Virus record (IMG/VR): IMGVR_UViG_3300032304_001269 | Coordinates: 10,067-74,066 of that record | Reading direction: 5' to 3' (one strand) | Origin: a virus | Taxonomy: Duplodnaviria > Heunggongvirae > Uroviricota > Caudoviricetes | Length of the DNA stretch: 64,000 bases | The notes under the pieces: generated by a model | Databases searched by the model: none | What the model was told of the DNA's origin: nothing | The model's input: the letters and a program-made list of their open reading frames with translations, nothing else | Program-made: the position numbers and the translations under genes | Shown: piece after piece, positions 1 to 64,000 of the stretch | How positions within the stretch are numbered: the first letter of the stretch is position 1 | Layout: each line of letters starts with the position of its first letter

Positions 1-77
1 AGATTACTGAAATGTCAACTCTTGCACTGCTAATTAGTAGAGTATATACTGTTGTATCACGTTAATAAAGGAATTTT

Positions 78-665
78 ATGCTAGTACCAATGGTAGTTGA
101 ATCTACATCAAAAGGCGAACGGGCCTATGACATCTACAGCCGTTTGCTTAAAGAGCGTATTATTATGTTGAATGGACCGGTGGAAGATCACATGGCCAAT
201 GTTGTAGTTGCCCAATTGCTGTTCTTAGAGAGCGAGAATCCAGACAAAGATATAAATTTGTTTATCAATTCGCCAGGCGGTGTTATCACAGCAGGCATGG
301 CCATCTACGATACCATGCAGTTTATCAAGTGCGATGTGACCACTTATGTTATGGGACAGGCCTGCTCCATGGGCAGCTTTTTAGCACAAGCAGGTGCCAA
401 AGGCAAACGATACATGTTGCCCTATGCTAGACACATGATCCATCAGCCCAGCGGCGGTGCTCGTGGTATGCAGAGCGATATCGAAATCCAGTACAAAGAA
501 ATCACTAAGATGAAAACAATCTTAACTGAACTCTATGTCAAACACAACTCTGCAGGCAAGACATATCAAGACTTTGAACGTGATATGGATCGTGATACAT
601 TCATGAGTGCAGAAGAAGCACTGGCCTACGGTCTAGTAGATAAAATAATTGAGAAACGACCATGA
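78..665 (+). CDS. clpP: ATP-dependent Clp protease proteolytic subunit ClpP
   Basis: 195 aa. ClpP catalytic-triad context is present: GQACSMGS (Ser), MIHQPSGG (His) and DRD. An AAAGGA RBS lies upstream. Confidence 0.9.
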
Positions 666-1045
666 ACTTACAAACATTAGGTAAAATAGACAAAGGGTGG
701 GGATTCGAATTGGTGTTTGCCAACAACGACAAATACTGCGGAAAACTTTTGGTATTTGATCGTGCAGGTGCCAAAACCAGTTTGGTGTTTCACAAAGAGA
801 AATACAAGAGTTGGTTCATCAATGCTGGCAAGTTCCGAGTTACCTATATCGATGTCAGCACAGGTGAAACCAAGGAAGCTATTCTAGAAGAAGGCAAGAC
901 CGCAGACTTCGGTGCCCTTGGCCCGCATCAGATTGAAGCACTGGTTGCCAACAGTGTGATCTTTGAAGTCAGTACTGCTGACTACGTGGAAGATCGCTTT
1001 AGACTTGCGCCGGGTGACACGCAAACGAAGCAGTCAGCGCAGTAA
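662..1045 (+). CDS. hypothetical protein
   Basis: 127-aa ORF whose start overlaps the clpP stop (ATGA). No recognisable motif. Confidence 0.45.
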
Positions 1046-2210
1046 TCAAATCTTCAATCATACTATCATCGTGGAACGGAGTAGGTGCAATACGTAATCT
1101 TTCCGTGCCCACAGCCACAGTAGGGGAATTAATTGGCTGGATATAGATGTTGTGCTCATTAAGCAGATCATCACTGATGGCCTTGCATCGTTTGGCTTCC
1201 CCAATTAGGATAGGAACAATGTGTGTGGTAGTACATTCCATAGCAGGCATGCCAGCCACTGCCAATCTATGCTTTAACTTTCTAGCACGTTCTTGATGTT
1301 TATCTCTGAGCTCTTGATGATCCTTGAGATACTTGACCGCAGCCAGAGCCCCTGCACACGAAACAGGGCTCATTGATGTAGTGAATATAAAACCTGCAGC
1401 TACAGAACGGATGGCGTCGATGACCTCAGCATCGGCAGCTATATAGCCACCTTGGACTCCATAGGCTTTCCCTAATGTACCGTTGACTATGTCAACACGG
1501 GATTGTAGCCCTAGCTCTTCAACTTTCCCACCACCGTGGGGTCCATAGAGTCCTACTGCATGTACTTCATCGATGTAGGTCATAGCACCATATCGATCTG
1601 CTAGGTCGCAGATCTCTTTGATGTGTCCTACGTCGCCATCCATTGAATAAACTGATTCAAATACAATACAAGGCACGTTGCCTGTGAGTTGTATTGAAGT
1701 TAGTATGTCTTCTAGGTGATCGAGGTCGTTGTGACGGAACACTGTTTTAGGTGCTCGGCTGTGTATCATGCCAATGACTAGGCTGTTGTGGTTCTCACTG
1801 TCCGACACAAAATGTATGTTGGGTATGATTTTACTTAGAGCAATTAATGTCCATTCGTTGGCTACATAAGCAGAGCTGAACAGTAGTGCTCGTGCCTTGT
1901 TGTGTAGAGTGGCTAGCTCGTGTTCTAGAGCCACATGATAGTGGCTAGTTCCTGCAATGTTGCGGGTGCCACCTGATCCTGCACCTGTGTGATCTAGTGC
2001 TGTATGCATGGCGTCTAACACAACCTTGTGCTGGCCCATGCCTAAATAGTCGTTGCTGCACCAGTTTGTAATGCTCTTGATGTTGTAGGGCCCGTACCAC
2101 ATGGCTGAAGGAAATTTGCCCTTTTCACGGATGATGTCATTGAACACACGGTATTTTCCGTTATCTTTCAGCGTTTTAAGCAGTGTGTTAAAGGGAGTTT
2201 TGTTTATCAT
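999..2210 (-). CDS. hemA: 5-aminolevulinate synthase (PLP-dependent alpha-oxoamine synthase family, ALAS/HemA type)
   Basis: 403 aa. [12 protein letters not shown] near the N-terminus, [13 protein letters not shown], and a TLGKAYG Lys-PLP site all match ALAS. They do not fit BioF or Kbl as well. Confidence 0.8.
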
Positions 2211-2254
2211 AGTAATGTTATTTACCCTGCTAAATATTGCATTAGGGAGTAATA

Positions 2255-2677
2255 ATGGCTACGATTAACTATTGGGGTTTGTCAAAGAAGGGATCAGTAA
2301 CTGTGGCAATGACAGTTACTATCGATCAACTGATAACAGCCATAGCCACTGATGAAGGATTGGCCACAGAATACTATACTGTTAGTTCTATGAACGACTT
2401 CAGCAAAAGCAGCCTAACGTTCGGTGATAGTACTACAACACTAACACAGCTAGGACTGGTCGATGGCGGCATAGTTCTATGTACCACAAATCAAACAGGC
2501 AGCAAACAAGATCGACAACTACAGAAATTAGCCATAGCTGCTAAAACTAAGACTGTTGATGGCTACACAAGAGCAACACTAGATGCTACACAACTACCAA
2601 CCTTGTACAGCGGTAACGATGTGGTTGATAATGCCAACGTGGGTGGCTTGGTTGTTGGTCGTCCTTGGACAATATAA
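2255..2677 (+). CDS. hypothetical protein, Thr/Gly-rich, possibly virion-associated
   Basis: 140-aa ORF lying upstream of the fibre gene. Confidence 0.4.
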
Positions 2678-2695
2678 TTAAAAGAGAGAACACAT

Positions 2696-3001
2696 ATGAG
2701 ACTAGCAGACATCATGCGAGACATCGCAGACTTAATAGATCAAAAGCAAGGACAAGGTGCTGACCTAAGTCAAAACTCAACCCAACAGCGAATGACTCAT
2801 GCTGAAGTAGATGAGCCTGAATTAGACGACGAGCCAGTGATGGTTCCTGCACTGCAACAGAAGCATGAACTACTAAAGAAAGTAGCGGGTGTGCCAAGTG
2901 CATATGATGACGAAGACAACAAAGAAACTGGCGAACTAGATCGTATGCGTAAGATGGCTGGCATTGTTATTGCTGGTGATGAGATCGACGACCTAAATTA
3001 A
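2696..3001 (+). CDS. hypothetical acidic protein
   Basis: 101 aa, Asp/Glu-rich, with an AGGAGA-like RBS context. Confidence 0.4.
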   Translation: MRLADIMRDIADLIDQKQGQGADLSQNSTQQRMTHAEVDEPELDDEPVMVPALQQKHELLKKVAGVPSAYDDEDNKETGELDRMRKMAGIVIAGDEIDDLN

Positions 3002-3013
3002 CCAGGAGCGGTA

Positions 3014-5218
3014 ATGGCTATTAGAAAAATTGCAACTGGACAGATGTCCTACTCTGCTGCCACTTATGTGGGTACAGCTGGCACTATCTTTTACGATGAA
3101 CTAACTGGCCTGTTAAAGCTCAGCGATGGCGTTACTCCTGGCGGCGGCAATATAGGTATTAGTGCTAACATAATCACAGCTGAAAGCATTGTTCCAGATG
3201 TAGATAATGTTCACGGGCTCGGCACAGCGTTGCTACGATGGAGCCATATACACATTGGTGATGAAGGCATTTACTTTGACGGTGATGACTCAACCATCAG
3301 CCCTCCACAGACCGTGCCATATCGTCCGCAATCATTGGTAGGAAGTCTAATACCACAAGATGACAATGATGTTGATCTTGGTTCTCCAACCAAAAGGTTT
3401 GCCAACCTGTATCTTGGCTACCAAGGTTTATTTCTAGCAGACACAATCACAGACGCCAACATCAATATTGTGGCTACTAACGGCACACTGTTTTTAAATG
3501 GTGCTCAAAATCTACGATTAGGTGATCTAGTTATTGAGAACACCACCTTAAAAAGTTTTACTCCTGACCTAGACGTCAGCGTTGGTGAAACAGGCGACAC
3601 TGGCTTCTTCTACGTCAAACGTAAGGCGCAGTTTGACAATACCTCATTCAGCAGCATAGAAGGCATGGTGAGTATCAATGCTTCAGGTGGTGCCGAACCC
3701 GCTACTATATTCCCAGATACCCTATTGCAATTAACCGGCAGACCCAACAAGAACAGTCGTGTCACACAACGATCATACGGTAGCACAGGGGTAGTAGGTG
3801 GAGACAACAGTTATGCTGTATGGGCCAGTTATGCAGCCCGTGGCTCAGTGGCAAGCCCAGCCGCACTCAAAGCCAACGACATACTGATGCGACTCAGTGC
3901 CAACGGCTATGGAGCAACTTCATTTGGATCAGGTGGCGGTGCTAGAATAGAAGTGGTTGCCAAAGAAAACTTCACTGACTCAGCCAAAGGCACCAAGATC
4001 AACTTCTGGACTGTGCCTACAGGACAGGTTGCCAGCCAAACAGTAGCGTCAATTGACAGCACTGGTGTGGTCACCACTGGTCTAAAGTTCAGCGGTGACG
4101 ACACAGTTCAAACCACAGCAGGTATTCCTTTAACACAAAAAGGTGCAACTTCTGGTGTGGCCACTCTAGATGCGGGCGGTAAACTCACTGCCGCACAGAT
4201 TCCTGACAGCCTATCGGGTGCAGTGGTGTTTAAGGGTGTGTGGAACGCTAACACTAACACGCCTACACTCAGCGACTCACTACCTGTAGGACTACAACCT
4301 GGTTGGGAATACATTGTAGAAGTAGGCGGAACAAGAGATATCGGCGATGGCAGTAAAGTATTTGTCGCAGGCGACTTTGTTATATACGATGGCACACATT
4401 GGAAACAGGTTCCAAGCGGCAACTTGTTCACCAGCCTCACAGGTGGCGGTGGCATCACCGTTAGTCAATCAACTGGTGCTATCACATTAGGTAGTACAGC
4501 CACTCCGTTGTCCAATGTCAGCACTATTGTTAGTCGTGACAGTTCAGGCAACTTTGCCGCTAATATTATCACAGCCAACCTAACTGGTAATGTCACTGGC
4601 ACAGTGTCAGGCAATGCTGGCACAGTCACAAATGGTGTTTATACCACAGACACTGCCACAGTTACAAATACTATGTTGGCTGGCTCAATTGCCAATAACA
4701 AGTTATCTAACAGCACCGTCACAGTAAATGGAACTGCAATAGCATTAGGTGCTTCAGGTACAGTCACAGCGGCAGCAGGTACACTGACTGGAAATACTCT
4801 GGCATCAGGAGTAACAGCAAGTAGCCTAACATCAGTAGGCACATTGGGCAGTCTAGCAGTTACTAACGGCATAACAGCAACTAACTATACTGGACTGGTC
4901 ACTCACTCTATTAGAAATGCAGGAGCAGTGGGTGGAACTACATTAACACTCAATGTGACCACAGACGATATTGTTAGATGCACATTTACAACTGATTTTA
5001 CTGTGGCATTTAGTAACATTGTTGCTGGTAGAGTAATTACACTCATAGCTACCAATACCTCTGCTGGTGATAGTGACGTTATTACTTCCGGCGTAGCCGC
5101 GTTGAATACCACTAGTGTTGGAACGTTTACAGTTACACAACAGACCACAGCAGTAATCACCTACTACAGTCTTGACGGTGACACCGCCAACATCTATGCT
5201 TCGGCAGTTTACGCTTGA
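3014..5218 (+). CDS. tail fibre-like protein (Gly/Thr/Ser/Val-rich, repetitive)
   Basis: 734 aa. Low-complexity TGxVTG and NxT repeats typical of phage fibres. The antisense ORFs in this interval are composition artefacts. Confidence 0.55.
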   Translation: MAIRKIATGQMSYSAATYVGTAGTIFYDELTGLLKLSDGVTPGGGNIGISANIITAESIVPDVDNVHGLGTALLRWSHIHIGDEGIYFDGDDSTISPPQTVPYRPQSLVGSLIPQDDNDVDLGSPTKRFANLYLGYQGLFLADTITDANINIVATNGTLFLNGAQNLRLGDLVIENTTLKSFTPDLDVSVGETGDTGFFYVKRKAQFDNTSFSSIEGMVSINASGGAEPATIFPDTLLQLTGRPNKNSRVTQRSYGSTGVVGGDNSYAVWASYAARGSVASPAALKANDILMRLSANGYGATSFGSGGGARIEVVAKENFTDSAKGTKINFWTVPTGQVASQTVASIDSTGVVTTGLKFSGDDTVQTTAGIPLTQKGATSGVATLDAGGKLTAAQIPDSLSGAVVFKGVWNANTNTPTLSDSLPVGLQPGWEYIVEVGGTRDIGDGSKVFVAGDFVIYDGTHWKQVPSGNLFTSLTGGGGITVSQSTGAITLGSTATPLSNVSTIVSRDSSGNFAANIITANLTGNVTGTVSGNAGTVTNGVYTTDTATVTNTMLAGSIANNKLSNSTVTVNGTAIALGASGTVTAAAGTLTGNTLASGVTASSLTSVGTLGSLAVTNGITATNYTGLVTHSIRNAGAVGGTTLTLNVTTDDIVRCTFTTDFTVAFSNIVAGRVITLIATNTSAGDSDVITSGVAALNTTSVGTFTVTQQTTAVITYYSLDGDTANIYASAVYA

Positions 5219-5496
5219 TAGGGTTTCTAATGTATAGAAAATATATCAACATCGTAGAAGCAGCCAATAAAGGCTGTCCGATAGCAACCTATGACATAGA
5301 CGTTAATCTAAAGAATCGTCAAAAAGCCATAGATGAATATCACTACGGTCCAGCCAATCCCGAAGCACCAGAATCATATTGGAAGGATGCAGCTGATCGT
5401 TGGAGCAATCGTAGCGAGCGATGCCTGGACTACTTTATACAGTCTTGGCGGTATGGATTCCAGCGGCGACACTTTTACAGCTACCCTACAGGATAA
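5215..5496 (+). CDS. hypothetical protein (start uncertain)
   Basis: The track ORF starts at TTG; the first ATG is at 5230. An alternative overlapping frame at 5333..5584 cannot be excluded. Confidence 0.3.
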   Translation: MIGFLMYRKYINIVEAANKGCPIATYDIDVNLKNRQKAIDEYHYGPANPEAPESYWKDAADRWSNRSERCLDYFIQSWRYGFQRRHFYSYPTG

Positions 5497-5594
5497 AGGA
5501 GCAGGTACAATCTATCGTGTTACCTTTATGCGTAGTGATTCTGGCGGAGATGGCTTCAATATCATAGCAGAGAGATTATTATAAGGAAACAACA

Positions 5595-5744
5595 ATGGAA
5601 GACAATGACACCTCATATCAAAGATTAAAACCCAAATGTTCATGCTGGTGCACCGGACACTGCGGATCTAGCTGTATGACTGACGGCTGCGATTGCAATG
5701 AATGCCAGTGTGATGATTGTTTAGATAAAAAGGAAAACAAATGA
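5595..5744 (+). CDS. small Cys-rich peptide (49 aa, 11 Cys), a candidate RiPP precursor or metallothionein-like peptide
   Basis: Not in the ORF track because it is under 60 aa. An AAGGAAAC RBS lies 5 nt upstream of the ATG. Sequence: MEDNDTSYQRLKPKCSCWCTGHCGSSCMTDGCDCNECQCDDCLDKKENK. Its stop overlaps the next ATG (ATGA). Confidence 0.45.
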   Translation: MEDNDTSYQRLKPKCSCWCTGHCGSSCMTDGCDCNECQCDDCLDKKENK

Positions 5745-6376
5745 GCTTTTTAGTAGCAAACCTTCCCCCCATACACGGTTTTGTTCGTAGAGAATTTCTC
5801 TACGATTTTAAAAGTGGTCATGATGAGTACGAGCCCTGCATATGGGTTTCAATCAAGAGCCTACGCAGTCAAGCATTTAGAATAGAATCCTACTTGCCAC
5901 GCTACGGTGCTCTTTATGACAAGCTGCCATTGCATGCCTATGTGAGCAGAGACACTGACCTAGAACCAGAACAGTTCCTACCCTTGGACACACTACAGAT
6001 CTGGGATTGTTTTAGCTATGATATGGCAGTGATACAGAAAGCATTTTTACGCAATCTCAGCTGTAAATTCTATGCCAAGAATCGAGAACTGTATCAGGGC
6101 AACTATCTATTCACTGTAGACAATGCCGCACCCGACATGAACATCATAGATACCACCTATTCAGAATGGCCCGAAGATCACAAGAGCTTTAACTTCATTG
6201 AACTAGACAACGGACAGTATGCTGCACAGCCCAACAATCGCTGCTTGTTCTTTGATGCTGCCAGCAATCCCAAGGAAATGCTGTTTCCAGATTTCAAAGT
6301 CTGCACTAAAAAATACGTGGTAGAACAGAACCCTAAGTGGCGTCTAGGTGACAGCGACACTGTCACCTATGAGTGA
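5741..6376 (+). CDS. hypothetical protein, translationally coupled to the Cys-rich peptide
   Basis: 211 aa with no recognisable motif. ATGA overlap with the upstream peptide ORF. Confidence 0.5.
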   Translation: MSFLVANLPPIHGFVRREFLYDFKSGHDEYEPCIWVSIKSLRSQAFRIESYLPRYGALYDKLPLHAYVSRDTDLEPEQFLPLDTLQIWDCFSYDMAVIQKAFLRNLSCKFYAKNRELYQGNYLFTVDNAAPDMNIIDTTYSEWPEDHKSFNFIELDNGQYAAQPNNRCLFFDAASNPKEMLFPDFKVCTKKYVVEQNPKWRLGDSDTVTYE

Positions 6377-6379
6377 TTT

Positions 6380-7426
6380 ATGCATTGTCCAAGACTAGAC
6401 CACTTTGCAAAAATTTTACCCAACGATAATATAAAAAATCAAACTGTGGTAATGAATTGTTGTGTTATGACTAATGCACCTCTATTCGACAGTTACGACG
6501 AAATGATGAGCAGTCAATGGTTATCAACCACTAAAAAATTATTGAAATATGGTCGATGGCCTAACGAATGTGTTAGATGTAAAGAACAAGAAGAGCTAGG
6601 CTTAAAAAGTGATAGATTGCAATGGATCGATTATCATAAAGATGCTCTCGTAGACCACGGTTCTGATTATCTAACGGTATCCATGATGGTAGATAATATT
6701 TGTAACACAGCCTGCCAATTTTGCGATCCTTATATCAGCTCAAAAATTGCTTCACTTCAAAAATTTCCATTAAAAATTCGACAGATTGGTCCTTACGAAG
6801 AAAAACTACCTGTACACAGAATCACTCAAATAGACCTAGAAGGAGGAGAACCTTCTAACAGTAAAAATGTTAAACAACTGTTAACCAATTTACCGCAACG
6901 AGTAAACACTGTAAAAATTTACACAAATGCAAGATCTTTTTTATACGAACTTGTACCTGTTGCAGAAAGAGGTATTAAAGTTCAAATCAGCATATCGTTA
7001 GACGGAGTCGGGCCAGTACAGGAATATGTTAGATGGCCCACCCAATGGAGTGAATTTTGTGAAACTATTGGAAAATACAAAGACCTGCAGGTTAGATTCC
7101 CGGATACAGTTGTTTTGTCTTTTAAAACCACAATCTGTGCTTTAAATCTCTTTGATCTTCCAAATATTATTGATTTTGCTGAAAAACAAAATATTAGTCA
7201 TTCTGTGTCTCAACTCGCATACCCCCGGGTATTACAAATTTCTGCAACAAATAGTTATACAGCAACTGCCAAGCAACGATTGATAAAAAGTCAGTATGAA
7301 TTGTGCCAACAATTCGCTCTGGGAACAGCCACTCAAAAAAAAGAAAATCAGCAAGAAATTGACAAATTCATCGATCAACAAGACACGCTACGTAAAATTT
7401 CAATCAAAGATTATATCGTTAACTGA
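6380..7426 (+). CDS. radical SAM enzyme
   Basis: 348 aa. CNTACQFC is a CxxxCxxC [4Fe-4S]/SAM cluster motif, and a downstream IDLEGGEPS (GGE) motif is also present. No C-terminal Cys-rich SPASM-like region. Confidence 0.65.
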   Translation: MHCPRLDHFAKILPNDNIKNQTVVMNCCVMTNAPLFDSYDEMMSSQWLSTTKKLLKYGRWPNECVRCKEQEELGLKSDRLQWIDYHKDALVDHGSDYLTVSMMVDNICNTACQFCDPYISSKIASLQKFPLKIRQIGPYEEKLPVHRITQIDLEGGEPSNSKNVKQLLTNLPQRVNTVKIYTNARSFLYELVPVAERGIKVQISISLDGVGPVQEYVRWPTQWSEFCETIGKYKDLQVRFPDTVVLSFKTTICALNLFDLPNIIDFAEKQNISHSVSQLAYPRVLQISATNSYTATAKQRLIKSQYELCQQFALGTATQKKENQQEIDKFIDQQDTLRKISIKDYIVN

Positions 7427-7462
7427 TGTTTTAATTAATAAATATGATTATTAGGAACCAAC

Positions 7463-7909
7463 ATGAGAAAACTACTACTATTATTATTGGTGCTGCCGTT
7501 GGTAGCATTTGCACAAAAAACACCAAAAGGCGTTACTTATGATGCTCAGATACTTAGAGTAACGGATGGCGACACAGTTGTTATTGCCGCACCCTTTCTA
7601 CCTGCACCCCTTAAACCAGAACTTGCTGTTAGAGTCTACGGAGTCGATACTCCGGAAAAAGGACACAGAGCACAATGTCCCAGTGAAGCACAGAGAGGCG
7701 AAGCTGCTTCCGCATTCACTAAAAATGCAATTGCTACAGCAGCATCTACAGGCGGCAAGTTTCAAGCTACTCTGTATGGGTGGGACAAGTTTGGCGGTCG
7801 AGTATTGGGTGATATATTAGTCAACGGACAGAGTCTTAGAGCTGCTCTGATTGCCAATGGATTTGCTCGCGAGTATTACGGAGAAGCCAAACAGAGTTGG
7901 TGCCAGTAA
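7463..7909 (+). CDS. secreted staphylococcal-nuclease (SNase/thermonuclease)-like nuclease
   Basis: Signal peptide MRKLLLLLLVLPLVAFA. SNase motifs present: TDGDTVV, RVYGVDTPEK and DKFGGRVLGD. Confidence 0.75.
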   Translation: MRKLLLLLLVLPLVAFAQKTPKGVTYDAQILRVTDGDTVVIAAPFLPAPLKPELAVRVYGVDTPEKGHRAQCPSEAQRGEAASAFTKNAIATAASTGGKFQATLYGWDKFGGRVLGDILVNGQSLRAALIANGFAREYYGEAKQSWCQ

Positions 7910-7919
7910 TAAATACAAG

Positions 7920-8792
7920 ATGCGAATAGAATCTTACCAATTGTTTTCACAGTTACTTGAAGGCTATCTCAACGAAGCCAGCACCAGTCTCAATTTGATC
8001 CTAGACAATCCTGGTGGCAAGCAGGTGGTCAAACATCTTCACACAGACATGGGTCTTGCACATGATCAGGATTATCGACAGGTAGAAAAGATATCGTGGA
8101 GTGACCTCAAAGACACTAGAAGAGGTGCTTGGGTTATAATCAAAGGTACCACGGGCACAGGAGCTATCCGTGCTACAGCCAGCGGTACTTACCAAGCCAC
8201 TGCCAGCTCAGGCGGTGACGTTGAAAATGCCACAGACAGTCGCGGTGGCAACATCATAGACTTCTTGAAATCTAAAATAGGCAAACTACAGAAATTCTAT
8301 GTAGGAAACAATACTTCAACCGTGCGTGACAAACAAAAGAAACGTGCAGATCAACAAGCAGGCACCGGCACCTCGATCGTCAGCGTAGACAGCCTAACTA
8401 AAAAATTCAAGCCACTGTGGGTCAAAGCTATCACTGCTGCTATCGCAGACGTCAAAGGACATATCGCTAATCAGATCAAGAACGATGCCTTTGATAAAGC
8501 TGCCAAAAAATTAGAACATGTGAAACGACTGCAATCTGCTATTGAATCGTTGGAATCAGATTCCGATACACCCGGATCAGTCAAAGCTGCTATCAATCTT
8601 GCTGTATTAATGGCAGCTAGTCATCACTATCCAGAACAGACTGGCGCTATCAGTCGAGGTGGCTATAATAGCGGGTATAATGCACAACGTTCAGAAGGTG
8701 GTAGTCAACTGCTGAAAGATATCGCAAGCGGCGATCAGAAAAAACTCAGCACGGTGCTGACATTCTTCAAAAGGAGTTTGATCTCAGGATGA
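7920..8792 (+). CDS. hypothetical protein
   Basis: First in-frame ATG of track ORF 7851..8792; the track start is TTG and overlaps the nuclease gene. Confidence 0.5.
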   Translation: MRIESYQLFSQLLEGYLNEASTSLNLILDNPGGKQVVKHLHTDMGLAHDQDYRQVEKISWSDLKDTRRGAWVIIKGTTGTGAIRATASGTYQATASSGGDVENATDSRGGNIIDFLKSKIGKLQKFYVGNNTSTVRDKQKKRADQQAGTGTSIVSVDSLTKKFKPLWVKAITAAIADVKGHIANQIKNDAFDKAAKKLEHVKRLQSAIESLESDSDTPGSVKAAINLAVLMAASHHYPEQTGAISRGGYNSGYNAQRSEGGSQLLKDIASGDQKKLSTVLTFFKRSLISG

Positions 8793-9910
8793 AACTCAAT
8801 CAAATAGTTCTCGAAGCCAATGTAGCGGCCAAACTCAAAGATCCCAAGATGGTCAAGATGTTGAGTATAGCCATGCGCCATGACAGCAGCTTGCCCAAAG
8901 ATCGTATAGCTAAACTAGGGCCAAAGCCTTCAGATGAAGAAATAGTTCAACTATGGAGCGATCTATTAGATGGTAGTCTCAGCAGCACAGACTACGGTGA
9001 CATCAGTCAAGACGGCAAGTTTGACGAATGGTTGACTCGCATGTACATCAACGGTGTTGCTGACTATGAAGATATTAACGGTGAAGGCGGAGATGCGTTG
9101 GGTGCTTGGAAGGCTCTTAGCATACGCGGCAAGTTAGCAGAAAAAGATCAAGACTTCAACAAGTTTAAAAATCTGCGTCAGATTCAACAGATTACTCAAA
9201 GCCGTGATTATCGTGATGAGCTGAGAAGAATCAAAGACGCGGAAGTTGTTGAAAAACACAAACGTGAAAAGAAAGAAACTACGCTCATAGACAATGAACG
9301 TTTCCTGATCACCCTACCCTATAACTACGGTGCTTGTTATAACTTCAACAATGCACATGGCTATAACGCAAGTTTCTGCACAGGATCAAGTTCAGGGCAG
9401 CGTTGGTTTGAAAGATATGCTCCAGAAGGTCCAATCATCTCTATCTTCGATAAGCAAAATCAAGAAGATGAAAATGGCAAATGGCAAATGCATGCTCCAA
9501 CAGGACAGATGAACAACGGTAATCAAAGTCTAAGCTATAGCCGAGGCGATCAAAAGTTTGCTGAATTATTTCCCGGACTAATGAAAGAGATCATTGCTGC
9601 TGTAAAATCCAATGCCGAAGAAATCAAAACCAACTCCGTGGACATTGTTCGTGGGGGATATGATGTTAATGCAGTTGTCGCTGAAATTAAATCTAAATTA
9701 CCTGCTTCATATGCTTCCGAAAAAGCAAAGCCGGAAGAACCAGAAGTAGATGCCAACGACGGTGCTGGAGTCTACACAGTTACACAGATAGCCTCAGGCA
9801 GGACAGCAAGGATAGAAGGCGAAAGTCGTGCTGATGTTTTACAAAAATTAACAACACGGTATCCCGATAGTACAGAAGCAGACTACACTATCGAGAAAGT
9901 ACAGGAATAA
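8789..9910 (+). CDS. hypothetical protein
   Basis: 373 aa, ATGA-coupled to the upstream gene. Confidence 0.5.
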   Translation: MKLNQIVLEANVAAKLKDPKMVKMLSIAMRHDSSLPKDRIAKLGPKPSDEEIVQLWSDLLDGSLSSTDYGDISQDGKFDEWLTRMYINGVADYEDINGEGGDALGAWKALSIRGKLAEKDQDFNKFKNLRQIQQITQSRDYRDELRRIKDAEVVEKHKREKKETTLIDNERFLITLPYNYGACYNFNNAHGYNASFCTGSSSGQRWFERYAPEGPIISIFDKQNQEDENGKWQMHAPTGQMNNGNQSLSYSRGDQKFAELFPGLMKEIIAAVKSNAEEIKTNSVDIVRGGYDVNAVVAEIKSKLPASYASEKAKPEEPEVDANDGAGVYTVTQIASGRTARIEGESRADVLQKLTTRYPDSTEADYTIEKVQE

Positions 9911-10026
9911 GAACACCCTACCTTAGGAACGTTAGCGTTACTTCAGGGTTGCCCGGCTGCTGGGCAGAGCGTTATGGGAGTCGTGCCCCGGAATGGCGTT
10001 CTAAGTGAGCATTTTTTTCAATTAAA

Positions 10027-10674
10027 ATGAAACCTACAATCGCACTATTTTTGCATGATCCAAGATGCTCAGTACAATGTGGTAATGGTATAATAAAGGC
10101 ACTGGGTCAACACTATAACTTCAAAATCTTTGGATTAAACAAAGTCGAAGACGTATTTTTTGATGACGTGGACATAGTGGCTTTTCCTGGGGGTGAAGGT
10201 GACAGCGAATCCTGGCATAGATTGCTTAAGGTCAACAAACCACAGATATTAAATTTTATTAGCCGCGGCGGTCATTATCTTGGAATTTGCATGGGGGCAT
10301 ACTGGGCAGGAAGTTATTACTTTGATATCTTAGATGAAGTGGATGCTGTTCAATATATTGCCCAACCAAATACTGACACACGTCGCCCACATGCTAAGGC
10401 AATTGATGTGGTATGGAATGGACATCCTGAAAGGATGTTTTTTTATGATGGCTGCGCCTTAGTTGGTAATAACAATAAATTTGAAACCATAGCTACCTAT
10501 GCCAATGGCGATGCAATGGCGATTATACAAAATAGAATAGGACTCATAGGATGCCACCCAGAAAGTGAAAAGTTTTGGTATGACGCTTATTATAGTTGGA
10601 TGAAACCTCATTATCATAACGGACTTCATCATAAACTTTTACTTGACTTTGTAGACAAATTATTTTATAAATAA
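10027..10674 (+). CDS. class I glutamine-amidotransferase-like (BPL_N-like) protein
   Basis: 215 aa. A GICMGAY nucleophile-elbow-like motif and a FPGGEGD motif are present. Confidence 0.45.
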
Positions 10675-10693
10675 ATTACAGGAGGACACAACC

Positions 10694-10852
10694 ATGAAAC
10701 AGAAAAGGCTATTGGCTAAACTGTACAGGGCTTGCGTCGACCATGATACAGAAACGGTTTCCGAACTGCGTAAAAAAGAGTTCGCTAAGATACTGAAACG
10801 CAAGGCCGAAGGCAAACCATTTACAACAAAATGGGTGCTAGTACAGGTTTAA
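10694..10852 (+). CDS. small basic hypothetical protein (52 aa)
   Basis: Strong AGGAGGA RBS 6 nt upstream. Not in the track because it is under 60 aa. Confidence 0.3.
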
Positions 10853-10953
10853 CACACACTAGGGCTACTTCGGTAGCTCTTTCAATTTGCTCAAAATAAT
10901 CCGATCATCGGGAAAATAAACATAAATATCTACCTAAGGCAATTGAGGCACAT

Positions 10954-12630
10954 ATGGATAGATATAAAGATTTAGAACTATTAGTAAAACAATTCAGGCG
11001 AGAATTACCCAGTGACGCAAAATACACTACAAGACTCGAAGAAGAATTAGAATTAATTAGAGATCAAAATTTTTCAAAACACTTCTTACGTGTTAGAGAA
11101 ATATTAGATCTCACAACAGACATACCACATATCACGAGAGGTTCAGCAGGATCTAGTTTGGTGTGCTGGCTTATGGGAATCAGTGATCTTGATCCTGTGG
11201 CAGAAAACATTCCCATTGCACGTTTTATGAATCCCAAACGTGACGACTTACCTGACATTGATTTAGATTTCCCGCACTGGCAACAGGCCACAGTGATGAA
11301 TCGCATATTCAAACGCTGGCCTGGACAAAGTGCTAGAGTTTCTAATTATGTCATGTACAAAGAAAAAAGCGCCAAGAGAGAAGCTGCCAAGAGACTAGGC
11401 GCTAAAGGTACACTCAAGCGTGGATTTGAATTCAGCCAGGTGTTACCGCAAGAAGAGATAGCGGAGGCCGAACGAGTTACTGCCAAGCTCATGGGCAAGA
11501 AACGCTGTATTTCAAAACACTGTGGTGGTATATTGATCTTTGATCGTGCTGTGCCTAAAAGCTTGATCAACGGTGACAATCAGATCCTATTAGACAAGTA
11601 TGAAACTGAAGATCTTGAACACTTCAAGATAGACATCTTGGCCAATCGTGGACTTAGCCAACTGTGGGAAATAGATCAGCGCCCACTAACAGACTATCCG
11701 GAACTGGATGACGCAACCAGTGAACTGCTAGCTAGAGGTGATGTGTTGGGAGTTACCCAAGGCGAATCGCCTGCTATGAAACGCTTGTTTAGAGCACTAA
11801 AAGTCAAGAGCAAAAGCGACTGTACTCTAGCCACAGCACTGATTCGTCCGGTGGCCACACAGGGTCGACGAAAGGCCAGCGCCTTTCAAGACTGGAGTGC
11901 AGACACTATACAACAGGACACAGTGGTGTTTGAGGATGATGCCATTACCATGATTGCTGACATACTAGAATGTGACATGTACACCGCCGACATGTGGCGC
12001 AGAGCGTTTGCCAAACGTAATGAAGAAAAAATCTACGAATTCATGCAGTTGATTGGAGACCATCCCAAGCGTGATCGTGTGTTGGCTTCTTTGAGAGAAC
12101 TCAGTCATTTTGGTCTTTGTCGTGCTCATGCTACTAACTTGGGTAGATTGATATGGGCGTTGGCCTATCACAAGGCACATAATCCTGAGAAGTTCTGGAA
12201 GGCCTGTCTAAAACACTGTGAAGGCAGTTACAGCAAATGGGTATACTGGCAAGAAGCCAAACTGGCTGGTGCTGTTCCAGCGCCACTGGAAGGCGGTGAG
12301 TGTGCTGAGTTGGCCCGCACCGGTCGATGGAGTAGCGGTAGTTTTATTCCGGCATGTACTGAGATTCGACGTCCTGGCGAAGTTGAATTTCTTGGACTAG
12401 TGGCAAACTATCGTGTATTCAAAAGCGGTCCTAAAGACTATATAACCTTTGCCACACTAGGCACTGGTAATGGTCGTTATCTAGATGTTATGTTGCCACA
12501 TGCTATTAGTTTCGCAGATCAACCAATCTTATGGGGCAAGGGTCGATTAGACTATACAAACAGCTCAGAATGTGTTAAAGTATATAAGAGTAAGAAATTA
12601 CATCTCAAAGACATAGAGCATATCACATAA
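10954..12630 (+). CDS. DnaE-family (Pol III alpha-like) polymerase catalytic core, truncated (no PHP domain)
   Basis: ITRGSAGSSLVCWLMGISDLDP ... ARFMNPKRDDLPDIDLDF closely parallels the DnaE palm motif GRGSAAGSLV...FERFLNPERVSMPDFDVDF. Only 558 aa. Confidence 0.7.
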   Translation: MDRYKDLELLVKQFRRELPSDAKYTTRLEEELELIRDQNFSKHFLRVREILDLTTDIPHITRGSAGSSLVCWLMGISDLDPVAENIPIARFMNPKRDDLPDIDLDFPHWQQATVMNRIFKRWPGQSARVSNYVMYKEKSAKREAAKRLGAKGTLKRGFEFSQVLPQEEIAEAERVTAKLMGKKRCISKHCGGILIFDRAVPKSLINGDNQILLDKYETEDLEHFKIDILANRGLSQLWEIDQRPLTDYPELDDATSELLARGDVLGVTQGESPAMKRLFRALKVKSKSDCTLATALIRPVATQGRRKASAFQDWSADTIQQDTVVFEDDAITMIADILECDMYTADMWRRAFAKRNEEKIYEFMQLIGDHPKRDRVLASLRELSHFGLCRAHATNLGRLIWALAYHKAHNPEKFWKACLKHCEGSYSKWVYWQEAKLAGAVPAPLEGGECAELARTGRWSSGSFIPACTEIRRPGEVEFLGLVANYRVFKSGPKDYITFATLGTGNGRYLDVMLPHAISFADQPILWGKGRLDYTNSSECVKVYKSKKLHLKDIEHIT

Positions 12631-12944
12631 TGGCTAGACTACACATATATCCGCACAACGAACCCAAAGAGGATCTACACATCATAGCAGATCCTGCCGC
12701 ACTTAGAGCCTTGGGCAATGCACTTATCAAAGCAGCACAGACGCCAATGGGTTTTGAAAGAGTCAAACTGCACACCAGTGACGGTCACGAATATACGGCC
12801 ATGATAGTGGCAGACGTCAGTGAAGATGAATGGCAGACCGTACCTCCAGCATATATTAAATCGAAAATTCCTGCCATACAAACTTTAGAAAATTATAATA
12901 GTATACGCAAAGAACTACAAGAAGCTCGTCGAGAATCAGTGTAA
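12630..12944 (+). CDS. hypothetical protein
   Basis: 104 aa, ATAATG junction with the upstream gene. Confidence 0.4.
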   Translation: MARLHIYPHNEPKEDLHIIADPAALRALGNALIKAAQTPMGFERVKLHTSDGHEYTAMIVADVSEDEWQTVPPAYIKSKIPAIQTLENYNSIRKELQEARRESV

Positions 12945-12988
12945 CACAACTGCAATCTCTGTAATACAATACTACGATAAATACTGCT

Positions 12989-13873
12989 ATGCAAAAAACT
13001 TATCGTAGTATTTTTGTGAGTGACGTCCACTTGGGTACAAAAGACTGCAAGGCGGAACAACTCAATAACTTCCTTAAACACAATACCTGCGATACTCTTT
13101 ATCTCGTAGGCGATATCATCGATGCATGGAAGATACAACAAAATAAATGGCGATGGAAACAGAGCCATACAAACGTAGTACGTCGTGTACTGGGTCACGC
13201 CAAACGCGGAACCCGCGTAATATTCATAGCAGGTAATCACGATGAATTCCTAAGACCAATGATACCATATGGTTTTTCATTCGGCCTTGTAGAGATTCAC
13301 AATCAAATAGAACACATTGGCGCCGATGGCAAACACTATCTTGTGGTACACGGAGACTTATTTGACGGCATTACTCGTCTTGCACCATGGATAGCATTCC
13401 TAGGAGATAAAGCATATGACATCGTTCTTACACTCAATAATAAATTTAATTGGATTCGTCGCCGTATGGGTTTTGGGTACTTTAGCCTTAGCAAGTATCT
13501 TAAGTACAAGGTTAAAAAAGCAGTAGACTTTGTGTTCAAGTTTGAAGAGAACTTGGCCAACTACTGTAAGAAGCGTGGGTTTGATGGGGTCATATGTGGA
13601 CACATACATCACGCAGAGATCAAAGAGATCAACGGTGTCGCATATATGAATGACGGTGACTGGGTTGAATCATGCACAGCCTTAGTAGAACACTGGGACG
13701 GTCAATGGGAAATAATTACATGGACACAGGAGAAAGATAATGTGGATACTGATAATACTGGCAGTTCACGTAAACGATCCAAAAGACATACCGGGTCGAG
13801 TGACTCTAGAATTTCCGACTCAACAAGATTGCGAACAAGCAAGAACGACAATGACCAGTTGGTTGAAGTTTGA
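12989..13873 (+). CDS. LpxH-like metallophosphoesterase (UDP-2,3-diacylglucosamine hydrolase family)
   Basis: SDVHLGT ... LYLVGDIIDAW ... GNHDE ... GHIHH are metallophosphoesterase motifs. The N-terminus resembles LpxH (ADLHL...GDLFEAWIG). Confidence 0.65.
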   Translation: MQKTYRSIFVSDVHLGTKDCKAEQLNNFLKHNTCDTLYLVGDIIDAWKIQQNKWRWKQSHTNVVRRVLGHAKRGTRVIFIAGNHDEFLRPMIPYGFSFGLVEIHNQIEHIGADGKHYLVVHGDLFDGITRLAPWIAFLGDKAYDIVLTLNNKFNWIRRRMGFGYFSLSKYLKYKVKKAVDFVFKFEENLANYCKKRGFDGVICGHIHHAEIKEINGVAYMNDGDWVESCTALVEHWDGQWEIITWTQEKDNVDTDNTGSSRKRSKRHTGSSDSRISDSTRLRTSKNDNDQLVEV

Positions 13874-13894
13874 TTCATTTAAAATAACAGCACA

Positions 13895-14908
13895 ATGCAA
13901 AAAACAATCTTAATAGTCACAGACAACTTACCGGAGCAGATCAATGGTGTGGTTACGACCTACAAAAATATTGCGGCGTGTGCGGTTCGGGACAACTATC
14001 GTGTTGTATATCTTGATCCCGGGAGGTTCCGCCATGTTGATTGCCCTGGCTACAACGAAGTCAAGATTACCCTTACCAGGAAACGCACAGTGGGCAAGAT
14101 ACTTGAGGAGATCAATCCGGATCATATCCATATCGCCACCGAAGGTCCTTTGGGTTTGTGTGCTAGACAATATCTTGACCAACACGGTTATCGCTACAAT
14201 ACTGCTTATCATACTAAGTTTCCAGAAGGAATTAGAAAGCTTTTTGGTATACCTGAAGCTGTTACTTGGCCTCTAGTACGTTGGTTTCACAAACACAGTG
14301 GTAAGGTGCTGACCACAACTGACAGCATGGTGCAAGAATTACAAGCTCATGGATTCGATGGCGAAGTAGTTTCCTGGACACGCGGTGTTGATCGTGAGGT
14401 GTTTCATTCTGCACACAGAGTAGAGACTGTGAGTAGATATCTGCTGTGCGTGAGCCGAGTCAGCAAGGAAAAAAATCTCGAAGCGTTCTTTAAAATGGAT
14501 TACCCTGGATACCTCAAAGTCATGGTAGGTGACGGTCCGATGTTAGAGACCTACAAGAAACAGTATCCCGATGTACATTTTACCGGATACAAAACAGGAA
14601 TAGATCTAGCCAGATATTATGCCAACGCTGAAGCGTTTGTGTTCCCTAGCCAATGGGAAACATTCGGACTCGTGATGATTGAATCTATGGCCTGCGGTAC
14701 ACCAGTTGCTGCTTTTCCTGTACAAGGACCTCTAGATGTTGTTGACGAAGGCATTACAGGCTGTATGAATGAAGACTTGGCTCAAGCAGTGACCGATGCA
14801 TTATTGCTTGATAGACAATGTGTTTTAGAAGGCAGTCAACGGTGGACCTGGGAACGAGCTTGGGCTATCTTTAGAGATAACTTGATAGATAAATCGGATA
14901 CAAGATAA
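13895..14908 (+). CDS. glycosyltransferase, GT4 (group 1) family
   Basis: C-terminal EAFVFPSQWETFGLVMIESMACGTPV matches the GT4 E-x7-E region. Confidence 0.75.
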   Translation: MQKTILIVTDNLPEQINGVVTTYKNIAACAVRDNYRVVYLDPGRFRHVDCPGYNEVKITLTRKRTVGKILEEINPDHIHIATEGPLGLCARQYLDQHGYRYNTAYHTKFPEGIRKLFGIPEAVTWPLVRWFHKHSGKVLTTTDSMVQELQAHGFDGEVVSWTRGVDREVFHSAHRVETVSRYLLCVSRVSKEKNLEAFFKMDYPGYLKVMVGDGPMLETYKKQYPDVHFTGYKTGIDLARYYANAEAFVFPSQWETFGLVMIESMACGTPVAAFPVQGPLDVVDEGITGCMNEDLAQAVTDALLLDRQCVLEGSQRWTWERAWAIFRDNLIDKSDTR

Positions 14909-14949
14909 GGTATCACTGGAATCCGTAACCAGTATCTATTTTAGTAATA

Positions 14950-15903
14950 TTATAAAGAGATTTTCTCATGATCGTCCTCCTTGGTCTTCCATAAGCTATA
15001 ACCAACTCCACCTGCCAACAATCCAAAAGTTAAACCTAAGGTAAGCAGGGCAGGCAATTTAATACCGATCATCATTAACACAATCTTGACACCAATCAAA
15101 ACTAATATTAATGCTAAGGCATATTTGAGATAGTGGAATCTATGTATCATGGCAGCTAGAGCAAAATATAAGGCTCGTAGTCCTAAGATAGCAAAGATGT
15201 TTGATGTATAGACTATAAACGGGTCTTGCGTAATGGCTAGTATGGCAGGTACACTATCCACAGCAAATATTATGTCTGCGAAGTTAATCAATACTAGAGC
15301 CACGAACAACGGAGTAAACCATCTTACGCCATTCTCCTTGAACCAGAAGTCATGACCTCTGTATTCTTCGCTGATATTCATTTTACCTTGCATCCATTTG
15401 TACAATGAGTTATTCTCAAAATCCGGTCCATCTTCATCTTTGGTCCATAACATCTTGACCCCAGTGACGATTAAGAAGGCTCCGAAGAACCAGAGTACCC
15501 ATTGCCATTCTGATACTACTGCGGCACCGAATCCGATGAACACAGCTCGTAGCACAAGAGCCATTAAGATACCCCAGACTAAAACACGATATTGATAGAT
15601 TCTAGGTATTCCCAAGAATGCAAAAATCAGTGCGAAAACAAACACATTATCTATGCTTAATGATTTCTCAACCAAGAATCCTGTGTAGTAGAGTAAAGCA
15701 TCTTCTGCTCCACGCATCCACCAGACACCTAGGCCAAACAGCAGGGCCACAGCAATATAGAAAGCACTTAACCACAGGCTTTCCTTTATGCCAATTTCAT
15801 GATCTGTTTTATTGAGAACGCCCAGGTCGAATGCCATGAGCGCAATAACGATTACGAAAAACGTAATCCAAGGCAGTACAGCCGCCGATAACAACATTTC
15901 CAT
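14950..15903 (-). CDS. terC: TerC-family integral membrane protein
   Basis: 317 aa, multi-pass membrane protein. Contains the TerC-type SIDNVFVFALIF motif. Confidence 0.75.
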   Translation of the reverse strand: MEMLLSAAVLPWITFFVIVIALMAFDLGVLNKTDHEIGIKESLWLSAFYIAVALLFGLGVWWMRGAEDALLYYTGFLVEKSLSIDNVFVFALIFAFLGIPRIYQYRVLVWGILMALVLRAVFIGFGAAVVSEWQWVLWFFGAFLIVTGVKMLWTKDEDGPDFENNSLYKWMQGKMNISEEYRGHDFWFKENGVRWFTPLFVALVLINFADIIFAVDSVPAILAITQDPFIVYTSNIFAILGLRALYFALAAMIHRFHYLKYALALILVLIGVKIVLMMIGIKLPALLTLGLTFGLLAGGVGYSLWKTKEDDHEKISL

Positions 15904-16009
15904 ATCTATCTCCTAGTTATGGTCTTGCCGCTTTGTCTACAAACCGGGTATTTTCTACCGTGTTGACGATCTGTAAATCCTTTGCAGGACGGCTACTCCC
16001 CGAGAGTAT

Positions 16010-16591
16010 TTAGTCTACGATGATATTGTAAATTTCTTTCCAGTTCTTAACTACAGGATAGTCGCATTCGTGATGCATATTGTGTCCGTGTTCGACAAGA
16101 ATGCTTTTTAATCCTATAGCATGTCCAACATCTGCGTTCTGCGGCTTGTCTTCAATCCACCACATACCACTATTGCGATATGGTTCCAGTGCAGAATCTT
16201 TGTCTGCTCCTGTGTCTAAACAAATAACACTTTCAATTGCATTACCAAAGATCTTGCGTAGATTCATTTCACGCAGCTTCTGTGCGTTTTTGTCTAGGCT
16301 TAGACTAGTGATAACACGGAATTCGTATGCGTGTTCTTCGTGCAGACGTTTAACATAGTAAGCGGCATCACGCAGCGCAGGAAGAAAACCAATAGCTGCG
16401 GATTCATTGAATGCCTTAACGACCTTCTTGGCGTCCTTTTCTTCTAGCTCATTATAGTGGTGATGTAGATAATAGCTGTTCTTATGGTTTACGGTAAGTG
16501 TGTATCCACGCTCTTGCATCCAGACTGAAAATGCCCATTCCCAATCTAATAATACGCCGTCGGCGTCTGTGAGTATAAGTTTGTTTTTCAT
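16010..16591 (-). CDS. HAD-superfamily hydrolase (5'(3')-deoxyribonucleotidase-like)
   Basis: N-terminal DADGVLLDW matches HAD motif I (DxDG), with downstream motif II/III candidates. Confidence 0.55.
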   Translation of the reverse strand: MKNKLILTDADGVLLDWEWAFSVWMQERGYTLTVNHKNSYYLHHHYNELEEKDAKKVVKAFNESAAIGFLPALRDAAYYVKRLHEEHAYEFRVITSLSLDKNAQKLREMNLRKIFGNAIESVICLDTGADKDSALEPYRNSGMWWIEDKPQNADVGHAIGLKSILVEHGHNMHHECDYPVVKNWKEIYNIIVD

Positions 16592-16640
16592 ACCATATTA
16601 TAGCATTATTTTGAACAGTTGTCAACCGGATAAGTAAACA

Positions 16641-17342
16641 ATGAACATAATAATCTATACCCTAGTGATGGTTCAAATCACTATAGCCTGTGTAACGCTG
16701 TATTTGCACAGAAGTCAAACACACCGAGCTGTACAATTTCATCCAGTGGTCAATCATATTATGCGAGCCTGGCTTTGGCTGACCACGGGCATGGTTACTC
16801 GTCAATGGGTGGCCATACATCGTAAACATCATCAACGTTCGGATCAAGAGGGCGATCCACATAGCCCGCAGATCTACGGCATTTGGCGTGTGCTATTTGG
16901 CGGAGCATTTCTCTATCATGCAGCCAGTAAAGACACAGCCATGATTGAGTCCTTGAGCAAGGACTGCCCCAATGATTGGATCGAACGCAACCTTTACTCC
17001 GCACACAGTCGCTCAGGTATTCTTTTAATGTTGGTCATAGACCTTTTGCTCTTTGGACCGTGGGGACTGCTCGTGTGGGGTATTCAAATGATCTGGATCC
17101 CATTCTGGGCAGCAGGTGTGATTAATGGACTTAGTCATTGGTGGGGATATCGCAACACCGATACCAAAGACACCAGCCGTAACATCATTCCGTGGGCAGT
17201 ATGGATTGGAGGGGAAGAACTGCACAACAATCATCATGCCGATGGTGCCAATGCCAAGTTCAGCCAGAAGTGGTGGGAGTTTGACATTGGCTGGGCCTAC
17301 ATTTCTATACTAAGATTTTTTAGATTAGCAACAGTTAGATAA
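16641..17342 (+). CDS. membrane di-iron His-box desaturase/hydroxylase family protein
   Basis: His boxes HRSQTH, HRKHH and HNNHH, with hydrophobic segments. Size is similar to CrtW and small fatty-acid desaturases. Confidence 0.55.
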   Translation: MNIIIYTLVMVQITIACVTLYLHRSQTHRAVQFHPVVNHIMRAWLWLTTGMVTRQWVAIHRKHHQRSDQEGDPHSPQIYGIWRVLFGGAFLYHAASKDTAMIESLSKDCPNDWIERNLYSAHSRSGILLMLVIDLLLFGPWGLLVWGIQMIWIPFWAAGVINGLSHWWGYRNTDTKDTSRNIIPWAVWIGGEELHNNHHADGANAKFSQKWWEFDIGWAYISILRFFRLATVR

Positions 17343-17343
17343 G

Positions 17344-17372
17344 AAAAAACCCCCTTCCGGGGGTTTCTCTTT
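17344..17372. terminator. bidirectional rho-independent terminator
   Basis: AAAAAACCCCCTTCCGGGGGTTTCTCTTTT lies between convergent genes. Confidence 0.6.
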
Positions 17373-17401
17373 TCATAGTATATTGCTCTATGAGCGTAAT
17401 A

Positions 17402-17674
17402 TTATTTCTTCACGCCGGCGTTAACAAATGAATACATCTTTTCGGCGGTTTCTAATACTTTATCTAAACCTGGAAACTCTGGCATACCGACCGTAGTAAC
17501 GATCTGACCAGTCTTTTCATCGCGCTTGGCGGTCATTTCCCAGCCTTGAAACTTGGCATGGAAATCGTCTTGCACTAGGCTTTTTGCCATACCTAGGATA
17601 TCTGAACGGATTTCGTAGCCGTTCTTATTGAATTTTACTTCTGGTAATTTTGGTGCTGTAAAAATTTCTGACAT
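17402..17674 (-). CDS. hypothetical protein
   Basis: 90 aa. Confidence 0.4.
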   Translation of the reverse strand: MSEIFTAPKLPEVKFNKNGYEIRSDILGMAKSLVQDDFHAKFQGWEMTAKRDEKTGQIVTTVGMPEFPGLDKVLETAEKMYSFVNAGVKK

Positions 17675-17763
17675 TGTAATTCTCCTGTGTGTAATGTCTG
17701 TGTCTAGCAGCTACTTCTGTTTCGCTGTTAGTTTATTATATAGCCTTAATTTAAAAAAACAAG

Positions 17764-18339
17764 CTATTTCTTGAACTGTTTTACTCGTTCTTTGATTACG
17801 TCAATCACTGGATCCGCTAACACAACTTCATAGTGATTGTAGTCCATAGGCACCAACTCCATATCCTCGTGATGTTTCTGGCTGGCAATGGTTACCACAC
17901 CGTCGTTAGCAGCAAGGATAAATGGACTCTGCCCTTTCACTGTGACTATATTAGTCCATGGGTGTTGTATCTTGATCTTTTTGGCCTGCTTCATTGCCCA
18001 ACTGCTGGGTCCTATATCACGCATCAAACGACTGAATGGTAAGAAATACTGTGCATAATCAGCAACTTCAGCACCACCATAGGGTGTGCTTAGAGTAACT
18101 GCACCTTTCACAGCATGTGGAATAGCAGCAGCAATGTGCAGAGCATATATGCCACCTAGACTGTGTGCTATGAATGCTAGGTCTTTGGCATCAACTAATT
18201 GGTTCAACATGTCTGCAAGGTTGTTTTCAAACCCGTTGCGACTGTCATAATTAAGATCAATTCCAGATCCTAACTTGCTTCTAATGTAATTGAAGCTGTC
18301 GCTGGTGGCATTGGCACCATGTATGTAAACTAGCTTCAT
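17764..18339 (-). CDS. alpha/beta-hydrolase (lipase/esterase-like)
   Basis: GxSxG nucleophile elbow in IAHSLGG. Confidence 0.55.
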   Translation of the reverse strand: MKLVYIHGANATSDSFNYIRSKLGSGIDLNYDSRNGFENNLADMLNQLVDAKDLAFIAHSLGGIYALHIAAAIPHAVKGAVTLSTPYGGAEVADYAQYFLPFSRLMRDIGPSSWAMKQAKKIKIQHPWTNIVTVKGQSPFILAANDGVVTIASQKHHEDMELVPMDYNHYEVVLADPVIDVIKERVKQFKK

Positions 18340-18620
18340 AAATGCCTGTGATTCTGATCAAACTGTCTTTGTAATTGTTCTAGTTGAGCTATACTATCGA
18401 TGCTGTGATTTGACAGATATACTTTGAATCGGTTTTCATAAGTATCGCTTTGAAATGTATTCCGAAGCTTTTCGGTCATACAGAAGATTGAAGTTAGTAA
18501 TGATTTCATAGATGTAAGTGTATAATGTATTTATCACTGCGTGTGTGCGGTGCACAATAACCGCGGGTGACAGCAGTGAGGAAATCCTGTAAAATAGATT
18601 ATATTTGAAGTAAATACACA

Positions 18621-18899
18621 ATGAAACTGAAAACTAGATCGATACTACAGGAACTCAATGAAGTAGCTGAAATCCGCAACAAGGATGAGCTGTTTGAAAG
18701 CCGTGCCACTAATATCATCAATTCAGCTATAAATCTATTGGAAACGCTAAAAAAACACTATACAGCGGAACAGGCAGATGAGTTAGAACGCAGACTATTG
18801 AATGCTATCCGTGGGCAAGATCCTGCCAAATTCACACGGGGCATACGCAAGATAGCAGAATCAAAAAGAACCAAGAGACCGTTAGATGAATCACAGTAA
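18621..18899 (+). CDS. hypothetical protein
   Basis: 92 aa. Confidence 0.4.
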   Translation: MKLKTRSILQELNEVAEIRNKDELFESRATNIINSAINLLETLKKHYTAEQADELERRLLNAIRGQDPAKFTRGIRKIAESKRTKRPLDESQ

Positions 18900-19752
18900 A
18901 CTCCTAGAAGGCGGCAATGTATTCAAAACTGCTGACAAGCAGAGTTTGACTCAGCGCATTGCCACCAAAGATGTGCCAACCACTGTTGACTTTCTTGAAA
19001 AGATCACAGGTTTGGACTTTACCAAAGAACTTGATCCTGATGACAAAAAGCCTGTGAAATGGTTGGGCACTACTGGACGCAAAGAAGATCCCGATGGCAC
19101 ATTTGAACTGAACAGCTCTGGAGATCTAGATCTCAGTGTTGATGCTAGAGAGATTACCAAAGAACAATTGATTGCTAAATTGGCAGACTGGTGTAGAACC
19201 AATGGTGTGCCAGAAGAAGAAATTTTCAACAAAGGCACGAAAAAAACTGACGGCTGGATCAAAGACGCTGGTGACAATGTTCATTTCAGAACCCCAATCA
19301 GTGGCAGTCAAACCAACGGATTTGCACAGTCTGATTTTATGCTCACAGTGAATCCTAAATTTCAACAGGGAAGCATGATTGGAGGTCGAGGACAGTATAA
19401 GGGCGAGCATAGACACATAGTTCTTAGCAGTATTGCTCGTGGTCGAGGTATGAAATATTCACCTAAGTTCGGACTGCTTCACGGTGACACCAACGAGCCT
19501 GTAGAAAATGGTGATGACTGGAATGTTATTGCAAAACAATTGTTAGGTCAAACAGCAACAGTCAAGGACGTTAAAAGTGTAGATGCTATCATTGCCTACA
19601 TTATGAAACTGCCCAACTATGACGAACTGATTGCAGGTGCTAGAGAAACACTGGGCAAGCAGGGTATCGAACTGCCTGTCAAAGAAGCATTTGAAAGCTA
19701 CGTGCCCGGAAGTAATGCGTGGATGCGTAAAATGATTAATATTGTAAAATGA
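18886..19752 (+). CDS. hypothetical protein
   Basis: 288 aa. Confidence 0.45.
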   Translation: MNHSKLLEGGNVFKTADKQSLTQRIATKDVPTTVDFLEKITGLDFTKELDPDDKKPVKWLGTTGRKEDPDGTFELNSSGDLDLSVDAREITKEQLIAKLADWCRTNGVPEEEIFNKGTKKTDGWIKDAGDNVHFRTPISGSQTNGFAQSDFMLTVNPKFQQGSMIGGRGQYKGEHRHIVLSSIARGRGMKYSPKFGLLHGDTNEPVENGDDWNVIAKQLLGQTATVKDVKSVDAIIAYIMKLPNYDELIAGARETLGKQGIELPVKEAFESYVPGSNAWMRKMINIVK

Positions 19753-20846
19753 GATTCTGGGAACTGTTATTAGAAGATGAGGCTCCTGCTCCTAAGAAAG
19801 TAGGGCGAGAGTTTAACCACCTAGAAGACAAGGTGTTTGTAGAAACTAATGGCGCACTTAAAGTTATACAAGCCTTAAAAGCTGTAGCCAAACCCGAAAC
19901 CAGCATTACAATCAAATGGGATGGCAATCCCACAGTGTATTGGGGACGTGACGATGACGGCACATTCCGGATGGTGGGTAAGAATAATTGGGGACGTGAA
20001 GAAGGCAAGAGTTCTAGTCCAGATGAATTGAAATCGTTTATCATGAGTCGTGGCAAAGGGGAAGACTGGCGTCCTAAATTTGCCAGCGATATGGCAGCAC
20101 TGTGGCCCGTGTTTGAAGCAGCCACTCCCAAAGACTTCCGTGGTTATGTTTATGGTGATATCTTATTCCATCCAGGCAAGCCCTACGAAGGCGCAGATGG
20201 TAAAATTAATTTTACTCCAAATCAAACCACTTACAGTGTGAGTGTAAAAAGTCCTTACTATCAGAAATTAATCAAGGCAGAGGTAGCAGTGGCCGCTCAT
20301 AAACAGTTCGAATATTTTGGTGATACCTCTGGCGAAGACTTTGCCAATCCAGAAAAGTTTTCAACAAATCCGAAACTAGCAGTATTTGGCTTGACCGCAG
20401 TTAGTTATAGACCAGCAGTTGGCGCAGACAATCTTGCCAAGATCGAAGCCTTGGCTAAGAATCAACAGGCAATCGATAATTTATTAGCACCGGTTAAGGG
20501 CATGAGCTACTTGCGCGATGAGATTTATAAATTTGTTAACGCTCAGTCAAAAGCCAAACAACTGGAAAACATTAACACTGATGCGTTTATGTCCTTTGTG
20601 GGCAAGACACCTGCAAAAGCATCTAAAATAAAAGCTCATAGTGATGCTCATCCAAACGTAATGGACACGGTGTTTGAGCTAGTTCGGGAGATTATGGCAG
20701 CTAAAGACGAAGTCATTCGTGAACTTGACGCAGCAGGCGGTGATATAGAGCAAAACACCAAAGGCAAACCTGGTGGAGAGGGCTATATCATAGGCGGCGA
20801 CAAATATGTGCCACGTGATCGTTGGACTCCATTTAGAGCTGATTAA
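19749..20846 (+). CDS. hypothetical protein
   Basis: 365 aa, ATGA-coupled to the upstream gene. Confidence 0.45.
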   Translation: MRFWELLLEDEAPAPKKVGREFNHLEDKVFVETNGALKVIQALKAVAKPETSITIKWDGNPTVYWGRDDDGTFRMVGKNNWGREEGKSSSPDELKSFIMSRGKGEDWRPKFASDMAALWPVFEAATPKDFRGYVYGDILFHPGKPYEGADGKINFTPNQTTYSVSVKSPYYQKLIKAEVAVAAHKQFEYFGDTSGEDFANPEKFSTNPKLAVFGLTAVSYRPAVGADNLAKIEALAKNQQAIDNLLAPVKGMSYLRDEIYKFVNAQSKAKQLENINTDAFMSFVGKTPAKASKIKAHSDAHPNVMDTVFELVREIMAAKDEVIRELDAAGGDIEQNTKGKPGGEGYIIGGDKYVPRDRWTPFRAD

Positions 20847-20958
20847 CAGTTCAAAAACCCTGATTTTTCCAATCCAATATAAATACTTGCATAGGGATCA
20901 GGGTGATTCCTAATATTGCCGGCCTCTGAGCGAGGTCATTGATCAAGGAGAATTTATC

Positions 20959-21393
20959 ATGGCAGACTTAACATCGGTAGCACAAGCGTATGACAATGCT
21001 GGTGCAGAAATCACAGCAGCTCGCGTAGGTGCAAACGCATTCAAATTTGTTGATCCAGCATCACAGTTCAGCACACGCAGAATCCGTTTCGTTAGTATCG
21101 TAGTTGGTTCATTAACATCAGGCGATCTTACAACTAACAAAGCAAACACAAACAGCAACTTATCTAGAGCAGTTCGTTGTGCTGGTAACTACGGTGAAAT
21201 TTATGTAATCGGTACACCTTCAGCAACTGGGTTGATCGTTGGTTACGCAGACGACACACTCAATGACGGTTCAGCAGCAAGCCCATCACTAAGTGATGCA
21301 TCTTATGCTAAACTAGAAGCTGAAGTAGTTGCAGCAATTGGTGGTACATGCACAGTTACAACAGTTGTTCCAACTGGTGTTACATTCGCTTAA
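20959..21393 (+). CDS. putative abundant virion structural protein (Ala/Gly/Thr-rich)
   Basis: Codon choice is biased (gca/ggt/aca). GGAGAA RBS upstream. A strong terminator follows immediately and an inverted repeat lies upstream. Confidence 0.4.
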   Translation: MADLTSVAQAYDNAGAEITAARVGANAFKFVDPASQFSTRRIRFVSIVVGSLTSGDLTTNKANTNSNLSRAVRCAGNYGEIYVIGTPSATGLIVGYADDTLNDGSAASPSLSDASYAKLEAEVVAAIGGTCTVTTVVPTGVTFA

Positions 21394-21430
21394 TTTAAAT
21401 TAAGTTTATTCTCAGGGATGGGAAGCATTA

Positions 21431-21452
21431 AAGCGCCGCAAGGCGCTTTTTT
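21431..21452 (+). terminator. rho-independent terminator
   Basis: AGCGCC-GCAA-GGCGCT followed by TTTTTT. Confidence 0.65.
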
Positions 21453-21489
21453 GTTGGCTACATAATCAATGCTTAAATAATAGCATATT

Positions 21490-21882
21490 ATGCCAAGATA
21501 TCAAATCATCACCTTAGTCGACATCACCAGAACTAATCCTTCAAGATCCGAAACTGATCATGTCAAGCTGTCACAGCAGGCTAATTTTAATTCGCTGATA
21601 CAGGCTATTGGCATGCGATCAAATGTCACGTGGGATCGTGATCCTGTAGCAGAAATCAGTAGGGTTCCCAACCAGGATTTCAAGGCCACACACTGGCACT
21701 GGGAATTTTTTGTAGAGCGAGAACAGGTGTTTCTCAAAGACAATGATCCAGTGGGATTACTAAAAACTGATCTCGACGGTGTGCCGATCGTAGCAGGGCT
21801 AGGTGATTCTGTGGAACTAACCCCTGCTTGTTTTTTCTCACAGGGCGACAGGATCAATACTTGGATACGTGAAATCAGCTAA
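21490..21882 (+). CDS. hypothetical protein
   Basis: 130 aa. Confidence 0.4.
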   Translation: MPRYQIITLVDITRTNPSRSETDHVKLSQQANFNSLIQAIGMRSNVTWDRDPVAEISRVPNQDFKATHWHWEFFVEREQVFLKDNDPVGLLKTDLDGVPIVAGLGDSVELTPACFFSQGDRINTWIREIS

Positions 21883-21921
21883 CCGAGATAAATAATTCAC
21901 AAAGGCATTTTACACTAGGCG

Positions 21922-22296
21922 TTGATTTTTAGGCACATACCCGCAAGGGACTTGACTTATATACCAAGGAGATGGGTAATGCCTACTGTTGCAGAGCGTG
22001 TGAGTGTTGTTGAAGTAAAGATCACTAATCTAGATGAAAAAATTGACGACATTAAGACCAATGTCAGCAGCCTCGGAGAAGGCATAAATCATAGACTTGA
22101 CACTATGTACGATGCTTCTTGTACGCAGCATGCTGAGTTGGCTAAATCAATAAAAACCACCCATCAAGAATTAGATTATAAAATCACTGAACTTCAGCAG
22201 TTCAAACAGAAATGGATGTACATGATGCTAGGTGGTATCGCAGTTTTAAGTTTTGTTTCTGGACATTTTGACACGATTATGAAAATATTCCATTGA
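21922..22296 (+). CDS. hypothetical coiled-coil protein with C-terminal TM helix
   Basis: 124 aa. C-terminal MLGGIAVLSFVSG is a TM segment. Confidence 0.4.
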   Translation: MIFRHIPARDLTYIPRRWVMPTVAERVSVVEVKITNLDEKIDDIKTNVSSLGEGINHRLDTMYDASCTQHAELAKSIKTTHQELDYKITELQQFKQKWMYMMLGGIAVLSFVSGHFDTIMKIFH

Positions 22297-22313
22297 AATA
22301 TGCGCAGTTAAAT

Positions 22314-22335
22314 AAGGACCATAGGTCCTTTTTTT
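22314..22335 (+). terminator. rho-independent terminator
   Basis: AGGACC-ATA-GGTCCT followed by TTTTTT. Confidence 0.55.
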
Positions 22336-22758
22336 ATGACTAATTTATCTCGAAAATTCGAACAGATCGTCAATCGCACATTGACCAGCGTCATACTGCC
22401 TGTGAAAACTGCCGAGGGTATATTGGTAGGTGATGTGTTGATAACCAGTCAGGGTTCAGCAAAAAACATTGTGAAATCTGGAGAGATCAAATATAAAGAA
22501 ATCTATCTAAATTCTGTGGCTATCAAAATAGCAGAACTGTTGGTAGGTAAAAATCACAGCCAGCGAGCGGATACACTGTATAGATTGGATCAGGAATACG
22601 GCAAATGGCTCAACGAAAGTCAACTGCTGCGATCTCAATATGAAAAAGCCACAGCTAACGCACAGCATGATCGAGCAGATGTGCTGTGGGCAAAGTATCA
22701 ACAGAGCAGAGATCGCACGGTATCAGCTAAATCTCAGCTGGATACTTTGGCGCACTAA
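22336..22758 (+). CDS. hypothetical protein
   Basis: 140 aa. Confidence 0.4.
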   Translation: MTNLSRKFEQIVNRTLTSVILPVKTAEGILVGDVLITSQGSAKNIVKSGEIKYKEIYLNSVAIKIAELLVGKNHSQRADTLYRLDQEYGKWLNESQLLRSQYEKATANAQHDRADVLWAKYQQSRDRTVSAKSQLDTLAH

Positions 22759-22792
22759 GTAATAAATATAGTATCTATTTGGATCATACAAT

Positions 22793-24937
22793 ATGAAAAC
22801 CACCGACCTTTTTAAATCTAATCGATCAGCTAAAAGACTAAACGAATCTTTGGAAAAAACTTTTGGCACCAAGATTAATTTTGAAGATTTTGACACACCC
22901 AAGCTAGAAGACGCTAGAAACAAACTACGCACACAAATTCACGATGCACGTAGCCAGAGCGGATTCAATGAAACTATCGAAAACGAAACTCTAACCAAAG
23001 CTCAATGGATGCACGATGCTATTGTTGCAGAACTAATGGATCGTGAAGAATACATTGTTGATACTACAATGCAAGAAGGCACAGATATTGACAAACAAGA
23101 ATTAATGGATATCCTTAAACGATTCGACGAAAACATGAATGAAATCGGCGGATATGGTGATCCAGACTTTGACAAAATCTTTACTGCTTTGAGCCAAGGT
23201 GATGTTGAATCAGCTGTGGAAGAAGTGTATGCAAATTATAGTGATCAAGACGGTGGCGAGCTTCGTAATATGGACGACTATATAGAAGATCTCGAATACG
23301 AATTCAAAGACCTAGTAGGCGAATCAGATGACGAAGGTGGCGAAACTGATGACGGATATGCACTGGCTTCAGCAGGCTTTGGTAGTGATGAAGATTACGA
23401 AAGTGTTAACAACGAAGGCGGTCGAGAAATGACCGGAACAGCACGAGACCGATTCATATCAACAATGACACCACGCATGGATAACGATGCCTTGATGCAG
23501 AAAGTTGCCAAGGTAGTAAACAGTCCAGAATTCACTGAAGATACAATATTAAAAATAGTAGATGCAGGCAATACAGTGACGCATCCTGTTGCTCGTTATA
23601 TTCAAAAGGAATTTGAAGAATTGCAATATGATCTGGGCACAGAATATGAAGATTATCCAGAGAGAGTGGCTGAAAAATTACTATCAATGTTGATAGATAG
23701 AACAAAGCAAGGTGTGTCGGAAGTCAGCCTAGGCGACTATAGTAAAAAAGCCGCAATGAGCCGGGCCATGGCTCAGACAGATCGATTCTTCGACCGTGAC
23801 GATCCTGAGGCAGTTGCGGCAGCTGATAAGACTATTGCAAATAGAGAACGGGGCATGGCACGTGCCGATGCTAGACGGAAGCCTTACACACCACCACCTG
23901 TGGACCAAGAAAAACAACGCCAAGACCTAGCAGACAAATACCCCAACATTGATGAACTGGTGCGCAAAGCAGAACTGCGCCGTGATCCCGACTACGAAAT
24001 GGCAGACGGGCAGGCCTACTATGATGGGCGTGATGCTGAACAGAACTATCAGAAACTCAAGCAGATACAAAGAATGATACGCAGTACACAAGAGATGAAC
24101 ACCAACGAAGCGTATATTAACAATGCCAAAGATGCTGTTAATATTCTAGCGGATATCAGAGCACAATCTAAACTAGCTTCACGAGGTGAAGCGGACCCAG
24201 TTCGCCCTAATCAACTAGTGAACGATCTTTATGACGTCATGCAATGGATTGAGGCCAACATGGAAGGATCAATCGAAACTGAATCAGCTCCTCCAGGAGC
24301 CAAGTCTGAACGTATGGTTAAACATATCAAGAAAGGATATGCAGATGATGGTAAACTGACTAAGAAAGAAAAAGGCATTGCTTATGCTACAGCATGGAAG
24401 CAACATAACAAAGAAAAGAATGAAAGTACCGATACAACAGGAGAAGATATGAGAAGATTACAAGAAGGTGAGATCCAACAAGCAAGTGCGATCGTCACAG
24501 CAAAGACCATGGTTGACAGAGTGGGCCGTTGGATCGAAGAACTCAGCGGCATGGAAAATGACACATTATTACAACTAGGTGACAGTATCCGTGACGAAAT
24601 GGGTCAGGAACAAAGCAAGGCATTTATCCAAGCAGTGGCACCTGCAATTCAACAGGCTCTAGAAACACTTAAAGGCACACGTGATACATTGTCTACCGGT
24701 GTACGCAGTTTGGCCAGTGGTGAACAGCCCGCAGATATGTTAGGTGCTGAGCCCACAGACATGGGCGGTGATGAAATGGCTGCAGAACCAGATGCTATGA
24801 ACATGGGTGCAGAGATGGGCGGCGAAGATGAATTTGCTGCTGCTGAACCCGCAGCAGGCGGAATAGGCGATGCAGGCCGTGAACAACGTGAAAGCATTAG
24901 CCGCAGCAACAGTCTACTGAAAGTGTTGGCAGGCTGA
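22793..24937 (+). CDS. large acidic hypothetical protein (possible internal virion or scaffold-like protein)
   Basis: 714 aa, with long Asp/Glu-rich tracts and coiled-coil segments. Confidence 0.5.
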   Translation: MKTTDLFKSNRSAKRLNESLEKTFGTKINFEDFDTPKLEDARNKLRTQIHDARSQSGFNETIENETLTKAQWMHDAIVAELMDREEYIVDTTMQEGTDIDKQELMDILKRFDENMNEIGGYGDPDFDKIFTALSQGDVESAVEEVYANYSDQDGGELRNMDDYIEDLEYEFKDLVGESDDEGGETDDGYALASAGFGSDEDYESVNNEGGREMTGTARDRFISTMTPRMDNDALMQKVAKVVNSPEFTEDTILKIVDAGNTVTHPVARYIQKEFEELQYDLGTEYEDYPERVAEKLLSMLIDRTKQGVSEVSLGDYSKKAAMSRAMAQTDRFFDRDDPEAVAAADKTIANRERGMARADARRKPYTPPPVDQEKQRQDLADKYPNIDELVRKAELRRDPDYEMADGQAYYDGRDAEQNYQKLKQIQRMIRSTQEMNTNEAYINNAKDAVNILADIRAQSKLASRGEADPVRPNQLVNDLYDVMQWIEANMEGSIETESAPPGAKSERMVKHIKKGYADDGKLTKKEKGIAYATAWKQHNKEKNESTDTTGEDMRRLQEGEIQQASAIVTAKTMVDRVGRWIEELSGMENDTLLQLGDSIRDEMGQEQSKAFIQAVAPAIQQALETLKGTRDTLSTGVRSLASGEQPADMLGAEPTDMGGDEMAAEPDAMNMGAEMGGEDEFAAAEPAAGGIGDAGREQRESISRSNSLLKVLAG

Positions 24938-25305
24938 TGCGACTTCAAGACCTTAGAGAACACGACCAGCAGCTGGATGAAATCCTGCCAGCTATAGGGG
25001 CAGCTGTTGGTGGAGCTGTCCGAGGTGCCGGTGCACTTGCCAAAGGTGTTGGCAGTGCAGTATCTAAGGGAGTGAGCACTTTAGGACAAGGTGCAAAGGC
25101 CGTGGGCAACTTGGCATCACAAGGAGCCAAGACTGTGGGGCAAGCAGCACAGGCCAGTGGGTTGGCAGGCGGCGGAATGGATCCAGCTCAAGCAGCGGCA
25201 GCTGCCAAAGAACGACAGGATCAAAAAAAGCAGGTTCAAGATACAATTAAACAAAAGCAACAAGAACTTGCAGACTTACAAAAACAACTGGCGCAACTAG
25301 GATGA
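24937..25305 (+). CDS. Gly/Ala-rich hypothetical protein
   Basis: 122 aa, with repeated GAxAKGVG units. Confidence 0.4.
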   Translation: MRLQDLREHDQQLDEILPAIGAAVGGAVRGAGALAKGVGSAVSKGVSTLGQGAKAVGNLASQGAKTVGQAAQASGLAGGGMDPAQAAAAAKERQDQKKQVQDTIKQKQQELADLQKQLAQLG

Positions 25306-25670
25306 GATTTTTTGAATTTGCAGACACTGATATGGGACTAGACAAGTTCGTGATTATTCTCAAGAACTTCATAGGCAGAGCTGCGTCTAAAAATCAACCA
25401 TCTAAACTAAATTGGCGCACACTGCAAAAAATCGCCGACGACAGTGGATTTGAAATGGCTGCTGATTATGAAACCTTCAAATCAATCTATGACTCTAGTC
25501 CTATCATACAGAATCTCGTTAAAGATTTCAATGCTGACGGCATAACACTAAATGTACCAGGCACAGACAAAGATACTCAAACTCCTGTGAAGCAGGGCCA
25601 AACCAGCCAAGACGCAGTAGACAAAGCAGCAGCATCAGCTGCTCCTCAACAATTAGCAGCTCAGGCTTGA
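25302..25670 (+). CDS. hypothetical protein
   Basis: 122 aa. Confidence 0.4.
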   Translation: MRFFEFADTDMGLDKFVIILKNFIGRAASKNQPSKLNWRTLQKIADDSGFEMAADYETFKSIYDSSPIIQNLVKDFNADGITLNVPGTDKDTQTPVKQGQTSQDAVDKAAASAAPQQLAAQA

Positions 25671-25702
25671 CAAACTGATATCATTCCTGTAATATATACA
25701 GA

Positions 25703-26404
25703 ATGACTACAACTTTTACTCCTCCGCCGTTTATTGAGCGTGTTCAATATAAAAACTGTCAACAGATCAACGATCCGGTGACTCGTAAGCGTGTGTACCT
25801 AACTCCAGACGGAGAAAGTCTTCCTAGTGTGACCACAATACTTGGTGCCACCAAAGACATGACACATCTCAATGAATGGCGAGATAGGATTGGACATGCC
25901 AAGGCACAGCAGATTACCACGGAAGCTGCTGGAGTAGGCACAGCCATGCACGGCAATCTTGAAAGATTTATAGCAGGCATCCAGCGCCAGCCCGGAAACA
26001 ATCCTGTACACATACAGGCCAACAAGATGGCTGATGTGATCATTGAAAAAGGTCTCAGCAAAGTCAACGAAGTTTGGGCTATGGAACAGAGCCTGTATTT
26101 TCCGGGACTGTATTCGGGTACCACTGACCTAGTAGGAGTCTACGAAGGCGAGCCTGTGGTCATGGACTATAAACAGACCAACAAACCTAAAAAAGCAGAG
26201 TGGGTTGAGGATTACTACATACAGCTAGTGGCCTATATATTAGCACATAATGAAGTGTACGGCACAGACATACGCAGAGGCATAGTATTCATGTGCAGTC
26301 GTGCATTTGAATATCAACAGTTTGAAGTCAAAGCCGACGATTTTAACAAGTATCAGGATATGTGGTTGGACAAGGTAGAGGAATACTATAGCCTAGGCAG
26401 ATAA
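25703..26404 (+). CDS. PD-(D/E)XK-family nuclease (phage exonuclease/Cas4-like fold)
   Basis: GTTDLVGVYEGEPVVMDYKQT fits the D...(D/E)xK core. Confidence 0.55.
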   Translation: MTTTFTPPPFIERVQYKNCQQINDPVTRKRVYLTPDGESLPSVTTILGATKDMTHLNEWRDRIGHAKAQQITTEAAGVGTAMHGNLERFIAGIQRQPGNNPVHIQANKMADVIIEKGLSKVNEVWAMEQSLYFPGLYSGTTDLVGVYEGEPVVMDYKQTNKPKKAEWVEDYYIQLVAYILAHNEVYGTDIRRGIVFMCSRAFEYQQFEVKADDFNKYQDMWLDKVEEYYSLGR

Positions 26405-26433
26405 ATACTCTATAACGCATAGAGGATACTAAA

Positions 26434-28032
26434 GTGGCCGTTGTTCAAATCTCGAAAATACAGGTCCGCAGAGGACAAAAGAATTCAAATAGTGGCGTTC
26501 CACAGTTAAGTTCAGCTGAATTTGCGTGGGCTGTTGATTCACAAGAACTATTCATCGGCAACGGCAGTGTATTAGAAGGTGCTCCCTATGTGGGCAACAC
26601 CAAGATCCTTACTGAACATGATAACATTCTAGATCTTGCTGGCAGCTATCAGTTTGCCAGCAATGACACAGCAATCAGCCTCAGTATTCCACGCAGCCTA
26701 CAGAGCAAAGCAGACGAAACAGTCAGTGTTGCAGATTTTGGTGCGGTAGGAGATGGCAGCACAGACTGTGTAGCTGCATTTGAAACTGCGTTTACTGAAC
26801 TATTCAGAAATGCCAACAACAATTATAAAAAGACATTATTGATACCCAATGGCGAATACTTGTTTACCAGTGATTTAAAAATACCAAGTGGAGTGATTCT
26901 CAAAGGAGAAACACAGCTTGGTGTGGTATTGAACATAGGTGTTAATAATATGGTGTTTGTGACCAGTACTGGTCTGCAACTACTAGACTTTAACAGCACT
27001 AATCGTCCACGCAATGCAAATATATCTACATTGACTATATCAAGAACCACAGGGCAGTTTACCATCAGTGGACTTGCTGACAGCAAATTCCACGAGGTGA
27101 GATTCGTTGGGGAATATGCATTGGGAGACACGGTAACATTGTCTGCTGCACCTGCCGCGGTGTTTTGGAGCAATGATCTTATAGGTACTAGAGTAGATAA
27201 TATAGTCTTTGATGAATGTGTGTTTCAAGAAAATGCAGTGTCCGTGAAATGTTTACAAAGTGATAATTTCGATACAGTAGTAAAATTTCAAAACTGTGAA
27301 TTTTTTGTCAACGATACAGCAATTTTCATTGACGGTGTAAGCACACAAGGCAATCGGTGGCAGGTCAATGATTGTGTGTTCGAAGAAATAGCCAATCAAG
27401 CGTTCCGTTCTACACAAGGACGAGGTACATTAATACAACGGTCGAAGTTTAAGAATGTAGGCAACGGTACTAACAACAGTGCGAATCCTAATGATGTTAT
27501 GGTCTACTTCGGAGACAAGATAGGAAACGTTGTCGTGGCCTGTACCAGTGATAGACAACAAGATGCAGGCGTGACATCGTTGTCGGCCACAGCATCCTTC
27601 ACTGAAGTATACAACAGTGCTGGTGTGAGTTTCGTAGACAAAAATTATTCATTGATCTATCTATCAGACAGTTTTGCTCCGCTAGCAGCATTCTCTGCAC
27701 AGAATAAATTTACTGTTATAAACTACTGTCTTAAACTAGGAGAACACTCTAGATACGGTACTGTAACGATAGTGATCGGAGACGACCTCAGTCCTGAAAG
27801 TCACGGTAGTGATGTTTCTATCACAGACAATTTTACCTATTCACCAAATACTCTAACATCACCGGGAGCAAATACAATGGCTAATTTTGAATTTTCTGTT
27901 ACTAAGTCTAGTAACACAGTGCTTGATGACTCTACAGCATCAGTCGTAGATACCGTGATGTTGACTTATAAAAATCCTCTTGCCACTGGCACTATTGGTT
28001 CAATATCATTCGATGTTGCCTACGGTGTTTGA
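26434..28032 (+). CDS. pectate-lyase-superfamily (right-handed beta-helix) tailspike/depolymerase-like protein
   Basis: SVADFGAVGDGSTDCVAAFETAF is the N-terminal signature of Pectate_lyase_3 and GH28-type beta-helix proteins. Confidence 0.65.
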   Translation: MAVVQISKIQVRRGQKNSNSGVPQLSSAEFAWAVDSQELFIGNGSVLEGAPYVGNTKILTEHDNILDLAGSYQFASNDTAISLSIPRSLQSKADETVSVADFGAVGDGSTDCVAAFETAFTELFRNANNNYKKTLLIPNGEYLFTSDLKIPSGVILKGETQLGVVLNIGVNNMVFVTSTGLQLLDFNSTNRPRNANISTLTISRTTGQFTISGLADSKFHEVRFVGEYALGDTVTLSAAPAAVFWSNDLIGTRVDNIVFDECVFQENAVSVKCLQSDNFDTVVKFQNCEFFVNDTAIFIDGVSTQGNRWQVNDCVFEEIANQAFRSTQGRGTLIQRSKFKNVGNGTNNSANPNDVMVYFGDKIGNVVVACTSDRQQDAGVTSLSATASFTEVYNSAGVSFVDKNYSLIYLSDSFAPLAAFSAQNKFTVINYCLKLGEHSRYGTVTIVIGDDLSPESHGSDVSITDNFTYSPNTLTSPGANTMANFEFSVTKSSNTVLDDSTASVVDTVMLTYKNPLATGTIGSISFDVAYGV

Positions 28033-28447
28033 TGAGCACGGGACTCAGAGATTAGCAGCTTGGCGACAGTTTAGACAGAGTTTAGAAACCAGCGAAACTC
28101 CATTACAAGATGTAGCCAAATTATGGACACATGCTCCATTTGTCAACAGCTATCTTGATCCCCAACTCCCTACAGAATGGCCTGATCCTTGGCACTTAAT
28201 GCTGGATCTGCGGCTGGATGATCTTGCTCTTGTGTTGGGCATGCTGTATACTATCAAGTTAACACAGCGGTTTTCTCACACCGTTTGCGAGATACATATG
28301 TCTATGAGCCCAGAAAAAAATTCCACACAATATCTACTGCTAGTAGACAATGCTCATGTACTTAATCTAGATCACGGCACAGTAGTAGAAAAACAAAGAA
28401 TGGATTCATACAATACCAAGACAATTTATTCTGTGTCTACCCTGTAA
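27980..28447 (+). CDS. hypothetical protein
   Basis: 155 aa. Overlaps the upstream gene's end in another frame, so the start is uncertain. Confidence 0.35.
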   Translation: MPLALLVQYHSMLPTVFDEHGTQRLAAWRQFRQSLETSETPLQDVAKLWTHAPFVNSYLDPQLPTEWPDPWHLMLDLRLDDLALVLGMLYTIKLTQRFSHTVCEIHMSMSPEKNSTQYLLLVDNAHVLNLDHGTVVEKQRMDSYNTKTIYSVSTL

Positions 28448-28482
28448 TAAATACCCAACTAAAATAAAAAAGAGAAAAATAA

Positions 28483-30816
28483 ATGAGCATCACAGTAATT
28501 AAAAGAAACGGCAGCAGAGAATCTCTTGCTGTAGAAAAATGGCAGGCACAGGTGGCGAAAGTCTGCAAAGGCATAGCAGATGTTAGCCAAAGCATGATAG
28601 AAATCAAAGCACAACCACATTTCTATGATGGCATCACCACTGAAGAGATCGACGGTATCACTCTTAGAGCTATTGTTGATCTTATAGATGTAGAAAGCAA
28701 TCCAGATGTTGGCAACACCAATTATCAATATGTGGCAGGCAAACAGCGATTAAGTATGCTGCGTAAAGATGTATATGGCAGCTATGAACCACCGCATCTG
28801 TACGAGATTGTTAAAACCAATGTAGCAACTGGTTTATATACCAACGAATTGTTAGAATGGTACGGCGAAGATGATTGGAACCGTATGCATGAAATGCTGG
28901 ACCACGCTAAGGATGAAGAATATTCGTATGCAGCCATTGAGCAGTTGATTGAAAAATATCTTGTAAAGAATCGTGCAACCAAAGAAATCTACGAAACACC
29001 ACAGATTCGATACATGATAGCAGCCGCTACTGTGTTTCACAAAGAAGAACCTAATACAGCAAGAATGAAACTAATTAAGGAATATTACAATGCAGCTTCT
29101 GATGGTCTATTTACTCTCGCTACTCCTGTTCTTGCTGGGCTTGGCACTCCCACTAAGCAGTTCAGTAGTTGTGTGCTCATTCGCAGTGATGATGATCTTG
29201 ACTCCATTTTTGCTAGTGGCGAAATGATGGCCAAGTATGCCAGCAAACGTGCTGGCATTGGCTTAGAGGTAGGTCGTCTTCGCAGCCTCGGTAGTCCCAT
29301 CAGAGGTGGGGAGATCATGCACACTGGCATGATTCCATTCTTGAAGAAATGGTTTGGTGATTTGCGTAGCTGTAGTCAAGGTGGTATTCGCAATGCGTCA
29401 GCTACAGTGTTCTATCCTATATGGCATTTACAGTTTGATGATCTTATTGTTCTAAAGAACAATCAAGGCACAGAAGAAACACGAGTGCGCCACATGGACT
29501 ATGGAGTTATATTATCAGCTTTCTTCTGGAGACGTTTCAAGAACAAAGAAAACATAACATTCTTTGATCCTAATGAAGTTCCGGACTTATACGAATCATT
29601 TTATAAAAACACACAGAGATTTGAAGAATTATATGTAAAGTACGAAAAGCGCAAAGACTTGCGTAAGAAAACAATGAGTGCCGAAGAAGTATTCAGGTCA
29701 GGCATTCTCAAGGAGCGTACAGATACAGGTCGCATCTATTTGGTGTTTATTGACAATGTTATGGAGCAGGGTCCATTTGATCCAGAGTATCATACCATAT
29801 ATCAAAGTAACCTGTGCTGCGAGATCTTACTACCAACTCGTCCATTCAAAAGACTAGACGACGAGACAGGACGCATAGCGTTATGTACACTGGGGTCCAT
29901 CAACTGGGGTGCGTTCCGTAACCCAGAAGACATGCGTCGTGCATGTCGTATACTACAGCGTAGTTTGTGCAACATTTTGGATTATCAAGATTTCTTGAGT
30001 ATTCAAAGCAAGCTCAGCAACGATGAAATACAACCCTTAGGCATTGGAGTGACCAACCTTGCTTATTGGCATGCAAGAAGGGGAATAAAATATGGCGACA
30101 AGGATGCATTGGCAGAAGTTAAAACATGGATGGAGCATCAAGCCTTTTATCTTACAGAAGCCACAGTCGAGTTGTCGAAAGAAAGAGGACGCTGCAAAGA
30201 TTCCGATCACACCAGATACGGTAAAGGAGAATTCCCTTGGGAAAGAAGAGCCAGAGGAGTCAACGAACTCACTGACTTTGCCCCAGAACTTGACTGGGAA
30301 CCGCTCCGACAAGAAATGAAACTACACGGTGTGCGAAATGCCACACTAATGGCTATTGCACCTGTGGAGTCTAGTTCAGTGGTTATCAACTCTACGAACG
30401 GTATCGAAATGCCTATGAGTTTGATTTCTACTAAAGAATCCAAGGCAGGATCATTCACACAGGTAGTGCCGGAATACAATAGATTGAAACACAAGTACCA
30501 GTTGATGTGGGAACAGAAAGACTGTGACGGCTATATTAAAACAGCAGCGGTATTGGCAGCTTATGTTGATCAAAGTATCAGCACCAACACATTCTATAAT
30601 CCAGCACACTTCGCAGACCGAAAAGTGCCCACCACATTGATTGCCAAGAACTTGATGCAGGCACATGTATGGGGATTAAAAACATTCTACTACAGTTTGA
30701 TCAACAAGGCTGGCAGTAGGCAAGAACAGCGAACACCGGAAGTTCACTACAACGGATTCCACAACGAACGTGAAGTGATAGAAGAGGAAGAAGATTGCGA
30801 GGCATGTAAACTATGA
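28483..30816 (+). CDS. nrdA: ribonucleoside-diphosphate reductase alpha subunit (class Ia)
   Basis: 777 aa. N-terminal ATP-cone VIKRNGSRE; catalytic core including NLCCEI; C-terminal Cys pair. Confidence 0.9.
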   Translation: MSITVIKRNGSRESLAVEKWQAQVAKVCKGIADVSQSMIEIKAQPHFYDGITTEEIDGITLRAIVDLIDVESNPDVGNTNYQYVAGKQRLSMLRKDVYGSYEPPHLYEIVKTNVATGLYTNELLEWYGEDDWNRMHEMLDHAKDEEYSYAAIEQLIEKYLVKNRATKEIYETPQIRYMIAAATVFHKEEPNTARMKLIKEYYNAASDGLFTLATPVLAGLGTPTKQFSSCVLIRSDDDLDSIFASGEMMAKYASKRAGIGLEVGRLRSLGSPIRGGEIMHTGMIPFLKKWFGDLRSCSQGGIRNASATVFYPIWHLQFDDLIVLKNNQGTEETRVRHMDYGVILSAFFWRRFKNKENITFFDPNEVPDLYESFYKNTQRFEELYVKYEKRKDLRKKTMSAEEVFRSGILKERTDTGRIYLVFIDNVMEQGPFDPEYHTIYQSNLCCEILLPTRPFKRLDDETGRIALCTLGSINWGAFRNPEDMRRACRILQRSLCNILDYQDFLSIQSKLSNDEIQPLGIGVTNLAYWHARRGIKYGDKDALAEVKTWMEHQAFYLTEATVELSKERGRCKDSDHTRYGKGEFPWERRARGVNELTDFAPELDWEPLRQEMKLHGVRNATLMAIAPVESSSVVINSTNGIEMPMSLISTKESKAGSFTQVVPEYNRLKHKYQLMWEQKDCDGYIKTAAVLAAYVDQSISTNTFYNPAHFADRKVPTTLIAKNLMQAHVWGLKTFYYSLINKAGSRQEQRTPEVHYNGFHNEREVIEEEEDCEACKL

Positions 30817-31262
30817 AGACACTGAGAGAGTATATCGATTTAATTTCAGAATCTACTACGGTAGATGACAACTGGTTCAAGGACGGTTCTTTTAAAACTT
30901 TCAAGAAACCAGCTGCAGAAAAGTATGAAATCGCCCAAGAACCCGGAACAGTCGACACACTGGAAGGGCCAGTTCGATATGAAGCAGGACATTATATCAT
31001 GACAGGTCCAAAAGGTGAGAAATATCCTATTACTCCAGAGAAGTTTAACAACCTCAAAGACGATCAAGGAAATGGTATCGCTACACCTAAGAAGATTCCC
31101 AAGATCGCAAAACTTGCAGATCATGATGGTGTGCTACGCACATCATGGGGTGATCTAAACTATACCAAAGGCAACGATTACATTGTACGTCATGGCGAGG
31201 GCGACTATGGCGCAGTAAAGAAAGATATCTTTCAACAAACATACGACACAACAAATGAGTAA
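30813..31262 (+). CDS. hypothetical protein between nrdA and nrdB
   Basis: 149 aa, coupled to both neighbours. Confidence 0.45.
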   Translation: MKTLREYIDLISESTTVDDNWFKDGSFKTFKKPAAEKYEIAQEPGTVDTLEGPVRYEAGHYIMTGPKGEKYPITPEKFNNLKDDQGNGIATPKKIPKIAKLADHDGVLRTSWGDLNYTKGNDYIVRHGEGDYGAVKKDIFQQTYDTTNE

Positions 31263-32367
31263 ACAACAATACAACCTAAACACAAAGACAGACTATCTCA
31301 ATCGCAAGATGTTTCTAGACCCAGCAGGTCCGGTAACCATCCAACGTTTTGAAGAAGTAAAATATAAAAAGATCGCAGACTTTGAAGCTACTGCACGTGG
31401 TTTCTTTTGGCAACCAGAAGAGATCAGTCTAACCAAAGATTCAAATGACTTCAAAGAAGCCAGTGATGCGGTCAAACACATCTTTACCAGCAACCTACTT
31501 CGACAGACAGCACTAGACAGTTTACAAGGTCGAGGCCCTAGCCAAATCTTTATGCCTGTGGTATCATTACCAGAATTAGAAGCATTAGTTTATAACTGGA
31601 CATTCTTTGAAACAAACATTCATTCAAAAAGTTACAGTCATATTATCCGTAACATCTACAATGTGCCCAAGGAAGTATTTAATACCATTCACGACACTAA
31701 AGAAATCGTAGACATGGCGTCAAGTGTAGGAAAGTACTACGACGAGTTACACAGAATAAATTGTCATAAAGAATTAAGCAGTGAAATGACGGGAATGGTT
31801 CGCGAACAAGAACATGTCAAAGCAATTTGGTTGGCACTGAATGCGTCATATGCACTGGAGGCATTCCGCTTCATGGTATCATTTGCCACAAGCCTGGCCA
31901 TGGTAGAGAACAAGATCTTTATAGGTAATGGAAACATTATTCAATTAATTTTACAAGATGAGTTGTTACATAAGGGGTGGACAGCATATTTGATTAATCA
32001 AGTGGTTAAGGAAGATAGCCGTTTTGCAGAAGCTAAAGTAGAATGCGAGTCTGAAGTATATGCATTATATCTAGATGTCATCCGTGAAGAAAAACAATGG
32101 GCAGACTATTTGTTTAACAAAGGTCCAGTTATCGGATTGAACGCTAACATTTTAAAAGACTTTGTTGACTTTACAGCAGTCGGATCACTAAAAGAAATTG
32201 GTATTAAGTATCAGTCAAGTGCTCCTAAGAGCACTCCAATTCCTTGGTTTAACAAACACGTTGACACCAGCAAAAAACAAACGGCTTTACAAGAAAGTGA
32301 AAGCACCAACTACGTAATAGGAGTAATGGGAGAAAATCTTGATTATGATGCTCTTCCAGCTATATAA
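31255..32367 (+). CDS. nrdB: ribonucleoside-diphosphate reductase beta subunit
   Basis: 370-aa ferritin-like di-iron protein with an EAFRF-type helix, adjacent to nrdA. Confidence 0.85.
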   Translation: MSKQQYNLNTKTDYLNRKMFLDPAGPVTIQRFEEVKYKKIADFEATARGFFWQPEEISLTKDSNDFKEASDAVKHIFTSNLLRQTALDSLQGRGPSQIFMPVVSLPELEALVYNWTFFETNIHSKSYSHIIRNIYNVPKEVFNTIHDTKEIVDMASSVGKYYDELHRINCHKELSSEMTGMVREQEHVKAIWLALNASYALEAFRFMVSFATSLAMVENKIFIGNGNIIQLILQDELLHKGWTAYLINQVVKEDSRFAEAKVECESEVYALYLDVIREEKQWADYLFNKGPVIGLNANILKDFVDFTAVGSLKEIGIKYQSSAPKSTPIPWFNKHVDTSKKQTALQESESTNYVIGVMGENLDYDALPAI

Positions 32368-32373
32368 TAAACC

Positions 32374-32541
32374 ATGTATAAAGCACAATTCAAAAGAAAC
32401 AATCCTTACGAATCTTGGACTACAATAGGACACTATGGCAATGAGCAGGCGGCCATAGCAGCAGCACTGAGTTATAAAAACAAAGGCATGCTGCTGGTCA
32501 GAGTCACAGACAAGAACGGCGGTATTGTGTATACAGGTTAA
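32374..32541 (+). CDS. small hypothetical protein (55 aa)
   Basis: Not in the track. ATG lies 7 nt after the nrdB stop. Confidence 0.3.
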   Translation: MYKAQFKRNNPYESWTTIGHYGNEQAAIAAALSYKNKGMLLVRVTDKNGGIVYTG

Positions 32542-32554
32542 TCAAGGAAACATA

Positions 32555-32809
32555 ATGACAGCTATTGTATGGAGTAAGTATAATTGTCCCTATTGTGATC
32601 AGGCCAAGGCCCTGCTAACACAAAGAGGGATTAGATATGAAGAACGCAAGATCGGAGATGGTTACAGTAGAGAAGAACTTTTAGAAGCTGTGCCAAACGC
32701 AAGAACTGTTCCCCAGATTTTTATTAACAATCAATTGATCGGCGGGTTTACAGAACTTAGAACTTATTTAGAACAAACGGCCGGTGGATTCGGCGAAGGG
32801 AAAATATGA
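32555..32809 (+). CDS. glutaredoxin (NrdH/Grx-like redoxin for RNR)
   Basis: CPYC active site. AAGGAAA RBS before the ATG at 32555. The track ORF begins upstream at 32525. Confidence 0.75.
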   Translation: MTAIVWSKYNCPYCDQAKALLTQRGIRYEERKIGDGYSREELLEAVPNARTVPQIFINNQLIGGFTELRTYLEQTAGGFGEGKI

Positions 32810-33099
32810 TGTTGATAGACAAAGGAATAGCAGCTGGAGAAGTTGTCACACTGAAACTTACCAGCGGAGAAGAATTAGTAGCAAAATTAGTAGAAGATCA
32901 GATCATGCACTACAGACTATCCCATCCTATGGTGATTGCCATGAGTCCAAACGGACCGGCACTAATGCCCTATCTGTTTACTGTGAATCCCAGTAAAGAA
33001 GTTAGAATAGCCAAAGGTGTAGTGGCTGTGGTGGAGGCCACAGATAAATCATTTGCTGACCAGTTCCTACAGCAGACCACTGGGATCGCACTGGCTTAA
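32806..33099 (+). CDS. hypothetical protein
   Basis: 97 aa, ATGA-coupled to the upstream gene. Confidence 0.4.
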   Translation: MMLIDKGIAAGEVVTLKLTSGEELVAKLVEDQIMHYRLSHPMVIAMSPNGPALMPYLFTVNPSKEVRIAKGVVAVVEATDKSFADQFLQQTTGIALA

Positions 33100-33109
33100 A
33101 TAGTATACT

Positions 33110-33430
33110 ATGCCTATTTCAAAATTAAACGATCTATTAGATCAAAATGACAGTACCCAGGCAAGCTCATATCTATATGAAGCTAACACTGGTATTGCTA
33201 TCGACTATACCCCGTATTTGTCACGGATAGCAGCATCGCTGGAAACGATTTCGACAAAATTAACATCTATCGAATCATTAGCAACAAATGGTGGTATTAA
33301 AACCATACCGGCTTATAACTGGTTGTTAGCAGCCAGCATGTATAAAATTTCTGTTGATGATACCGGAGCAATAGGGCTTATAGCGTTGACAGATTATCAT
33401 ACTAAATTAAATAACATAGCTAAGTTCTAA
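33110..33430 (+). CDS. hypothetical protein
   Basis: 106 aa. Confidence 0.4.
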   Translation: MPISKLNDLLDQNDSTQASSYLYEANTGIAIDYTPYLSRIAASLETISTKLTSIESLATNGGIKTIPAYNWLLAASMYKISVDDTGAIGLIALTDYHTKLNNIAKF

Positions 33431-33432
33431 TT

Positions 33433-34386
33433 ATGCCAACCCCACAATCAACTAATATTGGGCCAAGTGGCGGAATAGGACCTTATCCAAATCTACCTCA
33501 TCAACACTCTCCAGGTAGTTTAAATCGGCAGGAACCTCTATATAATCCGTTTAATGTTTTTGCCAACGGTGTGGAAATTGCACTCTACAATGCTGCTACG
33601 GTTCCAGGAACGTTCTCAGCTACCTCAGTACCTCGAGTCACAGTTACGCAGGCTGTACAGAATGTAGAAGGAGACGATGACAACACTGCGGGCAAGGTAG
33701 AAGCAGATAGATTTTTAGCGGAAGGTAGAATTACTGCCGCAAAACATAAAGAACTTACAACTACTCCTACACCTAAGGGACCGGGAACACCACCATCTAC
33801 TCCAGTTCCGGGACGTGATGTTGCAGCAGTTACAGGTGATCTTACCTATGCAACAAAATTAACTCCTAACGGATTTACACTTGGACAAGCGATAAAAAAT
33901 GTTACATATCCTCGAACTATTCCTCAGTTAGCCGATAATGTAAAGGGATTACCTGTTCAAAATATTGTAAACAACCTAGCGGCGTTAGCATTAAATGTTC
34001 TCGAGCCTATCAAAGCAAAATATCCCAGCATGTTGATCACCAATTCATATCGTCAAGGGAAGGGCCAGGCCCAGCACGGTACAGGGCAAGCAGCTGACCT
34101 TCAGTTTAGGGGTGTGTCAGCTCACAATTATTATGACATAGCTGTTTGGATTGAAAAGAATATTCCATACGACCAACTACTGTTGGAATATCTAGTGAGA
34201 GATACTGTTTGGATACATATCAGTTATGCAATACCTGGTTTACCGTATGGAGGACAATCTGTTAGAGTAGGCAAACCAATTAACAGATTAGCCACACTCA
34301 ACGGCGCAGCAGGCGGCAAGTTTACAGTTAATTTGCATTCTGATATCATAGTGGCCTCAGTACCTAACCGAGTAGTGGCAGCATAA
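33433..34386 (+). CDS. peptidase M15-like (VanY/D-Ala-D-Ala carboxypeptidase fold) cell-wall hydrolase
   Basis: QAQHGTGQAADLQF fits the M15 HxxGxAxD zinc motif. The N-terminal part is Pro/Gly-rich. Confidence 0.5.
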   Translation: MPTPQSTNIGPSGGIGPYPNLPHQHSPGSLNRQEPLYNPFNVFANGVEIALYNAATVPGTFSATSVPRVTVTQAVQNVEGDDDNTAGKVEADRFLAEGRITAAKHKELTTTPTPKGPGTPPSTPVPGRDVAAVTGDLTYATKLTPNGFTLGQAIKNVTYPRTIPQLADNVKGLPVQNIVNNLAALALNVLEPIKAKYPSMLITNSYRQGKGQAQHGTGQAADLQFRGVSAHNYYDIAVWIEKNIPYDQLLLEYLVRDTVWIHISYAIPGLPYGGQSVRVGKPINRLATLNGAAGGKFTVNLHSDIIVASVPNRVVAA

Positions 34387-34394
34387 CACAAAAC

Positions 34395-35027
34395 ATGTGT
34401 TTTAATTCCGTGTCAACCACAAACAATTATCACAGATTAAATTTATCAAAATCTCCGTTGCTAAATCATGAATTGGCATTGTGCATAGACAACGAATATA
34501 ATTTCTTCGAAGATACTGTAAATTTTTTGACACCAGAACTATTGGATCAATTTAACAGTATTGGGTTGGTTCCTACATTAGCTGTTATTTTTAGTCTAAA
34601 CTACTCGTCTAGATCAGATCAAGAAGCTAAAAAATTCATACACAAAGATCTGACTTGGTATAACGACAAATGGAATACTGTGCCATTCGCTGTTAACTGG
34701 GAATTGAATTCAGATATACACAGTGATATTTTTTGGTACGACGTCTCTGAATGTGAACAACAGTTGCCTCCCGCATATCCAACATATCCGTGGAATCACC
34801 TAAGCGGTATATTTTATCAAGGACCTGCAACAGTAATTGAACATGTAGAGGTTGATTCTAAATATACACGTTCTCCGATATTGTTTAATACCAGCACACC
34901 TCATGCCGTGGGTTTTTCTACATCGGCATCTCATAGATGCGGGCTTAGTGTAAGATTCAGCATTGATCAAATATCAACCTGGAACGATGCTGTGTATAGA
35001 TTTCAAGAATTCATTTGTAAAGATTGA
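34395..35027 (+). CDS. hypothetical protein
   Basis: 210 aa. Confidence 0.4.
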   Translation: MCFNSVSTTNNYHRLNLSKSPLLNHELALCIDNEYNFFEDTVNFLTPELLDQFNSIGLVPTLAVIFSLNYSSRSDQEAKKFIHKDLTWYNDKWNTVPFAVNWELNSDIHSDIFWYDVSECEQQLPPAYPTYPWNHLSGIFYQGPATVIEHVEVDSKYTRSPILFNTSTPHAVGFSTSASHRCGLSVRFSIDQISTWNDAVYRFQEFICKD

Positions 35028-35090
35028 GATTATAATTGGTTTTAATTTAGATTATTAATTAAAAATAATAATTATTAACAAAGGTGTAAC

Positions 35091-35501
35091 ATGAAAAAAT
35101 TATTTTGGAACATATTAGGATTTATCAGTCTAGGCTTGGCCTACATAGGATTAATCACTCCAGGTATACCATACTCACCGTTTATTGTATTCTCCGCTTA
35201 TTGCTTCTCCAAAGGTTCAGAACGCATGCACCGTTGGATCTACAATCATCCAATCTTCGGCCCGTTTCTTACAAATTGGAATGAAAAGAGAGTATTTCCA
35301 CAGAAAATGCGCTATTTGATGTTGACAATGATGTCAATAAGCCTTATAATGATGTATGTGAGTGGAGTAAAGCCTGTGGGCATATTAAGCACAGCAGGAT
35401 TTATGTTGATTGTGGCAATTTGGGCTTGGAGATTTCCTAATACCCCAGAAGAACACGATCGCCGCAAAGCAGCTGGTGAAAAGATAGGTTGGCTTAAATA
35501 A
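35091..35501 (+). CDS. DUF454/YbaN-family inner-membrane protein
   Basis: N-terminal ILGFISLGLAYIGLITPGIPYSPFIV matches the YbaN family. Confidence 0.6.
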   Translation: MKKLFWNILGFISLGLAYIGLITPGIPYSPFIVFSAYCFSKGSERMHRWIYNHPIFGPFLTNWNEKRVFPQKMRYLMLTMMSISLIMMYVSGVKPVGILSTAGFMLIVAIWAWRFPNTPEEHDRRKAAGEKIGWLK

Positions 35502-35545
35502 CAACACACACAGATAAACATTTTTAACACAAGGAAAAAAGTAAA

Positions 35546-35749
35546 ATGGTAACAGGAAAAGTAAAATGGTTTAACGACGCCAAGGGTTTTGGCTTTATTA
35601 CGCCGGACGATGGTGGCGCAGACTTATTTGCTCACTTTTCACAGATTAGTTCGAGTGGCTTCAAAAGCCTACAAGAAGGACAGAGTGTAAGGTTTGAAGT
35701 AACTCAGGGTCAAAAAGGACAACAGGCTAGTAACATTCAGCCTGCCTAA
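35546..35749 (+). CDS. cspA: cold-shock protein (CspA family)
   Basis: [15 protein letters not shown] and DLFAHFS RNP motifs; 67 aa. Confidence 0.85.
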
Positions 35750-36067
35750 GGAATTGTTGTAATCCCTTCAAAGCGAAGGCGTTCAAGACGCCGGTTCGAA
35801 TCCGGCCACCTCCACCTAAGTGTATTAGAAGTATATTTAGGTGGGGGTGCTCTGGTAATCGATTGAGCGAGATAGTGGCGACGGCAACACGGTAGGCGAT
35901 GACCGTAAATCAAGCAAAACTCGTAAATGCAAACGCAGATACATTTGACTTCAGCGCAATGAGCTTCACTGGTAACACCGTTCGCGGTGCTGCTAATGAC
36001 AGCAGATTTGCTCTAGCTGCCTAAAAAACAGCGGTCCGAGGTAGTTATACCTTGTAATCCAAAATAG
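35750..36067 (+). ncRNA. ssrA: tmRNA (ssrA), permuted two-piece gene. The acceptor piece ends at CC near 35816. The coding piece starts at GGGGGTG near 35843.
   Basis: T-arm GCCGG-TTCGAAT-CCGGC at 35790-35806, followed by the 3' acceptor strand CACCTCC, a discriminator A and CC. Downstream, GGGGGTG (35843-35849) pairs with that strand and gives the G3:U70 alanine identity pair. A tag reading frame at 35992-36024 encodes ANDSRFALAA and ends in a stop. A terminator hairpin follows. Confidence 0.7.
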
Positions 36068-36095
36068 CAGAGCCCGCTTCGGCGGGTTTCTTTTT
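36068..36095 (+). terminator. rho-independent terminator after the tmRNA
   Basis: GCCCGC-TTCG-GCGGG followed by a T-run. Confidence 0.6.
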
Positions 36096-36119
36096 GGGAT
36101 TAATTCAAGAAATAAAAGG

Positions 36120-36148
36120 TTGACTTTTCACAGCCATAAGTATAATAT
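36120..36148 (+). promoter_or_regulatory. sigma70-like promoter
   Basis: TTGACT at 36120-36125 and TATAAT/TAATAT at 36141-36148, with a 15-17 nt spacer, upstream of the OMP gene. Confidence 0.4.
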
Positions 36149-36184
36149 TATAAATTAACACAGTAAATTAACAAAGGAGAAACT

Positions 36185-36739
36185 ATGAAATTTACAAAAC
36201 AACTGACACTTGCACTGGCCTCATTATTGGTCACAGGTTCAGCATTGGCCAATGGCTACGCTACCTATGAGTATAGTGAAGAAGAAAATCGCGCAACCAG
36301 CGCCAACAACATTGTCAACGCAGTGGTAGTTGGCTTCAAGGCCGCTGAAGGTTGGGACTACAGTCTCAAAACCAACACCAGCCAAACTGCTCTGGGTTCC
36401 GGCTCAATCAGTTCAGGTATAGAAGTTCGTGCTAGAAAATCATTGGGCGCATTCTACGTTGGTGGGCGACTAGGTGAACGCATTACCAGCGCCACACACT
36501 TCAGCACATATGCTGTTGATGCTGGTGTTAAGTTTCCATTGGCAGCAGGCTTCACTGGCGATGTCGGCGGCCGTTATCGCAATGCTTTTGAAAGCGGTAA
36601 AAGCTACGAAACAACTCGTGCGCATGCCACAGTGGCCTATGCATTGACCAAACAAGACTCAGTGGCCGTGCGTTTTTCACGTTCTTACGGTGACGAAGAA
36701 AAAGATGCATGGCGTTTAAGCTACACACGCGGTTTCTAA
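36185..36739 (+). CDS. small outer-membrane beta-barrel protein
   Basis: Signal peptide ending ALA-NG. Alternating amphipathic strands. C-terminal YTRGF with a terminal Phe. Confidence 0.5.
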   Translation: MKFTKQLTLALASLLVTGSALANGYATYEYSEEENRATSANNIVNAVVVGFKAAEGWDYSLKTNTSQTALGSGSISSGIEVRARKSLGAFYVGGRLGERITSATHFSTYAVDAGVKFPLAAGFTGDVGGRYRNAFESGKSYETTRAHATVAYALTKQDSVAVRFSRSYGDEEKDAWRLSYTRGF

Positions 36740-36756
36740 TCACTTTGTTCTCAACA

Positions 36757-36786
36757 AAGGACCTTCGGGTCCTTTTATTTTTTCTA
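36757..36786 (+). terminator. rho-independent terminator
   Basis: GGACC-TTCG-GGTCC followed by TTTTATTTTTT. Confidence 0.6.
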
Positions 36787-36820
36787 TTACCGCAATAGAA
36801 ATAATTATTGTAAAAACCTA

Positions 36821-36850
36821 TTGATTTTAGGTTTTAATAGGCTATATAAT
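36821..36850 (+). promoter_or_regulatory. sigma70-like promoter upstream of ahpC
   Basis: TTGATT, then about 17-18 nt, then TATATAAT. Confidence 0.4.
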
Positions 36851-36903
36851 AAACACATACAACACAATGCTGTATTAGTTTTCAACACACACAAGGAGAA
36901 TAT

Positions 36904-37443
36904 ATGAAAACAGTTGGTGATAAATTAAACCCATTCACAGTTACAGGCGTTAAGCCAGGACAACCAGAAGATGCTTTCTTTGACATTACTGAAAAGTCAT
37001 TTGAAGGAAAATGGAAAGTAATCGTTTACTATCCAAAGGACTTTACATTTGTATGTCCTACAGAAATTGTTGCCTACGATAAACTAGCAGGTGACTTCGC
37101 TGATCGTGATGCAGTATTGCTCACAGGAAGCACAGACAATGAGTTCTGTAAAGTCAGCTGGCAAACAGCACATGCTGATTTGAAGAAAATCACACACAAC
37201 CAATTCGCTGACACACAGCGCGGTGAGTTGAGCTTGATTGAACAACTAGGAGTATTCTATGCTCCAGCAGGTGCCGCACTTCGTGCAACATTCATCGTTG
37301 ATCCAGACAACGTTATCCAACATGTTACTGTCAACAACTTGAACGTTGGTCGTAGCCCAGAAGAAACTCTGCGTGTATTAGATGCTCTACAAACTGGTGA
37401 ACTATGTGCATGTAACCGTACAGTGGGTGGAGAGACACTATAA
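36904..37443 (+). CDS. ahpC: peroxiredoxin (AhpC/Prx1 subfamily)
   Basis: FTFVCPTEI peroxidatic Cys motif, with a resolving Cys in ELCAC near the C-terminus. Confidence 0.85.
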   Translation: MKTVGDKLNPFTVTGVKPGQPEDAFFDITEKSFEGKWKVIVYYPKDFTFVCPTEIVAYDKLAGDFADRDAVLLTGSTDNEFCKVSWQTAHADLKKITHNQFADTQRGELSLIEQLGVFYAPAGAALRATFIVDPDNVIQHVTVNNLNVGRSPEETLRVLDALQTGELCACNRTVGGETL

Positions 37444-37949
37444 TGGCATTCATTGACGCAGTTAAATCAGCGTTGCCAGACTACGCAAAAGATACCAAGT
37501 TAAATCTTGATGCTGTCCTAGTGCGTAGTGCATTAGATGCTGACGTAGCTATGGGCTGTGCTGTAGCCGCATTGGCCGCAACTGGTAACGGTAAAGTACT
37601 TGCTGTCTTGTTGGCAGATGTCCCTGTTCACGCAGACAGTGCTATGACGGCCGCAAGTATTATGGCACAGAACAACGTATGGTATCCATATGTTGAGATG
37701 GCTGATGATCCTGCACTGAAAGGATTACCAGCAGGCCTACGCATGAATGCTATTGCCAGCCACGGTGGAACTACCAAGGCAAACTTTGAAGCATTTAGTT
37801 TGGCAGCCAGCATCGTTGGCAAATGTCATTTCTGTGTGAAAGCACATTACGAAACGCTCAAGACGGAAGGCTACACAGTAGAACAGCTTCGTGACATAGG
37901 TCGTATAGCCTCGGTGATGAATTCAGTTGCCAAAGTGTTGAATAGTTAA
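37443..37949 (+). CDS. ahpD: alkylhydroperoxidase AhpD-family protein (carboxymuconolactone decarboxylase fold)
   Basis: CHFCVKAH is the CxxC/H AhpD core motif. TAATG-coupled to ahpC. Confidence 0.7.
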   Translation: MAFIDAVKSALPDYAKDTKLNLDAVLVRSALDADVAMGCAVAALAATGNGKVLAVLLADVPVHADSAMTAASIMAQNNVWYPYVEMADDPALKGLPAGLRMNAIASHGGTTKANFEAFSLAASIVGKCHFCVKAHYETLKTEGYTVEQLRDIGRIASVMNSVAKVLNS

Positions 37950-38056
37950 TATCACTAGCCTCTTTTAATGATTTTAACTATGAGATTTGTGGTGTTTCTA
38001 TAGTATAATGATGATACATACTTGCATAGTATGCATTTTTATAAAGGAGTACTATT

Positions 38057-38128
38057 ATGTGGACTACACCAGCAGCGACTGATCTAAGATACGGGTTCGA
38101 AATTTCAATGTACATTGCTAATCGTTAA
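38057..38128 (+). CDS. pqqA: PqqA-like peptide (23 aa)
   Basis: MWTTPAATDLRYGFEISMYIANR compared with Klebsiella PqqA [23 protein letters not shown]: W2, P5, DLR, G13 and the E-x3-Y pair (E15/Y19) are conserved. AAAGGAG RBS upstream; terminator downstream. Confidence 0.5.
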   Translation: MWTTPAATDLRYGFEISMYIANR

Positions 38129-38142
38129 TAAGAACTGAACAG

Positions 38143-38168
38143 AAAGCCCACTTAGTGGGCTTTCTCTT
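38143..38168 (+). terminator. rho-independent terminator
   Basis: AAAGCCCAC-TTA-GTGGGCTTTCTCTT. Confidence 0.6.
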
Positions 38169-38227
38169 GACCTGTTTACTGTGAACATGTTAAAGTAAAA
38201 GTTAAGTACATAATTAGAGAGGATAAT

Positions 38228-38635
38228 ATGTTAGAATGTTTGATTGTAGGTGATAGTATTGCTGTAGGAACATCCATGGCTCGACCAGAGTGTGTGAGTT
38301 TAAGTAAAGGCGGCATTAACAGTTCACAATGGAACAAACAAAATGCCGGCAACAATGTCACAGCCAAAACTGTCATCATTAGCCTTGGAGCCAACGATCA
38401 TCGAGGTATCAAGACTGAAGACGAGCTTCGCAGATTAAGAACAGCAGTAAAAGCAGATAAAGTGTTTTGGATCGATCCTGGACAAGATCGTAAACCCATA
38501 CCGCACGATGCGATCGTTCGTATTGCCCGAGAGTATGGGGATATAATCATTGCTCGTCCTAAAAATCACATGAGTGCTGACGGAGTTCATCCCACCGGTC
38601 GAGGATATAAGATCATAGCGGAGCAAACCAAATGA
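38228..38635 (+). CDS. SGNH/GDSL-family hydrolase
   Basis: N-terminal IVGDSIAVG is the GDSL block I, with the catalytic Ser. Confidence 0.5.
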   Translation: MLECLIVGDSIAVGTSMARPECVSLSKGGINSSQWNKQNAGNNVTAKTVIISLGANDHRGIKTEDELRRLRTAVKADKVFWIDPGQDRKPIPHDAIVRIAREYGDIIIARPKNHMSADGVHPTGRGYKIIAEQTK

Positions 38636-39600
38636 ATATTTTAGTTACAGGCGGGCTAGGTCTGATAGGGCATAATGTTGTTAGAAAATTAGAACAACAA
38701 GGGCACACTGTTGTGGTCTACGATAACATGACCAACTATGGTATTATTCCTAGAGAAGAAATTGATCATTTAATGATCCAAAGACGAAAGTTAATTTCAA
38801 CACCGCATATTCACGAAAATGATATTCTCCAAGGCAGTATGTTTGATTGGTTACTGCCCAAACATAACATCGAAGCTATCATACACCTTGCTGCATTTCC
38901 CCGACAGAAAGTAGTTAACGCCGATCCATGTTGGGGCAGTACTGTAATGAGCACAGGCCTGTTAATGCTGTTAGAGAAAGCGGTAGAACACGGTGTTCGT
39001 AGATTCACCTATGCCAGTTCCAGTATGGTTTATGGTGATTTCAAAGACGATGTTACAGAAAATGCAGGGTGCCGCCCTCAGGGTCAATATGGTATTCTTA
39101 AACTTGCAGGAGAGTGGTTAGTCAAGGATTATACTCGCAAATACGGTATTGAACATACCATTCTAAGACCCAGTGCTGTCTATGGTCCATTGGATGTAGA
39201 AGATCGTGTGATTTCAAAATTCTTACTCACAGCAATGCGGGGAGAAACACTCAAAGTCAACGGACGAAACGAAACCTTAGATTTTACCTACGTTGATGAT
39301 GCAGCCGATGGATTCGTGGCTGCTACACTTTCGGATCAAGCAGCCAACGGCACCTACAACATCACAAAAAGTCATAGCAAAACTCTACTCAGTGCAGCCG
39401 AACTGGCAGTGAAATTGGCAGGTAAAGGCAGTATAGAAATTCGCGACAAAGACGCAGATTTCCCCAGCAGAGGCGCATTGAATATAGATGCTGCTCGCAG
39501 AGATTTTGGATTTAATCCAAAAGTGGATGTTGACGAAGGATTCCAAATCTACTACGATTGGTTGAAATCGGATCCCTATTTTAGCCTTGACAAACATTGA
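38632..39600 (+). CDS. NAD-dependent epimerase/dehydratase (SDR, UDP-sugar 4-epimerase-like)
   Basis: N-terminal TGGLGLIG Rossmann motif. YASSSMVYG and YGILK form the Ser-Tyr-Lys triad. Confidence 0.8.
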   Translation: MNILVTGGLGLIGHNVVRKLEQQGHTVVVYDNMTNYGIIPREEIDHLMIQRRKLISTPHIHENDILQGSMFDWLLPKHNIEAIIHLAAFPRQKVVNADPCWGSTVMSTGLLMLLEKAVEHGVRRFTYASSSMVYGDFKDDVTENAGCRPQGQYGILKLAGEWLVKDYTRKYGIEHTILRPSAVYGPLDVEDRVISKFLLTAMRGETLKVNGRNETLDFTYVDDAADGFVAATLSDQAANGTYNITKSHSKTLLSAAELAVKLAGKGSIEIRDKDADFPSRGALNIDAARRDFGFNPKVDVDEGFQIYYDWLKSDPYFSLDKH

Positions 39601-39646
39601 CAAAGACGTTATACTATGTGTACAGTAAATTTTTAGGAGTTCTATT

Positions 39647-40045
39647 TTGAGTATGCATCTAGAAGGTCCGTGGCTGTCAACCACAGGTAAGCGAGAAGGC
39701 AAAACGAAATTTGCTTCAGCAGAACATGCTAGAAAGGCACGTGAATTGGACGAATCATGGAAAGACCTGCTGAGACGGCAGGGTATAGAGCAAGAGGAAA
39801 AGAAACGCGGCCGTGCTATGAGTGCTCCGAGTTTGAGCAGTTCCTACAGTCTCAAGATTCCAGAAGGCCGTGATACCACTGCACATATCAAGAGCGTGGA
39901 CACAGGACTGGGTAATGCTGCTCTCAAACCGTCTAAACAATATACAGGTACCATGGTCAAGGGAATTGCTACTATGCACAAGAGCAATGCTGTGCCTGTT
40001 TTCAGCAACGAAGAGGCGGTAGATATATCCAAAATGCGTCGATAA
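39647..40045 (+). CDS. hypothetical basic protein
   Basis: 132 aa, hydrophilic. Preferred over the overlapping antisense ORF 39755..40243. Confidence 0.35.
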   Translation: MSMHLEGPWLSTTGKREGKTKFASAEHARKARELDESWKDLLRRQGIEQEEKKRGRAMSAPSLSSSYSLKIPEGRDTTAHIKSVDTGLGNAALKPSKQYTGTMVKGIATMHKSNAVPVFSNEEAVDISKMRR

Positions 40046-40339
40046 TTGCCGGTTTTCGTCTATGAATCCAAAATATCGACTATATATTAAACGTTTCGCA
40101 AAGAAACTGAGATAGTAGAACCAAAGTATGTCAAAAGCAGAAACAGTTCCGCGGGTCTTGGCCAATGAGAAACCCGTATTTTCGGGAAGCCAAGGGTCGC
40201 CAAAGGCACACAAGTTATGAGATTGTGCGTCCAATGGAGACAACTACACGAAAGTAGGGTTCTTTCAGGGCCTCGTGAAGTTAACTCCCTTTATGTAATG
40301 TGATTTGATTTTGAATCACACCAAGTCAAAGGAGGACTT

Positions 40340-40894
40340 ATGGAAAAATCAACAAAAGTAGTTTCCTATGTAATAGGATTGTTTGCAGTAATCTTTTTGA
40401 TTACACAGTTAACCTCGATGAAGTTTGAAGATCTCAAATTGAAAAACGGGTTATATAACAAAGATGTAGTGTCTATTCACACCCGAGAAAAACAACTTGA
40501 CTGTTTAGCCATCAATATCTATCGCGAAGCAGGCTATGAGCCCTTTGAAGGTAAGGTGGCAGTGGCGCAGGTGACTATGAATCGGGTAGCTGCCGGTAAA
40601 TTCGGCAACGATGTCTGCGGAGTAGTGTACCAAAAAAATGTGTTTATGAACAAGGTTATTTGCCAATTCTCATGGGCCTGTGACCAAGTACATAGAAATC
40701 GACCAATTAACAAGGAGGCTTATAATGAAAGCTATGAAGTCGCAAAAAAAGTTCTGTTGGAAGGATTTAGATTGTCTATTCTCAAAGATGCTTTGTATTA
40801 TCATGCCACCTATGTTAATCCAAGATGGCAGTTAGATAAAGTCGGTCAAATTGGACAACACATTTTTTACAAACAGAAAGGAATCAATATATGA
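40340..40894 (+). CDS. SleB-type cell-wall hydrolase (probable endolysin)
   Basis: Core AVAQVTMNRVAAGKFGNDVCGVVYQ matches the Hydrolase_2/SleB family. An N-terminal TM/signal-anchor segment is present. Confidence 0.65.
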   Translation: MEKSTKVVSYVIGLFAVIFLITQLTSMKFEDLKLKNGLYNKDVVSIHTREKQLDCLAINIYREAGYEPFEGKVAVAQVTMNRVAAGKFGNDVCGVVYQKNVFMNKVICQFSWACDQVHRNRPINKEAYNESYEVAKKVLLEGFRLSILKDALYYHATYVNPRWQLDKVGQIGQHIFYKQKGINI

Positions 40895-41190
40895 TAGACA
40901 TTACACAGGTCAAAGAATTTGTACAAACCAAAATTTCTGTAATCTCAGCAGAGACGTTTGGATGGCTCGCAGCTATTGTACTACATTCTGCCACGGTGCC
41001 TAGTATGTTGGCAGTGATGGCAGGACTAACTGATAGACTACCTGGAGTAGACTTAGTACTATTGGTTTGGACAGGTCTAACTCTGCTTTTTATCAAAGCT
41101 ACTATTCAAAAGGACATGTTAAACATTGTCACTATTGGACTTGGATTTATTATTCAAGCAGTATTAATGGCTCTAATCTTCTTCAAGTAA
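40891..41190 (+). CDS. holin-like small membrane protein
   Basis: 99 aa with about three TM segments, ATGA-coupled to the endolysin gene. Confidence 0.4.
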   Translation: MIDITQVKEFVQTKISVISAETFGWLAAIVLHSATVPSMLAVMAGLTDRLPGVDLVLLVWTGLTLLFIKATIQKDMLNIVTIGLGFIIQAVLMALIFFK

Positions 41191-41270
41191 TTTGGTAAGG
41201 CGCCCGGTTGACATTGATCAACTGTGGTGCTATACTATTAATACTGAAAACACACACAGAAAGGTCAGTA

Positions 41271-41756
41271 ATGAAAAAAGCACTTCTAGTTATTCCTATG
41301 GTTGCTCTTGTAACAGCATGTTCTTCAATGAAGGACATTCCAGAACGTAAAACCTACGCTCAACCAGATTGGTATCAGAGCTGCGCACAGGCCGGTACTG
41401 AAGGTTGGTTTTGGAACAGTAAAGAATATGCCTATGCTTGCGGTGCAGGTGAATCAATTCATGCACAGGCCGCAGAAGAACAGATGTATGCCATTGCAAT
41501 GAACAATTTTGCAAAACGCATCAATTCTGAAGTCAACAGTGAAACTCGAATTGAGTTCAAAGATGACAAAAAGTCCACGTATACTAAGATTTCCTACATG
41601 GTAAGAGAAACTACTATCCGTGAACATCTTCAACGCGAAACTGGACATTTTACCATGAATGGTCGTCACATTACATTTGTTCGTCTTAAAATGCCAAAAG
41701 CCGTATTTGATCAATTGATTGCTGAAAGCAAAGAGCAGAAAGCCGCACGTCAATGA
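41271..41756 (+). CDS. lipoprotein
   Basis: Lipobox LVTAC after MKKALLVIPMVA. The start was taken at the ATG with an RBS inside track ORF 41208..41756. Confidence 0.45.
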   Translation: MKKALLVIPMVALVTACSSMKDIPERKTYAQPDWYQSCAQAGTEGWFWNSKEYAYACGAGESIHAQAAEEQMYAIAMNNFAKRINSEVNSETRIEFKDDKKSTYTKISYMVRETTIREHLQRETGHFTMNGRHITFVRLKMPKAVFDQLIAESKEQKAARQ

Positions 41757-42103
41757 ATCGAGATCAATGGCGATTGTTTATGCTCTTAGTAGCATTTGCA
41801 GCCACTTTATTACTGCTGTCAGGTTGCGGATCCACCAAAGTTGCAGCTGAGAAACCACAGTATTGCTATACTAATCAAACCATCCAGTCTAAGGATGGAG
41901 AAACAGTATCAAGTAGGACTGTGGTAGAATGCACTGATGATCAATTCAAACGGCTGACTGCTGTGAGGATGGGTATGGCTGACCACTGCGGTATCGCAAA
42001 TAGAACTGTTCGCTCTGGAGATAAACTTGTTAACGTACAAATTAAAAGCTGTCAAATTCTTGACCACAACGGTGCTGTTGTCGGTTATGAATATGTCCAG
42101 TAA
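41753..42103 (+). CDS. lipoprotein
   Basis: Lipobox LLSGC; ATGA-coupled. Confidence 0.45.
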   Translation: MNRDQWRLFMLLVAFAATLLLLSGCGSTKVAAEKPQYCYTNQTIQSKDGETVSSRTVVECTDDQFKRLTAVRMGMADHCGIANRTVRSGDKLVNVQIKSCQILDHNGAVVGYEYVQ

Positions 42104-42455
42104 TGCTCAGACCGTAAACATAGAAAATCCCAAATTCTATGAAAGCACTAGCGGATCATTACTGCATCAAATTATCGATGTGTCGTTTGGATGGTTCAAA
42201 GGACTAGACTCCGAACAAAAAACAGCCTACTACAGTTCGCTGATACTGGCATTAGAGGAAGTTCAACCTGGACAGTTTGCTCGTTGGTATAAGAACAATG
42301 CCAGCGGCACTGTGCGGGTCGCTTGGCAATATCCAAAAAATGGTGTCATGTGTAAACGTCTGCACATTCATTTGATAGCTCACGACACAGAAAAGAACAT
42401 GCAAACCACAGCCTGTTTTAACGAAGTAGATAATAGATGGCATTGGTACAACTAA
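42027..42455 (+). CDS. hypothetical secreted protein (start uncertain)
   Basis: An N-terminal signal-like segment exists only if the 42027 start is used. An alternative ATG lies at 42087. Confidence 0.35.
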   Translation: MLTYKLKAVKFLTTTVLLSVMNMSSNAQTVNIENPKFYESTSGSLLHQIIDVSFGWFKGLDSEQKTAYYSSLILALEEVQPGQFARWYKNNASGTVRVAWQYPKNGVMCKRLHIHLIAHDTEKNMQTTACFNEVDNRWHWYN

Positions 42456-42465
42456 ATACTAGTTC

Positions 42466-43953
42466 ATGAGAATACATACAAGCGACAAATTCATTGCCTG
42501 GTCAGCTCTACTCAGCGGATTAACAGTTTCTGCGGTAGCCATCTATTATAGTGTGGCTGGACTAGTGGCCATATTCTCTGCGGCAGTTATCCCAATTATT
42601 GTAATGGGTGTGGCCTTGGAAATCAGCAAGCTGGCCGGCACTGTATGGCTCAAACAAAATTGGACTCGAGCACCGTTTTTTATTCGAGCATACCTGCTTG
42701 CAGCTATTGCCATATTAATGCTGATCACCAGTATGGGTATCTTTGGCTTTCTAAGCAAAGCACACAGTGATCAAAGTCTTGTGTCGGGTGATGTGCAGAG
42801 CAGGATCGCAATCTACGACGAAAAGATTAAGACAGCAAAGGACAATATCGATGCTAACCGCAAGGCGCTTAAACAGATGGATGAGGCTGTGGACCAAGTT
42901 ATGGGCCGAAGCAGTGATGAAAAAGGTGCCGACAAGGCTGTTGGACTCCGAAGAGCACAGCAAAAAGAAAGAGTCCGCCTTCAATCTGAAATCTCAGCCG
43001 AACAGAAAACTGTTGCCGCCCTTAGCGAAGAACGTGCGCCAATTGCAGCTGAAGTCAGAAAAGTGGAGGCAGAAGTTGGGCCTATAAAATATATTGCCAA
43101 TTTTATCTACGGTGATAACCCGGACGCTAATGTATTAGAAAAAGCAGTGACTTGGGTGATCATTATCATCGTTGTGGTATTTGATCCTTTGGCTGTTATT
43201 CTATTATTAGCCAGTCAATATTCTTTCCAATGGTTCCGAAAACAGGAAGAAGAAGAAAATCTAAAGATTGTCGAAATAGAAACAGCTCCTGAGGAACCAG
43301 AGGCAGATCCTGAAGTTGAGACTGAACCCAAACAACTAGGACCTGCAGCCACAGCATTGTGGCCATTTCCTTCAGCACACGAATTACAAACACACACAGA
43401 AGAAGTTCCAAGCGAAACACCGTCGACTGCACTAGGAGGTGATATAACAGCGCCGGAGGAAAAGCCAGCAGAAGTGGTAGAGGATATACCACTCGAACAG
43501 TGGAACAAAATGATCGAAGAAGCCGAAAAGGCTGTAGAACAAGAACGTGAAATTGAAGACAAGGACATAATTAACTCTGCACCTGAAACAGAAAAACAAG
43601 CCATGGCAGCATGGAAACATGAAAACCCAGAGTCTAGTCTGAAATTTCAACGGCGTCTATTAGATAAAGGCATCATCGATCATTTGCCTTGGCAGGATTA
43701 TATCAAACCACAGGCAGACTTCGTAGACGATGCAGCCGTAGAAGCTAAGAAGTGGGCTGATGAAAATCCTGATACCGAGGAATCAGAAAAAGCCAAAGAG
43801 TGGGCCAAAGAACAGAGTGCAGATGCAGATCTATCTTGGATGGAAAAGGATACTCAAGGCAATCAAGTCAAAAAGGTCAAAGAAATATATCAACAGAACG
43901 CTGAACAAAATGAAAAGACTCTATGGCAACGCATTCAAGGCGTGAAGAAGTGA
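42466..43953 (+). CDS. membrane-anchored coiled-coil protein with acidic C-terminal region
   Basis: 495 aa. Several N-terminal TM helices, a long coiled coil, and a Glu/Pro-rich tail. Confidence 0.5.
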   Translation: MRIHTSDKFIAWSALLSGLTVSAVAIYYSVAGLVAIFSAAVIPIIVMGVALEISKLAGTVWLKQNWTRAPFFIRAYLLAAIAILMLITSMGIFGFLSKAHSDQSLVSGDVQSRIAIYDEKIKTAKDNIDANRKALKQMDEAVDQVMGRSSDEKGADKAVGLRRAQQKERVRLQSEISAEQKTVAALSEERAPIAAEVRKVEAEVGPIKYIANFIYGDNPDANVLEKAVTWVIIIIVVVFDPLAVILLLASQYSFQWFRKQEEEENLKIVEIETAPEEPEADPEVETEPKQLGPAATALWPFPSAHELQTHTEEVPSETPSTALGGDITAPEEKPAEVVEDIPLEQWNKMIEEAEKAVEQEREIEDKDIINSAPETEKQAMAAWKHENPESSLKFQRRLLDKGIIDHLPWQDYIKPQADFVDDAAVEAKKWADENPDTEESEKAKEWAKEQSADADLSWMEKDTQGNQVKKVKEIYQQNAEQNEKTLWQRIQGVKK

Positions 43954-44339
43954 CAGCTAAGATTTTAGTTATAACCCCGCCTGACGACACAGTATTACAA
44001 GGTTTGAGAATTACCCATGTAAATCTCACCAACGAACAAACTGCCATAGTGTCTCAGGCAATGTTAAAAAATAATCTGTCTCATAACATCATTAATTATG
44101 TATGGCATATCGGCAATCCTATATCCTGGCTATTGAAAATGAAATCTCAGAGCGATCTTATTATATTCAATGCAGACTCTGATTTAGAAAGTGACATGAT
44201 CACCGGTTATCTAGCAGCAGATCCAAGATCTTATTATTTTGGCACACTGCGAGATTTACATGTGGCTAACGATCGTGTTATACTTAACAGCGATGAAATT
44301 TTAAACCTATTGGAGACTATTGCAAAATATCATGTTTAA
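43923..44339 (+). CDS. hypothetical protein
   Basis: 138 aa. Confidence 0.4.
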
Positions 44340-44568
44340 ACCCAACAAACTTATAGGTACTGGTGTTATAGTTAAAGAAAACGAAAACATCAACCAAGCC
44401 TTGCGCAGATTAAAGAAAAAAGTAGAAGAGTCAGGTGTTCTTGATACACTAAGACAAAAAGAATTCTACGAAAAACCAACCACTGAACGTAAACGTAAAA
44501 AAGGTGCGGCTAAGGCACGTTGGCGAAAGAAACTTCGTGAAAACGAATTACCTAAAAAACAATTTTAA
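44332..44568 (+). CDS. rpsU: 30S ribosomal protein S21
   Basis: [26 protein letters not shown] ... [15 protein letters not shown] ... AKARWRKK matches the S21 consensus VxVxENE..ALRRFKR..GvL..R.fYEKP..RKRK. First ATG used; the track starts at TTG 44320. Confidence 0.75.
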
Positions 44569-44594
44569 GAAAGAATCATGTGCTAACAGATATT

Positions 44595-45161
44595 ATGATC
44601 GACTTGGAGACCTTAGATGTTCTCCCTACAGCAACAATTTTAACCATCGGCGCTGTTAAATTTGACCCATTTGGCGATGACGTAAACGAAAAGAAATGTG
44701 AGAAATTTTATGTCCGTGTTGATGTTGACAGTTGTGATAGGATTGGTGCTACGGTTAGCCAGGCAACGTTAGATTGGTGGGCTAACCAAAGCCAGGATGC
44801 TCAGAACGAAGCATTTGATCCCGCAAACAGAATCTCCATTGAAGAAGCAATCACACAACTTTATAAGTTCTGCTGGGGTGCTAAACGTGTATGGAGTCAC
44901 GGTGCAGGTTTTGACGTGACCATCTTAGAATGGTATTTCCGTAAAATTGGTAAAGCTATTCCTTGGCAATTTTGGCAAGTTCGCGACACTCGTACTATCT
45001 TCGATATCGGAATCAATCCCAACCGCCCTCCGGTATTAAAACATCATGCACTCGAAGATGCTTGGAACCAAGCAGTAGGTGTACAAAATGTTTACAAAGC
45101 TCTGCGTATCAGTACAATGAGCAACGGCGAGTATATCGCACCATTTGCAAATCAAAGGTAA
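44595..45161 (+). CDS. DnaQ-like (DEDDh) 3'-5' exonuclease
   Basis: Exo I motif MIDLETLD near the N-terminus and HHALEDAWNQA Exo III (H-x4-D). The track start is GTG 44580; the ATG at 44595 was used. Confidence 0.6.
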   Translation: MIDLETLDVLPTATILTIGAVKFDPFGDDVNEKKCEKFYVRVDVDSCDRIGATVSQATLDWWANQSQDAQNEAFDPANRISIEEAITQLYKFCWGAKRVWSHGAGFDVTILEWYFRKIGKAIPWQFWQVRDTRTIFDIGINPNRPPVLKHHALEDAWNQAVGVQNVYKALRISTMSNGEYIAPFANQR

Positions 45162-45164
45162 TAT

Positions 45165-45449
45165 ATGGATAGTCAAACTAAAGAAGTAATGGATATTCTG
45201 CAAGAAGAATGTGCAGAAGTAATACAAGCAGTGAGTAAAATCAGTAGATTTGGATTGAATAATTTCAAACCCGGTAAGCCTAAAACTAACCGTGAACATC
45301 TTGAAGAAGAATTAGGCGATATGATGGCTATGATTGACATCTTGCACAGCATGGACATTGTCAGCTACACCAACATCGAACGTGCTCAAGCTGCTAAAAT
45401 TGAAAAACTTAAGAAATGGTCAAATATTCAAAATCTAGAGAATATCTGA
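45165..45449 (+). CDS. mazG: MazG-like nucleotide pyrophosphohydrolase (small all-alpha NTP-PPase)
   Basis: EECAEV ... EELGDMMAMIDIL has the EExxE/D metal-binding pattern of the MazG fold. Confidence 0.6.
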   Translation: MDSQTKEVMDILQEECAEVIQAVSKISRFGLNNFKPGKPKTNREHLEEELGDMMAMIDILHSMDIVSYTNIERAQAAKIEKLKKWSNIQNLENI

Positions 45450-45533
45450 TATAAATAAAATTGTGAATTGCACCGTCAAGGGCAGTTTATAGAGCATAGT
45501 GCTCAAATAGATCTTACTTTAAAGGAGATAGAC

Positions 45534-47432
45534 ATGTCTAAGATCATCGGTATTGACCTCGGCACCACCAACTCATGCGTGGCTGTTATCGAGAACGGAA
45601 AATCCAAAGTTATTGAGAATTCAGAAGGTGCAAGAACCACACCCTCAATTGTGGCTTATACCCCAGAAGAAATTATTGTCGGCGCTTCGGCCAAACGACA
45701 GGCAGTAACAAATCCTAAAAACACAATTTATGCCAGCAAGCGATTGATTGGTCGCAAGTTTAAAGAACAGGCTGTGCAGAAAGACCTTGATCTCATGCCC
45801 TATGAGATCTACGAAAATTCTAACGGTGATGCTTGGGTTCGAGCTCAAGGCAAAGAACTAGCACCTCCACAGATTTCAGCAGAAGTTCTACGTAAAATGA
45901 AGAAGACCGCAGAGGACTATCTGGGACATGAAGTGACTCAAGCAGTTATCACTGTGCCTGCATACTTCAATGACAGTCAACGTCAAGCAACCAAAGACGC
46001 AGGTAAGATTGCCGGCCTGGAAGTTCTACGTATTATCAATGAGCCGACAGCGGCTGCACTGGCCTATGGTGTAGACAAAGAAGACAAGAAGGATCGAAAG
46101 ATTGCTGTATATGACCTAGGCGGTGGTACGTTTGACGTAAGCATTATTGAAATTGCTAATGTGGATGGAGAGAAACAGATCGAAGTGTTATCTACCAATG
46201 GTGATACATTTCTAGGTGGAGAAGATTTCGATCAACGTATCATGGATCATCTCTGCGATGAATTCAAGAAAGAACAGGGTGTTGATCTTACCAAAGATAT
46301 GTTGGCCCTGCAACGACTAAAAGATGCAGCAGAAAAAGCAAAGATAGAATTATCTAGTAACACCAGTACAGATGTTAATCTACCTTATATCACTGCGGAC
46401 GCTTCTGGTCCGCGTCATATGAACATCAAGATCAGTCGTGCTAAGTTAGAGTCGTTGGTAGCAGAACTGGTCAATAGAAGTTTAGAGCCATGCCGTACAG
46501 CTCTCAAAGACGCAGGCGTGAGTGCCTCAGACATCGACGAAGTTATCTTAGTTGGCGGTCAAACACGCATGCCTAAGGTGCAAGAAGAAGTTGAGAAACT
46601 GTTTGGCAAAGCACCACGTAGAGATGTCAATCCAGATGAAGCAGTAGCAGTCGGTGCTGCTATCCAAGGTGCTGTATTGGGTGGTGATCGCAAAGACGTT
46701 CTATTATTAGATGTAACACCTTTGAGTTTAGGTATCGAGACTATGGGCGGTGTGATGTCAAAGATCATCCAAAAGAACACAACGATTCCAACTAAAGGAC
46801 AGCAGACGTTCTCCACAGCAGAAGACAATCAACCAGCTGTGGATATCAAAGTATTCCAAGGTGAACGTGAGCTTGTACAATATAACAAACTGTTAGGCGA
46901 ATTCAAACTAGACGGCATTGCTCCTGCACGTAGAGGACAACCACAGGTTGAGGTTACTTTTGACATTGATGCCAACGGTATCATGCACATCTCAGCCAAA
47001 GACAAGGCCACAGGCAAAGAAAACAAGATCACTATCAAGTCCAACAGTGGACTATCAGAAGCTGAAATTCAAGCTATGATCAAAGACGCAGAGTTGAATG
47101 CAGAAGCAGATAAGAAAGCTCGTACATTGATCGATACAAGAAACTCAGCAGAAGCGCAGGTACACGAAGTCAAAAAAGATCTTGAAGAATTCCGTGCAGA
47201 GCTCACAGAAGCAGAAGTCACAGAAATCGAAACTGTGATCACCGCAGTCGAAACAGCAGCCAAAGGCGATGACGCTGAAAAGATCACCGAAGAGCTCAAC
47301 AAGGTTTTCCCAGCAATGAAAACATTGTTGGAGAAAAAGCAGGCCAAGGAACAGGCAGCACAAGCACAGCCTACTCAGCCTGAAGCAGATGATGTAGTTG
47401 ATGCCAGCTTCACAGAGAAAAAGGCAGACTAA
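45534..47432 (+). CDS. dnaK: molecular chaperone DnaK (Hsp70)
   Basis: N-terminal [14 protein letters not shown], then DLGGGTFD and [22 protein letters not shown] before the ATG at 45534. The track ORF extends upstream to 45468. Confidence 0.9.
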
Positions 47433-47488
47433 TCATAACTGAGGTACTTTCGAGGCCTCAATTGTTCTTACTTTAAAAGGAGACTATT

Positions 47489-47932
47489 ATGAACAATCAA
47501 TTAACAAAATTAGATGCTCTAAGCAGAGCACTCATTGGGTTCGACACTATGTTTGACCAAATGGAACGCCGGTATGCTAACAGCGTACCCAACAACTATC
47601 CACCACACAATATTCTCAAGACTGGTGACAATCTGTATGAGATTCAAATTGCTGTGACAGGATTTGAGAAATCGGAAATTTCTGTTACTGTGGAATCCAA
47701 TGTTCTTACAGTTGCAGGTGAAGGAGCAGAATCTATTCGCCACGAACAACCGGAAATCGTTTACCTACACAGAGGTCTTGCTACTCGCGATTTCGTCAAA
47801 GAATTTCCCCTGGCAGAACACATCGAGGTAGTAGGTGCAGAAATCCGTAACGGAATGCTAATTGTTAAATTAATACGCAATGTTCCTGAAAGCGCCAAGC
47901 CCAAGGTCATTGACATCGTTGACATTAAATAG
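47489..47932 (+). CDS. small heat-shock protein (Hsp20/IbpA family)
   Basis: Alpha-crystallin domain YEIQIAVTGFEKSEISV ... AEIRNGMLIVKL. Confidence 0.8.
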   Translation: MNNQLTKLDALSRALIGFDTMFDQMERRYANSVPNNYPPHNILKTGDNLYEIQIAVTGFEKSEISVTVESNVLTVAGEGAESIRHEQPEIVYLHRGLATRDFVKEFPLAEHIEVVGAEIRNGMLIVKLIRNVPESAKPKVIDIVDIK

Positions 47933-47937
47933 TAAAA

Positions 47938-47966
47938 TATAAGGGAGGGTAACCTCCCTTATTAAA
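47938..47966 (+). terminator. probable terminator hairpin
   Basis: AAGGGAGG-GTAA-CCTCCCTT followed by an A/T run. Confidence 0.4.
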
Positions 47967-47986
47967 TATTACATCATAGGAATTAT

Positions 47987-48286
47987 ATGTCAACAGATAC
48001 CGCAGTAGAAGAATCAGTAGTTGTAGCACTTAAGCCACCTGGTTTATGGAAGGTGATTTTTCTCAATGATGATTCCACTCCGATGGAATTGGTTATAGAA
48101 CTGCTCACAGGAATTTTCAAGCACACAGTATCATCCGCTAAAGAAGTCACCCTGGAAATACATGAAACTGGCAGCGGCGTGGCCGGTGTTTACAGTTTTG
48201 AAATAGCCGAACAAAAAGGCATGGAAGCCACTGCCGTGGCTAGACAGAATGGTTCACCTTTACGTGTACAAGTGGACCCGGAATGA
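47987..48286 (+). CDS. clpS: Clp protease adaptor ClpS
   Basis: WKVIFLNDDSTPMELVIELL and the HETGSGVAGVYSFEIAEQK ClpS core. Confidence 0.8.
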   Translation: MSTDTAVEESVVVALKPPGLWKVIFLNDDSTPMELVIELLTGIFKHTVSSAKEVTLEIHETGSGVAGVYSFEIAEQKGMEATAVARQNGSPLRVQVDPE

Positions 48287-48828
48287 GTCTACGAGAAATT
48301 ACCAAAGACCTCCATCATGAGGCAGAAACCACAACATTTGCCAAGATGTTGCTCAGTGGCAAAATTGAAAAACAAGACTACAGAAACTATCTGTACAATC
48401 TACTTGCAGTATACGATCCAATTGAATGGTACTGCAAGCGGCAGGGCTTTCTTGACACTATGCCGGATCTTCCAAGACTAAAGTCTATATATGCAGACTT
48501 CCAAGAATTAGACGATGGTACCTATTGTTATCTCACTCCTGCTACATTAGAATATCAAGCATACTTGCATAGACTAGGCAACGATCCAGAACGTAAAACA
48601 CAAATTAAGGCTCATCTATACTGCCGTCACATGGGCGACTTATTCGGCGGCCAAATTATTAAAAAACAAGTAGCACATATATCAAGTGGAAAGTTCTACG
48701 ACTTTGAAAATGGCGATGCTATGAAAGGTGCTATCCGTGCAACGCTAACAGATGATCTAGGCGACGAAGCTCGAGTGGCCTTTGAGTTTGCTATTAAAAT
48801 GATGCGAGACTTATATCTTGGAGAGTAA
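48283..48828 (+). CDS. heme oxygenase
   Basis: AHLYCRHMGDLFGGQIIKK matches the HO signature AHAYTRYLGDLSGGQ. N-terminal TKDLHHEAE is the proximal His region. Confidence 0.75.
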   Translation: MSLREITKDLHHEAETTTFAKMLLSGKIEKQDYRNYLYNLLAVYDPIEWYCKRQGFLDTMPDLPRLKSIYADFQELDDGTYCYLTPATLEYQAYLHRLGNDPERKTQIKAHLYCRHMGDLFGGQIIKKQVAHISSGKFYDFENGDAMKGAIRATLTDDLGDEARVAFEFAIKMMRDLYLGE

Positions 48829-49501
48829 CGTTTGGGACACCCTGATAGAAATACAATCTCTATTTGAGAAGTCGTTCGACCGCACAGGTACTGAAGTGTT
48901 CGAGCCGGGGATGGATCGGTTTAATCAACCGGGGTGGGTTAATAGAGTTTGGACCAGTAACGATTATCGTAGAGCTCATATCGATGTAGTCGATGCCCGA
49001 TCCACAAAGGGACTCTGGATGATGCATTGCTGTATTTTCCCACATATCCATAACCCGGCACCTATTTACGGATTTGATGTTATTGCAGGTAAGAATAAGA
49101 TCACTGGTTGTTTTCATGATTTCAGTCCAGCTGGCGACATTGAACATTCTCTCATCGATTGGTTTGCTGCCGAAACCCAAAAATTGCAATGGAACAAAAC
49201 ACGGAAACTACCTGAGTGGGCAGAGCGTATTTTTACAGGATCTATGATTGCTGCAGGAAATGTCAGCGATCCGGGAGAGCTAGAACAGATTATGAATCTA
49301 GTAAAACTAACCACAGAAGTATATCTCAAGCATGTGGGTGATACTAATCGTACAGCTATGAATACTACTGACAATCAAAATTACTACGCACAAAATCAGA
49401 AGCAAAACCCGCATACACCTAAGGTAATGGTTAGTTTAGGACTTTCAGAGGACGATGTACAGCATTTTATACAAGAATGCCTGTTCCCAGAAATACGCTA
49501 A
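48818..49501 (+). CDS. ferredoxin-dependent bilin reductase (PcyA/PebS/PcyX family)
   Basis: Size and layout fit this family: an ordered Asp/His-containing core (RRAHIDVVDARSTKGLWMMHCCIFPH), and it lies immediately downstream of heme oxygenase. The start is a TTG that overlaps the HO stop; the next in-frame ATG is at 48911. Confidence 0.6.
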   Translation: MESNVWDTLIEIQSLFEKSFDRTGTEVFEPGMDRFNQPGWVNRVWTSNDYRRAHIDVVDARSTKGLWMMHCCIFPHIHNPAPIYGFDVIAGKNKITGCFHDFSPAGDIEHSLIDWFAAETQKLQWNKTRKLPEWAERIFTGSMIAAGNVSDPGELEQIMNLVKLTTEVYLKHVGDTNRTAMNTTDNQNYYAQNQKQNPHTPKVMVSLGLSEDDVQHFIQECLFPEIR

Positions 49502-49510
49502 ATATTAGCT

Positions 49511-51040
49511 ATGAGAGCATTTGAATTCCTATTAGTCGAAGCACAAGGCGGAATGTGGGATCGCATGTTAGAGAAAAAATCTGGTGCAAATATCCAGTTT
49601 CTTAACGGTAATCAAACTTACGAACTTGTTGATGTAGCAGTGTTTCCTCAAGATCAACGATTAAAATACGAATCTGATCCGGAAAATCCAGAAGATTTAG
49701 CTACTGACACCATGAAATTAGATATGGATCAATATCTAAAACAGCAGGGTGCATATGTACAAAAATACATAGGTGCTAAAAAGAATTCTGGTGCTGCAAT
49801 GGTAGTGATTATTGGTGATCAGAATAAGAAAATAGCATTTGTTAAATTTGTCAAAGAAAAGAAATCAACTCATCCTCCGATATATTGGCAGACCAGTGTG
49901 TTTACTCAAGACACAGGTTGGAGCCAAACAGGCAAAGGAAAATCAGCAACAGCTAAGGCTGCTGAAGTAAAAATTAGTCCATACGATTTTGTCAGACCCG
50001 GTCGGTATCAGATAACAGCTCTGCCTGGACTAATCGCACAAAATCTTAACGCTCGTCCGGCAGACTATCCCCAGAATTTAAAAGTAGGTCTCCCTGCACT
50101 GTTGGACGATTTAATAAAAAACACAGGTCCTGTGCCTAATCTAGAACAGTATTCCGACCAAGTTGAAGTGGTGTTTGGTGAAACCGCAGCACCTATAGCA
50201 TTAGCTTTAGGTAAGCGTGTTAGCGGAGCATATAAAGATGCTGAAAAAAATCTTTTAGGCAAACTAGAACCGCCATTGACTTGGGCCGACTTCAAAGAAG
50301 TGTCCTTTGGAGCATTCGGTGAAAAGATCGGAGACTCGTTCCTGCATTCAGGCGTAACTAAAATAATTATTAGCAGCAAGAATAAAAGTGGTGGGGCAGC
50401 AGCTAGTTTAACCGGTGCCATGGAAACCATCGACAAATACCCGGAAGATTTTGGTCCAGGTACTCCATTTGATCAAAAATATAGTGCTATACTTCCTACA
50501 CTTAAAAAACTGCATACAGAACAAGCTATTCCCGGAGTTCTAGCTGCATGTGAACTGCAAGGAATAATTACCAAAGAAGAAAGAGAATTTATTGTCAGTA
50601 TCTACGGTAAAGGAACAGGTACCGAGCAAGATCTGCAAAATCCAATGTATCCAAATTTGCCAAGCCTGTATCTAGCAAAGCAATTCCTTGGAAGACAGCA
50701 AATCAACAAAGCAGGAGATTTAGTTACTGCTAAACAAGGTGTGGATCTCAGTAATGCTAAATTTCAAATGGGGTATCACCTATTAGGAAATTGTGCCAAA
50801 CTGTTAAAAAATAGACTCAATGCTAACAGTGATTTAATGACTGATTTCTTTAAGGCAGTTCTAAACAAAGCAGCAATGGTGCAGGTGTATACCAATACAG
50901 ATCGTTCTTCTCAAGGAATATCATTCAGCGACTTTAATGTTGTATGGCCTCCTACTTTTACCGGAAGCATTCGAATCGAATCCGATCATTATACTTCTAA
51001 TGCAAAGCCCTCCAAAAAAATTAGTTTTGTATTCAAATAA
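49511..51040 (+). CDS. hypothetical protein
   Basis: 509 aa. Confidence 0.5.
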   Translation: MRAFEFLLVEAQGGMWDRMLEKKSGANIQFLNGNQTYELVDVAVFPQDQRLKYESDPENPEDLATDTMKLDMDQYLKQQGAYVQKYIGAKKNSGAAMVVIIGDQNKKIAFVKFVKEKKSTHPPIYWQTSVFTQDTGWSQTGKGKSATAKAAEVKISPYDFVRPGRYQITALPGLIAQNLNARPADYPQNLKVGLPALLDDLIKNTGPVPNLEQYSDQVEVVFGETAAPIALALGKRVSGAYKDAEKNLLGKLEPPLTWADFKEVSFGAFGEKIGDSFLHSGVTKIIISSKNKSGGAAASLTGAMETIDKYPEDFGPGTPFDQKYSAILPTLKKLHTEQAIPGVLAACELQGIITKEEREFIVSIYGKGTGTEQDLQNPMYPNLPSLYLAKQFLGRQQINKAGDLVTAKQGVDLSNAKFQMGYHLLGNCAKLLKNRLNANSDLMTDFFKAVLNKAAMVQVYTNTDRSSQGISFSDFNVVWPPTFTGSIRIESDHYTSNAKPSKKISFVFK

Positions 51041-51306
51041 ACTATCCTGTTAATCTAATTAGATAATTCTTCATGCTCCCCGTATAAATATTGTTATGAG
51101 TTGGTTTAACAGAAGTCCTCGAATTAAAGAACCCGCTAAACATCTACCCCATCATCGTACCAGTCCTGCTTCGGAAAAAATGTTAGACGAAGCAAAGAAA
51201 ACAGGACCTGAGAAAAAATCTTCCAAGAAAAAAGACAAGCAATAATCTCATCATATAACTCGCTGCCATTTTACTGTAAATAATTTTACATTAAGGAGCG
51301 AACCTA

Positions 51307-53412
51307 ATGAAATTATCTAAATCAGCCATGGTGGCGCTGGCTTTCCTGTTCACCTCAGTAGCAAATGCATTTGAGTCCGGCACAGACTATAATAGTGCAA
51401 ACATGTCTTATACCGCTAATAGCACTATCAGTCAAAATATAGTATTTGATAATGCGATGCAAAGTGGTGGTACACTGACTTTTTCAGTAGAAGCACACGC
51501 AGGTGGTGGTAGAAATCTACAACACGATACCGGTCAACTCAAACTAGAATACTACAACGGCAGCACTCTACTGGGTTCAAGTACTACCAGTTATGCCACA
51601 GGTAATCTACTACAAATGAATGCCTGGAGTTCAGGTCCAGGTGACAACTCAGAACCTTGGAGTACACTATCATTGACTTCTACTGATTGTGGTACTGCAG
51701 GCAGTTGTGCCAGTGTCACTCATGTCAAAGTTATCATGATTGGTACAGATACATCATGGTGGGCAGGTAATTATGGTCCACAATGGCGTGTACCAACAGT
51801 AACATTCACACCAACAGGTGGATCGGCGGGCAGCAACATATTGTATAATCCAGAGTTTGGTCTTGATCCAACAGGTGTATTTGCACAAGGTTGGACCAGT
51901 TCTTCCAGTTGGGGTGCTTGCGGTACAACCAGTGGATCTGTAATGTGTACAACCACAGCAGCCGGCGTCACAGCAAACATGAGCGGTGGCGGCTATGATG
52001 CCAATGGTGGTACTACAGCAGCAACACCAGGTGGATATACAGGTACATTGTCAGTTACATCATTTAGCGGCAGTGGCGGCGGATCAGGAAGTGGATCACC
52101 TACTGTAACAGGAACTACAACGACCAATCAAACTACCACCAGCAACAGCAGAGGCTCAAGTACAACCGCTACCAGCACAGTTGATGGTACGGCTTCAGAA
52201 ACAGATGTAGTGACCAGAGGAACCTCAGTCACTACAGTAGTTGAAACTAGAAATCGTGGTGATCAAACAGCAAAAACTCTAACTGTTAATCAGGTGTTCA
52301 CTACCACTGTGACCACACCGGTGACCACTACAACCACTACAGTTACACCTTACACCACAACTACCACAGTCACAACACCAGTAACAGTTACTACAGTCAC
52401 AACACCAGTAACAGTTACTACATACAGTGACGGAACATCAACAACTACAAACGGTACAGCCACTACCAGTACCAGTACCAGCGATGAAGTTGTTACCAGC
52501 GTTGTAGTAGGTACTACCACAACAGTTGCGGCTGTTACTGTGGATGAGGTGCTGTCCAGTGCCACAACCACAGCATATCAGACCAGAATTGATCAGTTTG
52601 ATAGACTAGCAGAAGCTAACATACGAGAAAATTCTATGTTAGTCAGCGATCCATTAATTCGTCATAGAGCCCACGACGGTGAAATTAAATTAATAGGTGC
52701 AAATGTCAACGAACGCACTGTGTTTGATATCACAGCATCGAGATCAGGTACCGATACTGTTGACGGATATCAATCAACTGCTAATCGGTACAGTTTAGGT
52801 ATAGCACATTTGGTAAAAACTGATTTAATGATCGGCGGACAGTTTAGTCAAATTAACCTAAACATGGATGGAAATAACAGCACAGGATCTTTGTATAAAA
52901 ATGCTGTAAATTTATACGCACTATGGACTAGAAACGATTGGTTAGTCAAAGGCGATGTTGGGCATGCAAAAAATAAATTTAATACCACTCACGCACTTCC
53001 TGATTTAAATTTATCAAATAGTGCCAGTGCCGCAGGCGAAGACTTATGGGCACAGGTAAGACTTTATACCCCTGCTAAGAAAGGCGTTAGATTGTTTGCT
53101 GGTGCTAGAAAAGAACAAAATCGTCGAGACTCGGCGACTGATTCAGGATCAGCACTATCAGCAGTTGACTATGCCGCAGTTAATAAGATAACTGATACCA
53201 CCGAAGCAGGTATACGTGTTGATCATTATGTCAACGACAAGATGAGTGTGTATGCAGAATACAGCCAAAACAGTAGACAGTTAGAAACTGGCAAAGCAGG
53301 CCTGAGCTTTATTTCTAAAAAGAATGCTACTATTCAAATAGGCACTATTCAACAAAGACAAAATGATCTACGAAACAGTGGCGCGATGTTAGAGTTGAAA
53401 ATTTTATTTTAA
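51307..53412 (+). CDS. secreted Thr/Val-rich repeat protein with C-terminal beta-barrel-like (autotransporter-like) region
   Basis: Signal peptide, a long (T/V)-rich PVTVTT repeat tract, and a C-terminal amphipathic-strand domain ending in LELKILF with a terminal Phe. Confidence 0.4.
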   Translation: MKLSKSAMVALAFLFTSVANAFESGTDYNSANMSYTANSTISQNIVFDNAMQSGGTLTFSVEAHAGGGRNLQHDTGQLKLEYYNGSTLLGSSTTSYATGNLLQMNAWSSGPGDNSEPWSTLSLTSTDCGTAGSCASVTHVKVIMIGTDTSWWAGNYGPQWRVPTVTFTPTGGSAGSNILYNPEFGLDPTGVFAQGWTSSSSWGACGTTSGSVMCTTTAAGVTANMSGGGYDANGGTTAATPGGYTGTLSVTSFSGSGGGSGSGSPTVTGTTTTNQTTTSNSRGSSTTATSTVDGTASETDVVTRGTSVTTVVETRNRGDQTAKTLTVNQVFTTTVTTPVTTTTTTVTPYTTTTTVTTPVTVTTVTTPVTVTTYSDGTSTTTNGTATTSTSTSDEVVTSVVVGTTTTVAAVTVDEVLSSATTTAYQTRIDQFDRLAEANIRENSMLVSDPLIRHRAHDGEIKLIGANVNERTVFDITASRSGTDTVDGYQSTANRYSLGIAHLVKTDLMIGGQFSQINLNMDGNNSTGSLYKNAVNLYALWTRNDWLVKGDVGHAKNKFNTTHALPDLNLSNSASAAGEDLWAQVRLYTPAKKGVRLFAGARKEQNRRDSATDSGSALSAVDYAAVNKITDTTEAGIRVDHYVNDKMSVYAEYSQNSRQLETGKAGLSFISKKNATIQIGTIQQRQNDLRNSGAMLELKILF
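52367..52420. repeat. 27-bp perfect tandem direct repeat (x2) inside the Thr-rich gene
   Basis: CAGTCACAACACCAGTAACAGTTACTA occurs twice in a row, encoding VTTPVTVTT repeats. Confidence 0.8.
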
Positions 53413-53433
53413 GTAAGGTAACCATGGGAGTTA

Positions 53434-53727
53434 ATGAAAACATTCGATAAAATATTATTAGGCATGGTAGCGGTGACAACCATACTTGCTCCGCTTGTGC
53501 CTAAAAATCTTAGTGTGAATATCGATCTAGGATCTTCCAGTAAGGCGAGATCTTATGTGTTTTCAGATGCAGACTGCGACCTTAGTTACAAAACCATCAC
53601 TGACACTGGTATACAAATCTGCGAATATCAGTGCAGAGACAAGGAAAAAACTAGAGTGTTTAAAACTTTAAATTCGCAATCTATGTGTTTAACAACCGTG
53701 GTTGAATCTATAAAACAATATCAGTGA
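53434..53727 (+). CDS. hypothetical secreted protein
   Basis: 97 aa. N-terminal hydrophobic signal; four Cys. Confidence 0.35.
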   Translation: MKTFDKILLGMVAVTTILAPLVPKNLSVNIDLGSSSKARSYVFSDADCDLSYKTITDTGIQICEYQCRDKEKTRVFKTLNSQSMCLTTVVESIKQYQ

Positions 53728-53866
53728 TGAAATCAACATCTTGGCGATTTTGGATTAATTTATTGTTGATATTTTATGTATTGACGTTTTTACCGCTTAC
53801 ACTGCACAGTTTGTTTTACAATGTAGCTGAAATTATCGTTGGTAAATAAAAGTTTAAGGAGCCATT

Positions 53867-54181
53867 ATGTTTAAAACAGCAATGGCGTTCCTATTCTGCC
53901 TAGTAGGCTCTATAGCACACGCCCAGGAGATTATTGATTTAACCAAACCAATGAAATGTTCAGATGTACGATCAGTTATGAACTATTTTGTAGACACACA
54001 TAAAGAAACCCCTGTCTGGGTTGGAAAATCCGTGCATAACACTTACATAACATTGTTGATGAATAAGGAAACTGGGTCATGGACTATGATAGAATATGAC
54101 ACTAGATTGGCATGTGTATTAGGTGCTGGTGAAGATAAGACAGGCAGCGATTCTAATTCTGTGCTGGGAACACCTATATGA
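53867..54181 (+). CDS. hypothetical secreted protein
   Basis: Signal peptide MFKTAMAFLFCLVGSIAHA. Confidence 0.4.
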   Translation: MFKTAMAFLFCLVGSIAHAQEIIDLTKPMKCSDVRSVMNYFVDTHKETPVWVGKSVHNTYITLLMNKETGSWTMIEYDTRLACVLGAGEDKTGSDSNSVLGTPI

Positions 54182-54185
54182 ACAG

Positions 54186-54944
54186 ATGTTATATATCTAT
54201 CAAGGATTTGTGCTGAAACTCTGTGGCATACTCTTTGGTTGGTTCTTGACCTGTCTTAGTATATCAGCTGAGGCAGGCGACCACTCACAGGCAATCACAG
54301 CAAAATCTTGGATAGTTGCTGATGCCCAAGGTACGGTGTTAACCAGTGACAATGTCAACCAACAAAGAAGCGTGGCCAGTATTACTAAGCTGCTTACTGT
54401 TATGGTGGTTCTTGATGCCAGACAAGATCTTGGGAAAAAGATTCAATCTCATACCAGGCAACAGTTAATCGATCTTACCTTAATACGTTCTAATAATTCT
54501 GCGGCAGAAAAACTCTGTCAAAATTATCCAGGTGGAAGGTCACGTTGTATTCGTGCAATGAATGACAAAGCTATTGAATTAGGCATGTATCAATCTAGAT
54601 TTGTGGATCCTAGCGGTCTCAATCGAGCCAATGTCAGTACAGCGTCGGATCTTGTTAAATTGGTACGTGCTGCTGAAACATATCCAAAAATAGTGACTGC
54701 CAGCAATACAAGCACATTGAAAATCAAACACAAAAAGAAGTATAGAATTTATAACAATACTAATCCTATTATAGCCAAAGGATATAAATTTCAAGTTAGT
54801 AAAACTGGATGGATCAATGCATCTGGAGGATGCATTGTAATGATGCTGGACACTGCCTTGGGAAAACGTATTGTGATTCTGCTAGGCAGTAAAAATACAC
54901 GCACCCGTATTCACGAAGCTGAATTAGTTGCTAATCTTAAATAA
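54186..54944 (+). CDS. D-alanyl-D-alanine carboxypeptidase/endopeptidase (peptidase S11, PBP5/7-like)
   Basis: SITK (SxxK) active site, a later SNN (SxN) motif and a KTG triad. Signal peptide present. Start taken at ATG 54186 within track ORF 54123..54944. Confidence 0.65.
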   Translation: MLYIYQGFVLKLCGILFGWFLTCLSISAEAGDHSQAITAKSWIVADAQGTVLTSDNVNQQRSVASITKLLTVMVVLDARQDLGKKIQSHTRQQLIDLTLIRSNNSAAEKLCQNYPGGRSRCIRAMNDKAIELGMYQSRFVDPSGLNRANVSTASDLVKLVRAAETYPKIVTASNTSTLKIKHKKKYRIYNNTNPIIAKGYKFQVSKTGWINASGGCIVMMLDTALGKRIVILLGSKNTRTRIHEAELVANLK

Positions 54945-55148
54945 CTACCCCAACACGATATAATTCTCTACTACTAATATTCTTAGGCTGTGCAGTTTAA
55001 ATATTAGTATGGCAAATTCATTTTTAGATGATCTACGAGAACAATTAGAACAGGTAAAGAATCCTGTGCTGTTCTTTGTAATCATGTGTGGAATATTTTT
55101 TGTCATCGGCACATTGGCCTTAACTGGTATATATTTTTATACCCGTCA

Positions 55149-55553
55149 TTAATTTTTTCTAGGATGGTCGATCAACCATTTCTCCAACTGTGCTAAATTT
55201 AAATCCCCGTCAAAGTGTTTCTTGAATGCCCGATAGAATCTTATCTTCTCTGGATCACCGTTGAATCGAGCCATAATCTGATCTTCTTCTAATTGTGCTC
55301 GTTGAAACTCTGGTAATAGTTCTTCATAGCTGTAATATCCAAACAGTATAAAACAAGCTAATACCGACGTTATGAAAATAAAGGCATTGATGTATTCATG
55401 GAATATGATTAGTATTGCAGGAACTAAAAATATACCAAGAATAGCACCTAATACTATTAGCAGTGTTTTAGTTACTGGATTCACTTGCCTGTTTCTCTGC
55501 TTTTTGTTGCTGTAGGAAAAGTTCGTATTCTTGCAACTTCTTTTGATGTTCAA
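55149..55553 (-). CDS. hypothetical membrane protein (possibly a C-terminal extension or frameshifted part of the upstream paralog)
   Basis: Overlaps the 3' end of 55468..56292 by 86 nt in another frame. Contains two TM segments. Confidence 0.3.
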   Translation of the reverse strand: MNIKRSCKNTNFSYSNKKQRNRQVNPVTKTLLIVLGAILGIFLVPAILIIFHEYINAFIFITSVLACFILFGYYSYEELLPEFQRAQLEEDQIMARFNGDPEKIRFYRAFKKHFDGDLNLAQLEKWLIDHPRKN

Positions 55554-56292
55554 ACCATTCTTGTTTTCTTACTTGTGCTAGTGTGTCTCTATATCTAGTG
55601 TCAGTTACACTACCCCAACGTTTTTGTGCATCGTGGGCAATCCACATAAACATGCCCATCATAACAAATACTATTATTACTGCGGCAATACCTACTGAAA
55701 TTTCAAATTGATAATGCGCCATTCGTTGTTTACGTAATCTGGCTTTTTCTATTTCTTTAACCATAAGAACTTTTTGCTGTGCTCCAAGTTCTTTGGTCAT
55801 AGATTCTACTTCTGTGTACAGCGCACCTAGTTCAGGCGGGCTTTGATATATCATTAGTTCGCGCAGTTCCTTGCCCATTTGTTCCAGTTGTTTTTGCATC
55901 AGCACACGTTTTAAGGCACGTTTGGCTAGGCTGTCACCACCTGAATATACTTCATTTTTTGATCGTTTTTCTTCGTCTTCAAGAACTGCTAGACATTTGA
56001 AATAGTTGTCATAGTATTGACCTAGATAGTCACCAATTTCTGTATAGATATTAGTGGCTTCTTCACTGCGTTTGTTTAGTTCTTTTACCCGGGTTTTTTC
56101 TTCATTGAGTTGTTTGACAGCAGCATCAGGTACTGGTTTGCCGTCATACTTTTTATGGAATTGATCATCAAGATCTTTGAGTACACCTTTTACATCGCCC
56201 GCCGCAGATTTGATGTCCTTGTAAAGTTGACACCCTTTCTTTACGGCCTGAACTGCGCCGTTGGCCAAGGCAAAGAGGGTAAACGGATCCAT
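55468..56292 (-). CDS. hypothetical protein, paralog A (C-terminal TM)
   Basis: The N-terminus MDPFTLFALANGAVQAVKKGCQLYKDIKSAAGDVKGVLKDLDDQFH is nearly identical to that of the neighbouring gene. Confidence 0.5.
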   Translation of the reverse strand: MDPFTLFALANGAVQAVKKGCQLYKDIKSAAGDVKGVLKDLDDQFHKKYDGKPVPDAAVKQLNEEKTRVKELNKRSEEATNIYTEIGDYLGQYYDNYFKCLAVLEDEEKRSKNEVYSGGDSLAKRALKRVLMQKQLEQMGKELRELMIYQSPPELGALYTEVESMTKELGAQQKVLMVKEIEKARLRKQRMAHYQFEISVGIAAVIIVFVMMGMFMWIAHDAQKRWGSVTDTRYRDTLAQVRKQEWFEHQKKLQEYELFLQQQKAEKQASESSN

Positions 56293-56316
56293 CTAGTCGC
56301 TCCAGAATCTCTATTT

Positions 56317-57105
56317 CTAATTATATTTATTGGGATAGCAGTCAACCCATTTCAGCCGATTATAATGTTCATATAACCACGTGCCTTTTGGTATTAGACA
56401 TATGCCTAGTTCTGGTTTGTTTTCGATCCTAATCTGAACTACAGCCCATATTAACCATACAAAATATATCACACACAATGTACTTAGACTCCAACAGGTT
56501 ATTCTATACTGTAGACGCTTTTTCCTACGTCTTGCTTGTTTAGCTTTTTCTACATTAGCTCTCATTTCGATAGCTACAGCACCAGCCTGTTCCTTGCCCA
56601 CTATTTTCATCATTTCTTCTACTTCGAGATACAACGGACCTAGTTCTGGTGGGCTTTGGTATACCATGATTTCACGTAGCTCTGCACCCATGGCATCCAA
56701 TTGTTTTCTTAATAGGACTCGTTGTAAGGCACGTTTGCCTATGCTATCTTCACCATGATAAACTTCGTACTTGCTGCGGCGCTCATCTTCGTCAAACACA
56801 GCCTTGCACTTGTAGAGATTGTCAAAGTATACACCCAATTGCTGTCCGATTTCAGTGTAGATATTAGTTGTATCACCAGCTTGTTTGTTTAAGTTGATTA
56901 CACGGTTTTTTTCTTCTATGTACTGATTCTTTTCAGCAACAGTTGGTTGACGGTCTTTGAATTTGTTATGGAATTGATCATCAAGATCTTTGAGGACATC
57001 TTTGATATCCCCAGCAGCACCCTTGATGTCTTTGTAAAGTTTGCAACCTTCCTTGACCAGTTTAACTGCGCCGTTGGCCAAGGCAAACAGTGTTAGCGGG
57101 TCCAT
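56317..57105 (-). CDS. hypothetical protein, paralog B (C-terminal TM)
   Basis: N-terminus MDPLTLFALANGAVKLVKEGCKLYKDIKGAAGDIKDVLKDLDDQFH. Collinear similarity to paralog A runs through the QSPPELG region. Confidence 0.5.
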   Translation of the reverse strand: MDPLTLFALANGAVKLVKEGCKLYKDIKGAAGDIKDVLKDLDDQFHNKFKDRQPTVAEKNQYIEEKNRVINLNKQAGDTTNIYTEIGQQLGVYFDNLYKCKAVFDEDERRSKYEVYHGEDSIGKRALQRVLLRKQLDAMGAELREIMVYQSPPELGPLYLEVEEMMKIVGKEQAGAVAIEMRANVEKAKQARRRKKRLQYRITCWSLSTLCVIYFVWLIWAVVQIRIENKPELGICLIPKGTWLYEHYNRLKWVDCYPNKYN

Positions 57106-57202
57106 TTATCGCTCCGAAATCCCTACTATACTGTTATTTACTTACTTGACAGATTTGTAAACTGGTGCTATAATATGAGTATATTTCTATAAAAGAGGAT
57201 CT

Positions 57203-58063
57203 ATGAAGATCAAACTTGTATCTGATTTGCATTTAGAATTCAGCGATTGCTTTGTCACAAACAACGACAACTGCGATGTGTTAATTCTAGGCGGCGATAT
57301 TATGGTGGCCCAGGATTTGCACGATCATCCAGAACCCTCTAATTCCGCAGATCAAATGGCGATTGCCAACAATACAGGATTAGGTCGTAGGCAGGCCAAT
57401 GCACAACGTTTCCGTGACTTCCTGAAGCGTTGTAGTTTCCAATTCCCTCACGTTATCTTTATTGCCGGCAACCATGAATTTTACAATGGCAAATTCTATG
57501 CTGGCATTGATTACCTACGTGAGGAGTGTGCTAAGTATCCTAACATTTATTTCTTAGAACAGGATACTAAGATTATCGACGATGTTGTATTTGTTGGCGG
57601 AACACTTTGGACCAATATGAATCGTCGTGATCCGCTTACAATGCATGCCATTGAAGGTATGATGAACGACTTCCGTATTATTCGTAACGATAAGAGAAAC
57701 TATGCCACTATGAGTCCGTTGGATGTTGCTGTACGTCACGATAGAACACTAGGCTATATCAAACTGATTGTTCAAGAAAACAAAGACAAACGGTGTGTGG
57801 TTGTTGGTCATCACAGTCCTAGCTTTCAAAGTGTACACCCGATGTATGCTCATGAAACGCTGATGAACGGTGGCTACCACAGTGACCTCAGTGAGTTCAT
57901 CTTGGATCATCCGCAGATCAAACTGTGGACACATGGTCATACTCATCATCCGTTTGATTATATGATCGGTGAGACTAGAATCGTGTGTAATCCGCGCGGT
58001 TATGAAAACGATGGTTATAGCGAACACACTGGATGGGATCCAGAGAAAGTAATTGAAGTATGA
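57203..58063 (+). CDS. calcineurin-like metallophosphoesterase
   Basis: VSDLHLE ... LILGGDI ... AGNHEF ... GHTHH motifs. Confidence 0.6.
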   Translation: MKIKLVSDLHLEFSDCFVTNNDNCDVLILGGDIMVAQDLHDHPEPSNSADQMAIANNTGLGRRQANAQRFRDFLKRCSFQFPHVIFIAGNHEFYNGKFYAGIDYLREECAKYPNIYFLEQDTKIIDDVVFVGGTLWTNMNRRDPLTMHAIEGMMNDFRIIRNDKRNYATMSPLDVAVRHDRTLGYIKLIVQENKDKRCVVVGHHSPSFQSVHPMYAHETLMNGGYHSDLSEFILDHPQIKLWTHGHTHHPFDYMIGETRIVCNPRGYENDGYSEHTGWDPEKVIEV

Positions 58064-58455
58064 ACATAACTGTTTACAGTCGGAATCGATTGTACGAAAC
58101 ATTTAGTAAATGGGACGTTCCTCGAGACTTTGCTGATCCTATGGCCAACTATTTGGTCTATGGATACAGTCCCGGCAGCTTCTTTACATCAGTGTTGGCA
58201 AATGACTTTCACAATGCTATTGCTCACAGTCATCCTGCTAACACTATAGAAGCACTCAAAATACTCAGTGGGTGGATAGGCGAGTGTATGCCCCTCGAAG
58301 CTCACGGCAGTTATGATATCGTTAGCAATTGGTGTTATCTGCCTCCTAACGCTCGTAGACAACTCTTAGAAAAATATAAATTGATCTACACTGAGAAAGA
58401 AGAAGTCATTATGGCTCTTCGAGAAGAATCTACAATTGAACCAATACTGTATTAA
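58060..58455 (+). CDS. hypothetical protein
   Basis: 131 aa, ATGA-coupled. Confidence 0.4.
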   Translation: MNITVYSRNRLYETFSKWDVPRDFADPMANYLVYGYSPGSFFTSVLANDFHNAIAHSHPANTIEALKILSGWIGECMPLEAHGSYDIVSNWCYLPPNARRQLLEKYKLIYTEKEEVIMALREESTIEPILY

Positions 58456-58467
58456 AGGAGTAGAAGC

Positions 58468-58644
58468 ATGATTAAACTTTGGTTAGCATTTATTATTCTT
58501 GCTGTTCTAATTCACTTTGGCATCCGTGCCTTGAGAAATATGAACGGTTTAGAACAATTAGCCTTGACAAAAAGCATAGGCTATAGTATACTTGTAACAC
58601 TGGCAGCAGTAATGTTGATGACAGTAATTGTAATTTTATTTTAA
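58468..58644 (+). CDS. small two-TM membrane protein (58 aa)
   Basis: AAAGGAG RBS. Not in the track. Sequence: MIKLWLAFIILAVLIHFG...LMTVIVILF. Confidence 0.4.
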   Translation: MIKLWLAFIILAVLIHFGIRALRNMNGLEQLALTKSIGYSILVTLAAVMLMTVIVILF

Positions 58645-58652
58645 GGAAAAAC

Positions 58653-59447
58653 ATGAAACGTATTTTTACTCTCTCTATTCTTGCTGCCGCAGTTTTGGCA
58701 ACAGGTTGTACTCGTATTGAAACTGGTGAAGTTGGTGTGCGAGTTGGCTTTGATCGCCAGATTCAGCCAGGTGAATTGTTGCCCGGATCATTCAATCAAA
58801 CTATGATAGGTGATGTGCTGACATTCCCTATCAAAGATGTGAATGTCACATTGGAAAACATGACTCCTGTAGCCAAAGACAATAGCACAATGAAAGACTT
58901 TGATGCTGTGGTAGTTTACAACATCAACCCACAGCAAGTGAGTGAGCTCTACGCAACCAAAAACAAGAGTTTCCACGCTGAATTTCGTGGCGACACTTAT
59001 GTCATGTACAACTACATTGTGCAAAATGCTCGCAATGCCATCTACAAAGCCGCACGTAAGTATGAAGCACTAGATATGGCAGACAATCGCACTGACATGG
59101 AAAACTTTATCAAAGAAGAAATTGCTCGCAATCTTGCTGAAGAAAAACTAGATGGTTCAGTCACCATTAGTCAGGTGATGATTCGTAATGTGTTACCTAG
59201 TGATACAGTGGTTGAATCTGCAAATGCATTGGTTCGCAGCAAAAACGAACTCAAGCAAAAAGAAGTTGAAGTCAAAACTGCCGAAGCAGAATCACGCAGA
59301 ATGGCAGCACTGGCTAATAACTCAGGTGCTAGTATTGCATTCATGCAAGCACAGGCTATGTTGAATATCAGTGAAGGTATCAAGAACGGTCAAGTGCAGA
59401 CAATCGTTGTGCCTTCAAACTTCAACGCATTGATGATGAACAAGTAA
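58653..59447 (+). CDS. SPFH/band-7-like lipoprotein
   Basis: Lipobox LATGC. IETGEVGVRVGF...PGELLPG...VVVYNINP resembles the SPFH-domain N-terminal block. Confidence 0.45.
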   Translation: MKRIFTLSILAAAVLATGCTRIETGEVGVRVGFDRQIQPGELLPGSFNQTMIGDVLTFPIKDVNVTLENMTPVAKDNSTMKDFDAVVVYNINPQQVSELYATKNKSFHAEFRGDTYVMYNYIVQNARNAIYKAARKYEALDMADNRTDMENFIKEEIARNLAEEKLDGSVTISQVMIRNVLPSDTVVESANALVRSKNELKQKEVEVKTAEAESRRMAALANNSGASIAFMQAQAMLNISEGIKNGQVQTIVVPSNFNALMMNK

Positions 59448-59472
59448 TTAGAAAGTCAGAGGCACATGACCT

Positions 59473-59931
59473 ATGAAAAAAATCTACTATGAAAAACGTG
59501 GGCGTAGGTATGTGCCTGTGAGTGAGTACGATAGTGAATACTTAGACAGTTTCTCCAAGGGCACACATATTGTAATGGTGTACCCAGGAGGTCAAAGCCG
59601 TCGCTACAACATCGATCCAGCCTATGCACCTATGATTGCTGCTGCTCGAGTAGCTGAAGATGAAATTTGTCGGGCAATCAGCAAAGCCAGCGAAATGCGG
59701 CCGGCACGTACTCTTATCACACCCGGTCAAAAGAAGGCCTGGGAAAAGCTAGCTAAAGAACTAGGCGATGAACTTGCTACTCTTAACGGATTGTGTATCC
59801 GCGATTGTGCTGAAGCAGGAGTTAAGGCCATGCAACAAGAAGCAGACAAATTAATGAAGCATGAAAGTGTTCGCAAGTCATACGAGCATTTTCAGTTGAT
59901 GTGCGAACTTACAAAGGAAAAAGAACAATGA
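59473..59931 (+). CDS. hypothetical protein
   Basis: 152 aa. Confidence 0.4.
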   Translation: MKKIYYEKRGRRYVPVSEYDSEYLDSFSKGTHIVMVYPGGQSRRYNIDPAYAPMIAAARVAEDEICRAISKASEMRPARTLITPGQKKAWEKLAKELGDELATLNGLCIRDCAEAGVKAMQQEADKLMKHESVRKSYEHFQLMCELTKEKEQ

Positions 59932-60170
59932 TAGCAGACCAAATGGCTACCTGGTTGATAGGTAGTATTTTATTTGCATTGGGCAGTTTGGTGCTGGTGT
60001 TTGGATTGATATTGATCAACAACCTCTTGCACAAATATTGGAAACCTGTAACTGTGATAATGTTTAGAAATGAAAGCGTCTATCCAAAAATGCGTTACAG
60101 CACCCCAGAAGATTTTGAACACAAAGAACCCAGATTAGAGCAGGAAAAGATTGACAAAAATACATCTTGA
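59901..60170 (+). CDS. small membrane protein
   Basis: 89 aa with one TM helix. Confidence 0.3.
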   Translation: MRTYKGKRTMIADQMATWLIGSILFALGSLVLVFGLILINNLLHKYWKPVTVIMFRNESVYPKMRYSTPEDFEHKEPRLEQEKIDKNTS

Positions 60171-60213
60171 TGTTATCATTGTTGTATAGCTTATCACCAT
60201 CGAAAGGAATCAC

Positions 60214-60774
60214 ATGATCACTATCAAAGACTTTATGACCACCGTGAATTATCGCATCACTGAAGGCAGTGACTACGGCTGGCAATGTTATGGACCCGAT
60301 GCCTATAGACTAGATTCTTGGAATGGTGATCAGGATGGTCATTCTATCAGTATGGTATTCGACACTCGCACTCAGGTCGTTTATGAAATCAGTGCCTATG
60401 ACTATGTCAACGAACGTGCCTATCGCTGGATCAATCCAGAATACCGATCTGCTCATGACAACGAATCAGAAAATCGAGGTGTGATTGTTGATCAAGCGTG
60501 GGACGATGTCAACTACACTGATCTTGAAGTGGCCGAAGATATGTTGGAAAAAGCCCGTGCTATTGCAGCCGAAGAAGACTATGATACTCGTGTACAAGTT
60601 CCTGTAGAGTTCACAGATCAAGAAATGCTGACCTATATGAAGTTGGCTCACGAACTTGATATCACATTCAACGAATTAGTTGAGAGAGCACTTAAAGAAG
60701 CTATTTTGGCATACGAAGAAGATCTCACACACAACAAACCTAAAAAACACAAGAAGAAAAAGAAAGATCGATAA
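60214..60774 (+). CDS. hypothetical acidic protein with Lys-rich tail
   Basis: 186 aa; C-terminal KPKKHKKKKKDR. Confidence 0.4.
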   Translation: MITIKDFMTTVNYRITEGSDYGWQCYGPDAYRLDSWNGDQDGHSISMVFDTRTQVVYEISAYDYVNERAYRWINPEYRSAHDNESENRGVIVDQAWDDVNYTDLEVAEDMLEKARAIAAEEDYDTRVQVPVEFTDQEMLTYMKLAHELDITFNELVERALKEAILAYEEDLTHNKPKKHKKKKKDR

Positions 60775-61103
60775 TGACCACAGAGTCACAGAAATTCTTA
60801 GAAGATCTCAAGACCGGAGTTCGATATGTAGTAATCAATGACTGCTACGGAGGCTTCGGTCTCAGTGATCGTGCTCGTGAAGAATACAAAAAAATGGCAG
60901 GTATCACAGATCCCAGTTGGTATGATCGTGATGTGGCCAGAGACGATCCCTATCTGGTCAAGATAGTCAAAGAGCTAGGCTCTGCTGCCAGCGGCAGTCA
61001 TGCTAAACTCAAAATCGTGGAAATTCCAGGAGATGTAGAATGGCATATTTCTGATTATGACGGTGCAGAGCATGTGGCCGAGGATCACAGGACTTGGAAA
61101 TGA
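60774..61103 (+). CDS. hypothetical protein
   Basis: 109 aa. Confidence 0.4.
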   Translation: MTTESQKFLEDLKTGVRYVVINDCYGGFGLSDRAREEYKKMAGITDPSWYDRDVARDDPYLVKIVKELGSAASGSHAKLKIVEIPGDVEWHISDYDGAEHVAEDHRTWK

Positions 61104-61414
61104 GCAAGCCTGTGGTCATGCTTCCTGAGCAATGGCATCGTGTTCTTGAACGTATCAAACAACGAGAAAAGCCAAGTGTGTATCTTTCTAGATCAAGAAT
61201 GAAAGAAGTGCTGGGCTTTACTGTGCGTGATCATAGAGAGTATGTCAAAGACCCCGACTATGTAAGCCGTCCACAAGATAAAGATGAATGGTTTTACATG
61301 GAACCAAGTGGATGGTTTGAAGGCAAAATGAATGTGCATACCGTTCGATTGGATTTCTACGATGAACAGAAACGCACAATGTTTCTATTAAAATATGGCA
61401 ACGGACAAGATTAA
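61094..61414 (+). CDS. small protein, tandem paralog family member 1
   Basis: C-terminal LDFYDEQKRTMFLLKYGNG shares the family motif. Confidence 0.45.
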   Translation: MEMSKPVVMLPEQWHRVLERIKQREKPSVYLSRSRMKEVLGFTVRDHREYVKDPDYVSRPQDKDEWFYMEPSGWFEGKMNVHTVRLDFYDEQKRTMFLLKYGNGQD

Positions 61415-61646
61415 AATTGGTTCTCTCAATGAGATCCTAGCAACACGAGTTAGAACAATTTACCCCTATCGTGTGAACTTCGATAATATTACACGCAATC
61501 AAATTGAAGAAATGGCCACATGGTGCATTAACAACTGCAAAGACCTATGGCGAGAAGAACATTATCACGCACTGTACTTTCAATTTACAGATGATTATGA
61601 TGCCATGATGTTTATGCTAAAGTTTGGCGGAAGAGGCACGGTATGA
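61395..61646 (+). CDS. small protein, tandem paralog family member 2
   Basis: WCINNCKDLW followed by YFQFTDDYDAMMFMLKFGGRG. Confidence 0.45.
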   Translation: MATDKIKIGSLNEILATRVRTIYPYRVNFDNITRNQIEEMATWCINNCKDLWREEHYHALYFQFTDDYDAMMFMLKFGGRGTV

Positions 61647-61903
61647 AAGATCTAGAACAGGATATCTTATATGAACTCAGCACATCAATGCAGAGTGAAA
61701 TAGATCGAGAAATACTTTGGGGTATGCTGAAAAATATGGGTTGGCGCAGAGTAAATTTGGATAGATTTAAAGACAACGTGCATGCCGTGAACATCACAGA
61801 TTGGTTGGCAGAACACTGCAATCATGCCTTTGAAAGAAGAGGCGCAGACTTTATCTTTGAATCTGAGGTTGATGCAGTGAATTTTACCCTGAGATGGCAG
61901 TAA
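61643..61903 (+). CDS. small protein, tandem paralog family member 3
   Basis: WLAEHCNHAF followed by IFESEVDAVNFTLRWQ. Confidence 0.45.
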   Translation: MKDLEQDILYELSTSMQSEIDREILWGMLKNMGWRRVNLDRFKDNVHAVNITDWLAEHCNHAFERRGADFIFESEVDAVNFTLRWQ

Positions 61904-62271
61904 TAAACACCAAAGGTTATCAATTTGGACCTGCCCAGGGTTACCTAGGTCCTATACCTAAAGAAGATACATATAGGTATATGATAATCAATGATCGAGT
62001 AGAAGAAGTACGAGAGATAGTGGTACACGAATTCGACATGGGCGATGTTGAAGATCCTGATCTGTATGCTGCTGAACCACTTTGGCAATGGCAAGAGAGT
62101 GAGAGTGGAAAGTGGATTATGGAACATGCAGTCGAGACCCCAATGTGGCATAGATCTACGGATCCATATGCTTACGGATACAAGTATCTTATCAGTGCCA
62201 AACTAGCAGGCCCTGCTCTTACAGAATGGTTATTAAGATACGGGGATTCCAATTGGAAAAAGCCAAATTGA
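61894..62271 (+). CDS. hypothetical protein
   Basis: 125 aa, sitting inside the small-gene array. Confidence 0.4.
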   Translation: MAVINTKGYQFGPAQGYLGPIPKEDTYRYMIINDRVEEVREIVVHEFDMGDVEDPDLYAAEPLWQWQESESGKWIMEHAVETPMWHRSTDPYAYGYKYLISAKLAGPALTEWLLRYGDSNWKKPN

Positions 62272-62453
62272 TGTCTATTTTGGATTCCTATCATGTAGTC
62301 AGATTGGATAGAGATGAAAACTATAACAAAAAACTAACTTGGTGCATGGAACACTGTCAACATAAATTTCGAGATATAAAAGAATCCAATTGTCGAGCTT
62401 GGTATTTTCAAAATGAACAAGATGCTGCTATGTTTGCTATGAGATGGTCGTGA
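62226..62453 (+). CDS. small protein, tandem paralog family member 4
   Basis: WCMEHCQHKF followed by WYFQNEQDAAMFAMRWS. Confidence 0.45.
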   Translation: MVIKIRGFQLEKAKLMSILDSYHVVRLDRDENYNKKLTWCMEHCQHKFRDIKESNCRAWYFQNEQDAAMFAMRWS

Positions 62454-62671
62454 TAGTTGTATATCTCAACGACACTGATATCCCCTACGAACAAGCTGAA
62501 GAATATTTTGCCGAAGCAGCGGCATGGGCCACCCGACAATGTTCTAGTTACTTTGATTACTATGTTCAAGACGTTATCGACGTTTCTCTCACCAACGATT
62601 TTGTCACTGCTTATTATTTCAAAGATCCAAATGATGCTTTGCTATTCCAAATAAAATGGAAAACTAGTTGA
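62444..62671 (+). CDS. small protein, tandem paralog family member 5
   Basis: WATRQCSSYF followed by YYFKDPNDALLFQIKWK. Confidence 0.45.
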   Translation: MVVIVVYLNDTDIPYEQAEEYFAEAAAWATRQCSSYFDYYVQDVIDVSLTNDFVTAYYFKDPNDALLFQIKWKTS

Positions 62672-62897
62672 CATAATTCTTGTTCGGTGTTATAATAGTA
62701 TATCATTTAATAACGAAAGCATACTATGGCAGGCAAAGCGAAATCAGTTTACTTAACAGTGACTACATTAGATCACAAAACAGTATTTCATCGTATGTTT
62801 TTTAACGCAAAAGAATTTAATGAATTTGTAAAAACTGATGAGTTCAAAGCCAAGTACCCCTCGACAGAATTTAAAATCGTGAAAGAAACCTATTAAT

Positions 62898-63119
62898 ATG
62901 CATAAAACAATCTACACAGAAGTTGAAGTTGATGTTGATTTGAGCGACTTTGACACAGATGATCTAATTGAAGAACTAGAGTCACGTGGCGCAGGAGTCA
63001 CAGGCTATGGTGATGGCAAGGAACTACTTGAAGCCATTTATCTAAAGCGTAGACTAGGACAAGACTATCAAACGGAACTTGATCAACTTATCTGGATGGG
63101 ATTGGGTAAAATCCTATGA
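62898..63119 (+). CDS. hypothetical acidic protein
   Basis: 73 aa. Confidence 0.35.
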   Translation: MHKTIYTEVEVDVDLSDFDTDDLIEELESRGAGVTGYGDGKELLEAIYLKRRLGQDYQTELDQLIWMGLGKIL

Positions 63120-63556
63120 AACAAGAACTAGATAAGTTGTTGTGCGAAAAGTATCCTAAAATGATGGTCAATCGCAACGGTGCAGTAACTGAGACCTGCA
63201 TGTGTTGGGGCTTTGAGTGCGGTGACGGTTGGTACAATATTTTAAATCAGCTTATGGGTAATATCCAACATTATGTTGATTGGAATAATCAAAACTTCGA
63301 AAAAGGTTATAAGCAGTACAAACAAGTACCGCAAGTGACCTTGGACCAAGTAAAAGAAAAATTTGGCACCTTGCGTTTCTACTACACAGGCGGAGATGAA
63401 CATATCAGTGGCATGGTACGTATGGCAGAATCTATGAGCAGTGTTACCTGTGAAACCTGCGGTAGTTCAGGTAAACTCCGAGGAAGCCATTGGATGTATA
63501 CCGCTTGTGACAGTCATACCAAACCAGAACATTTTACAGAACAGGAAGAAGTATGA
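63116..63556 (+). CDS. hypothetical Cys-rich protein (possible zinc-binding)
   Basis: CMCWGFECGDGW followed by CETCGSSG. Confidence 0.4.
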   Translation: MKQELDKLLCEKYPKMMVNRNGAVTETCMCWGFECGDGWYNILNQLMGNIQHYVDWNNQNFEKGYKQYKQVPQVTLDQVKEKFGTLRFYYTGGDEHISGMVRMAESMSSVTCETCGSSGKLRGSHWMYTACDSHTKPEHFTEQEEV

Positions 63557-63957
63557 AAATAGGATTCAGTCTTGGCAGATGTATTCGCGATATTGTTAAT
63601 GAAAAGATCAGTATCGATGACGTAGCTTTTATTATTACTTCTACTAGCATACATACCAAAGAGCAATTAGCTGATGTAATTCTCATGTACACCTCAGAAC
63701 CCACGTATCTTTATGACTGTGATTATGATCAATGTGTAGCGGTAGCCAATATGTTATGGGATAACAACCGATTATTACAACCCCGTAGACAGGGACTGCA
63801 ACGACATGCTCAACCAGAAAACGCTGTTTGGGTCGATATGTTTCCCACCACGCTCAGTGAAAACCAGTCTGTCAAGTCTGCCTGGGATGCCTATAGATTT
63901 ATGCTACATATGACTGAGAATATTGATAATGAAGCCGTAGAGGTTTTCAAACAGTAG
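63553..63957 (+). CDS. hypothetical protein
   Basis: 134 aa, ATGA-coupled. Confidence 0.4.
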   Translation: MKIGFSLGRCIRDIVNEKISIDDVAFIITSTSIHTKEQLADVILMYTSEPTYLYDCDYDQCVAVANMLWDNNRLLQPRRQGLQRHAQPENAVWVDMFPTTLSENQSVKSAWDAYRFMLHMTENIDNEAVEVFKQ

Positions 63958-64000
63958 GAGAGGATATGATCAAAGCAGGATCAAAATGGAGCAGTGTCAC

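Follow-up and report, generated by a model that had tools for sequence, protein, structure and literature searches.

A phage-borne hemO-pcyX pair was reportedly described by Ledermann et al. in 2016. 5-Aminolevulinate synthase (ALAS) was then reported, along with ho1 and pcyX-like genes, in a list of metabolic genes that large freshwater phages carry (Chen et al. 2020, bioRxiv 10.1101/2020.02.13.942896), and the phage ALAS gene, named valaS, was found in marine as well as in freshwater phage contigs (Wegner et al. 2024, Nat Commun 15:8783, PMC11480375). Three layouts are distinguished for valaS: hemO-pcyA/X-valaS as a cassette of three genes, the 'broken cassette' and a solo gene (PMC11480375). 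The viral AlaS proteins cluster apart from the bacterial ones, to which they are about 55% identical, and one of them, the vAlaS of phage CB_2, complemented an E. coli ALA auxotroph (PMC11480375). The sole ferredoxin-dependent bilin reductase (FDBR) of a freshwater phage that has been assayed so far, also from CB_2, proved to be a PcyA (PMC11480375). Supplementary Data 1 of the same paper lists eight contigs from Lake Grosse Fuchskuhle of 179–374 kb and 38–42% GC, each with HemO, FDBR and AlaS in a non-cassette arrangement (PMC11480375). In our literature search we found no later follow-up to Wegner et al. 2024. Thus, the phage ALAS gene family and its activity are already known, from publications of 2020 and 2024. 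The original prediction for the locus described here had implied that an ALAS gene would take the phage beyond the cassettes for the 'last two steps'; this novelty has to be given up, since phages with ALAS, hemO and pcyA/X were reported by Chen et al. 2020 and Wegner et al. 2024. The complementation and the survey of co-occurring genes that it had called for likewise exist for this family.

The window, by which we mean the whole analysed stretch of 64,000 nucleotides from an IMG/VR virus record, contains a valaS gene and, at a large distance from it, the genes for a heme oxygenase and a bilin reductase (Table 1). In the open reading frame listing the first of these is a single intact frame of 403 codons which starts with ATG and fills exactly the interval given, and its translation holds all three motifs quoted in the original prediction, including GTLGKAYG. 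We consider it very likely that this frame is a functional vAlaS, an auxiliary metabolic gene by which a freshwater jumbo phage feeds the tetrapyrrole synthesis of its host.

Table 1. Tetrapyrrole-related genes of the window, with the evidence for each.
Feature	Position	Strand	Evidence
valaS, 5-aminolevulinate synthase (ALAS), 403 aa	999..2210	-	ORF listing, TIGR01821, 2bwn, catalytic residues, tree, dN/dS
vhemO, heme oxygenase, 181 aa	48283..48828	+	PF01126 82 bits; Synechocystis HO-1 1we1
PcyX-type ferredoxin-dependent bilin reductase (FDBR), 227 aa, TTG start	48818..49501	+	PF05996 51.6 bits; 5owg

For comparison with the characterised enzyme, the CB_2 vAlaS was reconstructed from the alignment in PMC11480375; it has a Lys at position 250, as expected. 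The ALAS of the window is 60.8% identical to it over 398 aa. With the Fuchskuhle sequence UViG_0060, the only one compared beyond the N-terminus, it shares 82.1% identity in the 285 aa that were recovered. Within the N-terminal 109 aa the identity is 75–84% to those Fuchskuhle sequences that group with the window ALAS, and 71% to UViG_0005, which groups with CB_2. These identities to the Fuchskuhle vAlaS sequences place the window in an already published clade. The Fuchskuhle GROS21-1 UViGs also resemble it in genome type, in having HemO, FDBR and AlaS outside a cassette and in the way their samples are named (KRAE22-1_SAMEA... for the source contig), but the window comes from another sample and contig and is identical to none of the listed sequences. 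The phage CB_2 from Crystal Bog (Chen et al. 2020; Wegner et al. 2024) shares with the window the catalytic lysine and the active-site residues, the 'broken cassette' and the lack of the heme-feedback His. It differs in its reductase, which is a true PcyA, forming PCB and lacking the Asp of PcyX, whereas the FDBR of the window has Asp56.

The heme oxygenase and bilin reductase that the original prediction had placed 46 kb downstream are indeed present there. The best solved relative of the HemO protein is Synechocystis HO-1 (1we1, E=2.3e-13), to which the proximal heme-ligand His11 and the distal-helix motif GDLFGGQ can be aligned. Its gene and that of the FDBR overlap by 11 nt. Among solved structures the FDBR matches PcyX (5owg, 4e-65) far better than PcyA (2e-11), and with 86 bits it stays under the PcyA equivalog cutoff of 206 bits. 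At the positions of Glu76, His88 and Asp105 of PcyA it has Asp56, His70 and Asp87. According to the literature, PcyX enzymes are marked by an Asp where PcyA has Glu76, and this residue is tied to the formation of phycoerythrobilin, not phycocyanobilin. Judged from these sequence features the reductase belongs to the PcyX type, and phycoerythrobilin is its predicted product.

From the start of the ALAS gene to hemO there are 46,073 bp, and the two genes are on opposite strands; with hemO-pcyX thus separated from valaS the window is of the 'broken cassette' type. The same layout is seen in relatives. In IMG/VR 3300042402_002641 (280 kb) the ALAS and FDBR genes are on opposite strands about 42 kb apart, and in IMG/VR 3300044640_001495 (353 kb) they are again on opposite strands, and a count across the contig ends puts about 45 kb between them. 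Because the spacing in these two near-complete genomes is so close to that in the window, the split between ALAS and hemO-pcyX is regarded as a stable feature of the clade. On a broader scale, hemO adjoins the FDBR gene in 80 out of 80 related IMG/VR loci. All near-complete genomes examined from this clade, namely the eight published contigs and the two IMG/VR genomes, have ALAS, HO and FDBR together. The marine pelagiphage-type hemO-pcyX-valaS cassette likewise brings these three enzyme families together in a phage genome, also with a PcyX-type reductase, but there the genes are contiguous and the contigs have 32–38% GC, whereas in the window they are divided within a jumbo phage genome of about 42% GC.

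This constant company could mean that ALAS, HO and PcyX work as a single pathway which the phage dedicates to the route from glycine and succinyl-CoA to a bilin (phycoerythrobilin), and do not serve a general supply of heme or cofactors. The co-occurrence of the three genes favours a link from ALAS to the bilin, and so do the marine phages, in which the trio is contiguous. Among cells, the three genes have been reported together only for Bradyrhizobium sp. ORS278 (PMC11480375), whose hemO-pcyA-alaS island serves to make a phytochrome chromophore; unlike the window, this island is bacterial, is linked to bphP, a phytochrome gene, and has a PcyA as its reductase. Searches of about 60 ORFs of the window with Pfam, PHROGs and NCBIfam gave neither a phytochrome nor another bilin-binding gene, and likewise neither hemB-H, cobS or bchE nor a globin- or phycobiliprotein-like partner that might bind a bilin. 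Against a dedicated pathway also speaks the distance between the genes and their opposite orientation. In none of 80 IMG/VR ALAS loci is HO or FDBR encoded within 3 kb of ALAS, and on many phage contigs valaS stands alone. Furthermore, the way from ALA to heme takes seven enzymes of the host. Co-expression of phage HO and FDBR left the accumulation of porphyrin in E. coli undiminished (PMC11480375). We regard a dedicated route to the bilin as rather unlikely; the ALA made by vAlaS may serve either a general supply of heme or cofactors or, specifically, HO and PcyX.

Two other genes of the window were considered in this context. The radical SAM protein at 6380-7426 was rejected as a HemN, BchE or NirJ, as it is of a sub-threshold 'twitch-domain' type. 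The protein at 5741-6376 carries the PHROG label 'ferredoxin', which is unsupported by any Pfam or NCBIfam match; across cyanophage records its family is annotated as PurM, ferredoxin or hypothetical. It should not be taken for the electron donor of the FDBR.

The window also encodes a permuted tmRNA, located by ARAGORN at 35725-36115 and recognised by the Rfam model beta_tmRNA RF01850 with 144 bits (gathering score 84). Together with ClpP, ClpS, DnaK and Hsp20 it makes up a proteostasis set. The block DnaK-Hsp20-ClpS-HemO-PcyX is kept in 72–80 of the 80 related IMG/VR loci.

The beta type of the tmRNA weakly suggests a betaproteobacterial host of the clade, and hence a host with the C5 pathway. 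Such a host would fit the bypass scenario that Wegner et al. 2024 put forward for hosts outside the alphaproteobacteria; for another phage they already hypothesised a C5 host (PMC11480375). Carried to its end, this line of thought would give a betaproteobacterial C5 host without an ALAS of its own, in which vAlaS acts as a foreign, heme-insensitive Shemin bypass and the DnaK-Hsp20-ClpS-HemO-PcyX block ties phage proteostasis to bilin formation, with a predicted PEB-forming freshwater PcyX. Taken as a whole we think this picture unlikely. If it were true, only the host assignment and the linkage within the gene block would be new, since the C5-host scenario as such has already been proposed.

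That valaS belongs to a phage genome is evident from its surroundings. The window has 42% GC and 96 ORFs; one strand carries about 90% of these, and the majority lack a family match. Phage-type matches comprise tail and minor-tail proteins at 3014..5218, a virion structural protein, pre-neck-appendage or tailspike-like proteins, an endolysin-like protein, a PD-(D/E)XK exonuclease, a class I RNR and also a PolIII-alpha-like polymerase; those to the tail, virion, endolysin, exonuclease and RNR families are to PHROGs. The polymerase has its best GenBank match in an uncultured huge phage of 484 kb. The protein at 5741..6376 (phrog_3704) matches, at 48–52% identity, a family that occurs in T4-like cyanophages, pelagiphages and Flavobacterium phages. 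Close relatives of the ALAS are present on at least 248 IMG/VR viral contigs. An identical ALAS protein is encoded on the ENA contig KRAE22-1_SAMEA4981856_METAG-scaffold_505, and more than 120 ALAS protein clusters at 84–96% identity were found in metagenomes, some of them on contigs of 200–353 kb. In all large contigs inspected the order is ClpP, a 127-aa ORF (ORF127) and, on the opposite strand, ALAS. Among 80 IMG/VR ALAS loci ORF127 is found in 60 and ClpP in 39, with many loci truncated by contig ends. The window belongs to an abundant clade of freshwater jumbo phages of about 320–370 kb.

Among GenBank phages, megablast with positions 1-20000 of the window found no match, and tblastn with the ALAS against the same set returned only Kbl/BioF-like matches of at most 35% identity, which are contaminating or transduced bacterial DNA. 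No ALAS-carrying cultured phage is contained in the GenBank phage set searched.

One might still suppose that the sequence is cellular, a fragment of a bacterial chromosome or a mis-assembly, and the ALAS an ordinary host gene. Many genes of the window are indeed cell-like (DnaK, ClpP, ClpS, tmRNA, RNR, TerC), and a 'cellular' ALAS of 69–70% identity (L167) has been deposited in a 'Crocinitomicaceae' MAG. However, homologs of three further ORFs of the window surround the ALAS of L167, and we therefore rejected it as a cellular gene; the fragment comes from a related phage and was misbinned. The strand bias, the many ORFs without family match, the tail, virion, endolysin and exonuclease matches and the phrog_3704 protein in common with T4-like cyanophages and pelagiphages all argue in the same direction. 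Moreover, the locus is common to hundreds of IMG/VR UViGs, and the published contigs of the clade were curated as phage genomes. A cellular origin is highly improbable, and we continue to treat valaS as a phage gene.

The valaS gene is the lone minus-strand gene in a region that is otherwise plus-strand. Its 3' end overlaps the convergent 127-aa ORF (662..1045) by 47 bp, and 44 bp separate its start from the divergent next gene (2255..2677). A scan for promoters and terminators around it gave no signal beyond shuffled expectation. In 19 ungapped codon comparisons with phage relatives dN/dS was 0.037–0.086 (median 0.057) at dS values reaching about 1.2, from which we conclude that the gene has been under strong and long-standing purifying selection. 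Its GC content of 46.4% and GC3 of 44.3% differ by no more than about 1.3 SD from the other long ORFs of the window (42.5±2.8% and 38.0±5.2%). By selection and composition it is a gene long resident in the phage genome, neither recently captured nor a relic.

Its product is, on the evidence of its sequence, a true 5-aminolevulinate synthase, a PLP-dependent alpha-oxoamine synthase. The 5-ALA synthase equivalog model of NCBIfam (TIGR01821) matches residues 6-396 with 568 bits (E=1e-170), at a curated cutoff of 338.55. All sister models stay under their own curated cutoffs: 302 bits against 426 for BioF, 294 against 460 for Kbl, 222 against 640 for SPT and 159 against 428 for CqsA. Pfam recognises only the generic Aminotran_1_2 fold in this ORF. 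The top five matches among solved structures are all ALAS, led by that of R. capsulatus (2bwn, E=1e-132), with a second ALAS of bacterial length and the mitochondrial enzymes of human and yeast next in rank; the first structure which is not an ALAS appears at E=7e-55.

For the active site, the window protein was aligned with 2bwn, with 59 distinct relatives from viruses and 80 from cells, and with Kbl of Salmonella and BioF of E. coli. In 2BWN Asn54 and Arg374 bind the glycine carboxylate, and Arg21 and Thr83, with Asn85, recognise the carboxylate of succinyl-CoA. The lysine forming the Schiff base with PLP is Lys248 in R. capsulatus, and the His/Asp/His residues anchoring PLP are His142, Asp214 and His217. 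All 13 mapped contact positions for PLP, glycine and succinyl-CoA are kept in the window protein and in 59 out of 59 viral relatives. In the window ALAS they are Arg21, Asn53, Thr82, Asn84, His141, Lys155, Ser189, Asp214, His217, Thr245, Lys248 (Schiff base), Thr364 and Arg373, equivalent to Arg21, Asn54, Thr83, Asn85, His142, Lys156, Ser189, Asp214, His217, Thr245, Lys248, Thr365 and Arg374 of R. capsulatus. The positions specific for succinyl-CoA, Thr83 and Asn85, are occupied by V and F in Kbl and by S and H in BioF. To the AlaS/HemA of R. capsulatus, a cellular enzyme, the identity is 55% along nearly the full length.

A neighbour-joining tree of 400 trimmed columns separated the ALAS from Kbl and BioF in 200 out of 200 bootstraps, and the viral ALAS clade including the window protein was obtained in 196 of the 200. 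SPT was not part of this tree and was excluded by its HMM score and by the ranking of PDB matches. To its viral relatives the window protein is 76–97% identical and to the nearest cellular ones 50–58%; almost all of the latter are alphaproteobacterial (Caulobacterales, Hyphomicrobiales, Rhodobacterales and others). The phage-encoded ALAS of the original prediction was thus confirmed, both by family and by phylogeny. That the gene might code for another alpha-oxoamine synthase resembling ALAS (BioF, Kbl or serine palmitoyltransferase), enzymes which have the same fold and PLP lysine and whose models match the window protein at E 1e-53 to 1e-90, is effectively refuted by model scores far under the cutoffs where the ALAS model is 230 bits over its own, by an identity of 29–31% to BioF and Kbl versus 55% to R. 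capsulatus ALAS, by the presence of the Thr83/Asn85 equivalents and by the fully supported outgroup split.

The viral enzyme departs from its bacterial counterpart in a regulatory site. The heme-feedback site of bacterial AlaS consists of His342 and Cys400 (R. capsulatus numbering). The equivalent of His342 is Arg341 in the window ALAS and R, K or L, but never His, in 59 out of 59 viral sequences. At the C-terminus the window ALAS has Cys398, a residue that is found in only 50 out of 176 members of the clade. From the replacement of His342 and the sporadic occurrence of the Cys, the window ALAS is probably insensitive to heme and so would lack feedback inhibition. Some doubt about the loss of heme regulation comes from a Cys-His pair, C398/H399, which lies close to where the second heme ligand is placed. 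The absence of His342/Cys400 was already noted to be frequent among viral AlaS (Wegner et al. 2024, PMC11480375).

The following role may be envisaged for vAlaS. As a PLP-dependent homodimer it would condense glycine and succinyl-CoA, yielding 5-aminolevulinate, to which all tetrapyrroles go back as their committed precursor. In the infected cell it would keep up or even raise the supply of ALA to the host enzymes from HemB to HemH, and without heme feedback this flux would stay open in the virocell. The translationally coupled hemO-pcyX, 46 kb away, can turn heme into biliverdin, from which phycoerythrobilin is predicted to be formed. We infer that the window protein is active from its 61%-identical homolog of CB_2, for which others demonstrated activity as well as rescue of an ALA auxotroph. 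The phage should draw a physiological benefit from it; speculatively, the enzyme may supplement the pathway of a C4 host or provide a C5 bypass in a non-alphaproteobacterial one.

The window adds one more member to a clade that has already been sampled in the literature and is abundant in lake metagenomes. It opens no new question, and its modest value is that of a better-resolved example, with a PcyX-type reductase and, in the beta-type tmRNA, a possible clue to the host. What phage ALAS genes mean for these viruses has been known since 2020 and 2024 and is biochemically proven: besides heme breakdown, viruses can seize the entry point of tetrapyrrole synthesis.

A gene block conserved throughout the clade extends from position 45468 to 49501 (+) of the window and consists of DnaK, Hsp20, ClpS, the heme oxygenase HemO and the bilin reductase PcyX. 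Around the bilin reductase gene in 80 IMG/VR loci, a heme oxygenase was present in all 80, ClpS in 77, Hsp20 in 76 and DnaK in 72. The bilin genes accompany a chaperone and adaptor set in this block.

The ALAS gene has conserved neighbours as well, ClpP and a reading frame of 127 aa, here called ORF127, for which searches of Pfam and NCBIfam gave no match. ORF127 is convergent with the ALAS gene and overlaps it by 47 bp (999–1045). This overlap is kept in the ALAS loci L001–L006, and ORF127 was found in 60 of 80 IMG/VR ALAS loci, many of which end at contig edges.

Features of the window outside the ALAS and bilin genes
Feature	Position	Strand	Remark
ClpP	78-665	+	conserved ALAS neighbour
ORF127 (127 aa, no annotation)	662-1045	+	conserved ALAS neighbour
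phrog_3704 protein, 211 aa	5741-6376	+	PHROG match 2e-83, labelled 'ferredoxin'
TerC membrane protein	14950-15903	-	host-like/auxiliary
Fatty-acid desaturase	16641-17342		host-like/auxiliary
Class I RNR	28483-32367		host-like/auxiliary
Permuted (two-piece) tmRNA	35714-36115	+	ARAGORN, Rfam
AhpC/TSA peroxiredoxin	36904-37443		host-like/auxiliary
NAD-dependent sugar epimerase	38632-39600		host-like/auxiliary
DnaK	45468-47432	+	block with HemO and PcyX
Hsp20	47489-47932	+	block with HemO and PcyX
ClpS	47987-48286	+	block with HemO and PcyX
701-aa protein	51307-53412	+	
D-Ala-D-Ala endopeptidase-like protein	54123-54944		host-like/auxiliary; match below cutoff
Adjacent paralogous ORFs, 274 and 262 aa	55468-57105	-	

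The ALAS itself ends in FACHPAQV (residues 396–403, DNA 999–1025). Its Cys398-His399-Pro400 is shifted in register by one residue relative to the heme-ligand Cys of Caulobacter and Rhodobacter. Of the 176 clade members, just 50 have the C-terminal Cys; others have the ending SHPEQV or FNKTY. This is probably no conserved regulatory site.

A relative of the enzyme with 70% identity is found on the 18.7 kb public contig JBDNIA010000195.1 (locus L167), deposited as 'MAG: Crocinitomicaceae bacterium', where it is flanked by homologs of the window ORFs 2255–2677, 2696–3001 and 35091–35501. By its gene content this contig is a piece of the genome of a related phage, and its assignment to a Bacteroidota MAG could be either contamination or, via co-abundance, a hint at the host.

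The phrog_3704 protein had no match in Pfam or NCBIfam. Its homologs, 48–52% identical, come from T4-like cyanophages, pelagiphages and Flavobacterium phages and are variously labelled PurM, ferredoxin or hypothetical; annotation drift seems to lie behind the name 'ferredoxin'. The 701-aa protein, without a match in PHROGs, has an N-terminus resembling a signal peptide and a long, low-complexity, Thr/Val-rich middle part; it could sit at the surface or in the outer membrane. The two adjacent minus-strand ORFs are clear paralogs, having in common the N-terminus MDPxTLFALANGAVxxVKxGCxLYKDIK and a hydrophobic C-terminal segment.

For the tmRNA, ARAGORN gave the peptide tag ANADTFDFSAMSFTGNTVRGAANDSRFALAA. 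It matched the Rfam families beta_tmRNA (RF01850) with 144 bits, at a gathering score of 84, and, secondly, tmRNA_permuted (RF04321) with 130 bits. The beta type of the tmRNA is a weak clue to a betaproteobacterial host lineage; such a host would be an organism of the C5 pathway, the route to ALA without an ALAS.

Follow-up and report, generated by a model that had tools for sequence, protein, structure and literature searches.

Positions 5595 to 7909 of the window, the whole 64,000-nt stretch of viral DNA analysed here, are probably one piece of a hypervariable accessory island of mosaic genes, and the four genes found there probably do not form a single functional cassette. The island is flanked by tail-fibre/host-recognition genes on one side and by a conserved block encoding an SNase-type nuclease and proteins of 313 aa and 373 aa on the other. 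The source is an uncultured aquatic phage with genes in common with cyanomyoviruses. An earlier note had read the region as a RiPP-like cassette, in which a Cys-rich peptide is matured by a radical SAM (rSAM) enzyme with the help of a 211-aa protein, and the comparative evidence fails to support this headline claim. Specifically, the four genes are inherited independently in related phages, which points to a variable phage gene island rather than to a peptide-natural-product cassette. The features considered are as follows.

3014..5218, plus strand: 734-aa tail-fibre-like protein (PHROG tail and minor tail protein matches)
5215..5584, plus strand: mosaic remnant (tblastn and ORF comparison with loci L004 and L023)
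5595..5744, plus strand: 49-aa Cys10His1 mini-protein (conserved in 57 IMG/VR loci)
5741..6376, plus strand: 211-aa phrog_3704 protein, termed p211 (PHROG E 2e-83)
6380..7426, plus strand: 348-aa rSAM enzyme (NF033640, 135.6 bits; CxxxCxxC motif)
6380..6664, plus strand: predicted N-terminal twitch-like domain of the rSAM enzyme (conserved Cys3, Cys27, Cys64 and Cys67)
6701..6724, plus strand: rSAM cluster motif CxxxCxxC (C108, C112, C115), read from the sequence
7463..7909, plus strand: 148-aa SNase-type nuclease (Pfam PF00565)

All four proposed open reading frames are present, with small corrections. The 49-aa frame has the good ribosome binding site that had been claimed for it (AGGA, 9 nt upstream of the ATG), and its stop does overlap the start of the 211-aa gene, in an ATGA that combines the peptide TGA with the p211 ATG. 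The spacer between p211 and the rSAM gene is 3 nt and not 4 nt. Such tight same-strand packing of the four genes is a general habit of nearly the whole genome. In a promoter and terminator scan of positions 5000-8200, no signal rose above the level of shuffled controls and the plus strand showed no terminator, a result that speaks neither for nor against an operon.

The independence of the genes is most easily seen when peptide and enzyme are traced separately. Among the 57 IMG/VR loci that carry the peptide, 34 also show the downstream SNase gene and so are informative; the rSAM gene is absent from 33 of these. The gap between peptide and SNase is only 640-725 nt in 22 of those 33 loci, leaving room for one ~210-aa gene. 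When the 85 loci derived from the rSAM gene (L064-L148, scored across +/-6 kb) were searched with the family HMM, the peptide was detected within 6 kb of the enzyme in only four (L064, L065, L066 and L106), and L129 carries a family-like peptide ORF whose score falls under the HMM threshold. Co-occurrence in relatives, which the earlier note had proposed as a check, thus amounts to 1 of 34 peptide loci and 4 of 85 rSAM loci. The usual backbone order is peptide, ~210-aa gene, SNase. It is kept in L149, whose peptide is ~50% identical, and the SNase gene also lies downstream of the peptide in L150 and L151. Both the peptide gene and the SNase gene are backbone genes of this phage group.

The rSAM gene would, by this account, have entered that backbone recently, as a low-GC insertion the size of one gene. 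Its kilobase has the lowest GC content in the window (35.3% versus 42 +/- 2.7%), and with this value and a GC3 of 26.9% the gene ranks among the lowest 0.5%. At the exact junction that holds the rSAM ORF in the window, loci L051 and L036 show the p211 stop, ~21 nt and the SNase ATG, and other loci have the same site filled by other cargo (203-aa and 106-aa genes). The rSAM genes found at this site are only 51% identical to each other. This divergence goes well beyond that of the flanking SNase genes, which are 77-91% identical, and it suggests that this spot has received rSAM genes more than once. Repeated arrival of such enzymes at one site, as the sequences suggest, is a point that we count against our own best explanation.

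Within this phage group, a family peptide lies no more than ~1.1 kb from the rSAM gene in each rSAM-bearing locus read as DNA (the window, L003, L004-6 and L065/66; a P0022 contig belongs here by gene calls alone). In L003 the rSAM gene is followed directly by the peptide, with a 91-nt gap. Such proximity is expected if the insertion site sits inside the peptide-SNase backbone, and it also keeps a lineage-specific pairing possible.

The tail-fibre-like gene closes a host-recognition module upstream of the island, and in related loci the peptide gene comes after collagen-like tail fibres or GLEYA/PA14 proteins. In the mosaic remnant between tail-fibre-like gene and peptide gene, the N-terminal part of a 133-aa protein termed 'c7' (ORF 5215-5496) is joined, in another reading frame, to a C-terminal tail-fibre fragment ending in AERLL (ORF 5333-5584); both genes are intact in L004 and L023. 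Radical SAM cassettes have been reported as variable cargo of host-recognition clusters in pelagimyophages (PMC7029224).

The 211-aa protein had been described as unknown. It is a full-length member of phrog_3704, a common cyanophage gene annotated as 'PurM' or 'ferredoxin', with tblastn matches in 114 cultured phages at 27-52% identity and relatives in at least 1337 clusters of the protein database. In the 114 cultured phages, P-TIM40 and P-RSM1 included, the homologues occur without the peptide and without the rSAM gene; p211 differs from these in that it happens to adjoin the inserted enzyme. A PurM protein (AIR synthetase) is expected to have AIRS and AIRS_C domains, whereas p211 has no Pfam match at E <= 1, with AIRS and PqqD among the families covered. 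The GenBank names PurM and ferredoxin given to its homologues are backed by no Pfam domain. Since the AF2 model of p211, built from 26 close homologues, has a pLDDT of 36.6, an RRE-like fold in this protein is argued against at the level of sequence only.

The protein that lies between peptide and rSAM enzyme is interchangeable, being p211 in the window and an unrelated 208-aa protein together with a 133-aa one in L004. The ~210-aa genes upstream of rSAM genes were also considered as shared remote homologues. This idea was rejected, as all hhalign probabilities were <=4.3% in a set consisting of p211, the 208-aa c2, the 210-aa c1, the 2OG-Fe(II) oxygenase of jumbo-phage contig L144, and ClpP. 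The last of the four genes encodes an SNase-type nuclease as had been claimed (PF00565 at 38.3 bits versus a cut-off of 21; phrog_452 endonuclease, E 1.3e-19), and its secretion is predicted, again in agreement with the earlier reading, from a hydrophobic signal-like N-terminus (MRKLLLLLLVLPLVAFAQ).

The 49-aa peptide is a real protein that founds a previously undescribed phage mini-protein family. It had been credited with 11 Cys residues; the count is 10, and His22 makes up the eleventh conserved residue of ligand type. That the ORF is real rather than due to chance is borne out by its conservation in the 57 loci and by a pN/pS of ~0.25, which shows that the gene is under purifying selection. 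Among 35 distinct DNA versions, both TGT and TGC are used at each of the 10 Cys positions and the residue stays Cys; His22 and all 10 Cys are invariant despite synonymous codon turnover. The core motif is C-x-C-W-C-x2-H-C-G-x-S-C-M-T-D-x-C-x-C-x2-C-x-C-x2-C, in which the non-Cys residues W, G, S, M, T and D are conserved too. An N-terminal stretch, YQRLKPK, is invariant within the close family. A profile search gathered 28 clusters at 50% identity, every one a stand-alone protein of 50-71 aa. The family has been seen on phage contigs only. No match to the peptide was found in Pfam, PHROG, NCBIfam or the PDB, no Pfam family was matched at E <= 10 by the window peptide or nine diverse relatives, no homologue was found in cultured phages, and a literature search on Cys-rich cyanophage proteins yielded nothing relevant. 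The peptide gene is frequently overlooked by gene callers.

The most likely role for this peptide, as far as its sequence can tell, is that of a small metal-thiolate (zinc) mini-protein and not an enzyme substrate. In 4 of the 26 divergent family representatives read (P0254, P0260, P0267 and P0271) His stands in place of the third Cys, a swap that speaks for binding of a metal, probably zinc. Like metallothioneins and Zn-thiolate cluster domains, the mini-protein is small, is ~20% Cys, contains CxC and CxxC motifs, and has one conserved His among 11 potential ligands. We take the cyanobacterial SmtA/BmtA proteins and the CXC/pre-SET Zn3Cys9 type to be the closest comparisons. It differs from metallothioneins in lacking Pfam similarity at E = 10 (10 diverse members), in its conserved aromatic residues Y8 and W18 and in its restriction to phage contigs, and its metal binding is predicted. 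The earlier note had offered as a fallback a metal-binding peptide beside an unrelated modification enzyme; this part is favoured by the sequence evidence, and its QueE version is not. An undescribed and strongly conserved Cys10His family, encoded next to host-recognition genes in abundant aquatic phages, is a piece of viral 'dark matter' that would be cheap to test.

Other functions can be proposed for the mini-protein. In a weaker version of the cassette idea, the family may consist of zinc-cluster proteins, new and specific to phages, whose partners are the ~210-aa protein and the secreted nuclease. More broadly, it could be a redox or metal-delivery partner (rubredoxin-, ferredoxin- or metallochaperone-like) of the ~210-aa protein, the nuclease or, in loci that have it, the Fe-S-dependent rSAM enzyme. 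The eleven conserved Cys/His ligands, the overlap of the peptide stop with the start of the next gene, and the gene order preserved as far away as L149 would all fit such a partnership. However, the peptide shows neither motifs nor family matches of ferredoxins or rubredoxins, no relationship links its two alternative ~210-aa partners, cultured phages have p211 but no peptide, and a gene order kept within one phage group can reflect shared ancestry. We therefore regard a redox or delivery partner as unlikely.

Lower still is the chance that the mini-protein is a disulfide-knotted structural peptide, or a virion or tail-fibre accessory peptide, that binds no metal. Its gene directly follows tail-fibre, GLEYA/PA14 or collagen-like genes in most loci, and in T4- and lambda-type phages the factors for tail-fibre assembly are usually encoded after the tail-fibre genes. 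Yet the mini-protein lacks a signal peptide and the cytoplasm is reducing, the invariant His22 and the Cys-to-His swap fit metal ligation and not disulfides, and distant members (L058-L063 and L149) occur in non-structural settings.

The CNTACQFC cluster motif and the GGE motif attributed to the rSAM protein are both present, the latter as GGEP. The statement that a C-terminal SPASM cluster is missing holds as well: an alignment of 37 homologues contains no conserved C-terminal Cys. What had been overlooked is a conserved N-terminal four-Cys, twitch-like domain, to which all of the extra conserved Cys residues belong. In the alignment C64 and C67 are invariant, as are the cluster residues C108, C112 and C115; conservation of C3 and C27 is 90% or more. 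This domain is a presumed auxiliary Fe-S site, and the spacing of its four Cys residues resembles what we take to be the twitch pattern of BtrN.

The enzyme belongs to a nearly virus-only subfamily related to N_Twi_rSAM (NF033640), with an N-terminal domain of the twitch type. Like members of that family, it has an N-terminal four-Cys domain of the auxiliary-cluster type followed by a CxxxCxxC core. It differs in that its match (E 2.3e-39, residues 18-338) stays below the curated cut-off of 170 bits, and in forming a separate, almost wholly viral subfamily with 350 viral contigs versus 2 matches in 185,579 species genomes. The Pfam Radical_SAM model scores 29.4 bits against a cut-off of 29.5, and the AF2 model has a pLDDT of 92. 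Paralogues in viral cassettes score 238-239 bits on NF033640 and thus are true members, and they match Pfam SPASM at the N-terminus (residues 13-72 and 24-89). Cultured phages yielded no close homologue, only one weak Ralstonia phage match and KVP40-like matches at ~25% identity. The suggested QueE-like identity fails (TIGR03963, 21.4 bits versus a cut-off of 260.1). Viperin/pVip was also tried and rejected (NF038283, 20.6 bits versus 180; PADLOC pVip, 27.2 bits, core only), and the QueE, MoaA, anSME and viperin models are all far below their cut-offs. Literature searches on the N-terminal twitch/SPASM family or NF033640, including its biochemical function, retrieved nothing.

A RiPP reading could be kept only for a single lineage, with the rSAM enzyme recruited where it was inserted and crosslinking the mini-protein through thioethers of the sacti- or ranthipeptide kind, or modifying it by other radical chemistry. 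The proximity of peptide and enzyme throughout the rSAM-bearing loci of the group would suit such a pair, as would the leader-like appearance of the YQRLKPK stretch. The enzyme also belongs to the same broad SPASM/twitch clade as the maturases SkfB, CteB, SuiB, PapB and the SCIFF maturase; thioether-forming SkfB is its nearest solved sequence relative (best PDB match, E 8.6e-9) and its top Foldseek match, and a short Cys-rich ORF is nearby. In contrast to those maturases, the window enzyme carries its auxiliary domain at the N-terminus instead of the C-terminus and has no RRE match, TM-scores are only about 0.4, and its scores on RiPP-maturase HMMs are just 22-27 bits where the cut-offs are 300-650. 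The best of these models are SkfB (26.8 bits, cut-off 300) and WgkB (22.3 bits, cut-off 650), and neither the SCIFF maturase nor CcpM is among the matches listed. Neither the enzyme nor p211 has a PqqD/RRE match in Pfam at E <= 1, although an RRE is absent from some RiPP maturases.

The distribution and conservation of the two genes also speak against a pair. Across genomes, co-occurrence of peptide and enzyme is not the pattern: besides the peptide loci that lack the enzyme, about 80 of the 85 rSAM loci lack the peptide, and there the rSAM family is part of enzyme-only cassettes. Gene calls on the P0024 contigs (ERZ1426837 and ERZ1426840), whose rSAM is 71% identical, reveal neither a distinct small gene in the vicinity of the enzyme nor unoccupied intergenic sequence there, and they place a 239-aa gene upstream of p211. 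Typical RiPP cores are variable, whereas this core is conserved and one of its Cys residues can be swapped for His. The RiPP reading is thus not supported, and we consider it very unlikely, in its lineage-specific form as in any other, that an N-terminal-twitch rSAM enzyme captured beside the Cys10His mini-protein modifies it to give a phage-encoded radical-SAM RiPP. A phage that made a radical-SAM-modified peptide would be striking. Because peptide and rSAM gene became neighbours through insertion of a gene into a variable island, the claim needs biochemistry before it is taken further.

In the neighbour clustering, 85 loci carry the rSAM gene, and in 70 of them it belongs to a cassette of c1 (210 aa), rSAM, an SDR-like protein and N_Twi_rSAM. 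These common cassettes combine an SDR-like reductase with further twitch-type rSAM paralogues, and they have no Cys-rich peptide nearby. Such multi-enzyme cassettes suggest a small molecule or a glycan, and not a ribosomal peptide, as the substrate of the subfamily. Among the fold matches of the window enzyme are the twitch-type small-molecule enzymes BlsE, SpeY and DesII, and the usual SDR/epimerase-like neighbour is as in sugar pathways; however, just a ~190-residue core aligns with these enzymes, and 13-18% identity does not discriminate between families. A nearly virus-only N-terminal-twitch rSAM subfamily, present on hundreds of viral contigs and mostly in multi-rSAM cassettes, is a second piece of 'dark matter', as cheap to test as the mini-protein. 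In one T4-like environmental genome there are 12 rSAM genes (PMC5332604).

The region at 5595-7909 holds four ORFs, whose positions in the earlier note are borne out on reading the sequence:

5595-5744, plus strand: 49-aa Cys-rich peptide, with AGGA 9 nt 5′ of the ATG
5741-6376, plus strand: 211-aa protein (p211), its ATG overlapped by the peptide TGA
6380-7426, plus strand: 348-aa radical SAM enzyme (rSAM), with CNTACQFC (C108, C112, C115) and GGEP motifs, starting 3 nt past the p211 ORF
7463-7909, plus strand: 148-aa staphylococcal-nuclease-family protein (SNase), matching Pfam SNase (38.3 bits; cut-off 21) and phrog_452, with a hydrophobic, signal-like N-terminus

The ribosome-binding site of the peptide ORF, the stop/start overlap and the SNase-type nuclease had all been correctly recognized. 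The peptide is indeed Cys rich, but has 10 Cys residues rather than the 11 counted earlier, the eleventh conserved ligand-type residue being His22. Likewise, the packing of the rSAM gene is tight, but its spacer is 3 nt and not 4.

From these genes the earlier note, whose observations are largely correct, proposed a RiPP-like cassette wherein the peptide is matured by the adjacent rSAM. This headline interpretation is unsupported: the rSAM gene is absent from 33 of the 34 IMG/VR loci that show the peptide with a downstream SNase, and among 85 loci retrieved via rSAM homologues (L064-L148) the peptide-family HMM finds a peptide within 6 kb of rSAM solely in L064, L065, L066 and L106. The two genes therefore do not travel together, and all four are distributed independently across phages. 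In related loci, tail-fibre-like, collagen-like or GLEYA/PA14 host-recognition genes lie 5′ of the peptide, which is followed by either p211 or a 208-213-aa protein, two mutually unrelated ~210-aa genes. Between this gene and SNase resides optional cargo, which is either rSAM or a gene for a 203-aa or 106-aa protein. The gap from peptide to SNase is 640-725 nt in 22 of the 33 rSAM-less loci, which is space for a single gene, and one locus (L149) retains the backbone order with a peptide only ~50% identical.

On metagenomic contig L003 (714-2527) the order is p211, rSAM, peptide (55 aa, 1839-2006) and SNase, placing the peptide 3′ of rSAM rather than 5′ of p211; the contig edge lies 75 nt before p211, and a second, upstream copy is possible. 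In L106 (2061-2316) two frames overlap, both with a Cys-rich motif like that of the family (CHRCACKPHCNKKC... in one, CEKCGCEQHCKQSC... in the other), and may represent a tandem pair with a frameshift. L129 has a peptide-family-like ORF below the HMM threshold.

The peptide ORF is a real gene and the founder of a family. A pattern scan found it at 57 IMG/VR loci. Among 35 distinct DNA versions all 10 Cys codons alternate between TGT and TGC with the residue constant, and pN/pS is ~0.25; strong purifying selection acts on the 11 Cys/His positions. When 1.84 billion cluster representatives were searched with a profile, 28 family clusters emerged, every one a stand-alone protein of 50-71 aa, with the consensus C-x-C-x-(C/H)-x2-H-C-G-x2-C-x4-C-x-C-x2-C-x-C-x2-C. 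His replaces the third Cys in P0254, P0260, P0267 and P0271, four of the family representatives. This exchange at an otherwise invariant position fits a metal ligand, and would not be expected of a Cys that donates to a thioether or pairs in a disulfide. Whereas RiPP cores are typically variable, the non-Cys core is also conserved here (W18, G24, S26, M28, T29 and D30). The peptide gave no match in PHROG, NCBIfam or PDB sequences, nor in Pfam, where ten diverse members were tried to E = 10, and no homologue was found among the cultured phages searched. The family is under-counted in protein databases, because source gene calls omit the ORF: a 52-aa version was left out of JGI contigs L004 (529-687), L005 (311-469) and L006 (78-236). 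The window has a single peptide gene.

The 211-aa protein, previously called unknown, is no orphan but belongs to phrog_3704 (E 2e-83). Its clusters in the protein database number at least 1337, the best 120 listed being 79-92% identical to the query. A full-length homologue is also encoded by 114 cultured phages, whose hosts are Synechococcus, Prochlorococcus, Pelagibacter and Flavobacterium. Annotations of these homologues read PurM, phosphoribosylaminoimidazole synthetase or ferredoxin, names not backed by a Pfam search of p211, which gave no domain match. In P-TIM40 and P-RSM1 the genes 5′ of p211 encode unrelated proteins that are not Cys rich, and no rSAM gene is nearby. Since p211 is widespread in cultured phages without either neighbour, it is unlikely to be a dedicated RiPP recognition partner.

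The rSAM protein belongs to the broad SPASM/twitch clade. Among families it comes closest to NF033640, of N-terminal twitch type (135.6 bits, under the cut-off of 170), its best PDB sequence match is SkfB (E 8.6e-9), and its AF2 model is confident (pLDDT 92). A C-terminal SPASM-type cluster is lacking, as had been noted, but four N-terminal Cys residues conserved in an alignment of homologues (C3, C27, C64 and C67) had been missed. The fold alone does not reveal the substrate class; genome context tells more. The family is nearly virus-only, with 350 viral contigs in an alignment-based scan against two matches in a set of 185,579 species, each represented by a single genome; no close relative was found among the cultured phages searched. 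Neighbour analysis revealed a recurrent viral cassette:

L073-L143, for example L098 5358-8683, and also L146 7393-11161: rSAM gene with partner genes

In 70 of the 85 loci with an rSAM gene in the neighbour clustering, this gene is translationally packed with three partners. The first, of 210 aa, is of unknown family; the second, of ~181 aa, is SDR/epimerase-like; and the third comprises one to three true N_Twi_rSAM paralogues, which score 238-239 bits and match Pfam SPASM at the N-terminus. The cassettes leave no space for a precursor peptide gene, are often flanked by gp32-like and RecA/UvsX-like genes, and have methyltransferase and cytidylyltransferase/cupin genes close by. This context makes them look like small-molecule or glycan chemistry. 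Variable rSAM cassettes are reported from pelagimyophage host-recognition clusters (PMC7029224), as are many rSAM genes from T4-like environmental genomes (PMC5332604). Neither an rSAM paralogue nor any usual cassette partner was found in the window. In two homologues, P0013 (L004 1751-2863) and P0002, a segment of about 22-30 aa just past CxxxCxxC has been independently duplicated in tandem (e.g. SPYVSSKLASLQPVPLTIRQ repeated). On L144 (6758-9017), a 466-kb jumbo-phage-like contig, ClpP and 2OG-Fe(II) oxygenase (PF13759) genes precede the homologue, with ClpX, ClpS, HSP20 and ribosomal protein S21 genes nearby.

The rSAM gene of the window is an insertion the size of one gene and foreign in base composition. 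No other kilobase of the 64 kb is as low in GC (GC 35.3%, GC3 26.9%; window average 42 ± 2.7%), and the flanks (p211 and SNase) have 44-46% GC and 31-48% GC3. In related loci L051 and L036 the p211 stop leads to the SNase start over ~21 nt, exactly where the window carries the rSAM ORF, and the SNase ribosome-binding region agrees with that of the window.

The fallback of the earlier note, a metal binder beside an unrelated enzyme, fits best among the readings. The peptide would be a mini-protein of metal-thiolate type, folded round several zinc ions, with a role that may tie to host recognition, the nuclease or the adjacent ~210-aa gene. For the solo rSAM, the substrate would be something other than a peptide, modified by means of an N-terminal twitch-type cluster and the SAM cluster; the relatives embedded in cassettes appear to act likewise. 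It is very improbable that rSAM was instead recruited to the peptide in this lineage to yield a RiPP, even though the peptide lies within ~1.1 kb of rSAM in every rSAM-bearing locus of the phage group read at the DNA level, rSAM directly precedes it in L003, and the P0022 contig, by gene calls alone, repeats the arrangement of the window. Moreover, rSAM genes at the insertion site have diverged (51% identity) far beyond the flanking SNase (77-91%), which hints at repeated capture at the same spot. However, close spacing and repeated capture are also expected of an insertion hot spot inside a peptide-containing backbone, and the P0024 contigs apparently carry rSAM without a separate peptide gene (by gene calls alone, which do miss the peptide ORF). 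As a whole, 5595-7909 is a mosaic accessory island of an ordinary kind that happens to hold two uncharacterized, well-conserved viral families, and its interest is modest.

Just 5′ of the peptide gene, the ORF at 5215-5496 begins like a 133-aa protein (MYRKYINIVEAANKGCPIA...) of which related phages have an intact version. It then passes, out of frame, into the last ~60 aa of a tail-fibre protein of collagen-like type (ORF 5333-5584, which ends ...GFNIIAERLL), so that 5215-5584 resembles a scar left by deletion or recombination. Downstream of the conserved block of SNase, 313-aa and 373-aa genes lie a 215-aa BPL_N/glutamine-amidotransferase-like and a 558-aa DNA polymerase III alpha-like gene (10027-12630). 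The true start of the 313-aa ORF is probably later than listed, because the listed TTG (7851) overlaps the SNase 3′ end. Stretches at ~34100-35400 and ~54550-55800, also among the lowest-GC kilobases (about 35%), may be further foreign insertions.

Follow-up and report, generated by a model that had tools for sequence, protein, structure and literature searches.

A probable functional tmRNA gene of the betaproteobacterial circularly permuted type, with a 31-codon tag reading frame, in an uncultured phage genome

The window (the whole 64-kb stretch of DNA analysed) probably carries a phage ssrA gene that is functional and belongs to the circularly permuted betaproteobacterial type, a reading to which we assign a probability of about 0.8, and comparison with its relatives demonstrated purifying selection on its predicted fold and tag peptide within a cspA-ssrA unit conserved in a clade of large uncultured phages. 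ARAGORN called a permuted tmRNA with a tag at 35725-36115, the sole gene that this program reports in the 64 kb, and Rfam at gathering thresholds returned two matches in the whole window, both at this locus: beta_tmRNA (RF01850; 144 bits against a gathering score of 84, E = 4.6e-44) and tmRNA_permuted (RF04321; 130.1 bits against a gathering score of 47, E = 3.5e-25), each aligned over its full length (model positions 1-331 and 1-213, respectively). The Rfam-called span is 35755-36095 on the plus strand. The permuted tmRNA at this locus is real, far beyond chance. An initial annotation, made from the letters alone, had described a circularly permuted, two-piece ssrA and suggested an ARAGORN run and an Rfam covariance-model search as checks; ARAGORN and both Rfam models agree with that description.

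The gene is complete, with a tRNA-like domain, a tag frame and a terminator, and all parts given here lie on the plus strand. The acceptor piece (35755-35816), covered as a whole by the Rfam alignments, comprises its P2 strand (35755-35786, from the same alignments) and, as read from the sequence, a T-arm (GCCGG/TTCGAAT/CCGGC, 35790-35806) with a loop of the GGUUCGAAUCC type, the 3' acceptor strand CACCTCC (CACCUCC in the RNA, 35807-35813), a discriminator A (35814) and CC (35815-35816). A T comes next, and the gene thus lacks the last A of CCA, which is also true of the beta consensus. Between the two acceptor strands lies an intervening spacer of 26 nt (35817-35842), which would be removed on processing, and the coding piece (35843-36069, from the Rfam alignments) opens with the 5' acceptor strand GGGGGTG (GGGGGUG in the RNA, 35843-35849), whose G3, at 35845, pairs with U35811 as the G3:U70 alanine identity pair. 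This order, with the 3' acceptor half upstream of the 5' acceptor strand and a dispensable spacer between them, is that of a circular permutation. The T-arm with its CACCTCC-A-CC strand, the downstream GGGGGTG and the G3:U70 pair had all been read correctly in the initial annotation, and the gap that it put at about 27 nt measures 26 nt. The coding piece continues with its P2 strand (35863-35889, Rfam alignments), a hairpin at the PK1 position after P2 (35890-35905, scored in the 32-sequence alignment below), the tag reading frame (35929-36024, from ARAGORN and the Rfam alignment of the resume site), the P5 hairpin with UAA in its loop (36016-36032) and a 3' hairpin (36039-36052). A terminator scan placed an intrinsic terminator, GAGCCCGC-UUCG-GCGGGUUU followed by a U-run, at 36070-36095, in agreement with the terminator hairpin that had been said to close the gene.

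By sequence, the tmRNA is of the betaproteobacterial permuted type: RF01850 is the sole surviving best overlapping hit within clan CL00001, and the gene falls in neither alpha_tmRNA (RF01849) nor cyano_tmRNA (RF01851). The block AGGCGAUGACCGUAAAUCAAGCAAA is common to Advenella, Pelistega and Brackiella, and the only bacterial genomes that share the pre-tag block are those of Alcaligenaceae. This best clan match and these bacterial relatives run against the initial annotation, which had recognised an alphaproteobacterial or cyanobacterial arrangement, and its further step of tying the phage to a host through the tmRNA type meets a counter-example in the phage Melnitz, which has an alpha-type tmRNA and infects a Methylophilales host that is on the beta/gamma branch and whose own tmRNA is beta-type (PMC9004378). 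By this analogy the tmRNA type is a weak guide to the host, and the finding warns against its use as a host marker. Alcaligenaceae was considered as a host call from the scan of bacterial genomes and set aside as not usable at 72-74% identity; a few contigs of metagenome-assembled genomes labelled Crocinitomicaceae, Alteromonadales and others look like mis-binned phage DNA and gave no host call.

To assess the fold, the window gene and 31 non-redundant relatives (32 sequences) were aligned by MAFFT, blind to structure, and the Rfam-derived helices together with three hairpins picked by eye were projected onto this alignment. Standard pairs occupied 91.4% of cells, compared with 40-50% when the 3' partners were slid by 1-3 columns; 31 of the 48 pairs showed compensatory change on both sides, and the observed covariation score was equalled in 0 of 500 shuffles. 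The acceptor stem and the T-arm were 100% paired with three compensatory pairs each, the stem occurring as CACCUCC/GGGGGUG, CAGGUCC/GGGCCUG, CUCGUCC/GGGCGAG and CGUCUCC/GGGGACG, with U:G at acceptor position 3 invariant in the 32 sequences. The three P2 helices joining the two pieces were 97%, 77% and 100% paired (both-side change in 11/16 pairs), the hairpin at 35890-35905 was 90.6% paired (4/4 pairs compensatory), the stop-codon hairpin and the 3' hairpin were likewise supported, and the terminator stem had compensatory changes among relatives in 7/7 pairs. An independent minimum-free-energy (MFE) fold of 35755-36095 recovered the same helices with a z-score of -4.4. The tRNA-like domain, which in the initial annotation was where covariance models might have failed, folds and carries compensatory pairs. 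In the MFE fold of the precursor, the acceptor stem continues into the spacer, and the resulting hairpin has about 20 bp; among relatives the spacer ranges from 26 to more than 70 nt in length and varies freely in sequence. By eye we identified no pseudoknot partner for the conserved loop AGGCGAUG of the hairpin at 35890-35905, and pseudoknots are absent from the Rfam models (PMC11915505).

In a permissive Rfam scan, beta_tmRNA matched a second time, over model positions 239-304 only (36004-36068), which shows that the tag region of this gene holds an inserted segment of some 65 nt compared with the bacterial consensus. The 3' hairpin that the beta model placed at 35972-35994 was rejected as an alignment artefact of this insertion, because the second partial hit maps to 36004-36068 and the real terminator lies at 36070-36095. 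In the same permissive scan, hits to isrK, rsmX and snoRNAs were far under their gathering scores and were rejected, and nothing credible appeared as a cspA thermosensor or riboswitch near the gene.

The resume codon was placed by ARAGORN and by the RF04321 alignment at GCA 35929, after UAAAU, from which the frame encodes the predicted tag ANADTFDFSAMSFTGNTVRGAANDSRFALAA, 31 aa in length, with a UAA stop at 36022-36024 and a C-terminal ALAA, a predicted hydrophobic degron. The tag ANDSRFALAA given in the initial annotation is present and in frame, but it corresponds to the last 10 codons (35992-36021; gct...taa, 35992-36024) of a 31-codon frame, and the resume-codon context expected there is found at 35929, not at 35992. 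At the resume site the gene aligns with the Rfam consensus UAAAUGCAAACG, a block that in the 32-sequence alignment is invariant, or nearly so, across the long-tag phage copies and the short-tag bacterial copies, which makes GCA 35929 the homologue of the bacterial resume codon; the context UAAAU/GCA AAC does not vary among the 32 sequences and is common to the short-tag bacterial relatives. It is nevertheless conceivable, albeit unlikely, that translation resumes at GCU 35992, yielding a 10-aa tag ANDSRFALAA and leaving the upstream 63 nt as untranslated structured RNA, since AANDSRFALAA resembles a complete canonical tag, exactly that 11-aa tag was called by ARAGORN in one relative, and hairpins can form within 35960-36005. 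Such a restart is hard to square with the position of the conserved UAAAU/GCA AAC, which sits at 35929 in alignment with the bacterial short-tag resume codon, and with close relatives such as L043, L030 and L074 that have no "AAND" restart and in which the frame is still open from the same codon to ...VALAA. Indels in the region are always multiples of three: tags of different length in the family are separated by an integral number of codons and end in LAA, VAA or similar.

The substitution pattern also argues against an untranslated upstream segment and for the 31-codon reading. Between the window and its relative L004, differences at the first, second and third codon positions numbered 3, 1 and 11 (binomial P = 0.0018, one pair), and across nine unique sequences the minimal changes in the 18-codon extension numbered 8, 6 and 18 (P ~ 0.02), so that the third-position excess is significant, but with few independent sequences behind both P values. 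The loci in the nine-sequence test had been found by patterns outside the tag; for the pattern region, loci recovered with the tag pattern were left out, since that pattern predetermines the bases at first and second codon positions. This bias indicates that the whole 31-codon frame is under protein-level constraint. Some hairpins inside the tag extension could add constraint at the RNA level. The 60-nt insert and its peptide are each present only once in the window.

The extension follows the consensus A-D-T-F-[DE]-F-x-A-[ML]-x-F-T-G-N-T-V over 18-20 residues, the tags of sister phages start with the related x-S-T-F-[EK]-[YF]-[FW], and many of the conserved internal residues of the tag are aromatic or hydrophobic. 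We tentatively raise the possibility, with the odds against it, that the extension is a phage-specific tag module (a second degron or an adaptor site) in a tailored cspA-ssrA trans-translation system run by this clade of large uncultured phages, as opposed to a spare copy of the host gene. Candidate routes by which the extension might lead rescued nascent chains to a particular protease or chaperone are Lon, or the phage ClpP together with a host unfoldase; the dull alternative for the extension is a neutral spacer.

Scans of IMG/VR located the permuted acceptor arrangement in 81 contigs, the extended tag at the amino-acid level (third codon positions left free) in at least 85 contigs, some of them from records of 280-353 kb, and the pre-tag block in at least 120 matches. 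ARAGORN on the fetched loci, among the matches listed, called at least 224 viral tmRNAs with 127 different tags, and 55 of these 127 viral tags measured 22-33 aa. When loci were taken from the tag-independent block, again among the matches listed, tags of at least 20 aa were seen in 23/89 viral copies and 0/25 bacterial-record copies (Fisher P = 0.003), a comparison that is indicative only, the bacterial copies all being from one family; tags of 23-31 aa were present in about one quarter of the phage copies from the tag-independent search, among the matches listed. The closest relative, likewise among the matches listed, is the viral locus L145 (86% identity over 379 nt). The bacterial relatives in Advenella, Pelistega and Brackiella (Alcaligenaceae) have tags of 9-10 aa, ANDESYALAA, and their copies are 72-74% identical to the window over about 160 nt. 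Against 50,697 deposited phage records, megablast with 12 kb around the gene returned no match, and a distant blastn search with the tmRNA gave only two 74-nt matches, both in Pseudomonas phages; by these sequence searches the deposited collection (50,697 records) holds no close cultured relative.

Immediately upstream lies a cspA/cspE-like cold-shock gene of 67 aa (35546-35749, plus strand; PF00313 CSD, 105.6 bits; NCBIfam CspE, E = 2.8e-34), with its TAA stop at 35747-35749, and the tmRNA gene begins 5 nt after it. The position directly after cspA, pointed out in the initial annotation, is kept within the family: of the 72 long-tag loci with enough upstream DNA, 58 have a same-strand cspA homologue fewer than 300 nt upstream, as do only 8 of 138 other viral tmRNA loci. 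A putative sigma-70 promoter (TTGACA-17 nt-TATAAT, 35322-35350, plus strand), called by its 12/12 consensus match only, lies within the DUF454 ORF at 35091-35501, and a promoter with at least 11/12 matches and a 17-nt spacer occurs at most 300 nt upstream of cspA in 34/40 unique family upstream regions. The terminator scan gave no terminator between cspA and the tmRNA. The simplest reading, which we infer because the family conserves both the link to cspA and the promoter ahead of it, is that cspA and ssrA form one transcript ending at 36095.

Matches to PHROG and Pfam families in the window include tail proteins, an exonuclease, both ribonucleotide reductase (RNR) subunits and many auxiliary genes, with phage-family matches on both sides of the tmRNA gene. 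Similarity to the closest deposited relatives is low: a DnaE fragment of 558 aa is 36% identical to that of a 484-kb uncultured huge phage, and another ORF is 41% identical to one of the Pelagibacter phage Mosig, with further matches in jumbo phages of Xanthomonas and Stenotrophomonas. G+C is uniform (0.38-0.47) and nearly all ORFs are on one strand. The flanking genes, encoding glutaredoxin, ORF 32806, a DUF454 protein, cspA, AhpC and an AhpD-like protein, are syntenic on both sides with several IMG/VR contigs, and family contigs reach 353 kb. Because the ORFs scanned in the window included no recognisable gene for a capsid, portal or terminase, phage identity relies on the other hallmark hits and the IMG/VR relatives, and we regard it as well supported, though not proven from the window alone. 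We judge it improbable that the window is bacterial chromosome, or a prophage junction, with the gene being the host's own ssrA. Bacterial-looking genes (DnaK, ClpP, AhpC, an aminotransferase and an autotransporter-like ORF), the common use of tmRNA genes as integration sites (PMC4383910) and the lack of a recognised capsid or terminase gene in the window would fit such an origin, but the gene is flanked by the tail, exonuclease, RNR, truncated DnaE and Mosig/jumbo-shared ORFs, many IMG/VR contigs, up to 353 kb long, share the gene order of its flanks, the G+C content is even and nearly all genes lie on one strand, no integrase was found among the scanned ORFs in the window, and the bacterial genomes with the block have only 10-aa tags at 72-74% identity. 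The complete permuted ssrA in a phage-like genome is consistent with the statement of the initial annotation that the phage carries its own trans-translation RNA.

We infer the transcription, processing, charging, tagging and proteolysis of the phage tmRNA by analogy, the processing, charging and delivery steps being drawn from established tmRNA biology (PMC11915505, PMC3985003). Host sigma-70 RNA polymerase would start at 35322-35350 and copy cspA and the precursor of the tmRNA as one unit, ending at the terminator (36070-36095), RNase P would cut 5' of G35843, and tRNA 3'-end processing would trim the acceptor piece to ...ACC, with the final A supplied by the CCA-adding enzyme. The 26-nt spacer would be lost in this processing, and pairing in the P2 helices and the 7-bp acceptor stem would keep the two pieces together. 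Alanyl-tRNA synthetase would then charge the RNA via G3:U70, host SmpB and EF-Tu would deliver it to stalled ribosomes, and translation would resume at GCA 35929, adding 31 residues before the stop UAA at 36022, with the C-terminal ALAA marking the product for degradation of the ClpXP/ClpAP type, to which the phage ClpP may add. The window encodes a true ClpP (NF001368, 317 bits where the cut-off is 249), whose Ser/His/Asp triad is intact, and further proteostasis genes for a ClpS-like protein, DnaK and Hsp20; the tmRNA may belong to a phage proteostasis set of ClpP, ClpS-like protein, DnaK, Hsp20 and CspA, and the likely benefit would be that ribosomes are kept free and truncated proteins recycled during infection by a large phage. 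With an approximate E. coli SmpB sequence as query, tblastn gave no SmpB match in the 64-kb window or in the fetched loci, so the tmRNA would depend on SmpB from the host.

The same SmpB result would also suit an RNA that acts mainly as a decoy, titrating host SmpB or blocking host trans-translation without tagging, and a precedent is the tRNA-like-domain-only RNA of mycobacteriophage DS6A, which inhibits tmRNA according to its citation in PMC4131195 and PMC11915505. We give this little credence, because a decoy needs no tag frame, resume context, stop or ALAA end, and here all four are retained, the stop within the P5 loop and ALAA at the C terminus, with protein-level constraint on the frame throughout the family. 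Least credible is the reading that the phage took the gene from a host only recently, or keeps it as a functionless relic of an att site. Temperate phages do often carry ssrA fragments (PMC9004378, PMC4383910), but this gene is complete, every helix is maintained through compensatory changes in dozens of diverged phage copies, the bacterial copies found are at most 74% identical over about 160 nt, and the cspA-tmRNA arrangement and its promoter are conserved.

Both the two-piece tmRNAs of phages and the beta lineage, which has its own Rfam family, are already known, and to these a functional phage-borne gene of the permuted type would add a beta-type example, from a phage clade without a cultured or deposited representative. 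The beta permuted tmRNA is the third permuted lineage, credited to Sharkady and Williams (2004) as cited in PMC9004378. Like the bacterial two-piece tmRNAs of RF01850, the window gene has the permuted gene order, a tRNA-like domain with G3:U70, P2 and a hairpin after it, the UAAAU/GCN AAC resume site, an ...ALAA end, a stop codon in a loop and a 3' terminal hairpin, and it encodes CC but no CCA. It differs from the bacterial copies in being carried by a phage at 72-74% identity to them, in the roughly 65 nt inserted into its tag frame, which give 31 aa instead of 10, and in following cspA, whereas the bacterial gene stands alone.

Two-piece tmRNAs in phages, the subject of a 2022 survey, have been described in the Methylophilales phage Melnitz and Pelagibacter myophages, with 53 unique cases in a 2021 phage database, mostly aquatic (PMC9004378). 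The window gene resembles those of Melnitz and the Pelagibacter phages as a complete permuted ssrA in the genome of a large, lytic-looking aquatic myophage, with an early-type promoter upstream and no integrase nearby, and the window and those phage contigs have glutaredoxin, ORF 32806 and the hydrolase ORF 40340 as common neighbours. The Melnitz tmRNA, however, is alpha-type with a glutamine riboswitch in its 3' part (PMC9004378), whereas the window gene is beta-type and no riboswitch at its tmRNA reaches Rfam thresholds; the tags of pelagiphage-like contigs are 15 aa long (ANNSDYS[SP]AQVALAA), compared with 31 aa in the window. Knowledge of tmRNAs in phages goes back to the Bxz1-type mycobacteriophages (PMC4131195). 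One-piece tmRNAs are carried by Bxz1-group mycobacteriophages, Bacillus phage G and huge phages (PMC4131195, PMC7162821); they too are ribosome-rescue RNAs supplied by the phage, usually beside other translation or proteostasis genes, but they are unpermuted, and some huge phages also carry SmpB, for which the window has no match. The presence of tmRNA genes in large phages shows that these viruses invest in the continued activity of host ribosomes.

In the literature searched, we did not find a conserved family of 28-33-aa tags, its restriction so far to viral contigs or its tight linkage to cspA; the supplement of the Melnitz survey lists phages without tag sequences (PMC9004378). The conserved long tag is the one feature of this gene worth an experiment. 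An extension that changes the protease or adaptor by which tagged proteins are seen would, if real, be a compact natural degron variant and a new phage route to the control of host proteostasis. The modal tag length is 10 aa (PMC11915505), and a long ssrA tag with switched protease specificity is known from Mesoplasma/Mycoplasma, where it is recognised by Lon (the MfssrA-MfLon pair, PMC10695633); recognition of the window tag by Lon would be conjecture. Like the MfssrA tag, the window tag greatly exceeds the usual 10 aa, but the two have no sequence similarity, and the window tag keeps its ClpX-type ALAA end.

Within the permuted two-piece tmRNA gene (35755-36095), the resemblances of the body and of the tag lead to different loci among the tmRNAs fetched from viral contigs. 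The tRNA-like/P2 half, in which the acceptor piece pairs with the coding piece, was nearest to the short-tag phage copy L021 (89% over 189 nt). The tag was near-identical to that of L004, a locus with a quite different P2 region, and L133 likewise has this tag but differs in its acceptor stem. Since body and tag similarities diverge in this way, comparison of L004, L021, L133 and L043 with the window gene suggests recombination among phage tmRNAs, with body and tag type apparently shuffled. The gene also carries a 9-nt direct repeat, TTGTAATCC. Its first copy (35757-35765) falls within the P2 strand with which the acceptor piece begins at its 5' end, and the second (36052-36060) is located in the coding piece's 3' tail, which includes a block, CCTTGTAAYC, kept across the tmRNA family. 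This repeat may be a relic of the tandem duplication behind gene permutation, or may serve as an alternative pairing partner.

Further long-tag families were present in the viral beta-type tmRNAs (L048, L066 and others), including one of the form ANASTGEVTVSGKNVKFSAR...FAV/LAV, which ends in AV rather than AA, and one of the form AK(T/A)STF(E/K)(Y/F)(F/W)..., which has the T-F-x-F/Y start in common with the window tag; alpha-like contigs carried the tag ATQRDSMRKNNVLAFVPRFVAPMQ(L/M)AA. The encoded 3' ends varied as well. At columns 62-72 of the alignment of the window gene with 31 non-redundant relatives, the acceptor strand of L127, L170 and L136 is followed by ...GUCCAA or ...CUCCAA, so that in these members even CC is unencoded, while other members encode the full CCA; 3'-end maturation must differ among the copies. 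Phage-like tmRNA blocks were additionally found on metagenome-assembled genome (MAG) contigs (L082, L085, L090, L096 and L099) binned as Flavobacteriaceae, Crocinitomicaceae, Dongiaceae, Ignavibacteria and Alteromonadales. These are probably mis-binned viral contigs, and their taxonomic labels are therefore unfit for host calls.

Directly downstream of the tmRNA, the ORF at 36185-36739 is preceded by a promoter-like site of its own (36120-36148) and encodes a signal-peptide-like N-terminus; its product may be a small outer-membrane protein. The ORF had no match in Pfam, PHROGs or NCBIfam, and weak homologues occupy the equivalent position in L043, L030 and L074. Elsewhere, the phage encodes a proteostasis set consisting of a bona fide ClpP (78-665; NF001368, 317 bits) with intact Ser/His/Asp catalytic motifs, DnaK (45468-47432; 983 bits), Hsp20 (47489-47932) and a ClpS-like adaptor (47987-48286; E 3e-23, under curated cut-offs), and neither ClpX nor ClpA was seen within the window. 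Three other unusual genes were a class I/II aminotransferase (999-2210, minus strand), a 558-aa DnaE (Pol III alpha) fragment (10954-12630) with only the NTPase and finger domains, and a 701-aa ORF (51307-53412) that includes an autotransporter beta-domain.

Upstream of cspA, which immediately precedes the tmRNA, a putative sigma-70 promoter matching the consensus perfectly was located inside the DUF454 ORF (35322-35350). A permissive Rfam scan returned no match to the cspA thermoregulator. The leader separating this promoter from cspA (35351-35545), at approximately 190 nt, recalls the long 5' UTR of E. coli cspA.

Follow-up and report, generated by a model that had tools for sequence, protein, structure and literature searches.

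Chaperone and Clp genes in described phages

ClpP, ClpS, Hsp20, DnaJ and DnaK have all been reported from phages already, and because of this a proteostasis block such as the one examined here belongs to a known kind of feature. Cultured jumbo phages have been surveyed for chaperone and Clp genes (PMC7824862), and our locus resembles the gene sets of Agrobacterium phage Atu_ph07, the Pseudomonas phage PA5oct group, Sinorhizobium phage Phosso and Salicola phage SCTP-2, large phages whose ClpS, ClpP, Hsp20 and other proteostasis genes have been interpreted as enlisting the host's ClpAP or Hsp70 machinery. Cultured jumbo phages encode DnaJ, ClpA, ClpB or ClpX and DnaK was not found in them, whereas the locus described here has DnaK without a J-protein, GrpE or ClpA; its ClpS is 31–43% identical to theirs, and synteny is not shared. 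A full-length bacterial-type DnaK is something it has in common, at 50–60% identity, with large uncultivated phages, namely the Lak phages, the LR75xxxx huge phages and the moraphages (PMC12619734). Moraphage DnaK nests in Flavobacteriales and is accompanied by DnaJ, whereas the DnaK studied here falls beside Burkholderiales and lacks DnaJ, and the megaphage and moraphage DnaKs were acquired independently of this one.

A hemO-pcyX(-alaS) tetrapyrrole cassette has been described in aquatic phages (PMC11480375). Our locus resembles these and the pmoC-phage relatives (bioRxiv 10.1101/2020.02.13.942896) in habitat and in carrying hemO-pcyX, here directly after clpS, and ALAS, here by clpP; DnaK, ClpS and ClpP go unmentioned in the main text of both reports. 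Pelagibacter phage Mosig has hemO-pcyX and no chaperone genes, whereas both are present here. In a survey of freshwater phages carrying bS21, Hsp20 lay within 10 genes of bS21 in 127 genomes and Clp proteases did so in 50 and 47, and control of the proteostasis network was proposed for bS21-encoding phages (PMC9723584). In those phages bS21 lies in the structural-gene region, whereas here it is three genes upstream of dnaK; the clades surveyed infect Bacteroidetes, and DnaK is not mentioned there.

The dnaK-hsp20-clpS block and clpP

The window is the whole 64,000-nt stretch of viral DNA that was analysed (IMGVR_UViG_3300032304_001269:10067-74066); it comes from a large, uncultivated phage of fresh water, and all genes below are on its + strand. 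A first-pass annotation had placed a full-length Hsp70, an alpha-crystallin small heat-shock protein (sHSP) and the ClpS adaptor in a row, with ClpP at the window start, and the identity of all four genes and the contiguity of the first three (spacers of 56 nt for dnaK-hsp20 and 54 nt for hsp20-clpS) held up. The dnaK gene (45534..47432) encodes a canonical Hsp70 of 632 aa that matches Pfam HSP70 at 857.6 bits over profile positions 1–595 of 599 and passes the NCBIfam equivalog cut-offs of NF001413 (983 vs. 648) and TIGR02350 (905.6 vs. 822.55). It starts at ATG 45534 with the Shine-Dalgarno (SD) sequence AAGGAG 6 nt upstream; a longer ORF from TTG 45468 was rejected as an artefact of ORF listing. 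The protein shares 66% of its residues with E. coli DnaK, and all catalytic, allosteric and linker residues are kept: D8, K70, E171, D194, T199, D201, P143, R151, D393 and the linker VLLL, which we take to be the relevant positions in E. coli, are identical. In the same alignment the J-domain and GrpE contacts are mostly kept (R167, N170, T173, G32, K55 and R56 among others), and the substrate-binding pocket and lid are conserved.

The hsp20 gene (47489..47932) encodes an IbpA/IbpB-like sHSP of 147 aa with a 53-bit match to Pfam HSP20 and 43.8% identity to E. coli IbpA over its whole length, including the C-terminal V-I-D-I (I-x-I). Its top NCBIfam models, IbpA (110 vs. 212) and IbpB (100 vs. 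207), both score under their cut-offs, and we regard the product as IbpA-like and not an IbpA/IbpB equivalog. The clpS gene (47987..48286) is intact and encodes a full-length homologue (99 aa) of the ClpA adaptor and N-degron recognin, with 88 bits against Pfam ClpS, 40% identity to E. coli ClpS and best PDB matches to E. coli ClpS structures (E = 1e-18), though it scores below the NCBIfam equivalog cut-offs (81.6 vs. 149). The N-degron pocket residues N34, D35, D36, T38, M40 and H66 are kept and M62 is replaced by T; the ClpA-contacting residues E79 and K84 are conserved, and there is an N-terminal extension of 18 residues. Across relatives dN/dS is ~0.07 for dnaK, ~0.16 for hsp20 and ~0.19 for clpS.

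The clpP gene (78..665) lies ~45 kb upstream of the block and for this reason is not part of the dnaK-hsp20-clpS row; a similar ~45-kb gap is seen on three IMG/VR contigs with both genes, and copies 76–96% identical occur on at least 566 IMG/VR contigs. It encodes a cell-type proteolytic subunit of 195 aa without a propeptide (Pfam CLP_protease, 272 bits), with the Ser-His-Asp triad intact (S97/H122/D173), and passes subfamily NF001368 (317.5 vs. 249) while scoring slightly under the cut-off of TIGR00493 (294 vs. 308.6). Half of what we take to be the docking-pocket residues differ in the phage protein. Since many phages have ClpP-related head-maturation proteases, the gene could encode an S14 ClpP-like prohead protease unrelated to the chaperone block, and the NCBIfam head-maturation model does match partially. 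That match, at 103 bits, is under the cut-off of 120, whereas the cellular subfamily is passed; identity to E. coli ClpP is 65% over the full length, N-terminal gating loop included, and the neighbours are a cupin-like ORF and ALAS with no portal or capsid genes, which makes a prohead protease very unlikely.

Upstream of dnaK are genes for bS21, an Rv2179c-like 3′-5′ exoribonuclease and MazG (44320..45449; Pfam, and NCBIfam S21p). Downstream are hemO (48283–48828; Pfam Heme_oxygenase) and a pcyX-like bilin reductase gene (48818–49501; Fe_bilin_red), the best cultured match of the latter product being Pelagibacter phage Mosig PcyX (49.6%). Stops and starts overlap along clpS-hemO-pcyX, by 4 nt between the clpS stop codon and the hemO start. 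An ALAS gene adjoins clpP. About 10 kb upstream of the dnaK block is a two-piece (permuted) tmRNA of Betaproteobacteria type (35714..36115, + strand) with a tag ending in FALAA, identified with Rfam (RF01850, 144 bits against a gathering score of 84; RF04321, 130 bits) and in agreement with ARAGORN. Permuted tmRNAs were found in 10 of 48 related loci, and every tag ends in ALAA.

Origin and conservation of the cassette

Close relatives of the DnaK, 76–99% identical, are carried by at least 587 IMG/VR viral contigs, the longest being 383 kb. The gene order bS21-exoRNase-(MazG)-DnaK-Hsp20-ClpS-HemO-PcyX is retained, under strong purifying selection, in ~60–70 of 80 loci, with bS21 and the exoribonuclease syntenic with dnaK in 61–65 and MazG in 33 of the 80. 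Hallmark phage genes were found within the window, and the best phage match of its DnaE-like polymerase is huge phage LR756508.1 (36%). In a neighbor-joining tree, the only method used and with bacterial sequences taken from the matches listed, the phage DnaKs form one clade adjoining Burkholderiales DnaK that is monophyletic in 60/60 bootstraps. The closest bacterial DnaKs among the matches listed are from Burkholderiales (70–76% identity).

It could be argued that the region is mis-assembled or mis-binned host DNA, or a recent passenger without a phage function, as DnaK is 66–76% identical to proteobacterial DnaK and GenBank 'phage' DnaK records are often host contamination. The close relatives on viral contigs, with phage synteny conserved on both sides, and the monophyly of the phage clade argue against this. 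The phage neighbour genes are absent from all 80 of the best bacterial dnaK loci, and the GC content of dnaK, hsp20, clpS and clpP (42–45%) is like that of the window (42%), whereas the bacterial dnaK median is 60%. Synonymous sites in dnaK are saturated and dN/dS is still 0.07, and a phage-type ATAAATA box stands in place of the bacterial sigma-32 promoter CTTGAAA. Host contamination as the origin is thus contradicted by viral-contig synteny, monophyly, GC, selection and promoter type, and we consider it exceedingly improbable. Pseudogenisation, a worry raised along with contamination in the first-pass annotation, fared no better: among 69–80 orthologues per gene, a single DnaK has an in-frame stop and all others are intact.

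We show that dnaK was captured once, without its neighbours, from a proteobacterial operon of the grpE-dnaK-dnaJ type, and that it has since been maintained beside an IbpA-type sHSP and ClpS by strong purifying selection. The proposed comparison of gene and host phylogenies was run for DnaK, where it points to a single ancient capture. The cassette is probably a proteostasis set inherited vertically within a large, uncultivated clade of jumbo phages whose genomes reach 350 kb or more. The hosts of this clade most probably belong to the betaproteobacterial order Burkholderiales. The earlier statement that phage DnaK is rare is right for GenBank phage records, in which the real cases are megaphages, and wrong for metagenomes, in which one lineage accounts for the contigs counted above.

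Missing partners and probable dependence on the host

No match to DnaJ, GrpE, ClpA or Lon was found in the 64-kb window or in ~2.6 Mb of related phage DNA (80 DnaK loci and 80 ClpP loci), where the window is ~1/5 of a roughly 350-kb genome and partners could lie elsewhere. The identical search of 80 bacterial dnaK loci recovered grpE in 79 and dnaJ in 75. The J-domain or GrpE partner that had been suggested as worth looking for was therefore absent from the window and the 160 related loci. Since the partners are absent and the contact residues are kept, the phage would supplement and depend on the host machines with no replacement of them, and the phage proteins are predicted to act via host partners. 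What stands of the idea that the phage reprograms host proteostasis is that the genes are phage-borne, intact, contiguous and under selection; the addition that it does so rather than relying on host chaperones fails, with DnaK lacking DnaJ and GrpE, ClpS lacking ClpA, and the contact residues conserved.

The genes are most naturally read as serving protein folding and degradation during infection. ClpX lies upstream of dnaK in four loci, GroES is found in five (directly downstream of dnaK in two), and a compact ClpX-Hsp20-ClpS-ClpP arrangement occurs in four (L236, L237, L239 and L240); this plasticity of the ClpX and GroES modules is consistent with a protein-handling function.

DnaK could alternatively serve as a regulator or decoy that titrates sigma-32 and dampens the host heat-shock response, or that sequesters host DnaJ and disables DnaJ-dependent defences. 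Every locus examined has DnaK without DnaJ or GrpE, the J-domain contact residues are retained, and E. coli DnaK and DnaJ negatively regulate sigma-32. A review covers anti-phage activity that requires DnaJ and a J-protein by which a phage stabilises sigma-32 (PMC12619734), which also favours such a role. However, the pocket, lid and allosteric residues, which would be superfluous in a pure decoy, are under strong purifying selection, and linkage to an IbpA-type holdase, with GroES or ClpX in some relatives, points to genuine protein handling. We find a decoy rather improbable.

ClpS is harder to assign, as reprogramming of N-degron degradation is possible and looks the same here as inhibition or redirection of ClpA. 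As a brake, ClpS would bind host ClpA and keep ClpAP from degrading ssrA-tagged proteins, other substrates and ClpA itself, so that phage proteins are protected or tmRNA-tagged products are re-routed to ClpXP. ClpS reportedly inhibits the degradation of ssrA-tagged substrates specifically. In favour of a brake, ClpA was not found in the phage loci examined, the ClpA contacts E79 and K84 are retained, the phage tmRNA encodes a tag ending in ALAA, and ClpX stands beside Hsp20-ClpS-ClpP in some relatives. E. coli ClpS is also credited with altering ClpAP substrate specificity (Dougan et al. 2002, as cited in PMC6102473). On the other hand, a pure inhibitor could do without the N-degron pocket and the 18-residue N-terminal extension, both of which are retained, and we judge the brake unlikely as an explanation, noting that the brake and N-degron delivery roles are compatible and not exclusive.

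Promoters and leader hairpins

A promoter-like box, TATAAATA, with the core ATAAATA, lies upstream of dnaK (45450..45457, + strand), and the core is invariant in 43/43 aligned relatives. The window has 14 copies of ATAAATA, 12 of them on the + strand and 10 in the 8.5% that is non-coding, 12–223 nt upstream of gene starts. We show that the bacterial sigma-32 promoter has been lost and that this phage box and a structured leader are found instead. The dnaK leader (MFE −24.1 kcal/mol, z = −3.5) has hairpins I (45462–45491) and II (45492–45504; GAGCA-UAG-UGCUC), both on the + strand, and the middle pair of hairpin II is GC in 26 relatives, AU in 16 and broken in one. They are followed by an SD-sequestering hairpin with a bulged A (45509..45530, + strand; AUCUU-A-CU / AGGAGAU), a ROSE-like variant with the same architecture as in relatives matching Rfam ROSE_3. 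The dnaK-hsp20 spacer repeats the design, with a hairpin at 47440..47460 (+ strand; GAGGUAC-UUUCGAG-GCCUC) that folds and is kept in relatives with changing stems, and an SD-sequestering hairpin, again with a bulged A, at 47463..47485 (+ strand; UCUU-A-CUU / AAGGAGA). In front of dnaK, hsp20 and, in relatives, groES there is thus a conserved hairpin that sequesters the SD and has a bulged purine, with one or two further hairpins before it.

Model R1, trained without the window's dnaK copy, scores the dnaK hairpin at 29.2 bits (E = 4e-6) and that of hsp20 at 34.6 bits (E = 8e-8). These are its only two strong matches in the window, the best non-chaperone match being 14.6 bits, and all 138 matches in phage loci are on the gene strand. 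A regular expression for the SD hairpin run on ~2.7 Mb of phage DNA found 152 copies: 76 before dnaK, 72 before hsp20, two before groES and two elsewhere. The closing pair of the hairpin is AT in 44 and TA in 25, a count reached by 0 of 2000 shuffles in which relatedness was ignored; the six SD pairs are invariant and therefore uninformative on structure. The MFE structures have the bulged-nucleotide design of ibpB, and their predicted stability lies between −0.9 and −2.8 kcal/mol at 37 °C and between −4 and −6.4 kcal/mol at 15 °C. For the window's dnaK, ViennaRNA favours an alternative helix between leader and coding sequence.

ROSE-like elements are defined as 5′ leaders of heat-shock genes with 2–4 hairpins, the last of which contains the SD (PMC11182007), and the location and hairpin-count part of this definition fits the phage leaders according to folds, alignments and the restriction to chaperone genes. 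Small-heat-shock-gene 5′ leaders of E. coli ibpA/ibpB and of the Pseudomonas-type ROSE-like families (ROSE_2 RF01832, ROSE_3 RF02523) have 2–3 hairpins, in the last of which a U-rich/GCU strand pairs with the SD and a single purine is bulged, and these traits are shared. In both E. coli and the phage an internal thermometer-like copy stands before the downstream gene of a two-gene operon (ibpB and hsp20, respectively), and two phage loci (L038 and L058) have dnaK leaders that are almost the same as CUUACUCGCUU..AAGGAG, the leader of E. coli ibpB. When R1, a phage-trained model, was run on 1.0 Mb of bacterial DNA it gave two matches, one of which is the ibpB leader (E = 5.1). Leaders of relatives match ROSE_3 over its full length at 19.6 and 20.9 bits, under the gathering score of 43 and equal to the E. 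coli ibpA thermometer, a genuine one of another subfamily (20.8 bits). The window's own dnaK and hsp20 leaders have no Rfam match at E ≤ 10, and both copies read UUACU with a bulged A where the ROSE signature has U(U/C)GCU and a bulged G. Among relatives the bulge is G (UUGCU/UCGCU) in 30 loci and A in 37, split cleanly into two clades. The phage SD hairpins are much less stable than that of ibpB at 37 °C (−1 to −3 vs. −5 kcal/mol), are viral, and also precede dnaK and groES. We know of no bacterial dnaK or groES with a ROSE element. The SD-sequestering leaders with a bulged purine appear to be new and to resemble the ROSE-like ibpA/ibpB leaders.

We suggest that a short ROSE-like hairpin occluding the SD may gate translation of dnaK and of hsp20 separately, in which case chaperone output would probably rise with temperature or other helix-melting conditions. 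A bolder proposal, which we put forward tentatively and at less than even odds, is that this phage lineage has an RNA heat-shock regulon of its own: a ROSE-like thermometer would have come with the ibpA-type gene and been copied to dnaK and groES, in a form weaker than the bacterial one and with a bulged A or G according to clade.

The leaders may not be thermometers at all: they may attenuate translation constitutively, affect mRNA stability or bind a trans-acting factor (a protein, an sRNA or bS21-modified ribosomes) that co-regulates the chaperone genes. The near-invariance of the SD and anti-SD segment suits a sequence-specific binding site too, the window variant lacks the UYGCU motif, the bulged G and an Rfam match, and bS21 is encoded three genes upstream. 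The alternative leader-CDS pairing, with a Ser codon that switches between TCT and AGC alongside changes in the leader, fits here as well. What speaks for a thermometer is that two or three hairpins, with the SD occluded by the last and one bulged purine opposite, make up the short ROSE-like design of ibpA/ibpB (PMC11182007), that the element is confined to heat-shock-type genes (150 of the 152 regular-expression copies precede chaperone genes), and that predicted stability is marginal, as a melting switch requires. A function other than temperature sensing is therefore possible and, in our view, somewhat doubtful.

Near the end of hsp20 a sigma-70-like promoter, TTGACA-17-TAAAAT (47910..47938, + strand), matches 11/12 consensus positions and points towards clpS; a strict TTGAYA-N16-18-TANNNT is present in 23 of 61 distinct relatives. 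Directly after the promoter, between hsp20 and clpS, is a strong hairpin (47939..47962; −17.1 kcal/mol, z = −3.2) that may terminate the dnaK-hsp20 unit or mark its boundary and that reaches −10 kcal/mol or lower in all 61 distinct relatives with differing stem sequences. The genes dnaK and hsp20 would then form one transcription unit, and clpS would belong to a separate one coupled to hemO-pcyX.

Implications

The reading that we prefer is a host-dependent cassette with gated leaders, to which we give a probability of about 60%. Host DnaJ and GrpE (and ClpB) would serve phage DnaK, for which the sHSP would hold aggregating proteins. ClpS would find its docking site on the ClpA of the host, and the partner of ClpP would be host ClpX or ClpA; some relatives have a phage ClpX. 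The net effect would be an added capacity to hold, refold and degrade misfolded or aggregated protein during the mass production of virion proteins. The phage supplies the stoichiometric workhorses (DnaK, sHSP and ClpP) and an adaptor (ClpS) and not the catalytic partners, and the make-up of the cassette therefore predicts which host factors are indispensable.

Chaperone and protease genes of large phages are usually listed as curiosities, whereas here they belong to the stable core of a phage lineage that is very abundant in the environment, and are under strong selection. This uncultured jumbo-phage group also gains a host hypothesis, freshwater Burkholderiales, because of its beta-type tmRNA and DnaK phylogeny. 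Only two or three RNA thermometers are known in phages (PMC11182007). If the leaders are thermometers, they would be a case of a virus making an auxiliary function temperature-conditional via RNA structure, and as compact weak thermosensors for the 10–30 °C range they would be potentially useful parts. Should the regulon proposed above be real, viruses would gain their first reported ROSE-type thermometer family, which would also be the first to control an Hsp70, and the chaperone supply of the phage would track temperature or proteotoxic conditions independently of host sigma-32.

Integrity and family assignment of the four genes

The first-pass annotation had proposed dnaK, hsp20 and clpS in a row with clpP at the start of the window, and this was borne out by the ORF list and by Pfam and NCBI profile searches, in which all four genes are present and intact. 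All lie on the plus strand, at 45534–47432 (dnaK), 47489–47932 (hsp20), 47987–48286 (clpS) and 78–665 (clpP). DnaK matches the full Pfam HSP70 profile (857.6 bits) and passes the NCBI equivalog cut-offs, and ClpP scores above the cut-off of the cellular ClpP subfamily and fails the model for ClpP-related head-maturation proteins. The small heat shock protein is nearest to IbpA/IbpB and the adaptor is nearest to ClpS, each scoring under its equivalog cut-off. A TTG at 45468 is listed as the dnaK start; we rejected it in favour of the ATG at 45534, which aligns with Met1 of the E. coli protein and has AAGGAG 6 nt upstream.

Aligned with its E. coli counterpart, DnaK keeps the catalytic, allosteric and linker residues, along with most of those that we take to contact the J-domain and GrpE. 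In ClpS the N-degron pocket is retained, as are the ClpA contacts. ClpP retains its triad and N-terminal loop; only half of its docking-pocket residues are conserved, a result that we leave without interpretation. A single in-frame stop was found among the DnaK, Hsp20 and ClpS orthologues compared. Judged by sequence, the four are functional-looking phage genes, and we regard the finding as real.

Genomic neighbourhood and phage ownership

Upstream of dnaK on the same strand are genes for bS21, an Rv2179c-like exoribonuclease and MazG. Downstream, also on the same strand, a heme oxygenase and a PcyX-like bilin reductase (hemO-pcyX, 48283–49501, plus strand) adjoin clpS, whose stop overlaps the hemO start. 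A 5-aminolevulinate synthase (ALAS; 999–2210, minus strand; TIGR01821, 568 bits) adjoins clpP and is found beside it in 46 of 80 ClpP loci, as is a 127-aa ORF without a Pfam match (662–1045, plus strand) in 49 of the 80. The tetrapyrrole AMGs are thus physically paired with the two Clp genes.

At least 587 IMG/VR viral contigs, up to 383 kb long, carry a DnaK 76–99% identical to that of the window, and at least 566 were matched in the ClpP scan. On three IMG/VR contigs dnaK and clpP lie ~45 kb apart, as in the window, a spacing that on the 353-kb contig IMGVR_UViG_3300044640_001495 is valid only if the contig is circular. Among the 80 best DnaK loci, Hsp20 and ClpS follow DnaK in 70–71, HemO and PcyX are present in 58–61, and the upstream genes as far as a cell-wall hydrolase are kept in 40–65. 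Synonymous sites are saturated (pS ~0.73), with dN/dS of 0.07 for DnaK, 0.16 for Hsp20 and 0.19 for ClpS, and the GC content of the four genes is 42–45%, like that of the window, against a median of 60% for bacterial dnaK. Tail, tail-spike-like, endolysin, ribonucleotide reductase, radical-SAM and DnaE-like polymerase genes are also encoded in the window. An exact-sequence look-up of the window DnaK gave no match, and a DNA-level search against GenBank phages returned only distant dnaK matches, mostly host contaminants. Given the number of viral contigs, the kept synteny, the dN/dS values and the GC content, host contamination is excluded for practical purposes; neither of the two accounts that the first-pass annotation had raised against its own proposal, contamination or pseudogenes, holds in view of the one in-frame stop, the phage synteny and the GC content.

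Several other genes in the window are worth recording. The DnaE-like (Pol III alpha type) polymerase (10954–12630, plus strand) is only 558 aa long and has its best phage match (36%) in the 484-kb huge phage LR756508.1, whose genome also encodes DnaK. This counts against placing the phage among T4-like viruses or Kyanoviridae, even with its Mosig-like PcyX. A 701-aa protein (51307–53412, plus strand) carries an autotransporter beta-domain (PF03797, E = 7e-10) and has no PHROG match; such an outer-membrane type of domain is unusual for a phage gene. Further host-like genes encode a TerC membrane protein, a fatty-acid desaturase and a radical-SAM enzyme (14950–15903, minus strand; 16641–17342, plus strand; 6380–7426, plus strand). 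At 42466–43953 (plus strand), a membrane protein of 495 aa that has an acidic tail and fits no known family is kept in 63 of 80 loci.

Missing partners and a variable island

The first-pass annotation had suggested looking for a J-domain or GrpE partner. Using E. coli K-12 DnaJ, GrpE, ClpA, ClpB, ClpX, Lon and GroES from the annotated genome as queries, we searched six-frame translations of the window, 80 DnaK loci and 80 ClpP loci (~2.6 Mb), and found no DnaJ, GrpE, ClpA or Lon in any of them. Applied to 80 bacterial dnaK loci, the same procedure recovered grpE in 79 of them and dnaJ in 75, and therefore the search method works. Neither partner suggested is thus present in the window or the ~2.6 Mb, with about a fifth of a ~350-kb genome covered. 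The most economical reading of this fifth is that the phage proteins would join those of the host, the phage contributing DnaK, a holdase, an adaptor and a peptidase, and the host contributing DnaJ/GrpE/ClpB and ClpA/ClpX.

Other components come and go among related phage loci. ClpX lies upstream of dnaK in four (L033, L037, L039 and L069), and GroES is found in five (L019, L022, L033, L034 and L037), directly downstream of dnaK in two; groES is at 11857–12234 in L019 and 3013–3408 in L022, with a gap of ~2 kb that leaves room for GroEL. In four more distant loci (L236, L237, L239 and L240), ClpX, Hsp20 and ClpS are packed together ~3.5 kb upstream of ClpP, with no DnaK in range. The locus therefore behaves as a plastic proteostasis island.

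Origin of DnaK and the likely host

The closest bacterial DnaKs among the matches listed, from an incomplete sample of one representative genome per species, are from Burkholderiales (70–76% identical), including Limnohabitans, Polynucleobacter, Rhodoferax, Paracidovorax and others. For DnaK, the phylogeny proposed in the first-pass annotation was run by neighbour joining on 146 distinct sequences. All 60 bootstrap replicates group the 67 phage DnaKs into a single clade, which lies near Burkholderiales; the sister of this clade is either one betaproteobacterial MAG or a larger set of Burkholderiales. This topology fits a single old capture of dnaK, probably followed by vertical descent.

A two-piece (permuted) Betaproteobacteria-type tmRNA (35714–36115, plus strand; Rfam RF01850, 144 bits; also predicted by ARAGORN) lies 10 kb upstream of the block and recurs in related loci L006, L012, L015, L023, L043, L053, L061, L063 and L067. 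Its presence in the window and relatives supports a betaproteobacterial host. For several relatives the tag predicted by ARAGORN, ANADTFDFSAMSFTGNTV..., is unusually long, and its sequence is conserved across phages with a variable C-terminal end; every tag ends in ALAA.

Promoters and transcription units

A TATAAATA box lies upstream of dnaK, and its ATAAATA core is the same in all 43 relatives aligned; bacterial dnaK genes have sigma-32-type CTTGAAA promoters instead. In a 7-mer search ATAAATA occurs 14 times in the window, 12 times on the coding strand and 10 times within the 8.5% of non-coding sequence, with plus-strand copies at 7438, 10667, 10922, 12977, 20879, 21888, 22762, 26401, 28447, 45451 and 51084. 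Copies sit 12–223 nt upstream of gene starts, including those of the DnaE-like polymerase, the ribonucleotide reductase, the tail-spike-like gene and dnaK. The class resembles the T4 late TATAAATA, but the 8-mer is not over-represented in the window (4 observed, 3.8 expected), and a T4-type late promoter was set aside. What stands out is only the bias of the 7-mer towards one strand and certain positions; we therefore call it promoter-like and leave its timing unassigned; the bias suggests a putative phage-specific promoter class. CIRCE/HrcA and HAIR operators were also considered for the inverted repeats and rejected by eye, as arm and spacer lengths misfit 9-N9-9.

A strong hairpin, at 47939–47962 in the window, lies between hsp20 and clpS in 61 of 61 distinct relatives, and the window's subclade also has a sigma-70-like TTGACA-17-TAAAAT, so dnaK-hsp20 and clpS-hemO-pcyX look like two separate units. 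Near-perfect TTGACA-17-TATAAT promoters, including a divergent pair, were seen by eye at ~16591–16641 and upstream of 57203, 62726 and 25703. The sigma-70 promoters suggest a second class that would depend on the host polymerase.

A thermometer-like leader at the chaperone genes

The dnaK and hsp20 genes have a common leader, CUU(A/G)CUU, a short loop, AAGGAG, 6–9 nt and AUG, with one or two GC-rich hairpins ahead of it. Written as a regular expression, this pattern matched 152 times in ~2.7 Mb of phage DNA, at dnaK (76), hsp20 (72), groES (2) and elsewhere (2). The two non-chaperone copies (L200, 12053–12085; L210, 4511–4542) are of a CUUGCUC variant and precede a 168–176-aa protein of unknown family. 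A covariance model was built from 28 gap-free copies, with the window dnaK copy outside the training set; in the window it scored hsp20 at 34.6 bits and dnaK at 29.2 bits, the next match reaching 14.6 bits. Across 1.7 Mb of phage loci it gave 138 matches, all on the gene strand and all at chaperone genes.

In the predicted fold (MFE structures and energies) the CUU-R-CUU strand is paired to the Shine-Dalgarno sequence (SD), and its purine bulges out. MAFFT alignments placed gaps at the ends and not in the loop, making a single alignment unusable for pair counting; pairs were counted by our own anchored counts, the model being limited to the gap-free subset. Most hairpin pairs are invariant. 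A flanking pair covaries (AT 44, TA 25), a count reached in 0 of 2000 shuffles, which take no account of phylogeny, and a pair of the upstream hairpin alternates between GC (26) and AU (16). The bulge splits by clade, with A in both leaders of 37 loci, G in both of 30 and no mixed loci. The SD hairpins are predicted to be weak: at 37 °C, where ibpB has −5.1 kcal/mol, their energies run from −0.9 to −2.8 kcal/mol, and at 15 °C from −4 to −6.4 kcal/mol. Such low predicted stability would suit cold-to-temperate lakes.

An alternative helix may form between the dnaK leader (45510–45516) and codons 2–4 (45539–45545). Its strands are GAUCUUA/UAAGAUC in one clade; in the second clade both sides differ and read UUGCUUA/UGAGCAA, with a Ser codon switched from TCT to AGC. 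Analogous pairs exist for hsp20 (AUUGUUC/GAACAAU and UUGAUUC/GAAUCAA). It could be an extra helix closing the ribosome binding site, or it could be chance; the same scan yielded other 7-bp helices, G-U pairs included, by chance. We consider the additional helix suggestive but unproven.

The phage leaders share the short ROSE-like thermometer architecture defined in PMC11182007. Relatives with UUGCU or UCGCU give full-length matches to Rfam ROSE_3 of 19.6 and 20.9 bits, below the gathering score of 43. The genuine ibpA thermometer of E. coli, which reaches 100 bits with its own family, scores the same against ROSE_3, at 20.8 bits. The window copies, which unlike these relatives have a bulged A (UUACU), gave no Rfam match. 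The dnaK leaders of L038 and L058 are nearly the same in sequence as the ibpB leader of E. coli, CUUACUCGCUU...AAGGAG, and the ibpB leader is one of only two matches of the phage model in 1.0 Mb of bacterial DNA, though at E = 5.1. The ROSE_3 matches, the near-identity to ibpB and the ibpB model match link the phage leaders to ROSE-like thermometers, and the chaperone leaders can be described as thermometer-like on these models. An incomplete literature search found no paper on ROSE-like elements in phages.

Relation to known phage proteostasis genes

Phage-encoded proteostasis genes are already known as a category. ClpP, ClpS, Hsp20, DnaJ, ClpA, ClpX and ClpB are catalogued in cultured jumbo phages (PMC7824862, PMC6102473), "moraphages" carry a DnaK of Flavobacteriales origin together with DnaJ (PMC12619734), and by tblastn we found DnaK in Lak and other huge phages. 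Hsp20 and Clp proteases have been noted near phage bS21, with control of the proteostasis network proposed (PMC9723584). The hemO-pcyX-alaS genes are described in PMC11480375 and in the pmoC-phage preprint (bioRxiv 10.1101/2020.02.13.942896), whose main texts make no mention of DnaK, ClpS or ClpP, and an incomplete search found no paper describing the DnaK-IbpA-ClpS cassette. What we report is new in degree, namely in the orphan composition, the scale and age of conservation, and the thermometer-like leaders common to the chaperone genes. Of these, the leaders most merit experimental work.
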